In this document: in pieces, positions 1 through 64,000 of the stretch
How positions within the stretch are numbered: the first letter of the stretch is position 1
How the letters are laid out: the number at the start of each line of letters is the position of its first letter
Assembly (NCBI GenBank): GCA_965203805.1
Contig: OZ241917.1
Coordinates: 3,808,001-3,872,000, forward strand
Source of the DNA: Candidatus Latescibacterota bacterium
GTDB taxonomy: Bacteria > Latescibacterota > UBA2968 > GCA-2709665
Reading direction: 5' to 3'
DNA length: 64,000 nucleotides
Notes under the pieces: generated by a model
What the model was told of the DNA's origin: nothing
The model's database searches: none
The model's input: only the letters and a program-made list of their open reading frames with translations
Translations under genes and position numbers: made by a program

Positions 1-792
1 GAAGGGCAGCACCATAACGTCCGACGCGTTAAAGAAGAGCTGGAGCTCCTCGTCAGGGAAGAATTCCGCCGTTTGCATGAGAATCCTCGGATCGCCGGCG
101 CGCGCCCGGGCGACCACGTCCGCGCTGTATTCGCTGTTCACCTTGGCGGCGAGGAGCAATCTTAGATGTTCCCCCTGCAGATTGGAAAACGCCTCGAGCA
201 GTCGCTCGACGCCCTTATAGCGTTTTACGTTTCCGAAGAAAAGATACACGAATCCGTCGGGGGCGATCCCCAACGTTCTCCTGGCCTCGACGCGCGACAC
301 CTTGTTCTCGTACACGTCTATGAAATGCCCGTGCGGTATTGTAAATATGCCATGTGTCCGGTGAAAGTGATTCAACACCTGCGTGCGTCCGTACTCGCAA
401 TGCACGATCAGCGCCGTTGCGAGGTGCGTTATGGCGAAGCGCGCAAGGCGGTCCAGGCCCGGATGCGGACGTTCGTGGGGATACAGGTTGTGGACGGTCC
501 ACACGATTCTGTAACCCAATGACCGCGCGCGGGTCAGGTGGCCGATCAGTTCAGAGCATTTTCTGACGCTCTCGCCCATATCGGCCGTGTTGTACATGTA
601 CGACGGCCAATTCAGGTGCAATACGTCCACCCTGTCGCGGTTTTCCACCAGCCACGATTCGCTCAGATCCTCGTCGTATCCGGCTTCGAGGTCTACCCCG
701 AGTCCGGCCATCGCCCTCGCGAGCAAGGATCCGTAGGGGTTGTTTTTTTCGAATCCGAGGCCCGCCCTGCCCCAGTAGAACACCACCCGCAT
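1..792 (-). CDS. GT4-family (GT-B) glycosyltransferase, 3' end runs off the window
   Basis: Not in the ORF track because it is truncated. Manual translation from the ATG at 792 (GGAG RBS upstream) gives MRVVFYWG...VLHLNWP...IVWTVHNLYPHE...IPHGHF...FFGNVKRYKGVERLLEAF...FFNASDVMVLPF, typical GT4 motifs. Confidence 0.85.
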   Translation of the reverse strand, partial: MRVVFYWGRAGLGFEKNNPYGSLLARAMAGLGVDLEAGYDEDLSESWLVENRDRVDVLHLNWPSYMYNTADMGESVRKCSELIGHLTRARSLGYRIVWTVHNLYPHERPHPGLDRLARFAITHLATALIVHCEYGRTQVLNHFHRTHGIFTIPHGHFIDVYENKVSRVEARRTLGIAPDGFVYLFFGNVKRYKGVERLLEAFSNLQGEHLRLLLAAKVNSEYSADVVARARAGDPRILMQTAEFFPDEELQLFFNASDVMVLPF

Positions 793-856
793 ACGTGTCT
801 CCGTGTGAGCCGAATCTCTTCCCTGGCAGCGACGTCGGGAACCGGACGCTACTCCC

Positions 857-2815
857 CTACAACAACATCCTCTTGACGGTCCGGCTCCACCCTTTTTGAA
901 AGTACAGGTCTCCGTTCAAATATACGTTCAGTCCCAGGTTCATCACAAAACAATCCGCGTTGCTCGTAAGCGAACCGGTCGCTTCGGAACGCACGTCGCA
1001 CCCCGGCCACGCGACCGCCGCCTGCTTTTTCGAACGGGTCCAGGCCTCCGCCGGCGTGCGGTTCGACACCCCCATTTCCCCTTCCCCGCCGAACAGAATC
1101 AGGCGGTAACGGTCTTCCAGCACATCGTGCACAACCTGCCACGGCGCGTCGCCGGACCCTGTGGGTCTTGCCGCATGCGGCGAAGGCGAAAACGCAAACG
1201 CCGGATCCGCACCTCCGTTCCATACGGGCAACTCGATCTTCGACGGGATTTCAGGTCCCCAGTGAACAGTGATCCGGCCGGCCCGGGGCGTAGGCCAGAC
1301 GTTCGGGAAATCCGATCCGTTGATGCTGATCCCGATCCGATGCCCCTTTCTGAATCGCCACGCCGTCGCTTCCATATGAAACGCGACCCGGGCGATCTCG
1401 CCCGGAACCAGGGGGACGGCACGATCCATTCCCTCCCGGCGGGTCGAATTCAGTATCCCCTTTGTCACGAGCACGCTGGACCCATCCGGCGCAATCTCCA
1501 ATAACCGGACCGCTATCGGTACCACCTCCACGTCGGAACTGATATACAGGCTGAACGTCGGGGACCCCAGGATCGACACGGGCTCCGCAAGGGGCGGTGA
1601 CGCAAAGTTGATCGCCCGCGCCGAATCCACCCGCTGGTCTCCCGGCAACGTAAAGGGCGTCCCGCCGTCCCACAACCCCCCGTTTCGACATGCAGCCGGC
1701 AGGTAGTCTTCGGAAGCTTCGCCCGCCCCGTCAGCGGGACCATCGGCGAGTACGCCGCCGTGAAGATGGTACGTCCTGGGCGCCTGCCGAGGCAGATCGG
1801 CAGCCATCCGCCATCCACCGGCAATGATGGTGCGATCCGTTACCGGTTCTTCATATTCCCGCTGAAATACCTGAACGGTGGGTTCGTCCGTTACGCCGTT
1901 ATCCATTCCCTTCAGCCAGCAGTCCCACCAGCGCAACAGTTCGTAGAAAATGTCGATACGGGGTCCGCAGTGCGACTGGTCTCCGTAAGCATGGGACCAC
2001 GGCCCCATCAGCAGGCGTTTGGGGGCGTCTAACGCACGGTACACCCGCAACGGCGGCGTTGGGTATCCGTCGTTCCAGCCACCGATCAGCAGGGCCGCCG
2101 CCCGAATCCGATCGTATCGTCCGGCAATCGATCCCACCGCCCAATAGTCATCCTCCACCTGGTGGGAGATCCACTTCAGGAGGTATGGTTCGCTCTCCTT
2201 GAGCCGCTGCCGCCAGATTTCGCTCCATCGATCGCCAACGGCTTCCCGATACGGCGGCAGCCCGTTGCGCGCCACCATATTCAGGCCGTAGGCCAGCATG
2301 TCGTAAAAGCCCCGAAGACACCCGCCCTTGTAATGACAGTCGTCCGTATACCTTCGGTCCGTAAAGTAGGCCGGCGCGATCGCTTTCAGCGCAGGCGGCG
2401 CCTCGGCCGCGACCTGGAGCGTCGTAAAACCGCTGTACGACGTACCCAGCATCCCCACGCGACCGTTGCACCATGGCTGATCCGCCAGCCAGGCGATGGC
2501 ATCGTACCCGTCCTGCGTTTCTTCCACCATATACTCGTCCCTGCTCACGCCCTCCGAATTGCCCGTCCCCCGTGCGTTCAGATAGACGAATGCATATCCC
2601 CGCTCGGCGAAATACCGGGCCATGGACGATGTGGCGCCGTCGGATCCGCTGCGATACGGATCGTACCACACCAGCGCGGGAAACGCGTTATCGGACACCG
2701 GCCGGGTAATGGCCGAGCCCAGCGTGATCCCGTCACGTGTTGGAATTCGATATCGATTGCTCGTGCGGAACCCGTACTCGGCAGGGGAGCAGATTCGTCT
2801 CTTCGATACATTCAC
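857..2815 (-). CDS. CocE/NonD family hydrolase (peptidase S15-like)
   Basis: RDGITL, RGTGNSEG, nucleophile GTSYSG, GPWSH and a C-terminal jelly-roll. Start moved to the GTG at 2815 (GGTGAGG RBS) because the longer ORF overlaps the divergent UbiD gene. Confidence 0.88.
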   Translation of the reverse strand: MNVSKRRICSPAEYGFRTSNRYRIPTRDGITLGSAITRPVSDNAFPALVWYDPYRSGSDGATSSMARYFAERGYAFVYLNARGTGNSEGVSRDEYMVEETQDGYDAIAWLADQPWCNGRVGMLGTSYSGFTTLQVAAEAPPALKAIAPAYFTDRRYTDDCHYKGGCLRGFYDMLAYGLNMVARNGLPPYREAVGDRWSEIWRQRLKESEPYLLKWISHQVEDDYWAVGSIAGRYDRIRAAALLIGGWNDGYPTPPLRVYRALDAPKRLLMGPWSHAYGDQSHCGPRIDIFYELLRWWDCWLKGMDNGVTDEPTVQVFQREYEEPVTDRTIIAGGWRMAADLPRQAPRTYHLHGGVLADGPADGAGEASEDYLPAACRNGGLWDGGTPFTLPGDQRVDSARAINFASPPLAEPVSILGSPTFSLYISSDVEVVPIAVRLLEIAPDGSSVLVTKGILNSTRREGMDRAVPLVPGEIARVAFHMEATAWRFRKGHRIGISINGSDFPNVWPTPRAGRITVHWGPEIPSKIELPVWNGGADPAFAFSPSPHAARPTGSGDAPWQVVHDVLEDRYRLILFGGEGEMGVSNRTPAEAWTRSKKQAAVAWPGCDVRSEATGSLTSNADCFVMNLGLNVYLNGDLYFQKGWSRTVKRMLL

Positions 2816-2917
2816 CGGTCGTCCCTCACCTTTATATTGACAGCGCCATCCGGATTGTTTACCTACGTGTCCTGTCCCAATAGCACCTCGCCGTAAATCG
2901 ATAGGGTCGAGGAATCG

Positions 2918-4747
2918 ATGCGTTACAGAAGCATGCGCCACTGCGTCCATGACCTGGAAAAACACGGCCACCTCGTCCGCATCCGGGATGAAGTCGATCC
3001 GGACCTCGAAATGGCCGAAATTCACCGCCGCGTGTATCGGTCACGCGGTCCCGCCGTGTTCTACGAAAACGTCAAGGGCAGCGCCTTTCCGGCCGTGTCG
3101 AACCTCTTCGGCACCCTGGAACGGTCCCGCTTCATCTTCCGTACCACACTGAAGTGGGTCAGGCGTCTTATCGAGATCAAGGCCGATCCACCGGCCTATC
3201 TGAAGGCGCCCTGGAGAGCCGCGGGCATCGCCAGCATCGCGCCGAACATCCCGCCCCGACGGGTCCGGTCCGGCCCCGTCCTTGAACATACAACCACGGT
3301 CGCCCGTCTCCCGCAGATCAGGTGCTGGCCGGACGATGGCGGCGCTTTTATCCTGCTTCCCCAGGTCTACACCGAAGATCCCATGAATCCCGGTATCCTC
3401 AATTCCAACCTCGGGATGTACAGGATTCAGATGTCGGGCAACCGGTATGAACCCGACAGAGAGGTCGGGCTGCATTACCAGATCAGGCGGGACATCGGCA
3501 TCCACCATACAAATGCCATTGCAAAGGGCGAGCCGCTTCGCGCCAGCGTCTTCGTCGGCGGACCGCCCGCCCACACGTTTGCGGCGGTAATGCCCCTTCC
3601 CGAAGGCCTGCCCGAAGTCGCGTTCGCGGGAGGTCTGGCCGGCCGCCGCTTCCGTTACGCACTAAAAAACGGCTTCACCGTTTCCGCCGAAGCCGATTTC
3701 TGCATCACGGGCGCAGTCAATCCCGGCGAAACCCTTCCCGAAGGTCCGTTCGGCGACCACCTGGGTTATTACAGCCTGGCGCACGAGTTCCCCGTGCTGC
3801 GCGTCGATGCCGTCTATCACCGCAAGGACGCCGTCTGGCCCTTCACCGTTGTTGGCCGCCCGCCCCAGGAAGACACGGCGTTCGGAGAACTCATCCACGA
3901 ATTGACGGGCCCTATGGTGCCGGTCGAACTACCGGGCCTGAAGGCCATCAACGCCGTCGACGCCGCCGGCGTCCACCCCCTGCTCCTGGCCATCGGCAGC
4001 GAGCGTTACGTGCCCTATCGGGAACGGCAACCCCAGGAGATCCTCACCATTGCCAATGCGCTGCTGGGGTTCGGCGCGTGCTCGCTCGCCAAGTATCTGC
4101 TGATCGTCGCGGGCGAAGACAATCCGCAACTGGACATTCACGACATCGCGGACTTTCTACGGCATCTCCTCGAACGCGTGGACTGGAACCGCGACCTCCA
4201 TTTCCAGACCCGCACGACCATCGATACCCTGGACTATTCCGGCACCGGCCTGAACGAAGGTTCCAAGGTCGTGATCGCCGCGGCGGGCCCCAAAAAGCGG
4301 GAACTGCCAATCGAAATTCCACGCGACCTGGTCCTGCCCTCAGAACTGAAGAATCCGAAAGTCGCGCTACCGGGAATCCTGGCCGTCGAAGCGCCAACAT
4401 TCAACGCTCCGAGCGGCGCAGAAACGGCGCAGCGGCTGACCGCAGCACTGGAATCGGTGGAACAGGTCCGGGGATTTCCACTGATCCTGCTCGTGGACGA
4501 CGCCGACTTCACCGCGCGGACGCTGAACAACCTCCTGTGGGTCACGTTTACCCGGTCCAACCCCTCTCACGACGTTTACGGCATCGGGAGTTTCATCGAA
4601 AACAAACACTGGGGCTGCCGCGGACCGCTAGTCATCGACGCCCGCCTCAAACCCCATCATGCGCCGCCTCTCGTTGAAGACCCCGGCGTCACCCGCAAAG
4701 TCGACCGCCTGGGCGAGCGCAACGGCCCCCTGCACGGCATTATCTGA
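2918..4747 (+). CDS. UbiD-family (prFMN-dependent) decarboxylase, long 609-aa form
   Basis: NLGMYRIQ, EGPFGDHLGYYS, GRPPQED and IDTLDYSG motifs. Confidence 0.9.
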   Translation: MRYRSMRHCVHDLEKHGHLVRIRDEVDPDLEMAEIHRRVYRSRGPAVFYENVKGSAFPAVSNLFGTLERSRFIFRTTLKWVRRLIEIKADPPAYLKAPWRAAGIASIAPNIPPRRVRSGPVLEHTTTVARLPQIRCWPDDGGAFILLPQVYTEDPMNPGILNSNLGMYRIQMSGNRYEPDREVGLHYQIRRDIGIHHTNAIAKGEPLRASVFVGGPPAHTFAAVMPLPEGLPEVAFAGGLAGRRFRYALKNGFTVSAEADFCITGAVNPGETLPEGPFGDHLGYYSLAHEFPVLRVDAVYHRKDAVWPFTVVGRPPQEDTAFGELIHELTGPMVPVELPGLKAINAVDAAGVHPLLLAIGSERYVPYRERQPQEILTIANALLGFGACSLAKYLLIVAGEDNPQLDIHDIADFLRHLLERVDWNRDLHFQTRTTIDTLDYSGTGLNEGSKVVIAAAGPKKRELPIEIPRDLVLPSELKNPKVALPGILAVEAPTFNAPSGAETAQRLTAALESVEQVRGFPLILLVDDADFTARTLNNLLWVTFTRSNPSHDVYGIGSFIENKHWGCRGPLVIDARLKPHHAPPLVEDPGVTRKVDRLGERNGPLHGII

Positions 4748-4753
4748 AGCACA

Positions 4754-6187
4754 TCAATAAAGATCGTCCGCCGTTGTTGTTGCACACCACCGCGCGGTAA
4801 ACAGCGCGTCCAGCAGGGCCCTCCGCGCCCCCGGCGTACCGATGCGTCGCAGGGCCAGCCCGGCGTAGAACCGGTTGTAGCGGTTCTCGTCCTCCAGCGC
4901 CTCTACCAGGTCGCCCACCGCCGGGTCTCCCGCCTCTCCGAGGTTGCAAAGCAAAAGCGCGGCGTTGCGCCGTACCCGGTAATCGGGGTCCTTTACCGCC
5001 AGGAACACCGCCGGCAGGACGTCCTCGGAGTCCGCCCCGATAGCGCGCAACGCTTCGAGCGCATTGCGACGCACCCACCAGTGATCGTCGCCGACCTTCT
5101 CGAGAAGACCGGACACTGCTTCTTGAGCGTCCGGGCCCGTCCGGGCGAGCACGTCCGCCGCCATCGCACGAATCCACCAGTGATCGTCCTCGAGCACCTC
5201 CAGCAGCGCGGGTACAGCCGGCGCGCCCATGGTCGACAATGCGCGCGCGGCCGCCCCGGGCGTGGGATTGGTCCCGTGAGCGTTGTCCGGCGTCGTAGCC
5301 GTCGTTTCCTCGATCGCAGCGAGTGTCTCCCTGCGCATCGCGTCAACCAGAACTGGGATCGATGCCCTGTCACTTGCCAGCGCATACGCTGTATTGATAC
5401 GCACGCACTCGTCCTCGTCGAACAGCCCGGCTTCCTTTACATCCCCGTTCGCGTCCGCACGCCCGTTGGCGCCCTGCCCCTGCAACCAGCGCCACACATC
5501 CTGCGATGCGGCCGGATTGGCGTCGTCGCCGGGCGGCGTCCAGGCCTGCTCCTGAAGATTCCAGTTGGGCGCATGCGGCGACGTCATACGAGTGAACTGG
5601 AATTTCAGCATATAACGTTTGTTGTCGCTCACATTGGGCGTTGCCCGGTGCCAGGAGTCGAAATGCATCAACGTCACGATCCCGGCATCGCCGCAGATGG
5701 CATACCCGGGCTCGCGGGTTTCGTCCGGGTTGGGGTCTGAAATGGTCTTATAGTTCTGCATGCGCGGAATCACACCCGACGGACCCATATCTATCGTGGT
5801 GTCCTGCGGATAATAGAAGGCCAGCACCCACTGAAAACGTGGATGTCGGATATTGTGGTCGAAGACGTAACAGTCCTTGTGCCAACTCTGCCCGCCGCTT
5901 CCCGGCGGATTCAAATGGCAGTGCCGGTGCGGATTCATGATATAGTCGGGTCCGAGAAGGCTCTTCAATGCGCCGCGCACGACGGGCTGATTGAACACCT
6001 TCTGGATTCGGGGTACCCGCGGCAGAATATTGTTCCCGACGTTGCCTTCCTTTTCGAAAACGGTCTCGATCTCATCGTAGATCTTACCGTGCATGTCGGG
6101 GATCGCATCGGTCTGTACAGTAATGTACCCATCCAGAATGAAGCGCTGTATCTGCGCATCCGTCAGAAGATGATTGTCCTGCGCCAT
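4754..6187 (-). CDS. Phytanoyl-CoA dioxygenase (PhyH)-family domain fused to HEAT/PBS-lyase repeats
   Basis: WHKD...WHRA Fe-binding triad. C-terminal repeats LLEVLEDDHWWIRAMAA / DDHWWVRRNA / DPDYRVRRNA. AGGAGG RBS before the ATG at 6187. Confidence 0.85.
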   Translation of the reverse strand: MAQDNHLLTDAQIQRFILDGYITVQTDAIPDMHGKIYDEIETVFEKEGNVGNNILPRVPRIQKVFNQPVVRGALKSLLGPDYIMNPHRHCHLNPPGSGGQSWHKDCYVFDHNIRHPRFQWVLAFYYPQDTTIDMGPSGVIPRMQNYKTISDPNPDETREPGYAICGDAGIVTLMHFDSWHRATPNVSDNKRYMLKFQFTRMTSPHAPNWNLQEQAWTPPGDDANPAASQDVWRWLQGQGANGRADANGDVKEAGLFDEDECVRINTAYALASDRASIPVLVDAMRRETLAAIEETTATTPDNAHGTNPTPGAAARALSTMGAPAVPALLEVLEDDHWWIRAMAADVLARTGPDAQEAVSGLLEKVGDDHWWVRRNALEALRAIGADSEDVLPAVFLAVKDPDYRVRRNAALLLCNLGEAGDPAVGDLVEALEDENRYNRFYAGLALRRIGTPGARRALLDALFTARWCATTTADDLY

Positions 6188-6213
6188 TACTCGACCTCCT
6201 TGTACGTCGGCGT

Positions 6214-8061
6214 TCACCGCGTTGCCGCAGACCCCGTTGCCCGTGCCATATTCACCGCCTCTACGACCTGTTCAACCGTATAGAAGTCGCTCTTGAACAC
6301 CTCATGTCCGCCGGGCGTATAGATGACAAGCAGCGGGATGGTCAACCGGCCGGTTTTTCGCAGCTTTTCCTTGCCGACCGGGTTATTGCCGGTTATATCC
6401 ACCTTGACGGGCGCCACGTCGGGACGCGCCAACACCGTCGCCACCTCAGGACTTTGCAGCACGTTGTGCTCGAGCACTTTGCAGTTCAGGCACCACTCCG
6501 CGGTGAAATCCATCACCACAACCCGGCCATCCTCCAGCGCCTCTTCGAACCGCGCGGGCGTATAGTAAATCCAGTCGATCGGCCCTTTGTCCGTAAACCG
6601 CACGGCGCCGATTGCGGAGAACACGACAAGCGCCGCGCCAAGACACCCGAAGACTGCCCGCCGTCCGGTCCGGGCGGTGATCTGAAGCGTACCGTACACC
6701 AGCCAGAATCCTGCGGCAGCGCCAAATGCCATCACGGGCCACCAGTATCCCGTGCCCGGAGGGTCCGGAGGCGTGACGACAAGCGCGCTAAGCCCCACGC
6801 CCACGAAATAGGCCGCCGCCGCCAGCATCAACAACCCCATCACCTGCTTGATCAACTCGCTGGCCGGGCCCGTGCGGGGCATCCGGTCCACCAGCGCGGG
6901 AAAGACGGACAGTGCCAGGTACGGCGCGGCCATCCCGCCGCCGATCGCGGCGAACGTCAGCAGCGTCGTCCCGGGATATTGCGTGGCTGCCCACGCCGCC
7001 GCGGCGCCCATAAACGGCGCGGTGCACGGGGTGGAAAGTACCGCCGTCATGATGCCGAAACCGAACGAACCCCCGAGGCTGTCGTGTCCGGGGTTGAACC
7101 GGTAGACAGCCTGCGGCAAACGGACATAGAACAGCCCGCACATGCCAACCGCCATGGCGGCAATAATCAGCCCGACCAGGATCGTGAACATCGGATACTG
7201 GAAAAGCTGGTTGGTCGCCGTAAATCCGCTGATGCCGGCAATCATCGTCCCGAGCGCCAGCCAGAAGGCCACGACGCCCAGCGACATGGTGGTCCCCAGC
7301 ACGAGACGCCGGGTGGGGTTGTCCGCGGACTGCGCCAGGCCGATGATCTTGATGGGGATGACAGGAAGCACGCAGGGCGTCAGATTCAGCAACCCGCCGC
7401 CGAACGCGGCCACGATGAGAAGCAGAATCAGACCTGCCCCGGACGACGTATCGATCAGGAACGTCCAGCCGAACAGATCGAAACGCACCCCGGTTCCGGC
7501 CGTCCCGGCGCCCGCCGACTCGTAATCTTCGAACAACATGGAATTCATACGGTTTACGGGCTTGCCCGCGCCAACGACAGGCAGCGCCGCCTCCAGCACA
7601 ACCGTATTCGGAATAAAGCAGGTAAATTCATCGCACGCCTGGTACTCGACCTCGAGTTTAAGCCGCTGCGATCCCGGCGGCACCTCCTCGCCCACCTTTA
7701 TGGGAAGGTAAAAAACCGTCTGACCCTCGTACACCATGAGATCACCGTCGGCATAGTCTGCCTGTATCGGATGGGGCTTCGGAAAACGAACGGCTTCCAG
7801 CGTCAGCCCGGCCGCCGCCTCCAGGATTCGAACGTCGGAAGGATACGGTTCGAAATCGCCGACAGCCAGCGCCTGCGCCGGATCGGGGTTGATATGAAAT
7901 CCATCGTCAATATCCACCACGATGGCCAGCGCCACGAGGTCGCCCGGGCGCGCAGCGTCGACCGGCCAGGCCGTGCTTACCCTGACCTTTTCCTGCGCCG
8001 ATACGGGTGGATTTGCGAAAAAAAGTGCAAACGCCAGGGCAATCAAATACGATTTTTTCAT
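6214..8061 (-). CDS. DsbD-like thiol:disulfide interchange protein (N-terminal DsbD domain, CcdA membrane domain, thioredoxin)
   Basis: Signal peptide MKKSYLIA, QACDEFTC, LTPCVLP, STPCTAP and FTAEWCLNCK. GAGGAG RBS before 8061. Confidence 0.9.
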   Translation of the reverse strand: MKKSYLIALAFALFFANPPVSAQEKVRVSTAWPVDAARPGDLVALAIVVDIDDGFHINPDPAQALAVGDFEPYPSDVRILEAAAGLTLEAVRFPKPHPIQADYADGDLMVYEGQTVFYLPIKVGEEVPPGSQRLKLEVEYQACDEFTCFIPNTVVLEAALPVVGAGKPVNRMNSMLFEDYESAGAGTAGTGVRFDLFGWTFLIDTSSGAGLILLLIVAAFGGGLLNLTPCVLPVIPIKIIGLAQSADNPTRRLVLGTTMSLGVVAFWLALGTMIAGISGFTATNQLFQYPMFTILVGLIIAAMAVGMCGLFYVRLPQAVYRFNPGHDSLGGSFGFGIMTAVLSTPCTAPFMGAAAAWAATQYPGTTLLTFAAIGGGMAAPYLALSVFPALVDRMPRTGPASELIKQVMGLLMLAAAAYFVGVGLSALVVTPPDPPGTGYWWPVMAFGAAAGFWLVYGTLQITARTGRRAVFGCLGAALVVFSAIGAVRFTDKGPIDWIYYTPARFEEALEDGRVVVMDFTAEWCLNCKVLEHNVLQSPEVATVLARPDVAPVKVDITGNNPVGKEKLRKTGRLTIPLLVIYTPGGHEVFKSDFYTVEQVVEAVNMARATGSAATR

Positions 8062-8263
8062 AGGGGGCCACTCCTCAAGGCTACATCGTCCTGCACGGCT
8101 TCTCCTTCGGGGTAAAGAAACGAAAAGTGGTCCGGATGGCAACGCTTTTTTCTTTACAAACAACGCGTGCGGGCCTTAATTTATGTCGAAAAAATGCCTT
8201 CCCTGCGACCCTGCCGTGCGGGTCCGGTTTTTTGTTCAGAACCGCATTCGGAGAATTCCTTCC

Positions 8264-8812
8264 TTGCATTTCCTGCGTGCCTATGTCGGCTTTGCGAACC
8301 GGTTGAACGAAGGCATTGGCGTTGCCGTATCGTGGCTTACGACGGTCCTGGTGGCTGTCGTCTGCTACGACGTGTTTACGCGGTATCTGCTGAAAAGCAG
8401 CCTTGTGGCGGTGCAGGAGCTGCAATGGCACCTGTTTGCGGTCATTTTCCTGATCGGCGCGGCCTATACCCTGAAACACGGCAAACATGTGCGCGTGGAC
8501 GTCTTCTACAACCGCTTCTCCGCGAGAACCAGGGCCTGGGTGGATTTCGTCGGCAGCCTCCTTTTTCTTGTCCCCTTCTGTCTGGTCGCCATCTGGTGTT
8601 CCCACACGTTTGTCATTAACGCGTTCGTTATCGGGGAAGGGTCGCCCGATCCCGGCGGACTGCCCGCGCGATTCATCCTCAAAGCCGCCATTCCGGCAGG
8701 CTTTTTTCTGCTGACCTTGCAGGGCCTCGCGCTGGCATTCGATTCGTTCTTCAGAATCGCGGGCGACGAGGGTACCGACCTTGAAACCGGACGACAGGGG
8801 GCGGACGCATGA
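8264..8812 (+). CDS. TRAP transporter small permease (DctQ)
   Basis: [24 protein letters not shown] and four TM segments. Start at the TTG at 8264 inferred from a GGAG RBS; the ORF is open from 8183. Confidence 0.88.
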
Positions 8813-10128
8813 TCGAAGCCATGCCGCTCATCCTGTTCGGCGTCCTGTTTGTGCTGCTCCTGTTCGGATTCCCGGTGGCGTTCACGCTGGGCGGCGTTTC
8901 CTTCATCCTGGGTTATCTCACGTTCGGCATCGATTTCTTCAATCTGCTGCCCCTGCGCATCTGGGGCGTGATGACAAACTACGTGCTCATCGCGGTCCCC
9001 CTGTTCGTCTATATGGGCGTCATGCTTGAGAAATCCGGGCTTGCCGAGGAACTGCTGGAGACGATGGCGCTGCTCTTCGGGAAGCTGCGCGGCGGTCTTG
9101 CGGTTTCCGTCATCGTCGTGGGCGCCCTGCTGGGTGCATCCACAGGCATCGTCGGGGCGACCGTCGTCACCATGGGTCTCCTGAGCCTGCCGACCATGCT
9201 CAGACGCGGCTACCGCACCGAACTGGCCACCGGTATCATCTCCGCGTCCGGCACGCTGGGTCAGATCATCCCGCCCAGCATCGTCCTGGTGTTGCTGGGC
9301 AGCATCCTGAATATTTCCATCGGCGACATGTTCATTGCAGCCGTGATTCCGGGTCTTTGTCTCGTGGGACTCTACCTGACCTGGATCGTGATTGTCGCCC
9401 TTACAAGACCGGAGTCCGCGCCCGCCATGCCAGGGGAGGACCTGGAACGTTTTGTGGGCGCCGTCAGGATCAAACAGACCATTCACGCCTTCCTGCTGCC
9501 CGGACTGTTGATCACGGCCGTCCTGGGATCCATCTTCGCAGGTGTCGCCTCTCCCACCGAAGCCGCCGCGGTGGGCGCCCTCGGGGCAACCGTCCTTACG
9601 CTGTGCAAGCGGAAATTATCCCTCGATACCCTCAAATCGGTCATGGCCGAGACCACCCACCTGACCTGCATGGTCTTCATCATCCTGGTTGGCGCTACCG
9701 CCTTCGGCCTTGTTTTCAGGGGACTGCACGGCGACGCGTATCTCACCCGATTGATCGTGGAAGCCGACCCGGGGCCACACGTTTTCCTCGCGCTCGTAAT
9801 GGTCGTTATTTTTATCGCCGGGTTCTTTATAGATTTCATCGAGATTACGTTCATCATCGTTCCGGTTGTCGCGCCAATCTTCGCGCACCTGGGCGTGGAC
9901 CTTCTCTGGGTGGGCATCCTTATTGCGATGAACCTGCAGACGTCTTTCCTGACCCCGCCATTCGGATTTTCCCTGTTCTACCTGAAAGGCGTCGCGCCGC
10001 CCGAGGTTCGGACGGGCCACATTTATCGCGGCATTATACCCTTTATCGTCGTGCAGCTCATTGGCCTCACGCTGGTCATCGTCTTTCCCGAAGTGGCCAC
10101 GTGGCTGCCGCGGTACCTGGCGTCGTGA
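8809..10128 (+). CDS. TRAP transporter large permease (DctM)
   Basis: [19 protein letters not shown] and FLTPPFG motifs. ATGA overlap with dctQ. Confidence 0.93.
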
Positions 10129-10141
10129 TCGAAAACAAAAA

Positions 10142-10170
10142 ACAGGGACGCGTCTCTAACGCATCCCTGT
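10142..10170. terminator. Hairpin between convergent dctM and dctP
   Basis: ACAGGGACGCGT...ACGCATCCCTGT preceded by an A-tract (a U-tract on the minus strand). Confidence 0.55.
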
Positions 10171-10197
10171 CTGAAAAGACTGCCGTGTTCAGATCCG

Positions 10198-11319
10198 TTA
10201 ACCGCCTATCGCGGAATAATACAGCTTCTCCGAAAGCCCGGCCCACGGGTCGATGTTCTTCCGGAACGCGTCGAAAGAGGCATAGACCTTTTTGCTCATC
10301 GGATCGGCTTCGGCCACCTCTTCCTCAACTTCCTGTGAGTACCGGCGCAACGTCTTGAGGACCTCGTCCGAAAACCTTCGCAACTCAACATTGTGTTCAT
10401 TCGTGAGCTTCTGCAGATAAATACTGTTCTTGGCCTCGAATTCGGATAGCATCCAGGCATTGGACCGGGCCGCGGCCGCCTGCACAATCTGCTGAAGTTC
10501 GGACGGCAGTTGCTCGAACGCGAGCTTGTTGACGATCAGCTCCAGCGAGGTGCCCGGCTCGTGCCATCCCGGATAATAGTAGTATTTCGCGGCTCTGAAG
10601 AAACCCATCAGGAAGTCATGGTAGGGTCCGATCCATTCCGTCGCATCGATGACGCCGCGTTCCAGGTTCGTGTAGATTTCACCGCCGGCTGAAAGCACGG
10701 CCGAACCGCCGGCCCTGGCGATCACCTTGCCGCCCAGGCCCGGTATTCGCATTTTGAGGCCTTGAAAATCGGAGATACTGTTCATTTCCCGGTTGAACCA
10801 GCCGCCCATCTGGACTCCGGTATTGCCCACGGGCATCGCGACCAGGTTGAACGGAGCATACAGTTCCTGCCAGAGCGCCAGCCCGCCGCCGCTGTAGATC
10901 CACGCGTTGAGCTGCTGTCCGTTCATGCCGAACGGCACCGCCGCGAAGAACTGGGTTGCCGGCGCCTTGCCGGCCCAATAATACGCGGCGCCGTGGCACA
11001 TCTCAACGGCGCCCTGATTGGCGGCATCGAAGCCTTCCAGCGGCGGAATCAGTTCCCCGCCGCCGTAAACCGTAATTTTCAACCGGCCGCCGGACATCTC
11101 GTCAATCCATTTGGCCAGCAAGTCCGCGCCTTCGCCAAGTATGGGAAAATGCGGCGGCCAGGTTGTTACCATCTTCCATTCGAGCTTCTTCCGGGCGTGC
11201 ACGGCGGGCGCGTCGGACTGCTCTTTCGCGGCCGGGCTGCAACCCGCCAACGCCGCAACGCCGCCGGCAACCCCGACGGAGGCTTTCTTGAGGAAATCGC
11301 GTCGTTCGAACTTCTCCAT
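10198..11319 (-). CDS. TRAP substrate-binding protein (DctP, TakP-like), Tat-exported lipoprotein
   Basis: RRDFLK Tat motif, LAGC lipobox, YYWAGK, GNTGVQMGGWF, LKMRIPGLG and YPGWHEP. Confidence 0.92.
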   Translation of the reverse strand: MEKFERRDFLKKASVGVAGGVAALAGCSPAAKEQSDAPAVHARKKLEWKMVTTWPPHFPILGEGADLLAKWIDEMSGGRLKITVYGGGELIPPLEGFDAANQGAVEMCHGAAYYWAGKAPATQFFAAVPFGMNGQQLNAWIYSGGGLALWQELYAPFNLVAMPVGNTGVQMGGWFNREMNSISDFQGLKMRIPGLGGKVIARAGGSAVLSAGGEIYTNLERGVIDATEWIGPYHDFLMGFFRAAKYYYYPGWHEPGTSLELIVNKLAFEQLPSELQQIVQAAAARSNAWMLSEFEAKNSIYLQKLTNEHNVELRRFSDEVLKTLRRYSQEVEEEVAEADPMSKKVYASFDAFRKNIDPWAGLSEKLYYSAIGG

Positions 11320-11462
11320 TCAGTTCCTCCACTCATGAATCCCGGTGCTCACACAAAGCGCTTGTCGAACAACGGAACAAGGTAGGCCGCGTACACACCG
11401 ATGGCAAGAAAAATGAGAACCCCCGTACTCCTCCCCCGGAGGCCGGGGGTGGGGAGAAAGCA

Positions 11463-14195
11463 ATGAGCGAAAAAGAGAGAAAGCTCTACCTGCTGGACGG
11501 AATGGCGCTGGTTTACCGGGCCCATTTCTCCATGATCCGCAACCCGCGAATGTCCTCCACCGGCCTGAATACGTCGACGGTATTCGTGCTCACGAACACC
11601 CTGCTGGATATTCTGAACAACGCGGATCCCAGTCATATCGGCGTTGTATTCGACACGCCCGAACCGACCCACCGGCACAGGATGTTCCCGGAATACAAGG
11701 CGCAGCGCGAGGCCATGCCCGAGGATCTCAGCGCGGCGCTACCATACGTCTTTCGCCTGTGCGAAGCGTTCAACCTGCCCGTTGTCAGGGTACCCGGATG
11801 GGAAGCGGACGACGTAATCGGAACGCTGGCCAGACAGGCGGAATCGGCGGGTTTCACAACCTATATGGTCACACCCGACAAGGACTACGGCCAACTGGTT
11901 TCGGACCGCACCTTCGTCTGTAAACCGGGCCGCACCGGCGACGTCGAAATCCAGGGTGTCAACGAAATTCTGGAGAAGTGGCAGATCGAACGCGTGGAAC
12001 AGGTCATCGATATTCTGGGCCTGATGGGCGACAGTTCGGACAACGTGCCCGGGGTGCCGGGCGTGGGGGAAAAAACCGCCCAGAAACTGATCGGAAAGTA
12101 TGGCAGCATCGAAAACCTGCTGGACAACGTAGACGAACTCAAAGGAAAACAGAAGGAACGAGTCGAAGAAAACCGCGAACAGGCCCTGCTTTCCAAAGAA
12201 CTGGTAACCATAGATCGCGACGTCGTGCTGGACGTCAAACCCGACGACCTGGAACGCACTGATTGGGACGAGCAGAAACTGCAGGCACTGTTTGTCGAAC
12301 TCGAATTCAATACCCTGGGCCAGCGCCTTTTTGGCGAGACGTTCAAGGCCGGTCCCACCGCCGCCGGCGAAATCGGAGGCGAAGTCCGAACCCTCAAAGA
12401 CGTCGAACACGACTATAAACTGGTGGACACCTCGGAGTCGCGAAGGGAACTCATCGACGCGTTGGGTCGACAGAAGGCCTTCTGCTTCGACATCGAAACC
12501 ACGGGCCTGAACCCCAGGAAGTGCGAGCTGATCGGCCTCGCCTTTTCCTGCGAAGCGCACACGGGATTCTACGTGCCATTGCCCGATGTGCCCGAAGAAG
12601 CGCTCGAAATCCTGGAAACCTTTCGTCCCGTTCTGGAAAATCCGGAAATCGAGAAAATCGGCCACCACCTGAAGTTCGATTTGAGCGTCCTGCGCTGGAA
12701 GGGCTTTCGCGTGAAGGGTCCGTTGTTCGACACGATGCTCGCCGCCTACCTGGCCACGCCCGATCTGCGCCGCACCATGGACTATCTGTCGGAAGCGCTG
12801 CTTGGATACCACCCCATTCCAATTTCCGATCTCATCGGCGAGAAAGGAGAGGACCAACTGAGCCTGACGGACGTTCCGCTGGACCAGGTAACGACGTATG
12901 CGGCTGAGGATGCGGACATTACCCTTCAGCTGAGCGAAGTCCTGAGGTCCATGCTCGAAGAAATGGGGCAGGTGCGCGTGTTCCGGGACGTGGAATGTCC
13001 GCTCATCCCCGCCCTTGTCGAAATGGAATTCGAAGGCATCCGGTGTGAAGCCGAGGCACTTCGAGATTTGTCCGAAGGCCTCTCGGGCGAAATCGAGCGG
13101 GCCAGAGAGCAGATCTTCCAACTCGCGGGGGAACACTTCGATCTCAACTCCCCAAGGCAGCTGGGCGACATTCTCTTCGACAAACTGAAACTCGACCCGA
13201 ACGCGCGCCGGACAGCCAGGACAAAACAGTACCAGACCACGGAACAGGTCCTGCGGCGCCTGGCGTACAAGCACGAAATCGTGGAACAGGTGATGTTCTA
13301 CAGGATGTGTACCAAATTGAAATCCACCTACGTCGACCAGTTACCGGGTTCGATTTTCAAACCCACGGGCCGAATCCATACCAACTACGAGGCGGCGGTT
13401 ACGGCGACAGGCCGTCTGCAGTCTCACGGTCCGAACATGCAGAATATTCCCATCCGCACCGAAATGGGCCGGGAGATCCGAAAAGCCTTCGTGCCGCGCG
13501 ACGAAAACCACGTGCTGCTTGCCGCCGACTACTCCCAGATCGAACTCCGCGTGGCCGCCGAACTCAGTGGGGACGAAGCGCTCACGGCGGTTTTCAGACA
13601 GGGCGGCGACATCCACACGGCGACCGCTGAAAAAATCTACGGCATCGACGGGGCTACCGAAGATATGCGGCGCCACGCGAAGACCGTCAACTTCGGCATC
13701 ATCTACGGCATCTCGGCGTTCGGCCTGGCCGACCGCCTGGACATTTCCCGAAAGCAGGCGGCGGACCTGATTGCCAATTACTTCGATCAGTTTCCCGGCA
13801 TCCGGACCTACATGGACGAGACCATCGAGTTTGCCCGGGAGAATGGATACGTCGAAACGGTCACCGGCCGCCGCCGCTATCTGCGCGACATCAACTCGCG
13901 CAACGCGACCACCCGTAAGGGGGAGGAACGAAACGCCATCAACTCGCGCATCCAGGGCACGGCCGCGGATATGATCAAGCTGGCGATGAGCCATATCCAT
14001 CGTGATATACTCGACCGAAATCTCAAGTCCCGAATGCTGCTCCAGGTCCACGACGAACTGGTCTTCGATATGCACCTGGACGAAGCGGATGTCCTCCCGA
14101 CCATCGTCGAAGATGCGATGAAATCCGCCATTCCCATGCAGGTGCCGATTGTCGTGGAGATGGGCACGGGGACGAACTGGCTGGACGCGCATTGA
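11463..14195 (+). CDS. polA: DNA polymerase I
   Basis: 5'-3' exonuclease (LLDG..YRA, EADD, DKD), 3'-5' exonuclease (FDIETTG, YAAED) and polymerase motifs DYSQIELR, AKTVNFGIIYG, QVHDEL. Confidence 0.98.
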   Translation: MSEKERKLYLLDGMALVYRAHFSMIRNPRMSSTGLNTSTVFVLTNTLLDILNNADPSHIGVVFDTPEPTHRHRMFPEYKAQREAMPEDLSAALPYVFRLCEAFNLPVVRVPGWEADDVIGTLARQAESAGFTTYMVTPDKDYGQLVSDRTFVCKPGRTGDVEIQGVNEILEKWQIERVEQVIDILGLMGDSSDNVPGVPGVGEKTAQKLIGKYGSIENLLDNVDELKGKQKERVEENREQALLSKELVTIDRDVVLDVKPDDLERTDWDEQKLQALFVELEFNTLGQRLFGETFKAGPTAAGEIGGEVRTLKDVEHDYKLVDTSESRRELIDALGRQKAFCFDIETTGLNPRKCELIGLAFSCEAHTGFYVPLPDVPEEALEILETFRPVLENPEIEKIGHHLKFDLSVLRWKGFRVKGPLFDTMLAAYLATPDLRRTMDYLSEALLGYHPIPISDLIGEKGEDQLSLTDVPLDQVTTYAAEDADITLQLSEVLRSMLEEMGQVRVFRDVECPLIPALVEMEFEGIRCEAEALRDLSEGLSGEIERAREQIFQLAGEHFDLNSPRQLGDILFDKLKLDPNARRTARTKQYQTTEQVLRRLAYKHEIVEQVMFYRMCTKLKSTYVDQLPGSIFKPTGRIHTNYEAAVTATGRLQSHGPNMQNIPIRTEMGREIRKAFVPRDENHVLLAADYSQIELRVAAELSGDEALTAVFRQGGDIHTATAEKIYGIDGATEDMRRHAKTVNFGIIYGISAFGLADRLDISRKQAADLIANYFDQFPGIRTYMDETIEFARENGYVETVTGRRRYLRDINSRNATTRKGEERNAINSRIQGTAADMIKLAMSHIHRDILDRNLKSRMLLQVHDELVFDMHLDEADVLPTIVEDAMKSAIPMQVPIVVEMGTGTNWLDAH

Positions 14196-14263
14196 AAAGC
14201 AGTGGTAAGTGAAAAACAGTGGCCGGTGGTCAGTAAAGGCAGATTCAAGAACAAAGGCGGGAG

Positions 14264-14304
14264 CCCCTCACCCCCGGCCCCCTCTCCCAAAGGTAGAGGG
14301 GGAG
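14264..14304. repeat. GC-rich REP-like palindromic repeat (CCCCTCACCCCC..CCCCTCTCCC...GAGGGGGAG)
   Basis: Related copies at 48765-48872, 59234-59337 and 62113-62258, mostly in the opposite orientation. Confidence 0.7.
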
Positions 14305-14520
14305 CCGAAGCAGGGGCTTCGCCGGGATGCCTTATTTTTCGGGAAATCGTCGTAGTTCATGGAATGATGGCAAGAAAGAATACACTGGCTGCAAGCGGCA
14401 CGAACGAATACCCACGGCATAACGCCAACCGAAATTTATGCACGACGCGGTGAATAATACAAACTCGCTCGGGTCAATAGGCCTCAGCCTTATCGGGGCT
14501 TCTTCTGCAGGGAAGACGCC

Positions 14521-17500
14521 ATGCAAGAGGAAAAAATGACCGATGTCATCGAATCGGCGATCAAGAAAACAGCAGAGATGAATCCACAGGAGACCGACGG
14601 CGAATGGCTTGAAGTCGTCACTGTGTGGTCCGCCCCATTCATCAAAGAGTGGGACATCTCAGCGTGCTGGCATTGGGAGGACTGGCCGGATAGAGAGACA
14701 CATTTTCCGAACACGACCAGATTAGACGTGGGGATAGACGCCGTAGCCGTGCGTCGCGGCGACGGGCAGCACGTCGCAATCCAGTGCAAGTCGCGCCGGC
14801 TTGATGACAAGGGACGCGGTACCTCAATCCACAACAACGAGATCGCCAAGTTCGCGGCTGCGTCCGCTGCGAACTTCTGGGCCGAGCGCTGGGTCGTCAC
14901 CAACGGAGACAATCCACTTGCCAGCGGTGCAGCGCAGTCGGCTTCGATGAGCGAGAAGCCGCTCAAACTTGTCAATATCACGAACGACTTGCACCAGCAG
15001 AGCCAGTCGAGCGCCGCATCTGAGGAGAACGAGTACGGTACGAGTCCTGAAAGGGATGATGCGATTCAGACGAAATCATGCATGCAAGACGAAGCCGTCG
15101 CCAACAGCGTCCGCATACTCAAAGAGCAGGAACACTCGGAGAGCGGAGGATTGCCGCTCGGCGAGGCACGCGGAAGAATCATCCTGCCCTGCGGAACGGG
15201 AAAGACTCGCATATCGCTCCGGATCGTGGAAGAACTGACGCCACCGGGCGAACTGTCCATCGTGCTGTGTCCTTCAATAGCGCTCGTATCCCAGATAAGG
15301 CGCGAGTATCTGGAAAACGCTGCAGTTCCCTTAGATGTGCTGGCGGTCTGCTCTGACGCTACGGCGGGATACGATCCCGGGAAAGAGGGGAGGCGCAACG
15401 CCACGCTTGACCCTACGGTCGATAACAGCAATGTCAGCGCGTCCGAGGTGAAGGGCAGGGTTACCACCGACGCCGGAGAAATAGCCGAATGGATGGGCCG
15501 GAGCACTTACGACAACGGAATCAAGGTTCTCATCGGGACATACCAGAGCAGCGGCACCGTATCGGAGGCCCTGCTCAGCGCCGGCGGCAGAGCGTGCGTG
15601 TTGATTGCTGACGAAGCGCACAGAACGGCGGGACTTAAGCGTAAGAACTCCAAATCCGCTGCTGCCAATGAAGAAGAAAAGCGTCTTCGTGACTTCACTG
15701 TGTGCCACGACAGCGACAGGTTTCCTGCAAACTATCGCGTCTATCAGACTGCTACACCGCGCATCTATGACGGCAAGCGCGCAATCGGCAATCCGAACTG
15801 GATCGTCCGTTCGATGGACGACGAGACCACATTCGGCGTCGAACTGTACCGCAAGAGCTACCTGGAAGCCGTGCGCAACCGATGGCTGTCCGATTACCGT
15901 ATCATCGCGATGGGCATCAACGACCCGGAGGCGTTCGAGACGGCGAATGTTCTGGCTAAGAAAACCAAGAGCAAAGGGCACGGCAAGCTGACGACCTCGG
16001 ACTACATGCGCGGCCTGGCGTACGCTCTCACGATGGGTGGAGCGACCCAGGGCGAAAGTGTGGACATCAGGTCTTGTATCGCCTTCATGAACACGGTGGA
16101 CAAGTCCAAGAACATGGCGGAGGACCTCCAGTCCGAAAACGTGAAGGAATGGGTCTCCCGGTGGCTCGACGAGAACGCAGATGGCAGAGATGTGTCTGAC
16201 TACAGCCTCGAACACCTGGACGCTTCGAGCAACGCCGCGGCGCGCGAAACCGCGAAGGGACGGCTTGCCTCTGCCGATGCGAAAAACCCTCACGGTATCA
16301 TCAATGTGGGCATCTTTGGAGAGGGCACCGATTCGCCGTCATTGAGCGCGGTGGCGTTTCTTGAAGCCCGGAGGAGTCCCATCGACGTCGTGCAGGCCGT
16401 CGGCCGGGCGATGCGAACCGCCCCCAACAAAGAACTGGGCTACATTGTCTGCCCCATTCTGATTCCTCCCACCGCCGACCCCGAGAAATGGCTGAGCAAC
16501 AGTGACTCCGAGGAGGGATGGCAGGAGCTTGGGCAGATTCTCCTGGCTCTGCGAGCCCACGACCAGCGCATTGAGGAGAGCCTTGAGGAACTTCTGCAAC
16601 TGTATATCCCCAAGCCGCCGCCAGTGGAGCGCACTTTAGTGGCGGTTGCCTCAGCCGAAGGCAATCGAATACAGTACGGTGAGGTCGAGGGACCGCCCGG
16701 TGCGGCGCAGGAAGCGGTCGAACAGGTGTTGAAAGGCAAGACCCGTTCCGAGTCCGGAATACGACGCATAAGCGAAACGCATGCCGGTTTCCAGGCACAA
16801 TACAGCACCAAGTCTACATCAGAAGCACCACGTACAAGTGAAAAACCGGTCGATTACCGTGCGGTGGAGATAACGCAGGTCTTCACGGGTAAGAAGAACG
16901 ACGATGGTAGCATCGAACTCCGCGCGGATTCCGTTGACCGGGACAAGCCTGACGCTGGCGAGGCGCGCGGCGTTGTAAACATACAGAAAACCAAAGCCAA
17001 GGCTCGGAAGATGATTAATTCCGGTGAGGGCGGCATTCGCGTTAAGCCGGGCAGTCATAAGAAGACACGCAAAACCGCCAAAGAACGAGCAGAGGAAAAA
17101 GGGCAGGTGATGCTCAAGCTGAGCGGGTTGGAAGAGCACGGCAGCGCCATAAAGATGAACCTCCTTGCGAAGTCCGGTCTGAGTGACAATCGCGTGATAC
17201 GCGACCTGAACATACTGGAAGGGAGCGTCAGCGAAGCGGCCCATCACATGCGCGCCGACGGACTGTTGCATGCACTGAACCAGCACTTCGGATTGGACAG
17301 GCTCAAGAAGACGGACAAGAAGCATGCGGACGGCTGCACGGTAGCCGCTCTTCTGATGATGAACGCCGCCATGTTGCACCAGCGCATCGCCAACGGTGGC
17401 TGGCTCTCGGGTATCAGCGACCTGTCTATCGTCAAGAACGAAGTCAACGTCGTTCGGAAGATGAGCCGTGAATGGGAGCGCATCATGCGCCACGACTTCC

Positions 17501-19893
17501 GTCCGGTGCTCGAACCTGCGCTGGAAGCCATCTACGCGGTAGAGACGTCGGGTAAGACCGCGGGTCTGGAACGCGCCTTGCATCACCTCGCCGCCGAAGC
17601 CGAGCGAATCGCCGAGACATACGCGGATATGGGCGCAGACCACGCGGGACCGCTGTTTAACCGAGTCATGGGCAACCAGGCATCAGATGGCGCGTTCTTC
17701 ACCAGACCCGTCGCCGCGTCGCTCGCCGCCCGGCTGACGCTGGACGTCTGCGGAGACCTGGACTGGTCAGACCCACGCGTATGGCGGGAGCACAAGACCG
17801 TCGACCTGGCCTGCGGCAGCGGCACGCTGCTTGCCGCTGTGCTCACCGACATGAAGCGCCGAGCGGCAGAGAGGGGCGCCGACACGGAAACCCTGACCCA
17901 GCTTCAGAAAGTGGCAGTCGAGGATGTGATCAAAGGGCTAGATATCAACCCCGTTTCCCTCCAACTTGCGGCGTCCCAACTGACGGCGGGCAACCATAGA
18001 GTCAGCTACCGCAGAATGGGACTTCACCAGATGCCCTACGGCCCCGATAATTCCGGCAGGGTGTCGGTGGGGACGCTCGAACTGCTGGGGCAGCGGTCTA
18101 TCGTATCGAGGCGGGGCGAACTGGATCTGGGCGACGACGTGGCAATCGATTCGGAGGCTACCTGGGCGTCAGCCGACGACACAGAGCTTGAGGACGCGGT
18201 TGACGCTGCGCAGGATGCCCGCATCGTCATCATGAACCCGCCGTTCACCAACCGCGCCAACATGGGCGAAAAATTCCCGCAGGAGACTCAGAACAAGCTG
18301 CGCGCCCGTGCGGACGCCTTAGAACGAAAACTGACGGAGGCGGACCCGGGTTTGGTAGAGTTCGGGAGTAAAAATTCCATTGGACCGCTTTTCGTCGCAC
18401 TGGCCGATCATTGCCTCGATCGTTCTCATGGGGTTATGACGATGATCGAACCAACTGTATCTCTCACTGGGTCATCACAATTGCAGAAGAGAAGATCACT
18501 CGCTCAGCGTTTTCACATCCACACGGTGTTGACCTCGCACCAGCCTCAAAACATCAACATGAGCCAGCACACGAACATCAACGAGAGCATCATTGTATTG
18601 CGCCGCCACCCCGTCGGTTCCAAGCCGCCCACGCGGTTCATCAATCTCGATATAATGCCAGTGGACGACGGCGAGGTCGCAGATTTTCATCGATGTCTGC
18701 TGGACTGTGAAAGAGGCCTGATGGCGAACGGATGGGGCGCAGTCTCTTACTGGCCTGCTGAGCGCATCAATGTCGGCGATTGGACGGCGGGGGTGTTTCG
18801 ATCGCCAGAACTAGCCAATGCTGCGTTCGATTTCGCTACTCACAATTCGCTTATTCGGATGGAGAAACAAGGTATGGAGCCATCCTCAGTGTTAGATGGG
18901 GGAGCGCAATTGGTTCAATTCAGACAGGCTGACGCAGATGCGCCGGGCGCTTTTCCGGTCTTTTATTCCAAGTCCGCCGGGGCCCAGCGGACCATTCGAG
19001 GTGTACCTGATCAGCATCGGGCACCCCAAAGGCTTGTTCCACCGGATGAATGGGTTAATATTCCCGGCGTGGATGGTCAACACCACCCTGACAATGCCCG
19101 TCGGATCGTGGCCCAAACCTCCCACCTGTTGGTGACGGGCGGGCAGCGCACCGGCACGGCCCGTTTGACAGCCGTGGCACAAAAGGAGCGGCATGTCGGC
19201 ATTGGTTGGTTGCCTGTGCCGGGTATGACCTTCAATCAGGCGAAGGCCGCGGCTGTTTTTCTCAACTCAACCCCGGGGCGGCTGCAACTGTTGCGCAATC
19301 CCGGAATGACTCTGGAATTTCCAAAGTACAGACCTGATGCTCTGAAGACCATCTGTTTGCCTGATCTCTCCGATAATGTTCTCGTTGACAGTTTGGCTCA
19401 CTGTTGGGATTGCACGAAGGACATGGTGGTGCCGCAATACCGGGTTGGCGAATGTGAAGTGCGCCGCCTGTGGGATGAAGCGGTAGCCGACGCGATGGGC
19501 TGGGACGCTGAGGAACTCACACGGCTGCGCCTGTTGCTGCATCAGGAACCGCATGTGCGCGGGCTGGGCTACGGGCAGTACGCAGATGAGGTGGACATTG
19601 AACCTGTCGACCGTGAGCGATTCATTGAATTGGCTGACCAATGGGAAATTGAAACTGTGCTGCTGTCACGCACCGACCTGATGATTAAACATCCCGCCCA
19701 CCAAAAAATCATCAGTATGGGTGAGCCGGCAGTACCCCTGATCCTGCAACGGATGAGATCACAGGGCGGACACTGGTTTACAGCTCTTCGCGACATCACC
19801 AACGCTAACCCCGTTCAATCCGCCGACAGAGGCAATGTATCGGCTATGCAGGAGGCCTGGCTGAAATGGGGCGAAGCCAATGGATACGCCTAG
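14521..19893 (+). CDS. Type ISP-like single-polypeptide restriction-modification enzyme (Mrr-like nuclease, SF2 helicase, N6-adenine methyltransferase, putative TRD) with an extra C-terminal domain
   Basis: GIDAVA...AIQCK nuclease motif; helicase motifs LPCGTGKT, DEAHR, TATP, GEGTDSP, QAVGRAMR; methyltransferase motifs GAFFTRP, VDLACGSGTLL, IMNPPF. Confidence 0.85.
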   Translation: MQEEKMTDVIESAIKKTAEMNPQETDGEWLEVVTVWSAPFIKEWDISACWHWEDWPDRETHFPNTTRLDVGIDAVAVRRGDGQHVAIQCKSRRLDDKGRGTSIHNNEIAKFAAASAANFWAERWVVTNGDNPLASGAAQSASMSEKPLKLVNITNDLHQQSQSSAASEENEYGTSPERDDAIQTKSCMQDEAVANSVRILKEQEHSESGGLPLGEARGRIILPCGTGKTRISLRIVEELTPPGELSIVLCPSIALVSQIRREYLENAAVPLDVLAVCSDATAGYDPGKEGRRNATLDPTVDNSNVSASEVKGRVTTDAGEIAEWMGRSTYDNGIKVLIGTYQSSGTVSEALLSAGGRACVLIADEAHRTAGLKRKNSKSAAANEEEKRLRDFTVCHDSDRFPANYRVYQTATPRIYDGKRAIGNPNWIVRSMDDETTFGVELYRKSYLEAVRNRWLSDYRIIAMGINDPEAFETANVLAKKTKSKGHGKLTTSDYMRGLAYALTMGGATQGESVDIRSCIAFMNTVDKSKNMAEDLQSENVKEWVSRWLDENADGRDVSDYSLEHLDASSNAAARETAKGRLASADAKNPHGIINVGIFGEGTDSPSLSAVAFLEARRSPIDVVQAVGRAMRTAPNKELGYIVCPILIPPTADPEKWLSNSDSEEGWQELGQILLALRAHDQRIEESLEELLQLYIPKPPPVERTLVAVASAEGNRIQYGEVEGPPGAAQEAVEQVLKGKTRSESGIRRISETHAGFQAQYSTKSTSEAPRTSEKPVDYRAVEITQVFTGKKNDDGSIELRADSVDRDKPDAGEARGVVNIQKTKAKARKMINSGEGGIRVKPGSHKKTRKTAKERAEEKGQVMLKLSGLEEHGSAIKMNLLAKSGLSDNRVIRDLNILEGSVSEAAHHMRADGLLHALNQHFGLDRLKKTDKKHADGCTVAALLMMNAAMLHQRIANGGWLSGISDLSIVKNEVNVVRKMSREWERIMRHDFRPVLEPALEAIYAVETSGKTAGLERALHHLAAEAERIAETYADMGADHAGPLFNRVMGNQASDGAFFTRPVAASLAARLTLDVCGDLDWSDPRVWREHKTVDLACGSGTLLAAVLTDMKRRAAERGADTETLTQLQKVAVEDVIKGLDINPVSLQLAASQLTAGNHRVSYRRMGLHQMPYGPDNSGRVSVGTLELLGQRSIVSRRGELDLGDDVAIDSEATWASADDTELEDAVDAAQDARIVIMNPPFTNRANMGEKFPQETQNKLRARADALERKLTEADPGLVEFGSKNSIGPLFVALADHCLDRSHGVMTMIEPTVSLTGSSQLQKRRSLAQRFHIHTVLTSHQPQNINMSQHTNINESIIVLRRHPVGSKPPTRFINLDIMPVDDGEVADFHRCLLDCERGLMANGWGAVSYWPAERINVGDWTAGVFRSPELANAAFDFATHNSLIRMEKQGMEPSSVLDGGAQLVQFRQADADAPGAFPVFYSKSAGAQRTIRGVPDQHRAPQRLVPPDEWVNIPGVDGQHHPDNARRIVAQTSHLLVTGGQRTGTARLTAVAQKERHVGIGWLPVPGMTFNQAKAAAVFLNSTPGRLQLLRNPGMTLEFPKYRPDALKTICLPDLSDNVLVDSLAHCWDCTKDMVVPQYRVGECEVRRLWDEAVADAMGWDAEELTRLRLLLHQEPHVRGLGYGQYADEVDIEPVDRERFIELADQWEIETVLLSRTDLMIKHPAHQKIISMGEPAVPLILQRMRSQGGHWFTALRDITNANPVQSADRGNVSAMQEAWLKWGEANGYA

Positions 19894-20332
19894 ATCGGTG
19901 CGGTTTCTTGCTCAAGAATTCCACAGGCTATCCTATGAAGGCTTTGAAATCGTCGGAGAACCCTCCAAGCGATACAATTGCATCGCGTACGCCGCCGGTG
20001 ATACAACTAACCCCTGGAGTCATCACGAAGACGACTACTGGCCCGAGTATGCTACTCGTTCGGCCGACATCCAAAGCCTCGTGGAAGTGTTCGCCGGTCT
20101 GGGATTTGTGCAATGCCAGGACAGCAGTCTCGAAAAAGACTACGAAAAGGTGGCGTTGTACGAAAAACAGGATGAGTGGATGCATGCGGCACTACAGACC
20201 CCCAACGGGCGCTGGCGCAGCAAAATGGGACAAGGGTCGGTGATAGAACATCTCAGCCCTGAGTCGCTTTCCGGCGGAATGTACGGCAATCCGACAATCT
20301 ACATGCGAAGAGCTCTCATCGCTCCGGATTGA
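19880..20332 (+). CDS. Hypothetical papain-like Cys/His protein (DUF7689-like)
   Basis: YNCIAYA, YWP, EKVALY, MHAA and WRSKMG...IEH pattern. Overlaps the upstream gene by 14 nt. Family name is from recall. Confidence 0.7.
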   Translation: MDTPRSVRFLAQEFHRLSYEGFEIVGEPSKRYNCIAYAAGDTTNPWSHHEDDYWPEYATRSADIQSLVEVFAGLGFVQCQDSSLEKDYEKVALYEKQDEWMHAALQTPNGRWRSKMGQGSVIEHLSPESLSGGMYGNPTIYMRRALIAPD

Positions 20333-20395
20333 GTAACCCTGAATCTCAGACGCAGACCACAGTTTCGTGACGAATCGCCTTATTGACGTGTTTAC

Positions 20396-20595
20396 CGGTT
20401 GGCGGTTGTTGGGGCGGAGCGAGTTGAGGAAAGACTTGGCGAGGGACGGATTCGCGGACCGGAAGGCGCCGATGCGAAAGACGAATTGTCTCGCGATTTC
20501 GTCACTGGATGGTATAACAGCCGGAAGATAAATCGGACGGACGTAACCGACTGCAAGAAGAAGGGCCGTGTGACTCACACGGCCCTTCTTCTTGC
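20396..20595 (+). repeat. Diverged ~200-bp intergenic repeat, copy 1 (paralogous to 26244-26437)
   Basis: Shared blocks GCGGAG, GCGAGGGACG, GAATYGTCTCGC, TTTCGTC, GCCGGAAGAT and AAGAAGGGCCGTGTSACTCACACGGCCCTT in the same order and similar spacing. Confidence 0.8.
20553..20595. terminator. Perfect 21-bp inverted repeat, likely an intrinsic terminator
   Basis: GCAAGAAGAAGGGCCGTGTGA-C-TCACACGGCCCTTCTTCTTGC followed by TTT. Confidence 0.75.
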
Positions 20596-20691
20596 TTTGG
20601 GGAAAACGAGACGGAGAAACTCCGGAGTACCGGACGGGTCAACGAGGTTTTGGGACGCCTGAGGATTTCCGATTTCATAAGCCCGAGAAAT

Positions 20692-20734
20692 ATACAACAA
20701 AACTGTTGACAACGGATTCGTTGTATAGTAAAAT
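20692..20734 (+). promoter_or_regulatory. Sigma70-like promoter of the ATPase pair, with a palindromic operator over the -35
   Basis: TTGACA (20706)-N17-TAAAAT (20729). Imperfect 17-bp inverted repeat ATACAACAAAACTGTTG-A-CAACGGATTCGTTGTAT. Confidence 0.7.
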
Positions 20735-20764
20735 TAGATAAGTCTCATCGAAAAGGAGATAGCA

Positions 20765-22006
20765 ATGAACTCAGCAACTGGCCGTTGGGTAAACGGCGAC
20801 GATTTTTTCAATCGTGATCGTGAATTGCGAATACTGGAAACAAAGGTTCGAGACCGTAACCACGTGTTGCTGACGGGCCAGCGGAGGATGGGAAAGACCA
20901 GCATTGTCCAGGAGCTGGGGCGTCGGCTCAAAGACGACGGATGGATCTTCCTCTTTGTGGATGTCGAAGGCGCGGATTGTTCAGAGGACGCGATCGCTGA
21001 AATCGCAAAGGCTGTACACGAGATTCGCACCATCGCATCGCGATTCGCCACCGGGCTCAAGCGTATCATCAGCGAAGGGATAGAGGAAATCAGCGCATCG
21101 GAATTCCGCGTCAAGATCCGTGCGGGGTTAAACGAGGGGAACTGGCGACGTCATGGTGAAGAGTTATTCCGTGCGTGCGCCGAGCATGATAGGCCGGTAC
21201 TCCTGGTGATCGACGAGTTGCCGATTTTTCTGAAGCGTATGTTTAAAGAAGATAACAGCGCACAACGTGTGGACGGGTTTCTCAGTTGGTTGCGCGGTGT
21301 GATTCAGGTTATAGGAAATGAAGCTCCAGTCTTCATCGTGTCCGGCAGTATCGGTCTCGAACCACTCGTGCGCGAGATCGGAATTCCCGACCGCATCAAC
21401 CATTTCTATTCCTACCGGCTCGGTCCGTGGGACCGTGAGAATTGCGTAAAGTGTTTCAGTCGTCTAGCCGAGAGTCACGCATTTTACGTTGACGAAGGGG
21501 TGGCCGAAGCAGTGTACCACGCGCTCGGGATCGGCATCCCCCACCAGGTTCAATCATTCTTCGCGCGTTTGCGGGACTTCGCCATTATGCATGGTCGCGA
21601 CCGGGTGACGGTGAAGGACGTTGAGAATGTCTATCGCAGATTGCTTCTGGGACCGTCGGGTCAAAACGACCTCGTACACTATGAGACGCGCCTAAAGGAG
21701 GCTCTGGAAGATGAGAGTTACTCGATTGCTATGGAAGTCCTCGCCGAAGCGGCAGTTGAGGAAGTGTTCACGCCAGACGCTAAGAAATGTCTCGTACGGA
21801 TGTATTCCAGGCTGGTAAATGACGCAGCCACACGCATTGCAGACGTCCTCGAGGTCCTTGAATACGACGGTTATCTCGAATCCAACGACGATGGTCATGC
21901 CTTTGCTTCGCGTTTGCTGAAAGATTGGTGGACGGCCCGCTTTCGAGATCACCATGTCCCCATACGATGCCGCGAATCCAACGAAGATTCAAGGGAGGGA
22001 ATGTAA
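20765..22006 (+). CDS. P-loop ATPase (archaeal-ATPase/STAND-like)
   Basis: FFNRDREL, Walker A GQRRMGKT, Walker B LLVIDE, VSGSIGL and GIPHQVQ (GxP). AAGGAG RBS. Confidence 0.85.
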   Translation: MNSATGRWVNGDDFFNRDRELRILETKVRDRNHVLLTGQRRMGKTSIVQELGRRLKDDGWIFLFVDVEGADCSEDAIAEIAKAVHEIRTIASRFATGLKRIISEGIEEISASEFRVKIRAGLNEGNWRRHGEELFRACAEHDRPVLLVIDELPIFLKRMFKEDNSAQRVDGFLSWLRGVIQVIGNEAPVFIVSGSIGLEPLVREIGIPDRINHFYSYRLGPWDRENCVKCFSRLAESHAFYVDEGVAEAVYHALGIGIPHQVQSFFARLRDFAIMHGRDRVTVKDVENVYRRLLLGPSGQNDLVHYETRLKEALEDESYSIAMEVLAEAAVEEVFTPDAKKCLVRMYSRLVNDAATRIADVLEVLEYDGYLESNDDGHAFASRLLKDWWTARFRDHHVPIRCRESNEDSREGM

Positions 22007-24786
22007 TGACGGGGACCAAACTATCGACACCCAGCCGAAATCCCCGGATACGAAAATTCAATCCAGGCACCCATCAGACCGACGGCGAGATAATTGAGCA
22101 GTTCGTCGTCCGCGAGCGAGAACTTGATTCTGTACTTGAGGTCCTCCGTGGAAACGTAGATTCGCCGTCGTGTCAACATGTCCTGGTGGTGGGCCCTAGA
22201 GGCAGGGGAAAAACCATGCTCCTGGTCCGCGTCGCTTCGGAGTTGCGGACGGACAAGAGCCTCGCACATCGCCTGTTTCCTGTTCGATTCATGGAAGAAA
22301 GCCAAGAGATCTTCGACCTGGCAGACTTCTGGCTGGAAGCTCTTTTTCATCTCGCCAAGGAAACTGAGGAACGCGATCCAATCCTCTCACGGGATCTGTA
22401 CAAGACGCACGGCGACCTTTCTTCGCGCTGGCGTGAAGAGTCGCTCGAGGTGCACGCTCGGGCCGCGGTCCTGGAAGCAGCGGACCGGCTGGACAGGAAA
22501 CTCGTGCTCATGGTCGAAAACATGCAATCGCTATGCGAGAACGTGGACGACGATTTCGGCTGGAAGTTCAGGGGAGCGTTGCAATCCGAACCCGAGATCA
22601 TGCTGCTCGCGTCTGCCACGACTAGGTTCGAAGGCCTGGACGACGCAGACCAGCCGTTTTTCGAACTGTTCCGGTCCATCAGCCTGGCGCCGCTAGATAC
22701 GGATGAGTGCCGCCTGCTGTGGCACGTCGTCAGCGGAGACACGGTGAGTTCACGTGAGATAAGGCCGTTACAGATTCTTACGGGCGGTAACCCGCGGCTT
22801 CTTGTCATCGTCGCCGAATTCGCGAGGCACAGATCCCTGCGCAAGCTGATGGAAGAGTTGGTGACACTTATCGACGAACACACAGAGTACTTCAGAGGAC
22901 ACCTCGAAATTCTGGCAAAGACTGAAAGGCGGGTTTACGTCTCGTTGATCGACCTCTGGCAGCGATCGAGCGCCGGAGAAATAGCGACACGTGCACGCAT
23001 GGACGTCCGTGTCGTGTCCACAATGCTGGGCAGGCTCGTCGACCGCGGTGCCGTGATTGCGGAAGGCCGCGGAAGGAAGAGATTGTACGCCCCCGCCGAA
23101 CCGCTCTATTGCATCTATTACAAGTTGCGGCGCGAGCGGGACGAGGCAGCTGTCGTGGAGAATCTGATACACTTTATGGTGGCGTTTTACGACATCCGTG
23201 AGATATCTGAAATTAGCGAACAGTTGTACCAGGAGGCACGGGAGCTTCCCGTCCTGCGCGCAGGGATGGAGCGAGTATTCGAAAAAATCTCAGATGCCGA
23301 CGAGGATTACATTCAAATGAAATGGGACTTGGTAAGAGATGCAGCCGATAAGGCTGCGATTTATCACATGGGGTTGTCTGAAACGCGGCTTGAGGCAGAA
23401 ATTAACGCAGCATTCCAGGAACAGGCGTGGCAGAGAGTGATTGAAATCATCGACGAAGCATTTGCGTCCTTGACCGCGAAGTCGTGGCAATTGTCAGAGG
23501 AATTTATCGGCCGCATTTTTCGGGCGAAAGCCTTTGCTCTTGAGCAACTTCGAGACTTTCACGGAATTGTTGTTGCGTGCGACGAACTGGTTAGGCGCAG
23601 CGGCTGCAATCGTGCAAAGGAAGTTAAGCAGAGTGTAGCCTCAATGTTGCTGCAGAAGGGACGCGCGAAAATGGAACTGGGAGATTTCGAGGGGGCCAGC
23701 ATAACGTTCGACGAGGTGGTGGAGCGCTACGGCAGCAGCAAGGCGAACTACCTTAAAAATTGGGCTGCCATGGCGTTAAACCACAAAGGTAAGGCGAGAC
23801 GGAATTTGGACGATACTCTCGGTGCCATTTCGGCATGGGAGGAGCTGATCGAGCGTTATAGTGACAGCAAAGAGTCAGAACTGCAAAATTGGGTTGCCTC
23901 TGCGTTAATTCACGTAGCGGAAGCGAGAAAAAAAATCGGCGATTCGGTTGGAGCCGCCGAATTAATCGATAATGTCATCTGTCGCTACTCCAAAAGCACC
24001 ATCCCGGATCTTCAGTATTGGGTTGCTGCTGCGTTGATCGATAAGGGTAGAATGGAAACAGAACTCGACGACTTGGAGGGTGCCTTAGCGAATTTCACGG
24101 AGGTCGTGGAACGTTATGGCGACAGCGATGAGTCGAATCTACAGCGCATTGTCGCCGGAGCGTTGTTCGATAAGGGTCGAACAAGCGAGAAACAGGGAGA
24201 TCTTGTTGGAGCAATTGCGTCATGGAAGGAGATAGTAATACGCTATGGCAATAGCGCCGATATCGATCTACAGAGATTCGTAACCGGTGTACTGATCGAC
24301 AAGGGGAGGTGCCAGGCCGAAGTGGGCCGCGCTGATGAAGCGCTGAACGTGTGCGAGCAACTTGAGTACAGATCGCGCGCGCTGCACGAGAATGAGAAGA
24401 GCCAGATCGCGTGGTTGGCACTGTGCATACGTGTCCTGGCGCTGATAGTAAAAAAAGAGACGGTAGCGGCCATGAATGCGTTTTGCTCCGTGTATGCCGG
24501 CTTTTCTCCAAAAAACGAAATTGGAGTGAAAGAGATGCTGCGGCTTGTCTCCAACTTGGTCGCAGCGGGCGCGTCGGAAGTTGAGCTTGTGGCTGTACTC
24601 TCAACCGATCCCACAAAATCGGCCGCCCTAACACCGCTCATCGTGGCCCTTCGTGAGCGGCAGGGAGAGACGGTTCGCGCGCCGGCGGAAGTGCGCGAAG
24701 TGGCTGCGGATGTGCGAGAGCAAATCGACGAACGTGTGAGGAATTGGGCGGAAGCAACGTCGGTTTCACCTGAAAGCGGCCGATGA
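22006..24786 (+). CDS. STAND-like ATPase with winged-HTH and 43-aa TPR-like repeats
   Basis: FVVREREL, Walker A GPRGRGKT, variant Walker B LMVENM, TGGNPRLL, HTH SAGEIATRARMDVRVVSTMLGRL and about 6 repeats with 129-nt spacing. Start at a TAATG overlap with the upstream stop, GGGAGGGA RBS. Confidence 0.83.
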   Translation: MTGTKLSTPSRNPRIRKFNPGTHQTDGEIIEQFVVRERELDSVLEVLRGNVDSPSCQHVLVVGPRGRGKTMLLVRVASELRTDKSLAHRLFPVRFMEESQEIFDLADFWLEALFHLAKETEERDPILSRDLYKTHGDLSSRWREESLEVHARAAVLEAADRLDRKLVLMVENMQSLCENVDDDFGWKFRGALQSEPEIMLLASATTRFEGLDDADQPFFELFRSISLAPLDTDECRLLWHVVSGDTVSSREIRPLQILTGGNPRLLVIVAEFARHRSLRKLMEELVTLIDEHTEYFRGHLEILAKTERRVYVSLIDLWQRSSAGEIATRARMDVRVVSTMLGRLVDRGAVIAEGRGRKRLYAPAEPLYCIYYKLRRERDEAAVVENLIHFMVAFYDIREISEISEQLYQEARELPVLRAGMERVFEKISDADEDYIQMKWDLVRDAADKAAIYHMGLSETRLEAEINAAFQEQAWQRVIEIIDEAFASLTAKSWQLSEEFIGRIFRAKAFALEQLRDFHGIVVACDELVRRSGCNRAKEVKQSVASMLLQKGRAKMELGDFEGASITFDEVVERYGSSKANYLKNWAAMALNHKGKARRNLDDTLGAISAWEELIERYSDSKESELQNWVASALIHVAEARKKIGDSVGAAELIDNVICRYSKSTIPDLQYWVAAALIDKGRMETELDDLEGALANFTEVVERYGDSDESNLQRIVAGALFDKGRTSEKQGDLVGAIASWKEIVIRYGNSADIDLQRFVTGVLIDKGRCQAEVGRADEALNVCEQLEYRSRALHENEKSQIAWLALCIRVLALIVKKETVAAMNAFCSVYAGFSPKNEIGVKEMLRLVSNLVAAGASEVELVAVLSTDPTKSAALTPLIVALRERQGETVRAPAEVREVAADVREQIDERVRNWAEATSVSPESGR

Positions 24787-25024
24787 GGTACAGAAGCGGA
24801 GGGACCAATCGGCAACATTTGGGCGGAATCGCGACGAGAGATTTCGCCCTATCGACGCAAGATCGGGCGCCTGCGTCGACACGTTTTACCGGTTGCCGGT
24901 TGACAGCAACCGATTTTGGATTAGATTTTTTCTGTGAGAAACGCGCGAAAGTGAATCAGCCTCGCCGCCGTCTGCACGATTTGCATCGAACACGGCGTAC
25001 TTCAACCTGAGTTACGGGGATTTT

Positions 25025-26227
25025 ATGAAACCGATCGTATTTGTCGGCCTGTTCGCGTGCCTTCTGGGCGCCGCCAATGCCCAGGAAACGGCGGTAACGG
25101 CCGGCGACGTGAAGGATCCGGCCACCCTGAAGGCATTCGTGGAGTACGCAAAGTCCCAACTGGATGACATCGCCGATGCCGCGGAACTGGCCGTCCTGTG
25201 GGGCAGTATGCGTCTCGAGGGGGACTGGAAGTCGGGCAACACCTATCTGATCGTTCTGAGCGAGAGGGGATCCGTACTCTTCCACGCAGACCGGCGGGAT
25301 TTCGAAGGAAGGAACCTGAGAGGTCTCGTGGACGCCAGGGGAGACAGTGTTGGAAAGTACATCCTATCCGAGGCGGCGGCCGCTGGCGGATTTGTCGGGT
25401 ACTACTGGGACGATCCCGCCGTTGAGGGAGACGATAGCGGCCACCCCAAGGTGGCCTATGCTACAGAGTTCTTTTCCGAGGTAACCGACGAAAACCATAT
25501 CCTCGTCGGAGGTTTCTACCGCGACCTGGGGGACCTGCCCTCCGGCGATCCGGTTTCCGTTCCGCGTCCGAACGTCACGGCCAGCGAGGTGGTGGACCGC
25601 GAGACCCTGAAGGCCTTTGTCCAGGGCGTTCTGAAGGCCTTTTCTGCCGCGCTTGAGCGGATCGGTCTGGAAAAGGTCGGACAGATCAGGGACATTTTCC
25701 GCGACGAGGGAGGGTACTGGAAGCACGGCTCAATATACGCCTTTGTCGTTACCACCGCCGGATACGTGGTGTTTCACGGGGCGGACCCCGAACGCGAGAA
25801 TCGATTTGCAGATGTGAATATTGAAGACGCCAATGGCGTGAAGTTTGTCCACGAACTCTTCAGGGTGGCGCGGGAGGGTGGCGGCTACGTGGAATATACG
25901 TGGGACGATCCAACCGTGGACGAGGACGGCGACGGCGAGTTGTTGGGCGACACGACAGGCTCATTCAAGGTGAGTTACGCGCTGCTCCATACCCATCTTG
26001 GGGAAGAGTACGTTATCGCCGCCGGCATCTATCGGCGGGGGCCCGATTTCGATGAGGACGGGGCCGTCGGCTTCAGCGACTTCATTCTGTTCGCGAGGCA
26101 TTTCGGGTTGAAGAAGAATGACGCGGGTTTCGACGTTCTGTACGATCTCGACAGCAATAATGAAATCGGGTTTCAGGATTTCGTGCTCTTTGCGAAGGAC
26201 TTCGGGAAACGGGTACGGTCCAACTGA
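25025..26227 (+). CDS. Secreted protein with two Cache-like domains and a C-terminal twin-EF-hand dockerin-like module
   Basis: Signal peptide (ANA-Q). Duplicated TAxxVxDxxTLKAFV...FHxx...DAxG...GG(F/Y)VxYxWDDP unit. C-terminal DFDEDGAVGFSDF...DLDSNNEIGFQDF. Confidence 0.8.
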   Translation: MKPIVFVGLFACLLGAANAQETAVTAGDVKDPATLKAFVEYAKSQLDDIADAAELAVLWGSMRLEGDWKSGNTYLIVLSERGSVLFHADRRDFEGRNLRGLVDARGDSVGKYILSEAAAAGGFVGYYWDDPAVEGDDSGHPKVAYATEFFSEVTDENHILVGGFYRDLGDLPSGDPVSVPRPNVTASEVVDRETLKAFVQGVLKAFSAALERIGLEKVGQIRDIFRDEGGYWKHGSIYAFVVTTAGYVVFHGADPERENRFADVNIEDANGVKFVHELFRVAREGGGYVEYTWDDPTVDEDGDGELLGDTTGSFKVSYALLHTHLGEEYVIAAGIYRRGPDFDEDGAVGFSDFILFARHFGLKKNDAGFDVLYDLDSNNEIGFQDFVLFAKDFGKRVRSN

Positions 26228-26243
26228 CGGCCTGTTTGGGCGC

Positions 26244-26437
26244 GGGTTGCTGCGTCGGTGCGGAGTCAGTAGAACCGGGAGGTAGCGAGGGACGCATGCA
26301 CGGATCGGCAAGCGGCGCCGCGAGTGGCGAATCGTCTCGCTGTTTCGTCGCTTGATCGCGAAACTGCCGGAAGATGAACCGGGCGGGTACTCCCCGCATC
26401 AAAAGAAGGGCCGTGTCACTCACACGGCCCTTTTTGC
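26244..26437 (+). repeat. Diverged ~200-bp intergenic repeat, copy 2, ending in a bidirectional terminator-like hairpin
   Basis: Homologous to 20396-20595. Hairpin AAGGGCCGTGT-CACTC-ACACGGCCCTT with A/T tracts on both sides, between convergent genes. Confidence 0.8.
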
Positions 26438-26478
26438 ATTGGTGATCGTAGAACGTAGAATCCGCTGAAATATGGCTC

Positions 26479-28836
26479 TCAATTCACCGTAAAGGTGTTC
26501 TCGCTGGCATATCTTCCGCGCGTTCCGTCGATCGTGATCTCCGCGACCATCCGGTATTCCCCTGCTTCCGAGGTCGAATAAGGGCAGAGGCCCACGCGCT
26601 GTGTGGCCGGGATATCAGCCCAGGACTCACCGTCCTTTCGCTGCCACTTTGACGAGTGGGTCGTGTAGGTCGCCCCGCCGATGGAGATGCCAATGAGTGT
26701 GATACACTGCTCAGTTGACGACAGCGCCAGGAATTCAACCCCGCCGTTCGACACGAGAAGCCCGGGCAACGGCCTGGTTTCCACCGGCGCGGTCGTCGTT
26801 TCCTCGCAATTCTCGCCGGTGGTCCGGTCGATCCCCTCCAGCCACGACTGAAAGCCCTCGTCGAGCGGCGCGCACAGCCCGGTGCCGTGAAACTGAAAAT
26901 CCTCCATGTTGTTCAAGCTGGTCAGACTGAAGGGAAGCGCGCCCTTCAGGTCTGCATTGTCGTTGACCCACAGCTGAGAAATGCTGGACAGGTTGCCCAT
27001 GGCTTCGGGAACTTCGCCGGTCAACGAATTGCTCGAAAGGTCGAGCCACGCCAGGGCAGGCGCGCTGCCAAATTGGGGGAGGATCGGACCCGTCAGCTTG
27101 TTCTCGGCAATCCACAGCACCTCGAGCGAGGCCATCCCGGTCAGTTCGACCGGTATCTCTCCCGACAGTTCATTCTCGTCGAGTTCCAGCCATCTGAGTT
27201 CCGGCAGGGCGCCAAGTTCCCCGGGAATCTCGCCGTTCAGAATGTTTTCGTTAAGCCTCAGCACTTCGAGGGCGGTCGCCTCCGCCAACGCCGGAGGTAT
27301 GGGTCCGGTCAATTCGTTTGTGCTCAGGTAGAGCCGCTCCAGGTGGCGCAGTTTGCCAAACGTCCCCGGTATTTCGCCTGTCAGCTTATTCTCGGTAAGC
27401 CATATCATATTCACGTTGGTCATATCGCCCAGTTCGGCGGGTAGGGCGCCTGTCAGTTCGTTTTCCGAGAAGTCCAGCCACAACACCTGCGTGAGCCTGC
27501 CCAAAGAAGTTGGAATCTCGCCACTCAACGCATTTTTCCAGATCCAAAGCACCTTCAGGTTTGAAAGATTTCCAAGTTCGGCTGGTAATGCGCCGCTGAG
27601 TTCGTTTTCGTCCAGATTGAGCCAACGCAGTTCAGATAGGTCGCCCAGTTCCGCGGGTATGGCGCCGCTCAACTGGTTGGCGTTGAGTCCCAGCCATCGG
27701 AGTTTGGACAGCCCCCCCAGTTCGGCGGGTATCTCACCGCTCAACGCGTTCCGGTGCAGAAAGAGCGCCTCATTGAGCGTAAGATTCGCCAATTCCAGGG
27801 GAATGGGACCACTGAGGCCGTTTCGTTGAAGGTGGAGCCGTCTGAGATGTGACAGGCTGCCTAATTCGCCGGGAATTTCGCCCGTCAGGTTGTTTTCGCT
27901 CAGGTTCAGGACGGAAACGCGCCCGTCGAACGCGATGACGCCGTGCCACGTGGAAACGTGTCTGTCGGTGAGCCAATTTGTACTTTCCGTCCAGTTGTCT
28001 CCGCCGGTCGACCTGTAAAGCGCCACCAGGGCGTCGCGCTCGGCGGGGTCGACAAGCGGGGCGGGCGGCGGCAGTTCCTTTCCGAACTGGGCCGCGAATT
28101 CGAGAAAATCGCCAAGCTCTACCGATCCGTCGCCGTCCAGGTCGAACCGTCCGTCGAAGGAATCGTCCTCCTGCTGAGACCCGAAATTACTCGCGAACTG
28201 CAGGAAATCGGACAACGCGACCGTACCGTCCCCGTCGAAGTCGGCGCGGTGCACGTCAAGGCCGGGGGACGGAGCCGCCGTACTGTCCTGGAGGGAAATG
28301 TCGATGTCCAGCGACGCGGTTTCATTACGGTATCGGCCGAGAGAGATTTCACCCTCAGCCAGCCGAATTGTGGTGCTTGAAAACGATGCCGACGTACGAA
28401 AACGTGCAGTGCCCAAAAGGCCGGTTCTGGGCGTGGTGCGGCTCGCGAACGGCCAGATGGTTATCTCGATGGAAGTCGGATGCGACTCTTCCGTGGGAGT
28501 CGCCACCGCGTTGGTCATGATTCCGCCAACGTCGAACCCCTCAAAGAGGACCTGGCGCGCGTCGTATTGAAAGAGCATGGATACCGCGGTTGCCCCCTGG
28601 ATGTCATCGCCGAAAATCTGTACGGAAACGACGTCCTCGGCGGAGACTTCAAGAGACGTCGCGCCCTGATCGCCCTCCGCCGCATCCAGGTCCGGAGAAA
28701 GCGAAAACGGTGCCTGGGAATAAAGCGGCGCCGGGCGAATCCACAGGACCAGGGCGATGATTGCAAAGAACAACACAACCGCCACACCGAAATACCGGGC
28801 GTACCAACGAGAGGGATACATCCTCGATTCGGACAT
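26479..28836 (-). CDS. Secreted protein with a cohesin-like domain, dockerin-like EF-hand pair and 14 plant-type 24-aa leucine-rich repeats
   Basis: Hydrophobic N-terminus; FQYDARQV...LGTARF; DFDGDGTVALSDF...DLDGDGSVELGDF; N-cap ERDALVALYRSTGGDNW; LxxLxLxxNxLSGxIPxELG repeats. Confidence 0.85.
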   Translation of the reverse strand: MSESRMYPSRWYARYFGVAVVLFFAIIALVLWIRPAPLYSQAPFSLSPDLDAAEGDQGATSLEVSAEDVVSVQIFGDDIQGATAVSMLFQYDARQVLFEGFDVGGIMTNAVATPTEESHPTSIEITIWPFASRTTPRTGLLGTARFRTSASFSSTTIRLAEGEISLGRYRNETASLDIDISLQDSTAAPSPGLDVHRADFDGDGTVALSDFLQFASNFGSQQEDDSFDGRFDLDGDGSVELGDFLEFAAQFGKELPPPAPLVDPAERDALVALYRSTGGDNWTESTNWLTDRHVSTWHGVIAFDGRVSVLNLSENNLTGEIPGELGSLSHLRRLHLQRNGLSGPIPLELANLTLNEALFLHRNALSGEIPAELGGLSKLRWLGLNANQLSGAIPAELGDLSELRWLNLDENELSGALPAELGNLSNLKVLWIWKNALSGEIPTSLGRLTQVLWLDFSENELTGALPAELGDMTNVNMIWLTENKLTGEIPGTFGKLRHLERLYLSTNELTGPIPPALAEATALEVLRLNENILNGEIPGELGALPELRWLELDENELSGEIPVELTGMASLEVLWIAENKLTGPILPQFGSAPALAWLDLSSNSLTGEVPEAMGNLSSISQLWVNDNADLKGALPFSLTSLNNMEDFQFHGTGLCAPLDEGFQSWLEGIDRTTGENCEETTTAPVETRPLPGLLVSNGGVEFLALSSTEQCITLIGISIGGATYTTHSSKWQRKDGESWADIPATQRVGLCPYSTSEAGEYRMVAEITIDGTRGRYASENTFTVN

Positions 28837-29079
28837 GGTTTCGATTCTCCGGATGCAATGCTGTCATTGTATTTTCTCACATTTAACATAAGGTATTCCC
28901 CCAGATTCAACAAGGGCATACCGGGTTGAATATCCCTTGCCGATTAAGTGGACGTTCCCGGCTTTCGTAACCCCGAATCGGTCAATCGAACAAACGGCTG
29001 TGAGACTCGAACCCGTTTACACTACAAAAAGGCGATATCTGCACGAACCGACGATCCATTGCAATCGACCTCCAAATTT

Positions 29080-29114
29080 ACGCAATAAAACTGTTGACAA
29101 CGGATTTGTTGTAT
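29080..29114. promoter_or_regulatory. Second copy of the TTGACA-centred palindrome seen at 20692
   Basis: AAAACTGTTGACAACGGATTTGTTGTAT matches the 20.7-kb copy at 27 of 28 positions. Confidence 0.65.
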
Positions 29115-29416
29115 CCTCATTGCCGCGCATCGGATCCACCTACCGGGACCGGGCTATCGTAAGTATTCGGCAAGCATCAGTCGGACGATCTCACGAGAGA
29201 ATGCAAGCCGAAGGCGCCCTATCGCACCTGTCCGCGGCGTTTGAGCGACACCCAATGGGGTTGACACGGGCGGAATTGTGCGATAGATTTGTTATGTGGT
29301 TTCAATCGACCCGCGACATACGAGAGTTTCACGCGGTTTCGGGTTGCTTGCCTTAATCGGCTGATCGGATGGGCGATACTGTCATGGCCACGAACGTCCT
29401 CTGAAGGAGTGCAGGC

Positions 29417-30499
29417 GTGCAACGATTTGTGCTTTTTGCCATTTTTATGGCGCTGATGTCATTCGGATCGGCTCAGGCGGATGAACCGACCGCGGACGAC
29501 GGGAAGCCCGCTATTGCAAATCCGAAGGCACTTCAGCTTGGCGTTTTGGATAAACAAAAGAGTACTTTGACGAGTTCTGATATGTTGAACGGGGAGGGGG
29601 CGCCCGTGGGGAAAGGGCTTTCGCTGGGGCATGTTCCCTCCAAGTACGAGATCGTAAACGGCCGTGCGTTGAGCGGGAATCCCGGGGACGCCGTGGGCGG
29701 GGAACGGTCGCGGCCTTTGCTGACATCGGATTTTGGAGAAAGAAGATCCAGCGGTAAACTAACGAGGGGTTTGAACATCACCGGCGGGCGAAACGCCTCT
29801 GCAACCCTCAAGCTCGAGCCGATCGACGAGGTCGACGCGGACAACGGGACGTTGAGAATTCTCGTTTCTCTTGCGCACGCGAAAGAACTGAAAGGGTACG
29901 GATTCTCGGTGCACTACGATCCGGCGAAGTACGCGTTCGTGAACGTCAGGGAAACAGAGGAGAATCTGCTCAAGTCCGATACCGGCCGGCAGACGCTGTT
30001 CGTGTCCGCCAACCACACGCCCGGTCGAGTGGATCTCGGCGCAGTGAAGGTGGATGGTCAGGGCGTAAGCGGTGACGGCAGGCTCGTCGAACTCACGTTC
30101 AAGACGCACCGTGCGGCTGCGGCGGGCGACTTCAGGGTCTCGGAAGGCGTATTGATCGGTCTCGACGGCGCGATCGACCGGGTGACGAATGTCGATTTCG
30201 CCCGTCTGATGCCGCAAGCCGGCGAATACAAGCTGGACCAGAATGTGCCCAATCCGTTCAATCCCTCCACCGTCATCGGGTACCGGATTCCGGAAGCCGG
30301 CCCGGTCCGGCTGGTCATTTACAACCTGCTGGGCCAGGAGGTCCGCGTTCTGGTCGACGGCCATATGGAGGCAGGATCGTTCACGGCCACCTGGGATGGA
30401 AAAGATGAGATGGGCAGGCAAGTGTCCAGCGGCATCTATCTCTACCGGATTCAGGCAGGCGGTTTCCTCGCGTCCAGACGAATGATGTTCCTGAAATAA
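29417..30499 (+). CDS. Secreted cohesin-domain protein with a C-terminal FlgD-Ig/T9SS-like sorting domain
   Basis: Signal peptide (AQA-D); LKGYGFSVHYDP...SGDGRLVELTF; QNVPNPFNPST...IYNLLGQEV...WDGKD...SSGIYLYR. GAAGGAG RBS. Upstream TTGACA-N17-TAGATT at 29261. Confidence 0.83.
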   Translation: MQRFVLFAIFMALMSFGSAQADEPTADDGKPAIANPKALQLGVLDKQKSTLTSSDMLNGEGAPVGKGLSLGHVPSKYEIVNGRALSGNPGDAVGGERSRPLLTSDFGERRSSGKLTRGLNITGGRNASATLKLEPIDEVDADNGTLRILVSLAHAKELKGYGFSVHYDPAKYAFVNVRETEENLLKSDTGRQTLFVSANHTPGRVDLGAVKVDGQGVSGDGRLVELTFKTHRAAAAGDFRVSEGVLIGLDGAIDRVTNVDFARLMPQAGEYKLDQNVPNPFNPSTVIGYRIPEAGPVRLVIYNLLGQEVRVLVDGHMEAGSFTATWDGKDEMGRQVSSGIYLYRIQAGGFLASRRMMFLK

Positions 30500-30528
30500 T
30501 CCAGGCTTGACGTTGCAGCGGGATAGAC

Positions 30529-30557
30529 GGGCCGCCCCGAGTGAGAGGCGGCCCTTT
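30529..30557 (+). terminator. Intrinsic terminator-like hairpin
   Basis: GGGCCGCC-loop-GGCGGCCC-TTT after the stop codon. Confidence 0.6.
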
Positions 30558-30593
30558 CCATTCCAGACGATCATCCAATGGAGGGAAGGAAGC

Positions 30594-31499
30594 ATGCCTC
30601 GTTCCTGCGCAATCGCCCTGGCGGTCCTGGCTGCGCTCGGATTCGTGCCGCCGGTTGTCGCGGAAACCCCGGACTTCTATGCGCACTGGGGGGACGGCAG
30701 AGCGGAGATCTCCAGCTATCGCGTGGCGCAGCCTCGATACGGAGAGAACCGCGAGGGCTACGGCGTCCTCATTTTCGTCACGGAAGACCTGAACCGGAAT
30801 ACCTACATCAAGGTCGAGTCGCCCACGCCGCGGGCAGACCGGGTCTACGTTCTCAAGCTGAACAACATTCTCAAGTTCACCACCGGGATTTACGACTATG
30901 CGGTAATGACTTCCGTCTTCAGCGCCGTCGAGGGGTTCGCGGGTACCAATCCGTTCGAGTTGATGAAGGTAAACCTGAGTTCGCAGGAATGGTGCGGGCA
31001 TATTTTCGATGAAATTCGCGTGGATAACGGCTATCTGCGCGGCGCCCTCAACAGTTATTTTGAGCGCGAAGGCTTACGTACATATAGCCTGGACATGCCC
31101 GAAGGGTTTCAGAGCGAAGACCATCTGCTCATACAAATCCGGGAACTCAAGGGTCCGATAATGCAGGCGGGCGAATCCCGGCCGATCAAGCTTCTACGCA
31201 CGCTGTGGTCGTACCGGACGCGGCACCGCCCCCACGCGCTGGCGGACGCGATATTGAGCAAAGGAACGCCCGAGGCGGTTACTGCCTCGGGAAAGAGCCG
31301 CGATGCCATCCCGTGGCGGGTGGCGGCGGGCGACTGGAGCAAGACAATATGGGTGGAGAAATCCTACCCCCACCGCATCCTGAAATGGGAGGGCGCGTCG
31401 GATGGTTCGGGGGAGTTGATAGTGACGATCCGCGAGCCCTACTGGCGACAGAAGACGGCTAAAGACGAAATCTTCCGGAAGCGACTGGGGATCCCCTGA
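30594..31499 (+). CDS. Secreted conserved hypothetical protein
   Basis: Signal peptide and WGDGRAEISSY...IFVTED...FTTGIYDY...QEWCGH pattern. GGAAGGA RBS before the ATG at 30594. Confidence 0.75.
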   Translation: MPRSCAIALAVLAALGFVPPVVAETPDFYAHWGDGRAEISSYRVAQPRYGENREGYGVLIFVTEDLNRNTYIKVESPTPRADRVYVLKLNNILKFTTGIYDYAVMTSVFSAVEGFAGTNPFELMKVNLSSQEWCGHIFDEIRVDNGYLRGALNSYFEREGLRTYSLDMPEGFQSEDHLLIQIRELKGPIMQAGESRPIKLLRTLWSYRTRHRPHALADAILSKGTPEAVTASGKSRDAIPWRVAAGDWSKTIWVEKSYPHRILKWEGASDGSGELIVTIREPYWRQKTAKDEIFRKRLGIP

Positions 31500-31521
31500 A
31501 CCACAATTTGGAGGTAAGCGA

Positions 31522-32271
31522 ATGACGCCGATCGAACAGGCGCGGGAAGCCATCGAACAGAGCGACATCGAAAGGTTGGAAGGGCTGATCGCGTCCCATC
31601 CGGACCTGCCCAATCTAAGGTCGAAAGACAACGATCGCACGCTGCTGCATACGATCGCGGACTATCCGGGGCACAAGCCGAAGGGCATTGAGATGGCCCG
31701 GCTGGTCATCGACGCGTGCGCCGACGTGAACGCGCGTTTCCAGCACGGGCAGGTTGCAGCAGTGAAAGAGACGCCGCTGCACTGGGCGGCGAGCAACGAC
31801 GACGTCGACCTGGCGGAGCTGCTTCTGGACGCGGGGGCGGATATCGATGCGGACGCCGGCGTTATCGCGAACGGGACGCCGATTTGGAACGCCGTCATTT
31901 TTCGGTGTATAAACGCGGCACGGCTGTTGATCGACCGCGGAGCAGCGTCGAATCTGATGACTGCCGCGGGCGCCGGACGAAGGGACATGGTGGACCGGTT
32001 TTTTGACGAGGATGGAAACGTCACGAAAAACGCCGGGGCCCTGCCCTGCTGGGATGAACCCAGGCCGCCGAAGACGGCGCTGGACAGCGCGTTCGGATTC
32101 GCGTGTCGAAACGGCCACGCGACCATCGCGAAGGTCCTGTACGAACGCGGCGCCGATCCGGGATGGGTGAATCCGGCCGGTGAATCCGCATATCAACAGG
32201 CGAAGACGGGCGGACACAGGATCGTCATGGACTGGATGAAAACCCGCGGCATCGCGCCCGACGACGCATGA
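31522..32271 (+). CDS. Ankyrin-repeat protein
   Basis: RTLLH, ETPLHWAA...LLLDAGADID, GTPIWNAV and ACRNGH...LYERGADP. GGAGG RBS. Confidence 0.88.
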   Translation: MTPIEQAREAIEQSDIERLEGLIASHPDLPNLRSKDNDRTLLHTIADYPGHKPKGIEMARLVIDACADVNARFQHGQVAAVKETPLHWAASNDDVDLAELLLDAGADIDADAGVIANGTPIWNAVIFRCINAARLLIDRGAASNLMTAAGAGRRDMVDRFFDEDGNVTKNAGALPCWDEPRPPKTALDSAFGFACRNGHATIAKVLYERGADPGWVNPAGESAYQQAKTGGHRIVMDWMKTRGIAPDDA

Positions 32272-32516
32272 ATCCGGATACGGGGCAACGTGGAGTCAAC
32301 GTCAAATACGTTCTCTGACCGGATTTGGCGCTGCAACGTTTTAAGTGAATCGGGTAACCGCAAACGGTAGGAAGAATGTGTATCGTGCACGGTTGCCGCC
32401 ATTGCTGGTCGAAGTAGCTGTCTTCGAGCTTCTCGTGTTGACAGATCGACAATGAGAACTATATTTTCAGTGAATTCACCTTAAAGAATGTAGGCTTCTT
32501 TCGGGAGCGAATCGTT

Positions 32517-32741
32517 ATGGCCACCTTGATGAAACGTATCACGGTCAATCCGAAACAATGCGGCGGGCGTCCGTGTATTCGGGGCATGCGGATTCGCGTC
32601 ACCGACGTGTTGGATCTGCTCGCTCATGATCTTACCCGTGAACAGATTCTGGCTGAGCATCCGGACCTTGAACTCGAGGACATTCGCGCTTGTCTGCGAT
32701 TTGCGAGCGATCGGCTTAATCACCCGGTTCTCGCGGCATGA
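32517..32741 (+). CDS. DUF433-family antitoxin
   Basis: RITVNPKQCGGRPCIRGMRIRV...EQILAEHPDLELEDIRACL. Confidence 0.93.
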   Translation: MATLMKRITVNPKQCGGRPCIRGMRIRVTDVLDLLAHDLTREQILAEHPDLELEDIRACLRFASDRLNHPVLAA

Positions 32742-33079
32742 CGCTTTGGCTCGATGCACATATCTCACCTCATCTTGCAGCCTGGATTCGGGATACCGTT
32801 GGCTCTGTTGTTGTTCATGTACGAGACCTGGGCCTGAATGAAGCAGAGGATTCCCTGATATTTTCCAGTGCGCGGGAAGCGGACGCGATAGTAATTACCA
32901 AGGACCGGGATTTTGTCGAACTATTGAGTCGATTGGGCCCGCCCCCGAAGGTAATCTGGTGTACGTGTGGGAATACTTCGAATGATCGATTGATGACTAT
33001 CTTGTCAAAAACGCTGCCAGATGCCCTAAAGTTGCTGAATCAAGGAGAAGGGTTGGTCGAAATAAGCGACATAGTTTGA
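32738..33079 (+). CDS. DUF5615 PIN-like toxin (VapC45-like)
   Basis: LWLDAHIS, HVRDLGL..AEDSLIF, ITKDRDF and GPPPKVIW...GNTSN. ATGA overlap with the DUF433 gene. Confidence 0.9.
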   Translation: MTLWLDAHISPHLAAWIRDTVGSVVVHVRDLGLNEAEDSLIFSSAREADAIVITKDRDFVELLSRLGPPPKVIWCTCGNTSNDRLMTILSKTLPDALKLLNQGEGLVEISDIV

Positions 33080-33181
33080 CTTTTTTCACCAGACCATTCC
33101 GACAAGGCGCTAGACGTGAATCCGGAGATACCTTCTCTCGTCTTTATAGGCGGCGAATCCCGGGGCGGATGCGCCGAAACA

Positions 33182-33207
33182 AGGGCAACCACAAGGGTTG
33201 CCCCTAC
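33182..33207 (-). repeat. GTAG-type REP palindrome
   Basis: Minus strand GTAGGGGCAACCCTTGTGGTTGCCCT; sister copy at 54586-54612. Confidence 0.7.
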
Positions 33208-33331
33208 ATATCACAGTGACGTGGACGGTATTTGATAGATGGGAAATGCGATTGATGAATTGCGGTCCGGGCCTATGGGATCATCTCTCTTGATTTGTTC
33301 CTTGTGCCTTTGCGTCTTTGTGTGAGGCTGC

Positions 33332-34372
33332 CTATGTCTTCTCCACTAAGGCGCAGGGAGATTGTGTTTCCGTGAACCGCTGGAGCACCTGATCCGGTGA
33401 CGCGGCGCCGGTTGTGCCGATCTGCTGGATCGTAATGGAAGACACCAGCACGCCGACCCGCGCGGCATCGACGTACGACGCGCCTGCACATAACGCGGAG
33501 ACAATCCCGGCGGAGACGCTGTCTCCCGCGCCCACGATGTCGATGGGACCGGGCACCGGGATGCCTGGAATGCGGTGAATCGCGTTCCCATCGACAGAGA
33601 GGATACCGTCCGGACCAAGCGTGACGTATACGGGTCGTCCGGTACGCGCGGAAAGGGACCGGATTGCGGCGTCCAGGCGCCCCGCACCTTTCGCGCCGGA
33701 ATCGCCGGATGACGCCGTGAGCGCCTCCTCGCGGTTGACCTTGACGATCACCTTCTTGAACCGGCCGATTCGCGAACGGGAATCCGCGAGGAAAACGACA
33801 TCGGGGCGCGCGCCAGCAAGGCGTGCGATTCCCTCGCGAACGCGATCCGTAATCACGCCGCAATTGCGTTCCCGGACCTGGTCGAGTACAATGACGCCGT
33901 GGACCTCGCCAAGCAGATTCTCAAGGGCGGTGAGGATGCGGTCTTCCAAGCCTTGTGGAAGGGGCGAGCGATTCTTGATATCGAGTCGCTCCATCTCCTG
34001 TCCGGTCGAACTGAGAACCGGTTTGGTGTAGGTTGGCGTGACCCGCCCCGGGATTTCCATCAGTTGCCGCGTATCCACGCCCGTCGCCCGCAGGCCCGCC
34101 TTCAGATCGTACCCCTGCCCGTCATCGCCGATCACCCCGAGCGCCCGGATCCGACCCACGCCAAGGCCGTTGAGATTACTGGTGACGGTCCCCGCCGCGC
34201 CGGGCCGGTTTCGGATCTGTACGACCTGCCGGGCTTCGAGCCCGGTTTCCAGTGAGACTTCAGCGAGGTCCGGATCCACGATGAGATAGCGATCCAGGAA
34301 AAAGTCACCGATAACCAGAATGGCCAGATCGGAAAACCTGTTCAGCAACTCTTGCAGATCGGAATGGGTCAT
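33332..34372 (-). CDS. PfkB-family carbohydrate kinase (RfaE/HldE kinase-like)
   Basis: VIGDFFLDRY, PGAAG, VTLGPDG and DIVGAGDS. Confidence 0.88.
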   Translation of the reverse strand: MTHSDLQELLNRFSDLAILVIGDFFLDRYLIVDPDLAEVSLETGLEARQVVQIRNRPGAAGTVTSNLNGLGVGRIRALGVIGDDGQGYDLKAGLRATGVDTRQLMEIPGRVTPTYTKPVLSSTGQEMERLDIKNRSPLPQGLEDRILTALENLLGEVHGVIVLDQVRERNCGVITDRVREGIARLAGARPDVVFLADSRSRIGRFKKVIVKVNREEALTASSGDSGAKGAGRLDAAIRSLSARTGRPVYVTLGPDGILSVDGNAIHRIPGIPVPGPIDIVGAGDSVSAGIVSALCAGASYVDAARVGVLVSSITIQQIGTTGAASPDQVLQRFTETQSPCALVEKT

Positions 34373-34384
34373 AACGACAACGGG

Positions 34385-35281
34385 TTATCCCGCAAGCGTT
34401 CCGGCGGATGGATCCTGCGGATCGAGAAGATAGTCGACGAGGTTCTCCTGGCTCCGAAAATCCGGGACGATCAGATCCGCCCCCGCCTGGATCAGACGTT
34501 CGCGTTTCCAGGCATTCACACCCCGACGTCGGGCCTCGTCCGACGCGACCCCCACGGCCGTTCCACCCGCTGACTTGACATTTTCGATCTCCACGTATCC
34601 GTCGCCGAAGCCCAGCAACTCCCTGCCCCGAATCCCCTCAGTGGCAATCAGATCCCGGATCACTCTTTCTTTGGAAAAATCCTGATATTGATCCCGTGCG
34701 CCGTAGATGCGGTTCTCAAAGAAGGGCGTCAGGCCCAAAAGGGCTGCCTCTTCTTTCACGTAGATTTCGTCGGTCCCGCTTGCCAGGTACAGCGTAAGTC
34801 CCCGGCGTTGCAGGTTGCGAAGAAGATCCAGCGACTTCGGCACCATCAGATCTTCCGCGGGAACCGCGCCGGAACGAAGACGCTGAATGCGGTCCCTTAT
34901 GTGACGATTGAGCCGTTCGTTATAACGGTGTTTGCAGGCGACCGGATCCAGAGGCGCGCCTTCTCGTTTCCGCGCTTCCTCGGCAAGCTGGATCATCTGG
35001 TAGATGGTCTGTTTTCCCGTCAGCCGGTCCACGAAATCCGCGACGACAGACGTCAGTTCGGCTTCGGATTCACCCGAGTTGCATTCGGCAAGGGTTTCGA
35101 CCATCATCGGTACCATGATTTCCCGCCAACCCTGGCGTATCAGCGACAACGTTCCATCGAAATCAAAGAGCACGGAGCGATAGCCGCCCCGCGCAACCCG
35201 CGGGTCGACCAGTTCGATGTCGGACGTCGTCAACGAAACGGAACCCTTCCGTGAAGTCACCACGTACTCCGTTTTTTTCAT
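34385..35281 (-). CDS. HAD-family hydrolase
   Basis: FDFDGTLS, LASGT and FGDGYVE. The true start may be slightly downstream of 35281. Confidence 0.87.
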   Translation of the reverse strand: MKKTEYVVTSRKGSVSLTTSDIELVDPRVARGGYRSVLFDFDGTLSLIRQGWREIMVPMMVETLAECNSGESEAELTSVVADFVDRLTGKQTIYQMIQLAEEARKREGAPLDPVACKHRYNERLNRHIRDRIQRLRSGAVPAEDLMVPKSLDLLRNLQRRGLTLYLASGTDEIYVKEEAALLGLTPFFENRIYGARDQYQDFSKERVIRDLIATEGIRGRELLGFGDGYVEIENVKSAGGTAVGVASDEARRRGVNAWKRERLIQAGADLIVPDFRSQENLVDYLLDPQDPSAGTLAG

Positions 35282-35486
35282 GAGCGAACCGGATCTGCAA
35301 AACGGCGTTGTGCCGGAAGGCGCAATCTAATTGCGCATCCGCAATTGTCAAGGTGTTTAACCCGTCCGAGCCTTCGATTTTGAGATCAAATCTGCTTGTA
35401 AAATTTCAATTGTACATTATCTTAATATCGGTACCTGTTTGGTCATCGAGAGTGAAGGAGGCTGAGGGGCGTTTCAGGGGCTGGCT

Positions 35487-36155
35487 ATGGATCGGCAGGT
35501 TGTGCAGCGTTCATCCACCCGTACGGGTGAATTACAGCTTGCGTCCATTAAAGCCGGCCAGGATACCCATTTCGAACTCATCGTCAACGGTGTCTTCCTG
35601 ATGGCCACCTACAATGCGTCGTCCAATCGCGCATTGATGGAAGCTGTCATGGAAACATCGAAGTCGGGCGGGCACATCGACCTCCTGATCGGTGGTTTGG
35701 GATTGGGAATCTCCCTTCGCCAGGCGCTCGCCTATTCGAATGTGCATTCCGTGTGTGTGGTGGAGCTCGAATCCCGGATTGTCAACTGGAACCGCGAGTA
35801 CCTGGATAATGCCGATGTTCTGAACGATGCGCGTACGGAAGTGGTCGTTGGCGATTTTTACGACTTTATCAAGGGAAATCCCCGAAGCTATCACGGCATT
35901 GCACTGGATATCGACAACGGTCCCGACTCGGTCGTACGTTCGGAAAACCGGCGCGCATACAGCGTTTCGGCGCTGCAGACCCTGAGAACACGGTTGCGAC
36001 CGGGGGGAACACTGGCGATCTGGAGCCATGCCGTCAACAGTTCTTACGAACGCGCGCTGGACCGTGTTTTCGGCGGGGTGACAAGAAAGCAAACGTGCGA
36101 CCATAACCTGACCGGTAAACCGCTCGAGAGCATCATCTACGCGGTTCGGGCCTGA
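35487..36155 (+). CDS. Spermidine-synthase-like SAM-dependent methyltransferase
   Basis: LIGGLGLG, VVELE, LDIDNGP and LRPGGTLAIWS. Confidence 0.85.
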   Translation: MDRQVVQRSSTRTGELQLASIKAGQDTHFELIVNGVFLMATYNASSNRALMEAVMETSKSGGHIDLLIGGLGLGISLRQALAYSNVHSVCVVELESRIVNWNREYLDNADVLNDARTEVVVGDFYDFIKGNPRSYHGIALDIDNGPDSVVRSENRRAYSVSALQTLRTRLRPGGTLAIWSHAVNSSYERALDRVFGGVTRKQTCDHNLTGKPLESIIYAVRA

Positions 36156-36191
36156 CCGGCAGGGGTAGACCACTGGAAAGGAATTTTGTGG

Positions 36192-37496
36192 ATGAACAAA
36201 GACTCACTCACCATTACGGATAATCGCACCGGAAAAACCTACGACGTTCCCATTCTATATGGCACGTACCCCGAATACGGCGCTGCCATTCGTACCGCTG
36301 ACTTGAAGCAGATAAAGGTCTCGGAGGACGATTTCGGGCTTCTCGGGTACGATCCTTCGTATCTGAATACCGGCTCCTGCCAGAGCTCCGTGACATTCAT
36401 CGACGGCGAGAAGGGCATTCTCAGATACCGCGGATATCCAATCGAGCAACTCGCCGAGCGCAGCACCTACCTGGAAACGTCGTATCTGCTGTTGTACGGC
36501 GAACTTCCTGGACGGGCGCAACTGGATGCCTGGAGCGCGTCGGTGATGGAATACGTGAGATCGGAGCCGAAGTTGACTGAATTGGTGAGCGGGTATCGGG
36601 AAGGTTCTCACGCGATGGGTATGATGGTGGGTGTGCTGGGGTCTTTATCCACGTTCTACGACAATTCAAGAGATATCGGCTCGGAAGAGGCGCAGGAACA
36701 GCATGTCCGCCGTCTGATGGGCATGGCGCCCGTGGCCGCGGCAGCCGTGTACCGTCAAAGCCAGGGCCTGGCTCCTGTGGATCCCGACCCGTCATTGGGG
36801 TTCTGCGCCAATTATCTGAAGATGCTGTTTGACGGAACGAGCGCATACAGATCCGATCCAGCCCTTGAACGGGCGCTGGACGTCCTTCTGATATTACACG
36901 CCGATCACGAACAAAACTGCAGTGCCAGCACCATGCGCGGGGTCGGGAGCAGCGGAGCAGACCCGTATTCGGCCGCGGCGGGAGCCGCCGCCGCGCTGTA
37001 CGGCCCGGCACACGGGGGTGCGAACGAAGCCGTTCTAAAGATGTTGAACGAGATCGGATCCGTGGACAATATCCCCGCGTACATCAAGCGGGTGTATAAC
37101 CGCGAAGTCCTCCTGCAGGGCTTCGGGCACCGGGTATACAAGAATTACGATCCCAGGGCCGCGATCATCAAGAAGACTGCCGAGGAGGTATTCGAAGTCA
37201 CCGGAAGGAATCCGCTGATCGATATCGCTGTGGAACTGGAGCGCATTGCGCTTGAGGAAGAGTTTTTCGTATCTCGCAGCCTGTATCCGAACGTGGACTT
37301 CTATTCGGGTATCATCTACCAGGCGATGGGCCTGCCAACGGACATGATGACGGTGATGTTCGCGGTGGGCCGGATGCCGGGGTGGCTCGCGCAGTGGAAG
37401 GAACTGCTGAACGACAAGGAACAGCGTATCGCACGTCCGCGGCAGATTTACACGGGAGAAGATATCAGGGACTATACGTCGATGGGCGAGCGGTAG
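36192..37496 (+). CDS. gltA: Citrate synthase
   Basis: IDGEKGILRYRGY, LHADHEQNCS, HGGANE, GFGHRVYKNYDPRA and YPNVDFYSG. Confidence 0.97.
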   Translation: MNKDSLTITDNRTGKTYDVPILYGTYPEYGAAIRTADLKQIKVSEDDFGLLGYDPSYLNTGSCQSSVTFIDGEKGILRYRGYPIEQLAERSTYLETSYLLLYGELPGRAQLDAWSASVMEYVRSEPKLTELVSGYREGSHAMGMMVGVLGSLSTFYDNSRDIGSEEAQEQHVRRLMGMAPVAAAAVYRQSQGLAPVDPDPSLGFCANYLKMLFDGTSAYRSDPALERALDVLLILHADHEQNCSASTMRGVGSSGADPYSAAAGAAAALYGPAHGGANEAVLKMLNEIGSVDNIPAYIKRVYNREVLLQGFGHRVYKNYDPRAAIIKKTAEEVFEVTGRNPLIDIAVELERIALEEEFFVSRSLYPNVDFYSGIIYQAMGLPTDMMTVMFAVGRMPGWLAQWKELLNDKEQRIARPRQIYTGEDIRDYTSMGER

Positions 37497-37524
37497 GAAA
37501 CGGATCTGTCACGACAATGGAAAA

Positions 37525-37559
37525 ACAGGGCGCAAAAGCCGCCGGCTTTTGCGCCCTGT
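37525..37559. terminator. 16-bp stem hairpin after gltA
   Basis: ACAGGGCGCAAAAGCC-GCC-GGCTTTTGCGCCCTGT. Confidence 0.7.
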
Positions 37560-37617
37560 CCTATGGGCTCTTCAGCACGGCAACGCGCGGAAGGGCCTCT
37601 TTATTTCCTTCCTATCG

Positions 37618-37908
37618 TTAATTCAATGGATGGGTATCCATGTACTCGCGCACGGCATTCTTGATCACTGTTTAAAACCCTCCACCGTGTTTCGTGCAGT
37701 ATTCAAAGGTTTCCCGGTCTATCGGAATCTGCGCCAGTATTTCGGTCTTTTCCCAATCTTCAGCGCTCATGAAAGGTGGCGCGTCCGGGTCGGAACGTGC
37801 AGCTGCGTTCAATTCCTCTTCCGTCAACACAGCGACCCGATTCCAGTCTGTCTTTGAGTCTTCCGGCAGGTCATCACGGGAATATCTCACGATATTTTCT
37901 TCGCTCAT
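37618..37908 (-). pseudogene. BrnA-like antitoxin interrupted by an in-frame TAA
   Basis: MSEENIVRY...TDWNRV...SDPDAPP...HGGGF*TVIKNAVREYMDTHPLN*. The stop at 37672-37674 sits where the BrnA GYQT motif has Gln. Confidence 0.75.
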
Positions 37909-38146
37909 TTCGATTGGCTCTCCGTGCGGAAATGATTCAAAGGCTTCTGTTTCGAATGGCGTATACAACGAAGAGTTCAGTATCTTCAACCCTGCCAACA
38001 GAAATGTACCGAATTTCTCCGTAATATTTCCGGTTATCGATAATCGTGAAAACGGGTCCATCAAAAACGCGCGCCGCGGACAAGAAGCTCACGCCGTGTT
38101 TCTGAATATTCAGCTCATGCTTGCGTTCGTCCCATTCGAATTCCAT
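37874..38146 (-). pseudogene. BrnT toxin interrupted by an in-frame TGA
   Basis: MEFEWDERK...KHGVSF...YGEIRY...RNRSL*IISARRANRNERRKY. The stop at 37937-37939 replaces the R of the conserved RIISAR motif. Confidence 0.85.
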
Positions 38147-38203
38147 AGCAGTCCGTTGAAGTCAAAGATATGGAATTGGCCTTGTGACGTCAAGGTCGGT
38201 GGA

Positions 38204-38971
38204 TCACTCGCCATAGAGTTTTAGCGGGGAAAGCGTAATGAGGGAGGGGTCGTTATCGAGGACGCGGGAGACAAATTCGATCGTGGGCGCGACGCGGAAG
38301 GCCTGCCAGCCCGAGGGACCGACCGAGGTCCGGGTGACGAGACCGGCGGCTCTGACCCGATCGCCCATAACGCTGAAGTCGAATCCGGGCCACATGCGCG
38401 GCTCATCGGCCATTTTGTATTTGCGCTCGACCCAGAGCGCCTGATTGTAGTGGAAGATTGAGCAAACGTTGAAGCCGACACCCATCAGCAGGTAAAGCGC
38501 GTTGCGATCCACCAACCAGTCCCACGGCGAGCCATGACCGAACGCTTTCTCGTCCCATGGGCTCAGGCGAGGCCCGGCGGACCCGTGGCCGCCCATGGCA
38601 TCTCCGGCGTCGGCGCCGATGGCGGCCAGGGAGTCGCAGCAGTGATCGCTACGCACGGCTTCAGGGCGCCGTCGGAAGACTTCGGTAATGTGTCCGACGT
38701 CGGACGGGGATGTACGAATGTCCCAGGCTTCGCGGCGCGTCCGGTACGTGGCGGATTCGCCGTTGACCTTTTGCACGAACGTCGGAACAATCACGGTACC
38801 CGACTCGCCAACGGCTTCGATGGCGCCGTCGATCACGGTATTGGCGCCGCCCTGCACGTAGCCGAAGCTCTTGAGGGAACTGTGAAACAGAAGCGCGTCG
38901 CCCCTTCGAATGCCAAGTGAGGCGAAGCCTTTCAGTAAATCTTCCTTGTGGACCGTCTTCCGGCTTGCCAT
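38204..38971 (-). CDS. AAC(3)/YokD-family N-acetyltransferase
   Basis: FHSSLKSFGYVQGG, GTVIVPTF, GHITEVFR and FGHGSPW...LMGVGF...FHY. Confidence 0.88.
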   Translation of the reverse strand: MASRKTVHKEDLLKGFASLGIRRGDALLFHSSLKSFGYVQGGANTVIDGAIEAVGESGTVIVPTFVQKVNGESATYRTRREAWDIRTSPSDVGHITEVFRRRPEAVRSDHCCDSLAAIGADAGDAMGGHGSAGPRLSPWDEKAFGHGSPWDWLVDRNALYLLMGVGFNVCSIFHYNQALWVERKYKMADEPRMWPGFDFSVMGDRVRAAGLVTRTSVGPSGWQAFRVAPTIEFVSRVLDNDPSLITLSPLKLYGE

Positions 38972-39172
38972 TAGCGATGTGTGGATTCCGATCTGCGATT
39001 CAGACCGCCGTAAAGCACCGAGGGCGAAATGAACCGGTATTGTTCAGTCCAACGGCGAGGATGCAGCGTCATCTGTCTCTTTCACCGGTGGAAGATAACT
39101 GAAATTTCCCGCCAACCCCGTCTTCAACGAGAATTTCCAGAGACAGAATCTCAACCCTGATCGGGTCTGCAA

Positions 39173-39388
39173 TCAAATCTTTGGCTGATTACGCATTTTC
39201 TTAATTTCGCCAAGGATCTCTTCCAATGTCATATCCTCGAAAATGCGCTCCCTCTCCTGGGTGTAATTACCATAACCAATCGCAAATTGATTGATGAACC
39301 GTATCGTATTCGCAATTCCAATCTCTTTGGAAAGCACTTCAAGGGCGTCCTTGGTTATTTCACTCAAAGCCTTTTCCTGAATCGTCAT
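39173..39388 (-). CDS. Small putative antitoxin (PIN-associated type)
   Basis: ALEVLSKEIGIANTIRFINQF..GYGNYTQER pattern, recalled as typically lying downstream of PIN genes. ATGA overlap with the upstream remnant. Confidence 0.7.
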   Translation of the reverse strand: MTIQEKALSEITKDALEVLSKEIGIANTIRFINQFAIGYGNYTQERERIFEDMTLEEILGEIKKMRNQPKI

Positions 39389-39500
39389 TCCTCAATCTCC
39401 GATATGAGTTCGGTGGGAGAAACAAACTGCGCCCAGTAGTTTCCCGATTCATCTGCTTGACTAAGCCATCGTCGATCACTGGCGAAGAATGTGATATGTA
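39385..39500 (-). pseudogene. C-terminal remnant of a PIN-domain toxin
   Basis: In-frame TFFASDRRWLSQA...VSPTELISEIEE* resembles PIN C-termini (FxTxDxxL...VxPxEL); no recognisable N-terminus. Confidence 0.5.
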
Positions 39501-39564
39501 TTACAAGTCATTGATTTTATTCGCTTTTTCTGATCAAATGGTCTCTCTTATGAGAATTTCGATT

Positions 39565-39593
39565 TTGACAGATGAACAAATGTATAGTATATT
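39565..39593 (+). promoter_or_regulatory. Sigma70-like promoter for darG-darT
   Basis: TTGACA-N17-TATATT. Confidence 0.65.
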
Positions 39594-39735
39594 AACACAG
39601 GTAATCTATCCGAGTCAGTTTTAGTTTTTTTGCCGCTGAATGGCCCCTGAGAAAAGGAATTGACCGATTTTTGCATTGAGCGCTATACTACATTCAGTCA
39701 TATACAATCGCTCAAATTAGAAAGGTCAAAGGATA

Positions 39736-40665
39736 ATGATCACCTACGTGTTAGGGAATTTGTTCGAATCCCCGGCTCGGGTTCTTGTGAATACGGTTAA
39801 TACCGTAGGGGTCATGGGCAAAGGAGTCGCGAAGGATTTCAAGCGGATATACCCAGAGATGTTTCGTGAATATCAGAAGCATTGCGAAACGAAACGGCTT
39901 ACGGTGGGTAAGCTCTGGCTCTACAAAACTCCAAACAAATGGATTCTCAATTTTCCAACTAAGACAACCTGGCGTAAACCATCGGAAATAGAATACATCG
40001 AGAGTGGCTTAAGTACCTTCGTAAGGGAATATGCGAAACGAGGTATAACTAGCATAGCGTTTCCACCTTTGGGATGTGGAAACGGTGAACTGGATTGGGA
40101 ACGACAGGTCCAACCTTTGATGGTAAGGTACCTGGGAAAGCTCCCGATTGACATTTTTGTGCATATATATGGACAGGGTCCGATAGTTCCAGAACATAGA
40201 GACATGAAAACAATGGCGAGTTGGTTAAGGTCCGATCTTGAATCTCTAGGGTTTTTGGAGGTATGGAAGGATTTGACTGAAATGATCGGATCTGGTATAG
40301 ATTTAAGTACAATGCCTGATCGCGAAATCTTCCACGTTGAGGTTATTTCTGAACTCGACGAACTGGGAATCTGTTTTCATATCGACAACCAGAAAACCTT
40401 TATCCCAGAAGAGGAGATACTTGAACTGTGGACTGCAATCCGAAATTGCGGCTTTGTCATTCCGTCAATTATGCCAGCAGGTTTAGATGAAATTTCGAAT
40501 CAGTTAGTCGCACTTTTTTCGAAACTACCTTATTGTCGGCCGGTGTCAGCTAGCAATGACTATTTCACATTGCGTTCACGCCACAGCATTGGGCTTCAGC
40601 TGTTACCTCAAGCAGTTCCACCTAAGATATTTGAGCAATTCCCTTTTGAGTTTAAACCAGTATGA
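39736..40665 (+). CDS. darG: Macrodomain protein, DarG-like DNA ADP-ribosylglycohydrolase antitoxin
   Basis: GNLF, LVNTVNTVGVMGKGVA, NFPTKTTW and SIAFPPLGCGNGELDW. Confidence 0.87.
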   Translation: MITYVLGNLFESPARVLVNTVNTVGVMGKGVAKDFKRIYPEMFREYQKHCETKRLTVGKLWLYKTPNKWILNFPTKTTWRKPSEIEYIESGLSTFVREYAKRGITSIAFPPLGCGNGELDWERQVQPLMVRYLGKLPIDIFVHIYGQGPIVPEHRDMKTMASWLRSDLESLGFLEVWKDLTEMIGSGIDLSTMPDREIFHVEVISELDELGICFHIDNQKTFIPEEEILELWTAIRNCGFVIPSIMPAGLDEISNQLVALFSKLPYCRPVSASNDYFTLRSRHSIGLQLLPQAVPPKIFEQFPFEFKPV

Positions 40666-41663
40666 CGAAGTATTTAAAACAAAATGCGGAGAAAATCGTT
40701 GCTCACTTTCGGTCAATTAAACAAGAGGATTGGTTACAAGAATCGCAACGTTGGTGGCCAGGCCACTTGTTCCACTTCACGGATCTGACAAATGCGGCGA
40801 AGATTCTTTGTGATGGCAAATTATCGTCTCGCTCCCAGCTGGAACGAACGGGAGGTTTGATTACGGACATTGCAAGCCCCGAGATAATTTCATCTACAGG
40901 TTCGCAATGGAAAGAGTATGTGCGATTCTATTTTCGGCCGCGCACACCTACACAATACAGAAACGAGGGTTTTCGCCCAGTTTGCAAGCGGGAATTTGGA
41001 GCTCATTGCCCCGTACCAGTTAGTTTTATTTTTGATGCCGAACCAATCCTGACGAACAAGACTACTCTGTTTAGTATTGGAAATTTGGCCGCTGGAGCCG
41101 AGACAGGACACACTGCTGATTTCTTCCAATCGCTCCCCTTCGAGAAGATTTATCATGATCGTAGTTTGTGGGAAATGAATGAAAGTGAAAAGCGCAATAT
41201 TGTCTTCCATCGCCATGCGGAAGTTATAGTCCCGAACTTTATTGATCTATCCACTTTAAAGCTGATCAGTTGTCGGTCCCAAGCCGAATTTGAGACTCTG
41301 ATTTATTCGCTTCCATGGAGAGTGAAACAAAAGTGGTCAAGACACATTGGTGTCAGTCGGAGTTCAATGCTGTTCTTTGGACAATGGCCCTTTTTGGAAA
41401 GAGCTGATCTCAGTATATCGACCAACTCTTTCAGTTTCAACCCATCGGCGAACACTGGTCCTTTTCATGCGAAGATTGAACTTACAGAGACCAGGACAGA
41501 GAAGATTTATGTATGGGAGAAGAAAGACTTCCACGCGAGCGGTACGTTGTCGCTTGACCTGCCAAATTTAGCTAATCCAGAGAGCTATACCGTGAAATTT
41601 TCGCTTGATGGTCATTTGGCTTACGAAAACCGATATTTGGATGATTCAGCGTTACCTTTTTGA
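40662..41663 (+). CDS. darT: DarT-family (DUF4433) ssDNA ADP-ribosyltransferase toxin with a C-terminal extension
   Basis: LFHFTDLTN, LSSR, YVRFYFRPRTPTQY and catalytic-Glu motif HAEVIVP. ATGA overlap with darG. Confidence 0.87.
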   Translation: MTKYLKQNAEKIVAHFRSIKQEDWLQESQRWWPGHLFHFTDLTNAAKILCDGKLSSRSQLERTGGLITDIASPEIISSTGSQWKEYVRFYFRPRTPTQYRNEGFRPVCKREFGAHCPVPVSFIFDAEPILTNKTTLFSIGNLAAGAETGHTADFFQSLPFEKIYHDRSLWEMNESEKRNIVFHRHAEVIVPNFIDLSTLKLISCRSQAEFETLIYSLPWRVKQKWSRHIGVSRSSMLFFGQWPFLERADLSISTNSFSFNPSANTGPFHAKIELTETRTEKIYVWEKKDFHASGTLSLDLPNLANPESYTVKFSLDGHLAYENRYLDDSALPF

Positions 41664-41997
41664 ACCATCTCACATCGTTTGATTTTGGATTCATGGCGGC
41701 CGAGACGGCCGCCATAGTTTTTTGTTCGGAGTCTCGTAAAGCTCTCATACTGTAAACATACGATACCGGTAACACAACACTGATCCGAACTGCGAATCTT
41801 CGAATGTTTCGGCTTGGCGGCAAGCAACGTGAATCGTTCCAGAAATTCGACCTGCGCTGAGATGGATTGCCACCAAACTCTGCCCAATTGTACAATTGAC
41901 GAATACGGTATTCTTGTCCGCCAAACGCAGGAAACGGACGAGAATATGACCGAACGGAACCAATACTCAAATGACAGATGAAATATCGCATCGGTTT

Positions 41998-43344
41998 TCA
42001 GCGTCGCGTCTGAAGCGCGTCGTCGACGGCCGAAACCAGCTGATCGATGTGCCGGTCTTCCATCGGCAATGAGACGTTGCCGCCGAGTTTCCAGTATATC
42101 CCCCGGTTGAGCAGGGCGAAGAACAGCCACCGGTGCAACTGCTGGTTGTCGCGGGCGGCCTCCCGGTAGTTGCGGGGTTTTTCGGGAAGAAAGTGGACGC
42201 GGAAGAGGGAACCGGCGGTCGTCACCCCGGCCTGAAGGCCGGCGTCCAGGAAAACGCGTTCGAGCCGGTCGGCAAGGCGCCGGGTGAGCGTATCCAGCCT
42301 TTCGTAGGCGTCCGGCGTGAGCAGTCGAAGGGTCGTGAGGCCCGCGACGACGGCGATGGGGTTGGCGTTATACGTGCCGGAATGGGGAATCTGCGGATTG
42401 CCGCCCGTGGGATTGTAGAGGTCCAGGACGTCGGAGCGTCCGCCGACCACGGCACCGGGGGTGCCGCCGGCGACGACTTTGCCCAGGCACGTCAGGTCCG
42501 GGCGCACGCCATACGTTTCCTGCGCACCGCCGCGGGCAATGCGGAAGCTGACGATCTCGTCGAAGATGAGCAGGATGCCGGCGCGTTCCGTGATTTCGCG
42601 GAGACGAGAAAGGAAGCCGTTAACCGGCAGGGTAAAGCCGGCGGCCGTGGAAAGGGGATCGACCACCACCGCGGCCAGTTCGTCCCGGTGTTCGTTGATG
42701 ATCCCGTCGCAGGCGTCAGGGTCGTTAAACGGGAGGACGATAACATTCCCGATGGCCTCGGGCGTCAGGCCGCGTGAAGAGGGCACGGATTCAGGCCTGT
42801 CGGGCGGCCCCAGAGTCCCGTCTGCGGGAGGAAGATAGCTAACCATAACGTATTCGTCCATCCCGTGGTACGCGCCTTCGAACTTGGCGATTTTCATTCT
42901 GCCGGTGAACGCACGGGCGGCGCGGATGGCATTCAGGATGGCTTCGGTACCCGAGCTGCAGAAGCGCACCTTTTCAAACGAACCGACGCGGTTCTTCAGG
43001 AATTCCGCCATTTCGACTTCGAGGGCCAGCGGCCGCGAGAAGCCTGTGCCCTGGGCTATACGCTCCTGGAGGGCGGCGACGATTTCGGGATGCGCGTGGC
43101 CCAGGATGAGGGCGGTATTGTTGTTCACGAAATCGAGAAGCCTGTGGCCGTCCAGGTCGATGAGGTGAACGCCTTCGCCTCTATCGGCGTAGACCGGGTA
43201 CGGGTCGAAGTGCACGCCGGTGCGCGTATTTCCGCCCGGCAGAGACGCCTGTGCGCGTCTGAACATATCCCGGGATCTCGGGTGGTTGTCCATGTATTCG
43301 GCAATCTGCCGGTCCAGCGATGCCCGTATGGTTCCAGCGTCCAT
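41998..43344 (-). CDS. Class-III PLP aminotransferase (glutamate-1-semialdehyde aminomutase-like)
   Basis: LGHAHP, SSGTEA, FEGAYHG, LIFDEIV, LGKVVAGG and HSGTYNANP. GAGG RBS before the ATG at 43344. Confidence 0.9.
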   Translation of the reverse strand: MDAGTIRASLDRQIAEYMDNHPRSRDMFRRAQASLPGGNTRTGVHFDPYPVYADRGEGVHLIDLDGHRLLDFVNNNTALILGHAHPEIVAALQERIAQGTGFSRPLALEVEMAEFLKNRVGSFEKVRFCSSGTEAILNAIRAARAFTGRMKIAKFEGAYHGMDEYVMVSYLPPADGTLGPPDRPESVPSSRGLTPEAIGNVIVLPFNDPDACDGIINEHRDELAAVVVDPLSTAAGFTLPVNGFLSRLREITERAGILLIFDEIVSFRIARGGAQETYGVRPDLTCLGKVVAGGTPGAVVGGRSDVLDLYNPTGGNPQIPHSGTYNANPIAVVAGLTTLRLLTPDAYERLDTLTRRLADRLERVFLDAGLQAGVTTAGSLFRVHFLPEKPRNYREAARDNQQLHRWLFFALLNRGIYWKLGGNVSLPMEDRHIDQLVSAVDDALQTRR

Positions 43345-43584
43345 GCATTCCTCGCTGCGGGTGTGGCGGGCGTCGAAGACGGAGAGGGGAACTTCCTCCC
43401 GCCGATTTCTCTGAATGGTCTCATAATACCGAAAAATATCACGCCATTTCAACTGTTGTTTGCAGGCTCAGGCAAGGGGTCGGCAGGAGGCGGAAGGGGT
43501 TGACTTACCCCGGATACAGGTGTAGCATATAGGATGTGTTTCAGTCTGGTTGGCGTGATTTCGACGTTGGATGGAGGTGTCGTT

Positions 43585-44571
43585 ATGGCGGGTCTTTCGG
43601 GCGAAGGGTTGCCGGCGCTTACCGGGGACCTCTCGATGGCGAAGTCAAATATCGATCGATTCGGATATTGTTTGCTGAAGGACGCGTTGAGCCAGGACCA
43701 GGTGGCGGCCATGCGGGCAAGGCTGGTGGAGCAGGCGGCGGCGGAGAGACAACTGGGCGCCGCGTACGAAGACGGAGGACCGGACCAGAACTGGGGGTCG
43801 TTCCGGGACGAAACCGGCCGGGTGCGGCCGGACGCCTTCACGGCGGCCGCCGGGGGCGTCAACCAGCGGCTCTGGATGTTGATCAACAAGGGACGGGTGT
43901 TTCACCAGGTGCTGTTTCAGGAGCGGGTGCGGGAGGTGGTGAGCCACGTTCTGGGCGATGAGTACCTGCTTTCCAGCTTTACCGCGAATATCGCCAAGGC
44001 CGGCGGCGTGGAGATGGATCTGCACACCGACCAGTGGTGGATGCCCTCACCCACACGCCCCGGCAGGAAGGCAATGCCGGTGGGCTCGATTACTCGAGAG
44101 CGGTTCGATGCAGACGGAGAAGGAGCGCCGTGGATGATTGCGCCGCCGGCAGCGGTGAACGTGTTGTGGATGCTCGTGGAATTCACCGCCGGAAACGGGG
44201 GGACGCGAGTTGTGCCTGGAAGCCACCTGTTCGGGAGGCAGCCGGAAAAGGATTCGAATGCGGATGCGGTTGCCGCGGAAGGACCGGCCGGCACGGCCCT
44301 GGTCATCGACGCGCGAATCTGGCATGGTACCGGGGCCAACGTGACCGGGGGCGAAAGGCTTGCGCTGCTTACGACCTTCTGCGGGCCGCAGTTCCGGCCC
44401 CAGGAAAATCTCACCGTGGGCACGTCGCCGGAGGTGTTGAACGACGCCTCTCCTGAGTTGCTGGCGCTGCTGGGATTCAAGGTGTGGAACGCGTACGGCC
44501 GCATCGAAAACCCGGCGGTGGAGTTCATTTCGCCTGGCGAATCGTCGCTGGGAGCACTGCGGCCGGAGTAA
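43585..44571 (+). CDS. Phytanoyl-CoA dioxygenase (PhyH) family protein
   Basis: LHTDQ, NGGTRVVPGSH, IWHGTGAN and RPQEN. GGAGG RBS before 43585. Confidence 0.88.
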   Translation: MAGLSGEGLPALTGDLSMAKSNIDRFGYCLLKDALSQDQVAAMRARLVEQAAAERQLGAAYEDGGPDQNWGSFRDETGRVRPDAFTAAAGGVNQRLWMLINKGRVFHQVLFQERVREVVSHVLGDEYLLSSFTANIAKAGGVEMDLHTDQWWMPSPTRPGRKAMPVGSITRERFDADGEGAPWMIAPPAAVNVLWMLVEFTAGNGGTRVVPGSHLFGRQPEKDSNADAVAAEGPAGTALVIDARIWHGTGANVTGGERLALLTTFCGPQFRPQENLTVGTSPEVLNDASPELLALLGFKVWNAYGRIENPAVEFISPGESSLGALRPE

Positions 44572-44575
44572 CGCA

Positions 44576-44839
44576 ATGGCGCCCCGAGAGCGGGTTGAAC
44601 GCAGGACCATTTCGATCCACTGCGCCAGGTGCCGGACGTTGCTCTACAAGTACCGCAAAGGCGGCCGGGGCGGGCTGGTCAAGTGCATCGTGGAACGGAT
44701 TGTGGAGGACAACACTCACGGAGATCTGAAGTGTCCGGACTGCGGCCAGGCATTTGCGCGGGACCGGATGATGGGCGGGCGGCCGGCGCACAAGATCATC
44801 CAGGGCAAGGTGTATACCAGGGGGATGTCGAGAAAGTGA
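44576..44839 (+). CDS. Small zinc-ribbon protein
   Basis: CARC...YRKGGRGGLVKC...CPDC; lies within an apparent operon. Confidence 0.75.
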   Translation: MAPRERVERRTISIHCARCRTLLYKYRKGGRGGLVKCIVERIVEDNTHGDLKCPDCGQAFARDRMMGGRPAHKIIQGKVYTRGMSRK

Positions 44840-44858
44840 TTTCAGTCAGGAGACGATA

Positions 44859-45398
44859 ATGGCCGAAGGACGCGCGACGTTCGGAGGAGGATGCTTCTGG
44901 TGCGTGGAAGCGTTTTATCAGGACCTGAATGGGGTGCTGGAGGTGGTTTCCGGCTATGCGGGAGGGTCGGCCCCGAATCCGACCTACCATGAGGTCTGCG
45001 AGGGAATCACGGGCCATGCCGAGGTGGTTCAGATCCGATTCGATCCCGACTCGGTTTCCTACGGGGACCTGCTGGACGTTTTCTGGCGCACACACGACCC
45101 CACAACGCTGAACCGCCAGGGGGCGGACGTGGGCACACAGTACCGGTCGGTGATACTCTATCACGACGAGCAACAGCGGGCGGAAGCGGAACGATCCATG
45201 GCGGAGACGGATGCGTCGGACCTTTGGTCGGACCCGATCGTGACGGAGGTCTCGCCGCTGACGGAATTTTACCGGGCCGAGGATTACCATCAGAACTACT
45301 ACCGTTCGAATCGCGACCAGCCGTATTGCATGTTCGTTATTGATCCGAAGATGCAGTGGTTCAGAAAGGCGTTTCAGGAACGGTTGAAGACAGGGTAA
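44859..45398 (+). CDS. msrA: Peptide-methionine (S)-S-oxide reductase
   Basis: GGGCFWC, GHAEVV, HDPT, QGADVGTQYRS and AEDYHQNY. Confidence 0.97.
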   Translation: MAEGRATFGGGCFWCVEAFYQDLNGVLEVVSGYAGGSAPNPTYHEVCEGITGHAEVVQIRFDPDSVSYGDLLDVFWRTHDPTTLNRQGADVGTQYRSVILYHDEQQRAEAERSMAETDASDLWSDPIVTEVSPLTEFYRAEDYHQNYYRSNRDQPYCMFVIDPKMQWFRKAFQERLKTG

Positions 45399-45402
45399 CG
45401 GG

Positions 45403-47628
45403 ATGGCCGACGGGAGGTATGGATTCACACTGGCGGTGACGTCGGCGCTGCCCATGGATCTTGGGCGCATTCCGATGTCGGTGGAGATCGATTTCGGCCG
45501 TATGGCGCGGCAGGTCGACGCCATGGGGGTTTTCGACCCGAATTCCATTGAAGTCGTCAATGCGGTTTCGGGTGAGGCGATCGCGTTCGCCCGCACCGAG
45601 GACTTCGCCTATGGCGACCGGGGAAGGATCGAATGGACGATCGACGATCCCACCCATACGGAGTACGAGATCCGCTTTCGCACCGCGCCCGAGAGACCGC
45701 CGTTGCGGCCGCAGGAGTACACGCCCATGATCGGCGTCGGAGATCTGCTGCGGTACAATGCGGGGGCGCCGCGCCCGATATCACTCGCCCATTCGATGCG
45801 GCTCGTAGACATCACCGGCAACGGTCGCGCCGATCTGGCGGGCTGCTGGAATTACTATTACCGACCGGGGTCGCCGGTCAGCGGGATCGTATGTTATCCC
45901 CGTGAAGGGCCGGATGAGGACTTCACGTTCGGAGATCTCGTCCGGTTGCGGTACCTGGAAGAGCGGGGATCGCGCGAACTCAAGCAATTCCCGGACGTGT
46001 ACGCCGAGGCGGATTTTGGGGATCTGACCGGTAACGGGCTGCCTGATATCGTGTACGCGGGAATGCGTGATAATGGAGTGACGGTCTACCTCAATTCAGG
46101 AACGCGAGACGGGGGCGGGTTGCCCGTCTTCGTGAAGGACATTGAGATTCCTGCGCCGGTTGCCCAGAACGCCGGGATTCAGATCGTCGATCTGAGCGGG
46201 AACGCCACGCTGGATTTGGTGGTCAACGGACATTATATCCGGAATCTGAATCCGGACGGCTGGCCGTTCATAGCCGCCGATCCGGTGGATCTCTCGGTTG
46301 GAAAGCAACTCGCGTTTATGGATCTGGACGGTGACGGCCTGCCGGACGTTATGGCGATGCCGGTTGGCGGGTGCGACCATCCACTCACCTGGCGGAAGCA
46401 TCTGGGCGGTGACCCGCCCCGGTTCGGGCCGGAACGGAAGCTGAACGGCCTGGAACACGAATTCTGCAGCCGGCTCGGCACGGTAACGGACGGCAAACGG
46501 AGCGGCATTCTGGTGCAGCACAATATGTACCAGAATCTTTCATTCTACGAGTTGATTGGCGCGCGCGGCGGCCAGCCGCGTTTCGAACACCGGGGAAGAG
46601 CCCGCTCGATCTCGGCGGTGATGTCATTGAGCGATCAGGCGTGGCCTTGTTCGTGCGACTGGAACGGCGACGGTGTCTTCGACCTCGTCATCGGAGGGGG
46701 TTACGGGTGGCCTCGCGTGGTCGTCAACAACCGGAGCAATGAGCGGCCGGCCTGGTCGGAGCCTGAGGTGATCTGTTCCGAGGGCAAACCCATCCGGGTA
46801 ATGCGCGACGAGATTTTGCACAGCCGTCACTGGCACAATATGGGGTACCCGTATCCCGTATTCGTGGACTGGGACGGCGACGGCCTTCCGGACCTGATGT
46901 TGCCGAACGAAACGAACCGGATCGTCTGGTATCGAAATACCGGAACGCCGGATGAACCCGGGTTTGGCCCCCGCAGGTTTCTTGAAGTGGATGGATTCCC
47001 GGATTCCGATGAGCTTCGTGCGGAATCTGGCAAGGCGGCGGCCGACGAGACCCTCCCCAACAGTCCCTATCCCCGCGATGCGCGTTCGCCGTTTTTCTGG
47101 CGGTCCGGCGCGGCGTTCGCGGACTGGAACGGCGACGGGATGATGGATTTCATCGCACACGACCATACGCGCAAAGCGACGCTGTTCCTTCAGTATCGGG
47201 ACGACGAGGGCCGCCGCAGACTCAAACGAGGCGATCATGTGCGGCTGGTGGACGGGCGGAAGATCGACGATTCCATCGTGGGCCGGACAAAGCACTGGAC
47301 CGAATCTTTCCGCGCCGTGGATTGGGACGGGAACGGGTTGATCGACCTGGTGTATAACCTTGCCGGGACGGGAAAGATCTACCTGCTGCGCAACGTGGGT
47401 TCTACGGATGCGCCGGTTTTCGACCTTCCGAGAGAATTCAGGTGCTACGGCGAGGAGATTGCGTTTACCGTACATGGCCCGAACGCGTGGCCTGGAGACC
47501 TGAATGGCGACGGAAAGCCCGATCTGCTGGGATGCGTGGAGTGGAGCGTGTACCCGTTTTTCTGTCACGCGGCCCTGGAGATGGAGCGTCACCCCGCGTA
47601 CACGATCGGGCCGGTGCTGGACCTATAG
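45403..47628 (+). CDS. FG-GAP/VCBS-like repeat protein
   Basis: Repeated DWNGDG/DWDGDGLPDL/DLNGDGKPDL calcium-binding motifs. Confidence 0.85.
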   Translation: MADGRYGFTLAVTSALPMDLGRIPMSVEIDFGRMARQVDAMGVFDPNSIEVVNAVSGEAIAFARTEDFAYGDRGRIEWTIDDPTHTEYEIRFRTAPERPPLRPQEYTPMIGVGDLLRYNAGAPRPISLAHSMRLVDITGNGRADLAGCWNYYYRPGSPVSGIVCYPREGPDEDFTFGDLVRLRYLEERGSRELKQFPDVYAEADFGDLTGNGLPDIVYAGMRDNGVTVYLNSGTRDGGGLPVFVKDIEIPAPVAQNAGIQIVDLSGNATLDLVVNGHYIRNLNPDGWPFIAADPVDLSVGKQLAFMDLDGDGLPDVMAMPVGGCDHPLTWRKHLGGDPPRFGPERKLNGLEHEFCSRLGTVTDGKRSGILVQHNMYQNLSFYELIGARGGQPRFEHRGRARSISAVMSLSDQAWPCSCDWNGDGVFDLVIGGGYGWPRVVVNNRSNERPAWSEPEVICSEGKPIRVMRDEILHSRHWHNMGYPYPVFVDWDGDGLPDLMLPNETNRIVWYRNTGTPDEPGFGPRRFLEVDGFPDSDELRAESGKAAADETLPNSPYPRDARSPFFWRSGAAFADWNGDGMMDFIAHDHTRKATLFLQYRDDEGRRRLKRGDHVRLVDGRKIDDSIVGRTKHWTESFRAVDWDGNGLIDLVYNLAGTGKIYLLRNVGSTDAPVFDLPREFRCYGEEIAFTVHGPNAWPGDLNGDGKPDLLGCVEWSVYPFFCHAALEMERHPAYTIGPVLDL

Positions 47629-47694
47629 CCTCAAATTGAAGAAAGAAAGCCGTAAAATCGGCCACAAGAAGCACAAAAGGCACAGAAGGTATCG

Positions 47695-47842
47695 GTGCGA
47701 AACGGGGCGTAAAGGTCGTCCGGAAGGACATTTCTTCCGTTCACGTCCAGTGCCTGAAGGTTTCCGGGAATCCGACGTCAAATCGCATTTATCAACTTAC
47801 GTACATTCGATATAACGTCACCCGGGAATGACGATTCAAGGT
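47695..47842 (-). mobile_element. Diverged, truncated copy of the 193-bp MITE-like element
   Basis: Minus strand ACCTTGAATCGTCATT...CTTCAGGCACTGGACGTGAACGGAAGAAATGTCCTTCCGGACGACCTTT matches the 51.7 and 52.1 kb copies. Confidence 0.7.
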
Positions 47843-48693
47843 CAATCCGTCGTCGATGATTTGGTGATGGCCTGCCGGCGTGCGTCGTCAAGCGCGCGGT
47901 AGCAGGATTCCGCGGCGTGCCACGGGTTGTAGCCGGGCCGACCCCAGATCATGGCGCTGACTTCCGCGCCGACGGGTACTCCGGTACCGGCGTCGAGCAG
48001 GGCCTGGAAATATGCGACGAGGTCAAGGCTGCCTTCGCCAGGCAACAGGAAGGTCACGGCGCCGCCTTCCATGTACCCGTCTTTGATGTGAATGTGGACG
48101 GTGTGAGGAAGGCAGAGATACGCGGCGCGTTTGAGGTCGATGTCCTGCACGTGAAAATGGCTGTGGTCGAAGTGGATTTTAAGGTTGGGATGGCGGGTGT
48201 TCTCCATGAGCCACGCCGCTTTTTCGGGCGTGTCGAAGATCGCGCCGACGTGCGGTTCCACGGCCAGGATCACGTGATGCCCGGCTGCAATGTCCGCGAG
48301 TTCGACCAAATCGGCGGCGACGGTCTCCCTGTCGGTTGCCCAGTCAGTGAGGGGGCCGCTCACCGTGGTGGTGACGATGCCGGGGGCATCCCCATCATTC
48401 AGGTCGCCGGCGAGGACGCAGTTCTGTATGAAGCGGGCTCGCATCGCCCGCCGGTCGCTGCCCCGGGCGCACGTGGCAACCGGGCCGAAGAGGGCCGGCG
48501 CAAGGAAGCCCAGATCGCGCAATGTTCCGGCAAGTTTTCGCCGTGCGTTCCGGTCCAGCTTCCCGGGCGCGGTGGGCCATGCGTCGCCAACGGCGATTTC
48601 GATGGCGTCGTAGCCGATCGCTCGGATCTTCGGCAGGGCTTCGAATACGTCGACACGCTGTGTGGCGTAGGTGCTGAAACCGATGGGGACCAT
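47842..48693 (-). CDS. Sugar phosphate isomerase/epimerase (xylose-isomerase-like TIM barrel)
   Basis: GYDAIE, AVEPH, HFDHSHF, HIHIKD, PGEG and AEVS. Confidence 0.88.
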   Translation of the reverse strand: MVPIGFSTYATQRVDVFEALPKIRAIGYDAIEIAVGDAWPTAPGKLDRNARRKLAGTLRDLGFLAPALFGPVATCARGSDRRAMRARFIQNCVLAGDLNDGDAPGIVTTTVSGPLTDWATDRETVAADLVELADIAAGHHVILAVEPHVGAIFDTPEKAAWLMENTRHPNLKIHFDHSHFHVQDIDLKRAAYLCLPHTVHIHIKDGYMEGGAVTFLLPGEGSLDLVAYFQALLDAGTGVPVGAEVSAMIWGRPGYNPWHAAESCYRALDDARRQAITKSSTTD

Positions 48694-48764
48694 ATCAAAA
48701 CCGAATAAAGGAAGAATGAAGAATGAAAAACCTGAAAGCGGTGAGACGGGACGTACCTCCTATG

Positions 48765-48872
48765 CCCCTTCCCACGGGGAGGGGGAACGGTGACCCGCTC
48801 GCGGTGCCCTGGTCTTGCTTCAAGCTGTCTGCTCCCCCTCTCCCCTTGGGAGAGGGGGTTGGGGGGTGAGGG
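48765..48872. repeat. Composite GC-rich double-hairpin REP-like repeat
   Basis: CCCCTTCCC..GGGAGGGGGAA..GTGACCCGCTC..CTCCCCCTCTCCCC..GGGAGAGGGGG; closely similar copy at 59234-59337. Confidence 0.75.
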
Positions 48873-48986
48873 TTTCCCACGGGAAAGGGCCGGAGCGAGG
48901 TTGCTGCTTTTCGAAGATAGCGAACGAATCCCCTGTGTCAAGGCGCGTCGGGATGGAGGCACGGAGTTTCAAAAAGAGAGCTCGAT

Positions 48987-50225
48987 ATGGAACGGATCAA
49001 CCTGGGTCTGGTAGGGTGCGGCGGCATGGGAACGCGGCACCTCTATGGTCTCCGGACGCTTGCACGGTCACCATTCAACAGGATCGACTTGCGGGCGCTG
49101 TGCGACATCAATCGGGACAATGCCCGGTTGGCGGCCGCGGAAGCCAGGAAGCTGTTGGGTGTGGAGCCGGCGATCTTTACAGACCTGGAGGCAATGGCCG
49201 CCGCGATGCCGGAACTGGATGCTGTCGATGTGGTGACCGATCCTGCGGTGCATCACGAGGTTGTCTGCGCGGCACTGGACCTGGGCCTGCATGTGATGGT
49301 GGAAAAGCCGATGGCGATTACCGTGCGGGCCTGTCTGATGATGATTCAGGCGGCGGAACGGAACCGGCGCGTGCTTTCCGTGGCTGAGAACTACCGACGG
49401 GATCCGTCGGCGCGGCTGGCGCGGCATATGGTTGGCAGCGGAGCGATCGGAGTCCCGTATATGGGCCTGTTTCACCAGGTGAGCGAGGGCGGCCGGATTT
49501 TCATCACCCCGTGGCGCCACCTCAAAAACCGCGGCGGGCCACTGCTGGACATGGGCGTGCACTATACCGACCTGATCCGCTATCAGTTGGGGGATATCCG
49601 TGAAGTGTACGGCGACGTACGGCTTGTGGAGCCGGTGCGACGAAAGGCCGAGACGATGTGGAGGCCCTATGAGTTCTACCGGAAACAATACGATGATATG
49701 GATCCTGTCGTCCGGGCCGACGCCGAGGATTCGTCCGTGGCGATGTTTCGAATGGCTGGCGGCGCGACGGTGAATTGGGTGGTTGGCCTGGGAGGATACG
49801 GGGCATGTGGTAATCAGCTGATTCTCGGTACGGAGGGATGCATCGAGGGTTTCGGAACCCGCGGCGGGCGGGTGCGGATGCGTCGCGGGCGGCGCGATTT
49901 CCAGGAGCAGGAGGAGATGCTGGCATCCACGGACGGCTTCGAGCAGGATCCCCTGTCGGCCCATTTCTTTCCGTCCGGGCAAACGTCGTCCGATCGCGAG
50001 GTCGACTGGAAACTGCTCGCCATGGAGGTTCACGAGTTGGGCGAGGCCATTGCCGAGGGCAAGGCCGTGGAGGTCGACGGAGTTGAGGGCATGAAAGACG
50101 TCGCGGCGGTATACGCGGTGTTCGAGTCCGCGGCGGCGGGACGTGCGGTGCGGATGGCGGACGTGGAAAGCGGCGAAATCGACGCCTACCAGGCGGACAT
50201 TGACGCAGCGCTGGGTATTTCGTGA
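48987..50225 (+). CDS. Gfo/Idh/MocA family oxidoreductase
   Basis: GLVGCGGMG, VEKPMA, AENYR and GGPLLDMGVHYTD. Confidence 0.92.
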   Translation: MERINLGLVGCGGMGTRHLYGLRTLARSPFNRIDLRALCDINRDNARLAAAEARKLLGVEPAIFTDLEAMAAAMPELDAVDVVTDPAVHHEVVCAALDLGLHVMVEKPMAITVRACLMMIQAAERNRRVLSVAENYRRDPSARLARHMVGSGAIGVPYMGLFHQVSEGGRIFITPWRHLKNRGGPLLDMGVHYTDLIRYQLGDIREVYGDVRLVEPVRRKAETMWRPYEFYRKQYDDMDPVVRADAEDSSVAMFRMAGGATVNWVVGLGGYGACGNQLILGTEGCIEGFGTRGGRVRMRRGRRDFQEQEEMLASTDGFEQDPLSAHFFPSGQTSSDREVDWKLLAMEVHELGEAIAEGKAVEVDGVEGMKDVAAVYAVFESAAAGRAVRMADVESGEIDAYQADIDAALGIS

Positions 50226-50237
50226 AAGGAGCGTGAA

Positions 50238-51686
50238 GTGGCGGATGATCGACCGAACGTGGTGTTGATTACCACGGATCAGCAGAGGGGGGATTGCGTG
50301 GGTTTGGATCCGCACGCGCCGGAAGTATTGCAGACGCCCAACCTCGATTGGCTGGGCGGTACAGGGGCGTTTTTCAGCCGCGGATACTCGGAGTGTCCCA
50401 GCTGTATTCCCGCGAGGCGTTCCTTGATGACGGGTACGGCGCCCGCGGCGAATGGCGTCGTCGGGTTTCAGCCGGCGGACTGGGAGCCGGCGCATACCCT
50501 GGCGGGCGAACTCTCCAGGGCGGGCTATCAGACGGAGATGATCGGGAAGTTACACCTGTCGCCTGGGCGAAAGCGTTACGGATTCGACCATATGCAGCTT
50601 GCGGACGGCACGCGGGGAAGGGACAACGACTACGTGGACTGGTTGCGTGAGCGCCATGGACGTACGGAGTTGGATCCGGGGATGGCTCACGGGATCTCGT
50701 CGAACGGCTGGGTGGGACGGCCGCACCATCTGCCCGAGGAGCAGATGCATACGTTCTGGTGCGTGGACCGGGCAATGGCGTTTCTTCAGAAACGGGACCC
50801 CGCTGCCCCTTTCTTCCTGAATCTGTCGTTTATCGATCCACATCCGCCGTTGACGCCGCCGCGGTTCTATTATGACCGCTACATCAATCGCGATTTACCG
50901 GAACCCGTTGTGGGAGATTGGGCGCCCGAATTCGATGGGCCGCGGAAGGGGCTGGATCCCGATGCTTCGGAGATCTGTCTCAGTGTGCAGGACATGCAGT
51001 GTGCGCGCGCGGCATACTACGGAATGGTGAATTTCATCGACGACCAGATAGGTCGGCTGATTCAGTTCGCGCGGGGTCTGCTGAATGAGAGTCTTATCAT
51101 CTTCACGTCCGACCACGGTGAGATGCTCGGGGACCATCACCGGTTCCGGAAAACGTGGCCCTACGAGGCGTCGGCGCGGGTGCCGTATCTGATCAGAGCG
51201 TCGCGGAGTTGGGGGGCGCCGGAATCGGTAACCTGTCGCACGCCGGTCGGACTTCAGGACATCATGCCGACGATTCTGGATGCCTGCGGCCTGGAAGTAC
51301 CGGAGACCTGTACCGGAAGGAGCCTGGCGCCGGTGTTGCGCGGCGAATCGGAGGGCGTCCGCGATGTGTTGCACGGCGAACACTCCGGCTGCTATGCGTA
51401 CGAGCACGGAAATCACTTCGTGACCGATGGGCGCCACAAATACGTATGGTACACGCAGACCGGCCGGGAGCACCTGTTCAACCTGGACGAAGACCCGCAA
51501 GAACTGAAAGACCTGGCGATGGGCGACGGTGCGGAGGGGCGGTTGGGGCCCTGGCGAAAGCGGCTGGCGGGGTTCCTCAGAGACAGACCGGAAGGGTTCA
51601 CGGACGGGGAGACGTTGATTGCCGGCCGGGAACATCGGTCGGTGATGCCGGGATACGAACCGGCGCGGATGTTTCCGTTTCTTTAG
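50238..51686 (+). CDS. Formylglycine-dependent sulfatase
   Basis: PNVVLITTDQQR, CIPAR (CxPxR), GKLH, PHPP and SDHGEMLG. Confidence 0.93.
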   Translation: MADDRPNVVLITTDQQRGDCVGLDPHAPEVLQTPNLDWLGGTGAFFSRGYSECPSCIPARRSLMTGTAPAANGVVGFQPADWEPAHTLAGELSRAGYQTEMIGKLHLSPGRKRYGFDHMQLADGTRGRDNDYVDWLRERHGRTELDPGMAHGISSNGWVGRPHHLPEEQMHTFWCVDRAMAFLQKRDPAAPFFLNLSFIDPHPPLTPPRFYYDRYINRDLPEPVVGDWAPEFDGPRKGLDPDASEICLSVQDMQCARAAYYGMVNFIDDQIGRLIQFARGLLNESLIIFTSDHGEMLGDHHRFRKTWPYEASARVPYLIRASRSWGAPESVTCRTPVGLQDIMPTILDACGLEVPETCTGRSLAPVLRGESEGVRDVLHGEHSGCYAYEHGNHFVTDGRHKYVWYTQTGREHLFNLDEDPQELKDLAMGDGAEGRLGPWRKRLAGFLRDRPEGFTDGETLIAGREHRSVMPGYEPARMFPFL

Positions 51687-51691
51687 GTTGA

Positions 51692-51884
51692 ACTTTGATT
51701 CGTCATTTTTCGGGGACGTTAATTCGAAAATGTGCAAGTGAATAAAGGCGATTTAACTGCTGATTTCTATGATGCTTCAGGTCACCGGACGTGAACGGAA
51801 AAAATGTCCTTCCGGACGACCTTTTCGGCCCAATTCGAAAGGCTTTGTCGCGACGCCGCGTTGCTGATTTTGTCGCACTAAGGT
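51692..51884 (+). mobile_element. 193-bp MITE-like element, copy 1
   Basis: Imperfect terminal inverted repeats ACTTTGATTCGTCA / TGTCGCACTAAGGT; flanked by GA...GA. Confidence 0.7.
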
Positions 51885-52056
51885 GAATCCCCCACGGCCG
51901 CCGCTGCTGGTTTCAATTGCAGGGGCTGGTGACGCCCGCTATATTTCAATGGCCTTTTCAATACGAGGATCGTCACAATCACCCCAACCGTACCCACTGG
52001 CACCTGCCTGGCTGTGGCTGAGCAGAGCGAAGCCGCGCCAGCGGGAATAATTCTTA

Positions 52057-52249
52057 ACCTTGATTCGTCATTATTCGGGGACGTTAATTCGAATATGTGC
52101 AAGTAAATAAAGGTGATTTAACTGCTGATTTCTGTGATCCTTCAGGTCACTGGACGTGAACGGAAAAAATGTCCTTCCGGACGACCTTTTCGGCCCAATT
52201 CGAAAGGTGTTGTCGCGCCGCCGCGTTGCTGATTTTGTCGCATTAAGGT
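52057..52249 (+). mobile_element. 193-bp MITE-like element, copy 2
   Basis: Terminal inverted repeats ACCTTGATTCGTCA / TGTCGCATTAAGGT; flanked by TA...TA; highly similar to copy 1. Confidence 0.72.
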
Positions 52250-52318
52250 TAGGTCTTTATCCTGTTCATCCTGTCCATCCATGTTGTATGTTATTCAGAT
52301 TAGAAAGGAGAAGCAAGA

Positions 52319-52750
52319 ATGGATTCGTTCAAACGCATCGTCGGTGTCTATCTGATCCTCGTGGCCGCCGTGGTTGCCATCCACACGGTCGTCGAACCGC
52401 TGTATTATACGTCCACCGAAGCCAGTCCGTACAGCCCGCACTGGAGCAAGATCAACGCGCTTATGGTGCTGGCGATCGTATTGGGTCTGGTATTCGGGTG
52501 CATCCGCAAGCGGGGCGTTGGCGGCGAGGAAGGGAGCGCGGTTACCCGGGAGTACCTGGAAGCGCATGTCCTGTTCTACGGCCTTCTTTTTGTGGCCATT
52601 CTCTTTTTCTGGAATTTCTTCAACCTGCACAGTCCCGGCTTTACGGCGATTGCGCACGATACCGCATCGGCAGTGTGGATTGTGATCGACGCCGCCCTGC
52701 CGATCATCCTGGGTGCAATGGGCGCCTCTCTGCTCAGATCCCGGGGGTAA
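52319..52750 (+). CDS. Hypothetical membrane protein (four predicted TM segments)
   Basis: Four hydrophobic stretches and an AAAGGAG RBS. Confidence 0.75.
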   Translation: MDSFKRIVGVYLILVAAVVAIHTVVEPLYYTSTEASPYSPHWSKINALMVLAIVLGLVFGCIRKRGVGGEEGSAVTREYLEAHVLFYGLLFVAILFFWNFFNLHSPGFTAIAHDTASAVWIVIDAALPIILGAMGASLLRSRG

Positions 52751-52886
52751 ATCGGGACCAATCCAGGCGCAGGTCTGGCGCATCGGCTAGGTGAATGACA
52801 AAGCCGTCAGCTGGTCTGAAACCCAGTCTGACGGCTTTACCAATTCAGGTGTTCCTGTCGACAGGCTGCGCAGGTCGATCGCAGGT

Positions 52887-53282
52887 TCAACGCGTTCTTT
52901 CACGCGCGATCAGCAGGTCGGCAGGAATGCCCAGGTTCTCGGTGAGCGACCCGATCTGGCGAAGCGACAGGTTTCGCCTGCCGCTGAAGAATTCCGAGAC
53001 GCGGCTTCTGCCGCCGAGCCATTCGGCGAGATCGGATCGCGAGAGTCCTTTCTGTTCCAGCATAAATGCCACGATCTCTCGGGGATCCATGGTATCATCC
53101 ATGGGAAATCTGACGTCTTCGTACGCCTGTACCAGAACCGATAGAAACTCCAGCCGTTCGTATGCTTCTGAATCAGGCTGGGGATCGGCATCGAGCAGGT
53201 GATCGATTTCGCCCAAAGCCGCGTTGTACTCGTCCTCGTTTCTTAGAACGTGAGGTCTCGTAAAATCGAGAAGCATTGCCAT
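52887..53282 (-). CDS. higA: HigA-family HTH antitoxin
   Basis: NEDEYNAAL, LSVLVQAYED and MLEQKGLSRSDLAEWLGGRSRVSE...RNLSL. AAAGGA RBS. Confidence 0.88.
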   Translation of the reverse strand: MAMLLDFTRPHVLRNEDEYNAALGEIDHLLDADPQPDSEAYERLEFLSVLVQAYEDVRFPMDDTMDPREIVAFMLEQKGLSRSDLAEWLGGRSRVSEFFSGRRNLSLRQIGSLTENLGIPADLLIARERTR

Positions 53283-53304
53283 ATCCGATTCCTTTTGGGA
53301 ACGT

Positions 53305-53601
53305 TCACAGATTGCTGCTTCGGATGCGTCGGGCGTATTCCTGGTGCGTAAGCACGTGTCGGATGTAAACCCTCCCGAGGTCGTAACGCATATCGACAAT
53401 CAGCCTGTACTTGTTGCCACCGATGTTGAAAACTGTCCGCCAACTTCCAAGGAAACTTGCAGTGGGAAAATCACGTCGAACTTCGTAAGGGCTGAGGTAG
53501 CTTTTTGATCTTACGATGGCCAGCCAGGCTCTGAGGGGCCGCTGGGAGTCCGAATGCTTCCGCCAGAATTCCAGCAGTTTCTTGCGGGAAATTACGTGCA
53601 T
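53305..53601 (-). CDS. higB: HigB-family toxin (RelE-like)
   Basis: MHVISRKKL, VFNIGGNKYRLI and VLTHQEY. Confidence 0.92.
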   Translation of the reverse strand: MHVISRKKLLEFWRKHSDSQRPLRAWLAIVRSKSYLSPYEVRRDFPTASFLGSWRTVFNIGGNKYRLIVDMRYDLGRVYIRHVLTHQEYARRIRSSNL

Positions 53602-53630
53602 CGGGGAATACCATTGGTTACCTGGATCAT

Positions 53631-53665
53631 GTTCCCAATATGGTAACTTCAGATTGAATTGTCAA
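53631..53665 (-). promoter_or_regulatory. higBA promoter with a palindromic operator over the -10
   Basis: Minus strand TTGACA-N17-CATATT; imperfect palindrome GTTCCCA-ATA-TGGTAAC at 53631-53647. Confidence 0.65.
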
Positions 53666-53669
53666 GAGA

Positions 53670-54569
53670 TTATTCCTGATTTGTTCGAATCGATCGTGAA
53701 CCGAGTTGCTGGATCAGCAGGCCGACGACGATGAGAATCAGTCCGATGGGGGTGGAGAGAAGGATTTCTTCGCCCACCAGGAAATGGATGAAGACCAGGG
53801 AGACGAACGGAGAGATGAAGATCAGGTTGGCGACTCTGGCCGTGGTTTCGGAGAGTCGTAACGCGACGAGCCAGAAGACGAAGGCGATGCCCATTTCGAT
53901 AACCCCCACGTAGGCTGCGCCCAGAAGGCCGTAGGGACTGGAAACATGGACGTCCGAAAAGAGCAGGCAGAGGACGAAGAGAAACGGCAGGGCAAACGTG
54001 AAGTTGAGGAATAGGCCGACAACCGCGTCGCGTTCATCGCGCGTATTGTAAATCCAGTATAACGCCCATACAATCGTGCTCCCAAGGGCCAGGGTGACTC
54101 CTGCGGGATCTGAGAGCCGGAAGTCCAGGATGTTGCCGCGCGTGGAGATCACCAGAACGCCTGCATAACACACGAACCCCGCGAGGATTTCCTGTGGTCT
54201 AATGCGCTGTTTCAATAGTGGAATGGACAGGATCGAGAGCGTGATCGCCCAGGTGTAGTTCAGGGGCTGGGCTTCCTGAGCGGGCAGAAGATCGTACGCC
54301 TTGAAGAGGATCAGGTAGTAGAGGCACGGGTTGAGCAGGCCGAGAAGGACGGACTTCAGATATTGTCGTCTTGAGTACGAAAAAACGAGGCGTTGTTTGC
54401 CCTGGATGATCACAATGAGTCCCAAGGTCAACGTTGACGCCAGGCCCGCATAGAGCAGAAGTTGGAGGGGATCCAGGTACCGGAGGGAGATCTTGAAGGC
54501 GGAGGCGACGGTGGACCAGAGAAGAACCGTGGCGATGGCGTAGAGGTAGGCTTTATTCTGGTCGCGCAT
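53670..54569 (-). CDS. DMT/EamA-family transporter
   Basis: About 10 TM segments; LLWSTVA, AQPLNYTW and LIFISPF. Confidence 0.88.
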   Translation of the reverse strand: MRDQNKAYLYAIATVLLWSTVASAFKISLRYLDPLQLLLYAGLASTLTLGLIVIIQGKQRLVFSYSRRQYLKSVLLGLLNPCLYYLILFKAYDLLPAQEAQPLNYTWAITLSILSIPLLKQRIRPQEILAGFVCYAGVLVISTRGNILDFRLSDPAGVTLALGSTIVWALYWIYNTRDERDAVVGLFLNFTFALPFLFVLCLLFSDVHVSSPYGLLGAAYVGVIEMGIAFVFWLVALRLSETTARVANLIFISPFVSLVFIHFLVGEEILLSTPIGLILIVVGLLIQQLGSRSIRTNQE

Positions 54570-54585
54570 CGAGCGTACGGGTAAC

Positions 54586-54612
54586 AGGGGCGACCACATG
54601 GGTCGCCCCTAC
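54586..54612 (-). repeat. GTAG-type REP palindrome
   Basis: Minus strand GTAGGGGCGACCCATGTGGTCGCCCCT; compensatory stem changes relative to the 33182 copy. Confidence 0.7.
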
Positions 54613-54690
54613 ATTGACAAGGCACCCGCGAATTGATTTCGAGAGGCCGTATCGCAATCCGGTTTTGGCGGAAAGCTGACCGCTTCTCTT

Positions 54691-55626
54691 CTATTCCTTC
54701 TCGACTTTGTCCAGTTTGCGTTCGTAACTCATATCGACCTCGGCGCGGATATTGTCCACGGGTTTCCGGTGGTCTATCCGCCTGACCTCGGGGCGCGTGA
54801 GGTTCGTCCGCATTTTGTGAGAGACTACAATACCGCGGGTGGCGTCGATGACCCAGTCGCCCTTCCCTTCTCCTGTCCCGTGGACAACCAGAGAAAGGGA
54901 GCCGATATTGACGAACGCCTTGTAGCGGACTTTTCTGTCTTCCTCGAACGTGACGATTTTATTTCCCTTCTTGGAACCGACATTTTTTACTTTGTAATTG
55001 CTCTTGAGTTCCACAATGGCCTCGTCATCCAACACCAGGAACGGGGTCTTGAAATTCGTCTCACCGGTCCAGGTGTCGCCGGGTCCGACCGGACCCGGAG
55101 GAAGGACCGGTTGAAGTTCGGGCGTCCAGATTTGCAGCAAGTCCGTGAGGACGTCCGGACGGTTGAGTTCCCGTGCGGAATTTTTGCTCGAGTGCCGTTC
55201 AACCGTGCCGTCCGGCGAAAGAAACCACGTGAGTTCCCAGTCGTCCAACTGCTCCAGCGTATAGGGAAACTGGTCGTGTGTAAGCCGTTTGTTTTCGAAG
55301 AAAAAGCCGTTGACGGCCTTGCTTAGTTTTGCGACAAGCCGTGTGACATTTCCGTCGGATTCACCATCTGAGCCGGCATGGACGCTTTCCCGGCTTCGCC
55401 ATTCGCCCCTGATCTCGCCCGAGGTAAATCCCCGCTTCGTGCGTCCGGGCACGATCACTTCGGAGCGGTCGCTCTTGATGGCGAAAGAGTACTTGTGCTT
55501 GTATTTGATGGTACGACCGTCCGGATAGGTGACCTGAAGCGCGACTTTGTCCGCGGCGCGAATGGATGCGCCTGATGACAACAGCAACGCCAGACACAGG
55601 ACCGGCGGCATGCCCAGGGATTTCAT
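54691..55626 (-). CDS. Secreted hypothetical beta-rich protein
   Basis: Signal peptide and LPPGPVGPGDTW motif. AAAGGAGG RBS before the ATG at 55626. Confidence 0.75.
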   Translation of the reverse strand: MKSLGMPPVLCLALLLSSGASIRAADKVALQVTYPDGRTIKYKHKYSFAIKSDRSEVIVPGRTKRGFTSGEIRGEWRSRESVHAGSDGESDGNVTRLVAKLSKAVNGFFFENKRLTHDQFPYTLEQLDDWELTWFLSPDGTVERHSSKNSARELNRPDVLTDLLQIWTPELQPVLPPGPVGPGDTWTGETNFKTPFLVLDDEAIVELKSNYKVKNVGSKKGNKIVTFEEDRKVRYKAFVNIGSLSLVVHGTGEGKGDWVIDATRGIVVSHKMRTNLTRPEVRRIDHRKPVDNIRAEVDMSYERKLDKVEKE

Positions 55627-55652
55627 GTTGAGTCCTCCTTTGTGAACGACCG

Positions 55653-56906
55653 TCACTTGAAAAGAAGCCCGAAATAGAAGAGAGGGCTGAAGAGTTTCTT
55701 CTTGGGAACGGCATTGGCGATCATGCCGGTGATGAGTTCGCTGATCTGCCGATTCTGCGCCGCCTTCTGAATGACGAGATTGAGCAGGGGCCGCCAGCGG
55801 CCCAGGTCCTGCAGGCGCTTGCTGGTTCTGAGCTCGTCGCCGATGGCATCCCACAAACGGTCTTCGTATCGTTTCAGGAAGGCTTCGCTGAAGTCATTCG
55901 CCGCCCGGGCTTCGGCGGCGACCTGAGCGGCGAAGCGAGCGGCATACAGAGCGTTGCCGATGCCCTCCCCCGTAAAGGGGTCGATCAGCCCGGCGGCGTC
56001 GCCGAGCAGCATGAATCCGTTGCCGTAGCTCTTCCTTCGGATGCTGCCGATGGGCAGGTTCCATCCGATGGGTTCTTCCATGGCGCGCGCATTCGCGAAC
56101 CGCCGGTCGAACGGCGGGCGGTTGATCACCGACTGAAGCGCGTCCTTCAGGTTGACTTTGCGGCGTTTGAGGCTGCTGTGCAGCATGCCGATGCCGACGT
56201 TCGCATAGCCGTTCTCAAGGGGAAAGGCCCAGAAGTATCCCGGCAGGACTTCATTGACGAAGTGCAGTTCGATCTGGTCCTTCAGGCCCGTCACGTTCTC
56301 GTAGTAACAGCGCAGGGCAACAACCCAGTGGCGGCCGTCGTGGCGATACTGTCCCGTTCGTCGGGCGACGATGGAGTTGAAGCCGTCACAACCCATCACC
56401 AGGCTGGCGCGGAAAGTGCGCTGTTGTCCGTTAGCGCTGCCGGTTACGCCCGTGACGGTTCCGTCTTCCCTGACAAGGTCCTTTACGGTAAATCCCTCGA
56501 TGCACGTATCGACGGAATTACGGGCCTCGCCGAACAGAAAGGCGTCGAAAACCGTCCGGCGGATGACAAACCCCTCCATGGGGAGATCACGCCCGGTACC
56601 GATGTCGTGAAGGGTATGCCGCTCCAGGTCGATCCAGGCATCCACGTGATTCGGGCTGCTGAAGACGATTTTATTGATAAATGCGCCGGGCAGGTCCCGG
56701 ATCTTATCGAGCAGTCCGAGTTCGAGCAGGACAGCCACGGCTTTTCCCGACAGGGCGTCGCCGCAGACTTTGTCTCTGGGAAAAGTGGATTTGTCCAGCA
56801 GAAGGGTCTTGAGACCGTGTCGGGATGCGTACAATGCGGCGGCGGCGCCCGCCGGCCCCGCGCCGACGATGATCAGATCGTAGGTGGCTCGTTGAAGGTC
56901 CGGCAT
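55653..56906 (-). CDS. Geranylgeranyl reductase-family FAD oxidoreductase
   Basis: VGAGPAG, FPRDKVCGD, GCDG, GYFWAFP and LGDAAGLIDPFTGEGI. Confidence 0.9.
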   Translation of the reverse strand: MPDLQRATYDLIIVGAGPAGAAAALYASRHGLKTLLLDKSTFPRDKVCGDALSGKAVAVLLELGLLDKIRDLPGAFINKIVFSSPNHVDAWIDLERHTLHDIGTGRDLPMEGFVIRRTVFDAFLFGEARNSVDTCIEGFTVKDLVREDGTVTGVTGSANGQQRTFRASLVMGCDGFNSIVARRTGQYRHDGRHWVVALRCYYENVTGLKDQIELHFVNEVLPGYFWAFPLENGYANVGIGMLHSSLKRRKVNLKDALQSVINRPPFDRRFANARAMEEPIGWNLPIGSIRRKSYGNGFMLLGDAAGLIDPFTGEGIGNALYAARFAAQVAAEARAANDFSEAFLKRYEDRLWDAIGDELRTSKRLQDLGRWRPLLNLVIQKAAQNRQISELITGMIANAVPKKKLFSPLFYFGLLFK

Positions 56907-56994
56907 AGAGTCTCGGAATTGCAACGTCGTTGAATTCGTCCTTCGGTACCACTTAACTTATCCTGATCGGGCGCACGCGTCAAGCGGGAAAACC

Positions 56995-59196
56995 ATGCCG
57001 CCCGAGGCCGGGGATGGTGAATTGAGCAGACGACGCACGCGAAATCTGAAGCTGGAACGCCCCAACGGACTTCGCCAACCCGCGACCGTGGCCGCCGTCT
57101 TCCTGGGTCTCCACGTCGTTCTGGCATACTGGCGTCCCAATCCCTTCTGGGGCGCTGACCTCCTTACCTATTATCCCGATTCTCTGAAGGGCGTCTTCAT
57201 CCTGCTGGCGATACTCGTTTTCATTCCCGGCGTGCGCGCCCGGTTCCGCGCCCTTTTCGCGGCCCTGCCGGGTGCGGTCTGGGGCAGCGGCGTCCGCACC
57301 TGGATCACCCGCGCCCTGCTGATTCTCCTGGCGCTGGCCGGATTCATTGCGCTGCAGTCCTCCCGGCACCTCCTCGGCGACGGGTACCTCTATCTGCGGG
57401 AACTGGATGCCGGCATCACGCAGCGCGTCGACCGTGCGCCGTTAACCTTCGCGCTGATTCGCGTGCTGCATCACGCCGGCGCCGGGTTATGGCATACCGC
57501 CGAGAATACGTACCGTGTCTACAGCTATGCCTCCGGTCTCCTGTACCTCCTGCTGGCATTTGCCACGGCCGGCGTTCTGGGGAAGAACGATCGCGAAAAA
57601 TCCGTGGTATTGGCGTTCCTTGTCACCGCCGGATACGTGCAACTGTTCTTCGGTTACGTGGAGAACTACGCTTTCTACATGCCGGCCAGCCTGCTGTACC
57701 TGCTTGCGGGGCTTCGGAGTCTGGAAAACCGGGCGCCCCTGTGGGTACCCGCGCTGGCGCTCGGCCTGCTCATCCCGTTTCACTTTCTGTTTGTTCTCTT
57801 TGCGCCTTCCCTGCTCATACTTGCGTATTTCAGGTACAGGCGCCGGGAGACATCAACGCCGCGATGGAAGCGGATTCCGGCCAATGTCGCCGCGCTGTGC
57901 GCCGCCCCGGTTGCCGCCGTGCTGGTCTTCTGGCTGGCCGGGTTCGACGCCGCTGCTTTTCTGGAGCGGACCGGCGGAAAACACCACATCCTCCCGCTGT
58001 TTTCGGACCCCGGTTTTCACGTGCCCTACCGCATCGTTTCCATCTCGCATTTGCTCGACTTCGTCAACCTGCAGATCCTCTCCGCGCCGGCCGCGTTGAT
58101 GGCGCTGTTCCTGTTCGGCAGGCAGGATTTACGTCATCATCCGTTCCTGCTTGCCGCCGCCGTCGTTCCTCTTTTCTTTACGTTCATTGCAAACCCTGAA
58201 ATCGGCGCTTTCAGGGACTGGGACATTCTCGCGCTTCCCGCCCTGCCGCTTACGCTCTGGGCTGCCTCGGCGCTTCTGGAGAACGGCAAACGGGCGGGGC
58301 GGCGAGCCCGCAACATCTCCGTGATCTGCGCCGCGGCCGCCCTGCACACCATGCTGTGGATCGGGGTGAACGCCAATCCGGCGGCCGCCGAAGCGCGATA
58401 TGCGCATCTCGTAAGAAGGCTTGACGGACATGCGGGCTCCTACGGATGGGAGACACTCGGGACGTACTACCGCCTGCGAGGGAAAACGGTACCGGCACTC
58501 AATGCGTACAGGCGCGCGCTCGACGCGAATCCGCGCAACCCCCGACACTGGTTGGCGGTCGGGATCATCTACTGCGACCTCGGCCGGGCGGAGCGTGGGA
58601 TCGACCATCTCAGAAAGGCGGTGGAGATCCGGCCCGACCTCTCGGAGGCGCATATCAATCTGGGCGCCGCGTACCTTGGGACCGGGCGGCACGGGGAAGC
58701 GATTGACCACCTTGAGAAAGCCGTTGAACTCCAGCCGGGAAGCGCGCTCGCGCTCGTCAACCTCGGCGCCGCCTACAACGAGACAGGAAGGTTCAGCGAG
58801 GCTGTCGACCCACTTGGCAAGGCGCTTGAGATACAGCCTGGACACGCGGGAGCGCATGTCAATATCGGCGCGTCCTACCACGGTCTCGGCCGGTACGAGG
58901 AGGCGGTTGAACACCTGAAGAAAGCGCTCGAGCTCCAGCCCGCGCTGCGCAGCGCACAGACCTATCTGAACATCGGCGGCACCTATCACAGCATGGGCCG
59001 GTTCGAAGAGGCGATCCCGTACCTGAAGAAGGCCATTGAAATCAACCCCCGGCTCACGAACGCCTACTTCAATCTGGGCCTGGCCTACGGCGCTCTGAAT
59101 CGGATGGAGGAAGCCAGAGCCAATCTGCGAAAGGTCCTGGAACTGAATCCCGATGATCCCCAGGCGCCGGTGATCAGACAGTTGTTGAGGCGATGA
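56995..59196 (+). CDS. Multi-pass membrane protein with C-terminal TPR repeats
   Basis: Many TM segments (FFGYVENY, RDWD) followed by about 7 canonical TPRs (NLGAAY...EAIDHLEKAVEL.P). Start uncertain. Confidence 0.82.
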   Translation: MPPEAGDGELSRRRTRNLKLERPNGLRQPATVAAVFLGLHVVLAYWRPNPFWGADLLTYYPDSLKGVFILLAILVFIPGVRARFRALFAALPGAVWGSGVRTWITRALLILLALAGFIALQSSRHLLGDGYLYLRELDAGITQRVDRAPLTFALIRVLHHAGAGLWHTAENTYRVYSYASGLLYLLLAFATAGVLGKNDREKSVVLAFLVTAGYVQLFFGYVENYAFYMPASLLYLLAGLRSLENRAPLWVPALALGLLIPFHFLFVLFAPSLLILAYFRYRRRETSTPRWKRIPANVAALCAAPVAAVLVFWLAGFDAAAFLERTGGKHHILPLFSDPGFHVPYRIVSISHLLDFVNLQILSAPAALMALFLFGRQDLRHHPFLLAAAVVPLFFTFIANPEIGAFRDWDILALPALPLTLWAASALLENGKRAGRRARNISVICAAAALHTMLWIGVNANPAAAEARYAHLVRRLDGHAGSYGWETLGTYYRLRGKTVPALNAYRRALDANPRNPRHWLAVGIIYCDLGRAERGIDHLRKAVEIRPDLSEAHINLGAAYLGTGRHGEAIDHLEKAVELQPGSALALVNLGAAYNETGRFSEAVDPLGKALEIQPGHAGAHVNIGASYHGLGRYEEAVEHLKKALELQPALRSAQTYLNIGGTYHSMGRFEEAIPYLKKAIEINPRLTNAYFNLGLAYGALNRMEEARANLRKVLELNPDDPQAPVIRQLLRR

Positions 59197-59233
59197 GCTG
59201 TCAGCCGTCAGCCAAAACCGAAAGGCGAGACCT

Positions 59234-59337
59234 ACCCCCTATCCCCCTTCCCGGGGGGAAGGGGGAAACTGTGACCCGCTCAAGGTCTCCTGGTTTTCTC
59301 CCCCTCTCCCCCCGGGAGAGGGGGCCGGGGGGAGAGG
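59234..59337. repeat. Composite GC-rich double-hairpin REP-like repeat
   Basis: Homologous to 48765-48872. Confidence 0.75.
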
Positions 59338-59394
59338 TCTGCGCCTCTTCCGGGCATGCCATATCACGGCGCTGACGTCAACGGGTTTGGTTCT

Positions 59395-59533
59395 TGCTTC
59401 AAGCTGACTGCCGAACGCTAACTGCTGAAAGCTGCTTCTCGACGGCAGGGAATTTGGGGAAAGGGGTTTTGGATTTGCTTTTTGTCTTTTGCTTCAAGCT
59501 GACTGCTGAACGCTGATAGCTGACAGCTGCTTT
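59395..59533. repeat. Duplicated block of GCTGAxx heptamer repeats
   Basis: TGCTTCAAGCTGACTGCYGAACGCTRAYWGCTGAMAGCTGCTT present twice. Confidence 0.65.
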
Positions 59534-59542
59534 TCTACACAG

Positions 59543-60388
59543 GTGACTTATTTGGAACGAATCTACTTCATATCCGACGTCCACATCGGGTCGCCTGGAG
59601 TGGGAGACGCAACCCGGGAGCGGGAAGACGTCCTGATCGACTTTCTGAAGTCGATCCGCCACAACGCCGGGACGCTCTATATTGTCGGCGATCTATTCGA
59701 CTTCTGGTTCGAGTACCGCACGACGGTCCCTTCGACCGGCGCCCGCGTCCTGTTCGAGCTCTACAACCTGGTGGAGTCCGGCGTGCGCGTGATCTACCTG
59801 CCCGGCAATCACGATCTCTGGCCTGGCGAGTACTTCTCCGAACAACTCGGCGTTGAACTCCCCGGCGGTCCGATCACGGTCACCCATCAGGGACTCAGGA
59901 TCCACATCGCCCACGGAGACGAAATCCGGACCGACTGGCGGTTCCGCCTGAGCCGCGGCATCCTGAAAAACCGATTCTGCATGGGCCTGTTTCGCCTCCT
60001 TCATCCGGACCTAGGCGCCACCCTCGCCCGGTACACCTCCCGGCTTTCCGAGTTCCGGATCCGGAGGCGGGGTTCCGGTAACCGGGATATTCTCTATAAG
60101 GCCGCCCGCGGGAAAATCGCGCACGGCGTCGACGTCGTGATTCATGGACACTACCACTTTTCGCTTCACGCTCGTGTGGGCGGTTCGAGCGACGACCGGG
60201 GACGTACGGAAACGGGTCCCGTTGATCGTGCCGATGACCCCGCCGAACGCAGAGGAGAACTCGTTGTCCTGGGCGACTGGATACAAAAATACACGTACGC
60301 GGTATTGGAAGACGGGAAAATCCAGCTCAAGCAATGGGAAAAGCGCGGTTCGCCTGAACTGTCGATCTCACCCGAAGAAGCACCGTAG
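59543..60388 (+). CDS. UDP-2,3-diacylglucosamine diphosphatase-like metallophosphoesterase (LpxH family)
   Basis: ISDVHIG, VGDLFDFW, PGNHD, AHGD, HGHYH and LGDW. Confidence 0.85.
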   Translation: MTYLERIYFISDVHIGSPGVGDATREREDVLIDFLKSIRHNAGTLYIVGDLFDFWFEYRTTVPSTGARVLFELYNLVESGVRVIYLPGNHDLWPGEYFSEQLGVELPGGPITVTHQGLRIHIAHGDEIRTDWRFRLSRGILKNRFCMGLFRLLHPDLGATLARYTSRLSEFRIRRRGSGNRDILYKAARGKIAHGVDVVIHGHYHFSLHARVGGSSDDRGRTETGPVDRADDPAERRGELVVLGDWIQKYTYAVLEDGKIQLKQWEKRGSPELSISPEEAP

Positions 60389-60451
60389 CGAAACAGCATT
60401 GCGCCGGCGATTCCTCGGGAAACCATAGCCCGGCCATCAGAGAGCGTAAAA

Positions 60452-61942
60452 GTGATCCTCGCCATCGACCAGGGCACCACGGGCACGACCGTGCTCGTTA
60501 TCAACCGTACAGGCGACATCGCCGGCCGCGCCTATGCGGAATTCAACCAGATTTATCCGAAGCCCGGTTGGGTTTCTCACAACGCGGAGGAAATCTGGCG
60601 TTCCACGCTGTCCGTGATCGCCGAGGCGGTCCGAGACGCGGGTGTGCGGCCGCGGGACATGGCGGGGATCGGGATCGCCAACCAGCGGGAGACCGCCGTC
60701 CTGTGGGACAGGCTTTCAGGCGAACCCGTACACGACGCCATTGTCTGGCAGTGCCGGCGTACGACCGACCTGTGTCGCGCGTACCGGGAACGAGGGCTCG
60801 AGGAAACGGTCAGTGAAAAAACGGGTCTTGTCATCGACCCCTACTTTTCCGCGACCAAAATCGTCTGGCTCCTGGAAAACGTACCCGGCCTCCGATGCCG
60901 CGCCGAAAAGGGCGACATCTGCTTCGGCACCATTGACGCCTATCTTCTATACCGCCTGACTGGCGGCAAGGCACACGCGACGGACCTCACCAACGCATCC
61001 CGCACCATGTGTTTCAATATTCACACGAAGGCATGGGACGCCGATCTGCTGGACGCGTTCGACATTCCGCGGGCGATTCTCCCCGAGGTCCACCCCTCCG
61101 CCCACGAGTTCGGCAGGACGGCGGGCGCGGGACCACTGCCGGCGGGTATCCCCATCGCCGGTATCGCGGGAGACCAGCAGGCCGCCCTCTTCGGGCAGCG
61201 CGGCGTATCCGAGGGCGACGTCAAGAACACCTATGGGACAGGCTGCTTCGCCCTGTTTCACACTGGGTCCAAAGCGTTTCCTTCGAAAAACGGCCTGCTC
61301 ACCACACTGGCCTGCGATGCCGGCGGCGGCCCGGCCTACGCCCTGGAAGGTTCCGTCTTCAGCGCCGGATCGGCCGTTCAATGGTTGCGCGACGGCCTGG
61401 GCCTGATCGCGAGTGCGTCCGAAACGGAAATCCTCGCCCGATCGGTTCCGGATAACGACGGCGTCTACCTGGTCCCCGCGTTCACGGGCCTGGGCGCGCC
61501 CTACTGGGACCCGGATGCCCGCGGGACCATTGTGGGCATCAATCGCGGAACAGACCGGGCCCACCTGGCGCGGGCCACGCTCGAATCCATCGCCTATCAA
61601 AGCGCCGCTCTTGTGGACGCCATGGCCGCCGACACGGGGCGACCGGTAACCGGAATCCGCGTTGACGGCGGCGCTTCCGGGAACGACTTTCTGATGCAGT
61701 TCCAGGCCGATATCCTCAATACGCGCGTGATCCGGCCCCGGCATACGGAGACCACCGCCCTGGGCGCCGCCATGCTCGCGGGGCTTACGACCGGTGTCTG
61801 GACCGGCCCTGAGGCGCTGTCGGGTTTGAATCCTCCCGAACGTACGTTCGAACCGTCAATGTCCCAAAAAAAGCGCGACGCCCTGCTGAAACGCTGGCGT
61901 CACGCCGTTGAGACCGCCCGCCGCCACGGGAATCCCGAATAA
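60452..61942 (+). CDS. glpK: Glycerol kinase
   Basis: AIDQGTTG, NQRET, WQCRRT, DPYFSATK, GDQQAALFG, KNTYGTGCF and PAFTGLGAPYW. Confidence 0.97.
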   Translation: MILAIDQGTTGTTVLVINRTGDIAGRAYAEFNQIYPKPGWVSHNAEEIWRSTLSVIAEAVRDAGVRPRDMAGIGIANQRETAVLWDRLSGEPVHDAIVWQCRRTTDLCRAYRERGLEETVSEKTGLVIDPYFSATKIVWLLENVPGLRCRAEKGDICFGTIDAYLLYRLTGGKAHATDLTNASRTMCFNIHTKAWDADLLDAFDIPRAILPEVHPSAHEFGRTAGAGPLPAGIPIAGIAGDQQAALFGQRGVSEGDVKNTYGTGCFALFHTGSKAFPSKNGLLTTLACDAGGGPAYALEGSVFSAGSAVQWLRDGLGLIASASETEILARSVPDNDGVYLVPAFTGLGAPYWDPDARGTIVGINRGTDRAHLARATLESIAYQSAALVDAMAADTGRPVTGIRVDGGASGNDFLMQFQADILNTRVIRPRHTETTALGAAMLAGLTTGVWTGPEALSGLNPPERTFEPSMSQKKRDALLKRWRHAVETARRHGNPE

Positions 61943-62112
61943 AAAAGCGATCGCTAAAACCGGGGAGACGTAAGCCGGTAGACGGTAGTTAAAGGCGGTG
62001 AGACGTAAGACGGTAGACGGTAGAGGAAGTCATTTACAGTAGTGTTTCTGCAGTAACCGTGCCTGTTAATTTACCGTTATCGTAACGATAAGAAAAACCA
62101 TAGAGCACTAAA

Positions 62113-62258
62113 ATCCTCTCCCCTCTCACGTCTCCCCCTGGGGAGGGGCCGGGGGGAGAGGTTCCGCCCGTATCGCTGATGGACTTCGCCTGGCCATATC
62201 GATATCCTGTGGGCGCGGTGTGATCCTCTCCCCTCTCCCCTCTCACGTCTCCCCGCCT
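62113..62258. repeat. REP-like/purine-pyrimidine repeat with a short direct repeat
   Basis: ATCCTCTCCCCTCTC..ACGTCTCCCC present twice, plus GGGGAGGGGCCGGGGGGAGAGG. GACGGTA heptamers lie nearby at 61965-62024. Confidence 0.55.
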
Positions 62259-63932
62259 TTATTCGTCCGTCACGCATCCCTCGGAAGCCGTGGTCACGGT
62301 TTTGATGTATTTGTATAGCGTACCTTGCGTTGCCTTGAATGGCGGCGCCGTCCAGGCCGCTCGCCGTTTCGCCAGTTCCTCGCCGCCCAGGTCGACGCTG
62401 ATCTCGTTGGCTTCCGCGTCGATTGTGATCACGTCCCCGTTTTCGACCAGGGCGATGGCGCCGCCCTCCTGCGCTTCGGGCGTGATATGCCCCACGACGA
62501 ACCCGTGCGAACCCCCCGAAAAGCGTCCGTCCGTAATCAACGCCACGTCATTGCCCAGGCCCGCGCCCATGATCACCGACGTGGGCGTGAGCATCTCCGG
62601 CATACCGGGACCGCCTTTGGGCCCCTCATAACGGATGACGACAACGCATCCCTTCCTGACATCGTCTCGCTCCACCGCACCGAGGAGGTCCTCCTCGCGG
62701 TCGAACACCATCGCGGGCCCGGTGAACCGCACGCCCTCCTTGCCTGTGATCTTTGCCACCGCGCCCTCCGACGCCAGATTTCCTCTCAAGATCCGCAAAT
62801 GGCCCGTGGCCTTGATCGGCCGATCCATCGGCCGGACCACCTGCTGCCCTTCGTCGAGCCCGGGCAACTCGGCCAGGTTCTCCGCAATCGTCCCGCCCGT
62901 TACCGTCAGGCAGTCGCCGTTCAGCAGGCCGTTCTCCAGCAGGTACTTCATCGCGCCGGGCGTTCCGCCCACGTTGTGCAGATCCTCCATGACGAACTGT
63001 CCGCTGGGCTTGAAGTCCGACAACAATGGTACCCGGTCGCTCACCGCCTGAAAATCGTCGATTGTCAACGAGACGCCGACGGATTTCGCAATTGCGATCA
63101 TGTGCAACACCGCGTTGGTCGATCCGCCAAGGGCCATGATCACGACCATCGCGTTTTGGAACGCCTCGCGGGTCATAATGTCCCGAGGCTTGATGTCCTT
63201 CTCCAGCAGGTTCCGGATGGCCGCGCCGGACTGGAAGCACTCCTCCAGCTTTCCCTTGTCCACGGCCGGCGTCGAGGAACTGTAGGGCAGCGACATGCCC
63301 ATCGCTTCGATGGCGGAGGCCATGGTATTCGCGGTATACATCCCCCCGCACGCGCCAGCGCCCGGGCAGGCGTGCTGCACAACGCCCTTCCGCCCCTCCT
63401 CGTCCAGTTCGCCGGCCAGGTACTCGCCGTAGCTCTGAAAAGCGGACACGATGTCGAGCTTCTTCTGGTTGCTGAAGCCCGGTTTGATGGTCCCTCCGTA
63501 GATCATCAATGACGGCCGGTTCAACCGCCCCATGGCCATCACGCAGCCCGGCATGTTCTTGTCGCAGCCCGGGAGGGATATATTGGCGTCGTACCACTGC
63601 GCGCCCATTACCGTTTCGATGGAATCCGCGATGAGGTCCCGCGACTGCAGCGAAAAGCTCATGCCCTCGGTCCCCATCGAAATCCCGTCGCTGACGCCGA
63701 TGGTGTTGAAGCGCATGCCAAGCAGACCCGCCGCATCCACGCCCTGCTTCACCTTCGCCGCGAGGTCCAGGAGGTGCATGTTGCAGGTATTGCCCTCGTA
63801 CCACATGCTGGCGATGCCGACCTGAGCCTTGTCCATATCGGCTTCGGTCATTCCGGTTCCGTACAACATTGCCTGGGACGCGCCCTGGGACTTCACCTGT
63901 GTAATCCGGGAGCTGTACTTGTTCAGCGCCAT
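62259..63932 (-). CDS. ilvD: Dihydroxy-acid dehydratase
   Basis: [47 protein letters not shown] and TDGRFSG. Confidence 0.97.
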
Positions 63933-64000
63933 GGTGTTCCTTTCTCCGTTCTCGCTCTGAAACCGTATCGTTCGCGGTTCCGTGACATTTCCGTTTTGTA

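Follow-up and report, generated by a model that had tools for sequence, protein, structure and literature searches.

An uncharacterised two-gene cassette of paired STAND-like ATPases from a Candidatus Latescibacterota bacterium, probably a sensor module in defence

Two adjacent genes in a 64-kb stretch of a Candidatus Latescibacterota genome (the whole stretch analysed, hereafter the window) form a strict two-gene cassette. Both encode ATPases, ORF1 with a full set of catalytic motifs and ORF2 with a conserved, non-catalytic Walker B motif, a winged helix and an array of tetratricopeptide (TPR) repeats. The cassette is probably an uncharacterised paired STAND-like sensor module in defence. The explanation that we favour, to which we give about an even chance, is that of a two-gene NTPase switch that is self-contained, moves horizontally and probably serves in conflict or defence; ORF2 would be the sensor and ORF1 the active ATPase. 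The features of the locus are as follows, with positions counted in the window.

20391..20408, + strand: left copy of an 18-nt direct repeat that brackets the cassette, TTTACCGGTTGGCGGTTG
20553..20595, no strand assigned: perfect 21-nt inverted repeat, terminator-like, with a G+C-rich stem and a T-rich tail, between the DUF7689 gene and the cassette promoter
20706..20734, + strand: sigma-70-like promoter TTGACA-17-TAAAAT (11/12 positions match), ending 30 nt before the ORF1 ATG
20753..20758, + strand: ORF1 ribosome-binding site AAGGAG (sequence inspection)
20765..22006, + strand: ORF1, ATPase with C-terminal winged helix, 413 aa, ATG start (Pfam, fold comparison, 64-locus motif alignment)
21993..21999, + strand: ORF2 ribosome-binding site GGGAGGG, inside the end of ORF1, 6 nt upstream of the ORF2 ATG (sequence inspection)
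22006..24786, + strand: ORF2, NTPase, winged helix, TPR array and helical tail, 926 aa from the ATG at 22006 (Pfam, model, 64-locus alignment)
22192..22215, + strand: ORF2 Walker A GPRGRGKT, residues 63-70 (xPRGxGK[TS] in 64/64 loci)
22501..22521, + strand: ORF2 non-canonical Walker B LVLMVEN, residues 166-172 (E-N in 63/64 loci, E-S in one; E-N in 5/5 distant homologues)
22912..23103, + strand: ORF2 winged helix-turn-helix, residues 303-366 (TrmB, E 2.8e-4, under the Pfam cut-off; MarR-family chain 2fa5, E 3.6e-4)
23626..24375, + strand: ORF2 TPR array, residues 541-790 (units of ~43 aa, DNA period of 129 nt)
24376..24783, + strand: ORF2 conserved all-helical C-terminal region, residues 791-926, retained in short forms that lack the TPR array
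24885..24902, + strand: right copy of the 18-nt direct repeat, TTTACCGGTTGCCGGTTG

ORF2 directly follows ORF1 in 79 of 80 related loci, the exception (L078) stopping at a contig end, and it does so in all five distant homologues (30-42% ORF1 identity). Here the ORF1 stop codon (TAA, 22004-22006) and the ORF2 start codon (ATG, 22006-22008) share one base in the sequence TAATG; the mechanical list of open reading frames starts ORF2 at a TTG at 21925, and the ATG was chosen because all homologues agree with that start. With an ATG start, the overlap of the two genes is 4 nt in 36 of 75 loci and 1 nt in another 6, and these numbers rise if GTG and TTG are allowed. The two proteins also vary together: the identities of ORF1 and of the N-terminal part of ORF2 are correlated (r 0.75), with a faster divergence of the TPR region. 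Beside the pair there is no conserved third gene: of 81 sources, 79 and 74 have the pair's two clusters, and 6 have the next one. Homologues number in the thousands for each protein; the ORF1 family comprises 433 clusters at 50% identity (E <= 1e-30), and at least 372 candidate stretches in one-genome-per-species contigs encode a relative.

An earlier reading of the letters alone (the sequence-only reading) had described the pair as joined by a TAATG overlap, driven by its own consensus promoter, placed directly after a restriction-modification locus and devoid of an obvious effector, and all of this held. Upstream lies a gene for a type IIG-like restriction-methylase fusion of 1790 aa (14521-19893; PADLOC REase_MTase_IIG, E 3.5e-86), overlapped by a DUF7689 gene (19880-20332). 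No enzymatic domain was found by Pfam in either protein. Fused effectors were likewise not found: of 2763 ORF1 relatives, the 150 best have, with few exceptions, ~400-420 aa or are shorter fragments, and longer proteins, searched separately, yielded 3 hits, among them an in-frame fusion of ORF1 and ORF2 (P0392). Precomputed Pfam lists for 120 homologues contain mostly P-loop ATPase and TPR families and a few other, unchecked entries, none of them recognised as GT4 or HEPN.

In ORF1, Walker A (GQRRMGKT, residues 38-45, 20876-20899) and Walker B (LLVIDE, residues 146-151, 21200-21217) are the motifs that the sequence-only reading had named, and Walker A and the D-E pair are retained in 64/64 loci. 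By structure, ORF1 comes closest to two archaeal ATPases, 2qen and 2fna (VIA-align Z 17.2 and 16.4; Foldseek E 9e-9), and the likeness extends from the ATPase through the helical lid to the C-terminal winged helix; the ORF1 profile also finds 2qen by sequence (E 0.001). Next in the ranking come NLR resistosomes, ORC2/Cdc6, TnsC and CED-4, with Z scores of 14.5 (9h2l), 13.9 (9qlv) and 11.1 (6j5t) for plant resistosome NOD modules and of 13.9 (1w5s), 13.1 (2qby) and 12.0 (1fnn) for ORC/Cdc6 structures; MuB, DnaA and MalT are matched as well. Against Pfam PF01637 (ATPase_2), ORF1 scores 29.7 bits with a cut-off of 33.2, and a distant family member, P0277, reaches 39.0. Motifs and fold together argue that ORF1 is an ORC/Cdc6- and NLR-NOD-like ATPase that is predicted to be catalytically competent. 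As to the label "STAND-like" used by the sequence-only reading, the nSTAND1, 3, 5, 6 and NACHT models of Pfam all stay under their cut-offs, and the nearest folds of ORF1 are PF01637 ATPases and ORC/Cdc6, followed by NLR NOD modules.

ORF2 is recognised as an NTPase by AAA_16 (39.7 bits, cut-off 32.6). It has the motifs that had been picked out from the letters (GPRGRGKT; LMVENM, residues 168-173; GGNP, residues 260-263) together with the helix-turn-helix and the TPR-like repeats. Its Walker B had been called degenerate, and this view had to be given up, because the pattern h-h-h-h-V-E-N is fixed across the family, distant homologues included. Such constancy argues for E-N as a selected feature and not as a decayed remnant. 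The proposal of one active and one possibly inactive ATPase agrees with the motifs, ORF1 having the full catalytic set and ORF2 the non-catalytic Walker B. Conservation of ORF2 peaks in the winged-helix part (column identity 0.85, residues 231-395), and residues 1-30 are just a short conserved peptide. TPR_6 and TPR_2 exceed their Pfam cut-offs on residues 545-790, a region modelled as a TPR superhelix with a pLDDT of about 90. The TPR array has a mean pairwise identity of 0.35 versus 0.66-0.70 for the NTPase cores (64 loci), which is a divergence about twice as fast, and ORF2 homologues range from 513 to 1745 aa. The helical C terminus matched no Pfam family. The model of the N-terminal part is poor (pLDDT <50 over residues 198-378), and therefore its fold class is assigned from sequence alone.

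Hetero-oligomer modelling, which had been suggested along with the sequence-only reading, gave a median ipSAE of 0.57 for the two chains (runs 0.65, 0.57 and 0.52; best control 0.00). Of 157 solved complexes, 116 passed the tool's mark, as did 2 of 215 mismatched pairs; the pass came at 0.60 or less in only 18 of those 157 complexes and in both of the mismatched pairs. Our run differs from the tool's calibration in that it used our own alignments and included ATP. Partner pLDDT was at least 80 and the runs agreed in at least 75% of contacts. The prediction lends weak support to a contact between ORF1 and ORF2.

The cassette was found in 35 of 168 genomes of the phylum and in 7 of 14 other congeners, and its carriers bear at least nine phylum labels. 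The ORF1 tree requires 22 changes of phylum label (minimum 8) and has well-supported clades of mixed phyla, a picture of inter-phylum transfer that MAG binning errors could inflate. The tree argues that the cassette is horizontally mobile. Its G+C content is 0.53-0.55 versus 0.57-0.63 in the flanking 2-kb bins. The bracketing 18-nt repeat is possibly an insertion footprint; it has two matches in the whole window (<=2 mismatches) and none in 100 shuffles, and a second short shared block lies just upstream of it. The inverted repeat at 20553..20595 is absent from the output of a consensus terminator scan. Elsewhere in the window, LRR, ankyrin, HEAT and cohesin-type repeat proteins are abundant.

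A defence, toxin-antitoxin or mobile-element gene lies at most two genes away in 18 (clear cases) to 23 (ambiguous cases added) of 65 non-redundant loci, a raw count taken without a control. About two-thirds of the loci have no recognisable gene of these kinds among their four closest neighbours; the neighbours there are housekeeping genes (trpA, pfk, hemH, gmk, rpoZ, pdxA, T2SS) or have no Pfam match. PADLOC v2.0.0, which the sequence-only reading had named as a check, called no system on the pair, and no PADLOC or NCBIfam defence family was matched apart from a P-loop-only hit to mad8 (E 1e-6). On a Segatella plasmid, a distant homologue of ORF1 lies among DUF262, WYL and IetA-like genes, and there too the gene overlaps with another one for an ATP-binding protein. 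This plasmid locus, the patchy presence, the mixed phyla on the tree, the lower G+C content, the bracketing repeat, the type IIG gene upstream and the defence, toxin-antitoxin or mobile-element neighbours of 18-23 loci speak for a role in conflict; the lack of a match to a defence family, the housekeeping or unmatched neighbours of the other loci and the absence of hits among 50,697 phage records speak against it.

How might such a switch work? With E-N at the position of the catalytic D-E or D-D, ORF2 should bind ATP and hydrolyze it slowly or not at all. Translational coupling would supply ORF1 and ORF2 in a fixed ratio, and the two would assemble as a hetero-oligomer via their NTPase modules, as the model weakly suggests. 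The rapidly diversifying TPR array of ORF2, the putative sensor, would bind the trigger, and this ligand would release or reshape the complex. Since neither the proteins nor a linked gene provides an enzymatic effector, the output would most likely come from the NTPase and winged-helix modules themselves, conceivably by binding DNA, or a factor of the host or phage, in an ATP-dependent manner. A more specific version, which we consider doubtful, is a bacterial counterpart of paired NLRs that lacks an enzymatic effector: the E-N sensor would be held ATP-bound, an invader protein meeting the TPR array would license the ORC/Cdc6-like partner, and both winged helices would load on DNA to block replication or transcription of the invader or to arrest the cell.

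The conserved winged helix could instead point to gene regulation. If the pair were a MalT-like ATP-dependent transcription regulator, the TPR array would sense a small molecule or protein, the winged helix of ORF2 would bind DNA at unlinked targets, and ORF1 would be a co-regulator or resetting ATPase. Indeed, the winged helix, the most conserved part of ORF2, weakly matches TrmB, MarR and ArsR models; look-alikes of ORF2 residues 1-430 in the atlas, which combine an ATPase with a MarR-type HTH, carry annotations as transcription regulators (one cluster bears the automatic name 'MarR family transcriptional regulator', with MarR_2 on 66% of members, and there are HTH_24 clusters); the ORF1 fold matches MalT at Z 10.1; and many neighbours are housekeeping genes. 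However, a bare two-gene unit spread over at least nine phylum labels would be unexpected without a linked target, as would its presence in only half of the congeners; no neighbouring operon is conserved, and a fast-evolving TPR array of variable copy number is more typical of arms-race receptors. We regard a regulator as unlikely.

Mobility itself, seen in the horizontal spread and the flanking direct repeat, would also suit a selfish or element-maintenance module, either an addiction-like pair or an ORC/TnsC/IstB-like ATPase pair aiding replication, targeting or partition of an element. The fold matches of ORF1 to TnsC, MuB, DnaA and ORC fit this idea, and some loci adjoin a TrwC relaxase, transposases or an integrase. 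Yet no transposase, integrase or replication gene is conserved beside the pair, the 18-nt repeat was found in this genome only, and searches of 72,556 plasmid records and 50,697 phage records gave only 2 distant hits, both on plasmids; we consider this explanation quite improbable. The wealth of repeat proteins in the window, and several public record titles with bin labels that we take to be those of marine-invertebrate microbiome MAG sets, would agree with a 'eukaryote-like repeat protein' factor of symbiotic bacteria whose TPR protein acts on host proteins. Both proteins are, however, built on cytoplasmic NTPase and winged-helix modules, no secretion-related domain was found by Pfam, and distant members occur elsewhere, for example on the Segatella plasmid, which makes a host-interaction factor very improbable.

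The family is large and couples an active with a predicted hydrolysis-impaired NTPase, both without an effector domain. If the cassette is an immune system, it would exemplify paired-receptor signalling without an enzymatic domain and offer a prokaryotic model of sensor/helper NLR logic; if the paired-NLR counterpart is true, immunity would act by ATP-dependent occupancy of DNA, not by a nuclease, NADase or pore, in a module that bacteria of at least nine phylum labels would exchange freely. As a regulator, the cassette would be unusual in its mobility. Under either reading, the mechanism can be tested cleanly through the invariant E-N Walker B of ORF2.

Among known systems, the archaeal 'Walker-type' ATPases of PF01637 (2qen, 2fna) are the best structural matches of ORF1, but neither an obligate pairing with a TPR-bearing NTPase nor, to our knowledge, a function has been described for them. 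With ORC/Cdc6 initiators, ORF1 shares an AAA+ module and a C-terminal winged helix; a core, vertically inherited initiator that acts at a replication origin is contradicted by the accessory, patchy occurrence of its gene (7/14 congeners, 35/168 genomes of the phylum) and by the mixed phylum labels on the tree. Like MalT and other LAL-type STAND activators, ORF2 combines a P-loop NTPase, whose GxP-type motif is GGNP, with a helical sensor and the potential to bind DNA. Unlike them, the cassette has an obligatory second ATPase gene and no linked regulon; membership was rejected, the C-terminal LuxR-type HTH being missing (no GerE or LuxR hit in Pfam) and the C terminus helical. Paired sensor/helper NLRs of plants and animals (the NRC network, NAIP/NLRC4) consist of two NOD-type NTPases, one of them specialised for recognition, and it is by analogy only that ORF2 may be called a sensor and ORF1 a helper. 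ORF1 has no executing N-terminal domain of the kind present in helper NLRs (CC, CARD). Characterised bacterial NLR-like receptors (Avs, bNACHT) carry the weapon on the same chain.

With Avs/AVAST the cassette shares an NTPase followed by a helical or winged-helix module and a TPR-like sensor, as well as horizontal transfer and patchy presence. The Avs proteins (Avs1-21) are described as single polypeptides with an N-terminal effector, on whose removal activity is lost (Lee et al., Nature 2026, PMC13581612); here, in contrast, there is no N-terminal effector domain such as a nuclease, protease, SIR2 or TIR, and the second ATPase gene is obligatory. The Avs models of PADLOC v2.0.0, which do not cover Avs7-21, do not match the pair, the only hit being Avs4 on ORF1 (E 0.068) and none falling on ORF2. 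MADS is described as an eight-gene operon (mad1-mad8) with methyltransferase, kinase and ATPase-nuclease modules, in which mad8 works with mad7 (PMC13662399). Membership was rejected, since the match covers only the P-loop part of mad8 (profile positions 17-133 of 314) and the locus has no equivalents of mad1-7. The nSTAND2 operon, as described in its source, is mobile and consists of two genes for STAND-type NTPases, one active and one predicted inactive, for which a toroidal hetero-multimer was proposed; there, erosion has affected the NTP-binding motifs of the inactive partner, which also bears an effector, in most cases a GT4 glycosyltransferase or a HEPN RNase (Kaur, Iyer, Burroughs, Aravind, eLife 2021, PMC8195603). 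Two adjacent genes for STAND-type NTPases are common to both; set apart from nSTAND2 by that published description, the cassette has no GT4, HEPN or other effector, keeps the ORF2 P-loop intact (64/64 loci) with only the catalytic Walker B residue replaced, and carries a TPR array on the partner.

ORF1 and ORF2 form a translationally coupled pair of ATPase genes. The sequence-only reading had described such a pair, and its ORFs, TAATG overlap, promoter and motifs were all confirmed, every motif being found where it had been placed. The last base of the ORF1 stop codon is also the first base of the ORF2 ATG. For ORF2 the ATG at 22006 was taken as the start; automatic ORF calling reaches further, to a TTG at 21925.

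Features of the pair and of the region upstream
Start at 14521: type IIG-like restriction-methylase fusion, 1790 aa, upstream of the pair, following polA
20553-20595: perfect 21-nt inverted repeat, between the restriction-methylase/DUF7689 unit and the pair
20706-20734: promoter TTGACA-17-TAAAAT, matching at 11 of 12 positions, with AAGGAG 3' of it
20765-22006, + strand: ORF1, 413 aa
6 nt upstream of the ORF2 ATG: GGGAGGG
22006-24786, same strand as ORF1: ORF2, 926 aa from the ATG that fits all homologues

Homologues at E ≤ 0.001 numbered 1615 for ORF1 and 2817 for ORF2 (8000 candidates scored for each), and a contig scan with one genome per species gave at least 372 ORF1 relatives, with 80 loci kept. 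In 79 of these 80, ORF1 is followed by ORF2 in the same orientation; the lone exception stops at the contig end. With ATG starts, the overlap is 4 nt at 36 and 1 nt at 6 of the 75 loci; allowing GTG or TTG as start raises the count, and the remaining gaps are mostly of 18 nt or less. ORF1 is frameshifted in a few loci. All five distant ORF1 homologues from the window's phylum (30 to 42% identity) also have an ORF2 homologue directly downstream. When 1320 ORFs from the 80 loci and the window (81 sources) were clustered into gene families, the two clusters of the pair were present in 79 and 74 sources, and no conserved third gene was seen among these ORFs, every other family occurring in at most 6 loci.

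A full-library search with the ORF1 profile returned 2763 clusters at E ≤ 0.001 (433 at E ≤ 1e-30). Nearly all of the best 150 of these 2763 are about 400 to 420 aa long or shorter fragments; of the two long proteins among the best 150, one has an N-terminal extension that carries no annotation and the other is an ATPase-TPR form. Effector fusions were found neither in the best 150 nor in a search among longer proteins, which gave three matches, one of them (P0392) an in-frame ORF1-ORF2 fusion. The pair had no match in 50,697 phage records, and 72,556 plasmid records gave 2 distant matches. A distant ORF1 homologue (hhalign probability 99.6%) is carried by a Segatella copri plasmid (locus L083, NZ_CP085933.1, 33590-35637), where it overlaps a 298-aa ATP-binding gene whose product has a C-terminal winged helix; DUF262, WYL, IetA-like and IS21 genes surround it. 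The wider ORF1 family may generally work with a second ATPase.

ORF1 matched the Pfam model AAA_16 above the cut-off and PF01637 slightly under it (29.7 bits versus 33.2). Its predicted model (pLDDT 68.8) is nearest to archaeal Walker-type ATPases (Foldseek, 2qen, E 9e-9), and VIA-align gave Z scores of 17.2 for 2qen and 16.4 for 2fna over about 320 residues each. The next matches were NOD modules of plant NLR resistosomes (Z 14.5 and 13.9) and archaeal ORC2/Cdc6 (Z 13.9 and 13.1), with TnsC, CED-4 and MalT below ORC2/Cdc6. ORF1 is therefore an ATPase-lid-winged-helix module of the ORC/STAND kind. All 64 of 64 loci retain GQRRMGKT as well as the Walker B D-E.

A short peptide, (R/K)K(F/Y)NPG, is conserved at the start of ORF2 and is followed by the NTPase, GGNP/GGSP, a winged helix, a variable linker, a TPR array with units of about 43 aa and a conserved helical tail. 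The NTPase is of the AAA_16 type (39.7 bits, cut-off 32.6). The winged helix gives weak matches to TrmB, MarR, BlaI and ArsR models, and no other segment of ORF2 is as well conserved (column identity 0.85). A fold search, for which the N-terminal 380 residues were too poorly modelled to be included, found only generic TPR superhelices. Walker A is intact in all 64 loci. Walker B, which had been called degenerate, does carry non-canonical residues, but these are not the product of decay: h-h-h-h-V-E-N is present in 63 of 64 loci (one has E-S) and in five of five distant homologues of only 28 to 43% identity. Such near-invariance argues that E-N is a fixed character of the family. Walker B mutants of other P-loop ATPases hold nucleotide and hydrolyze little of it, and by analogy the ORF2 NTPase is predicted to bind nucleotide with little hydrolysis. 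We also considered whether ORF1 and ORF2 are recent paralogues and rejected this, as a profile comparison aligned only 47 columns around the P-loop (probability 65%).

Contact between the two proteins was modelled with ORF1 and residues 1 to 430 of ORF2 as two chains, including ATP and using custom alignments. The complex reached a median ipSAE of 0.57 (runs of 0.65, 0.57 and 0.52), whereas the best of three controls gave 0.00; the partners had a pLDDT of at least 80, and the runs shared at least 75% of the contacts. Of 157 solved complexes, 116 attained the mark for support, as did 2 of 215 mismatched pairs; at values of 0.60 or less it was attained by just 18 of the 157 and by both passing mismatches. 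The hetero-oligomer foreseen in the sequence-only reading was thus modelled above controls, but the result is graded as weak support. Contact was likely beforehand, given the translational coupling, the obligate adjacency and the one natural fusion, so the predicted complex corroborates it modestly. Solved structures include many AAA+ heteromers, and likeness to these may therefore contribute to the score.

Across 64 loci, mean pairwise identity is 0.66 for ORF1 and, within ORF2, 0.70 for the NTPase plus winged helix, 0.43 for the tail and 0.35 for the TPR region. Identities of ORF1 and of the N-terminal part of ORF2 correlate over these loci with an r of 0.75, a descriptive figure because locus pairs are not independent. 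ORF2 spans 513 to 1745 aa, and in seven loci short forms of 513 to 637 aa skip the TPR array and keep the tail. Two ORF2-type genes follow one ORF1 in six loci (L017, L019, L025, L053, L058 and L068), which suggests duplication of the sensor behind a shared partner ATPase; in L058 there is also another ORF1-ORF2 pair, in inverted orientation, and an ORF2 of 1745 aa. In a tree of 65 ORF1 sequences built with FastTree, phylum labels change 22 times (minimum, 8; shuffled mean, 34.3), and some well-supported sister pairs span different phyla. MAG binning errors could contribute to this apparent mixing. Of 168 genomes in the window's phylum, 35 have the ORF1 gene; of 14 other genomes in the genus, 7 have it.

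The G+C content of the pair in the window is 0.53 to 0.55, lower than in the flanking 2-kb bins (0.57 to 0.63). An 18-nt direct repeat (17 of 18 identical; 20391-20408 and 24885-24902, 4,494 bp apart) brackets the cassette, accompanied at both flanks by a second short shared block. It has no further copy within the 64-kb window, appeared in none of 100 shuffles and did not turn up in the other 81 loci. An insertion may have left it as a footprint, or it may come from duplication of the promoter region of the Cache gene downstream. The upstream restriction-methylase fusion (Mrr_cat_2, ResIII and methylase domains; PADLOC type IIG, E 3.5e-86) is overlapped by 14 nt by a DUF7689 gene (150 aa; unit 14521-20332). 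These two genes occur together in L004, L006 and the window, and DUF7689 may therefore be an accessory of the restriction-methylase.

In 65 loci, the two nearest genes to the left and to the right of the pair were scanned (254 proteins). The window and 15 loci were left out, 12 for synteny shared with a kept locus or the window (L004, L006, L019, L021, L024-L026, L031, L039, L053, L068 and L075) and three as short contigs (L029, L044 and L078). In 18 of 65 loci the pair has a clear defence, toxin-antitoxin or mobile-element gene nearby; the count is uncontrolled, so the defence-like neighbourhood is suggestive only. The neighbours included restriction and abortive-infection genes (AbiJ, HsdM, HsdS, AbiU2 with a caspase-helicase, SNF2 with AbiEi, an EVE domain), toxin-antitoxin genes (HipA, PIN, HigB, TacA/GNAT, Fic) and mobile-element or nucleic-acid genes (TrwC, reverse transcriptase with PD-(D/E)XK, transposases, integrase). 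Five further loci had ambiguous neighbours (AAA_14-DUF4143, AlbA_2/Fic-like regulators, YgjP, DUF433), and in the remainder the flanking genes were housekeeping genes or had no Pfam match.

Some other genes were observed alongside. A HigB-like toxin and HTH antitoxin pair (clusters 41 and 42) lies directly upstream of the cassette in L049, L053 and L068. In the window, a Macro-domain gene (39736-40665) overlaps by 4 nt a gene for a DarT-family ssDNA ADP-ribosyltransferase (40662-41663); together (39736-41663) they make up a DarTG-like toxin-antitoxin/defence pair, with Macro first and DarT second, in a low-G+C stretch (0.44 at 40 to 42 kb) adjoined by an ORF of the aminoglycoside 3-N-acetyltransferase family (38204-38971, - strand; Antibiotic_NAT, E 1e-38). 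The window also has a cluster of eukaryote-like repeat proteins (4754-6217, 26479-28836, 29417-30499 and 31522-32271) with HEAT/PBS-lyase repeats and PhyH, a 785-aa LRR protein, cohesin/FlgD-Ig and ankyrin types; the ankyrin protein also matches the PADLOC candidate PDC-M72A (E 7.5e-14).

We propose that ORF1 and ORF2 would form a hetero-oligomeric NTPase switch. ORF2 would be the ligand sensor: its TPR array is diversifying, and its NTPase would hold ATP and be impaired in hydrolysis. ORF1 would be the catalytically competent partner. As the output we favour binding to DNA, or to a factor from the host or the invader, in a nucleotide-dependent way, which would fit the lack of an enzymatic domain or linked gene and NTPase modules that end in winged helices, that of ORF2 being MarR/TrmB-like and best conserved. 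A role in conflict is favoured by accessory, mobile and patchy behaviour together with the partial defence context. To the combination of switch, ORF2 sensor, binding output and conflict role we give about an even chance. The main rival, that the genes are a mobile pair of transcription regulators, draws on look-alikes in the atlas annotated as MarR-type regulators, and we consider it rather unlikely. The sequence-only reading of a sensor/helper NLR-like system with one possibly inactive ATPase is partly supported: it holds for the paired NTPases, the TPR region, the missing effector and the lack of a PADLOC system, but not for Walker B, which is fixed and not degenerate.

The pair is a widespread, uncharacterised, mobile two-NTPase cassette of the STAND/NLR-like kind, with a putative role as a sensor. 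For either protein, PADLOC and NCBIfam yielded matches at the P-loop level only, and full-text literature on STAND/NLR pairs, defence and sponge symbionts yielded no published description of the pair. MADS was rejected as its identity, being an eight-gene system (PMC13662399). Of the 589 prokaryotic STAND clades in the catalogue of Lee et al. 2026 (PMC13581612), 198 are defence-associated. Six supplementary files of that paper, the largest tables apart, had no match for five contig-accession prefixes or 'Gemmatimonadota'; the pair's clade may already be within that catalogue, as defence-associated or not. The nSTAND2 two-gene operon of Kaur et al. 2021 (PMC8195603) is mobile and encodes two STAND NTPases, of which one is inactive and for which a toroidal heteromer was proposed; the inactive partner has eroded nucleotide motifs and GT4 or HEPN effectors. 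This is the nearest described concept and shares the mobile two-NTPase pairing, but ORF1-ORF2 has neither eroded nucleotide motifs nor such effectors. Avs proteins are single chains with effectors rather than two-gene pairs, and their profiles match neither ORF1 nor ORF2, yet they share with ORF2 the order of NTPase, winged helix and TPR.
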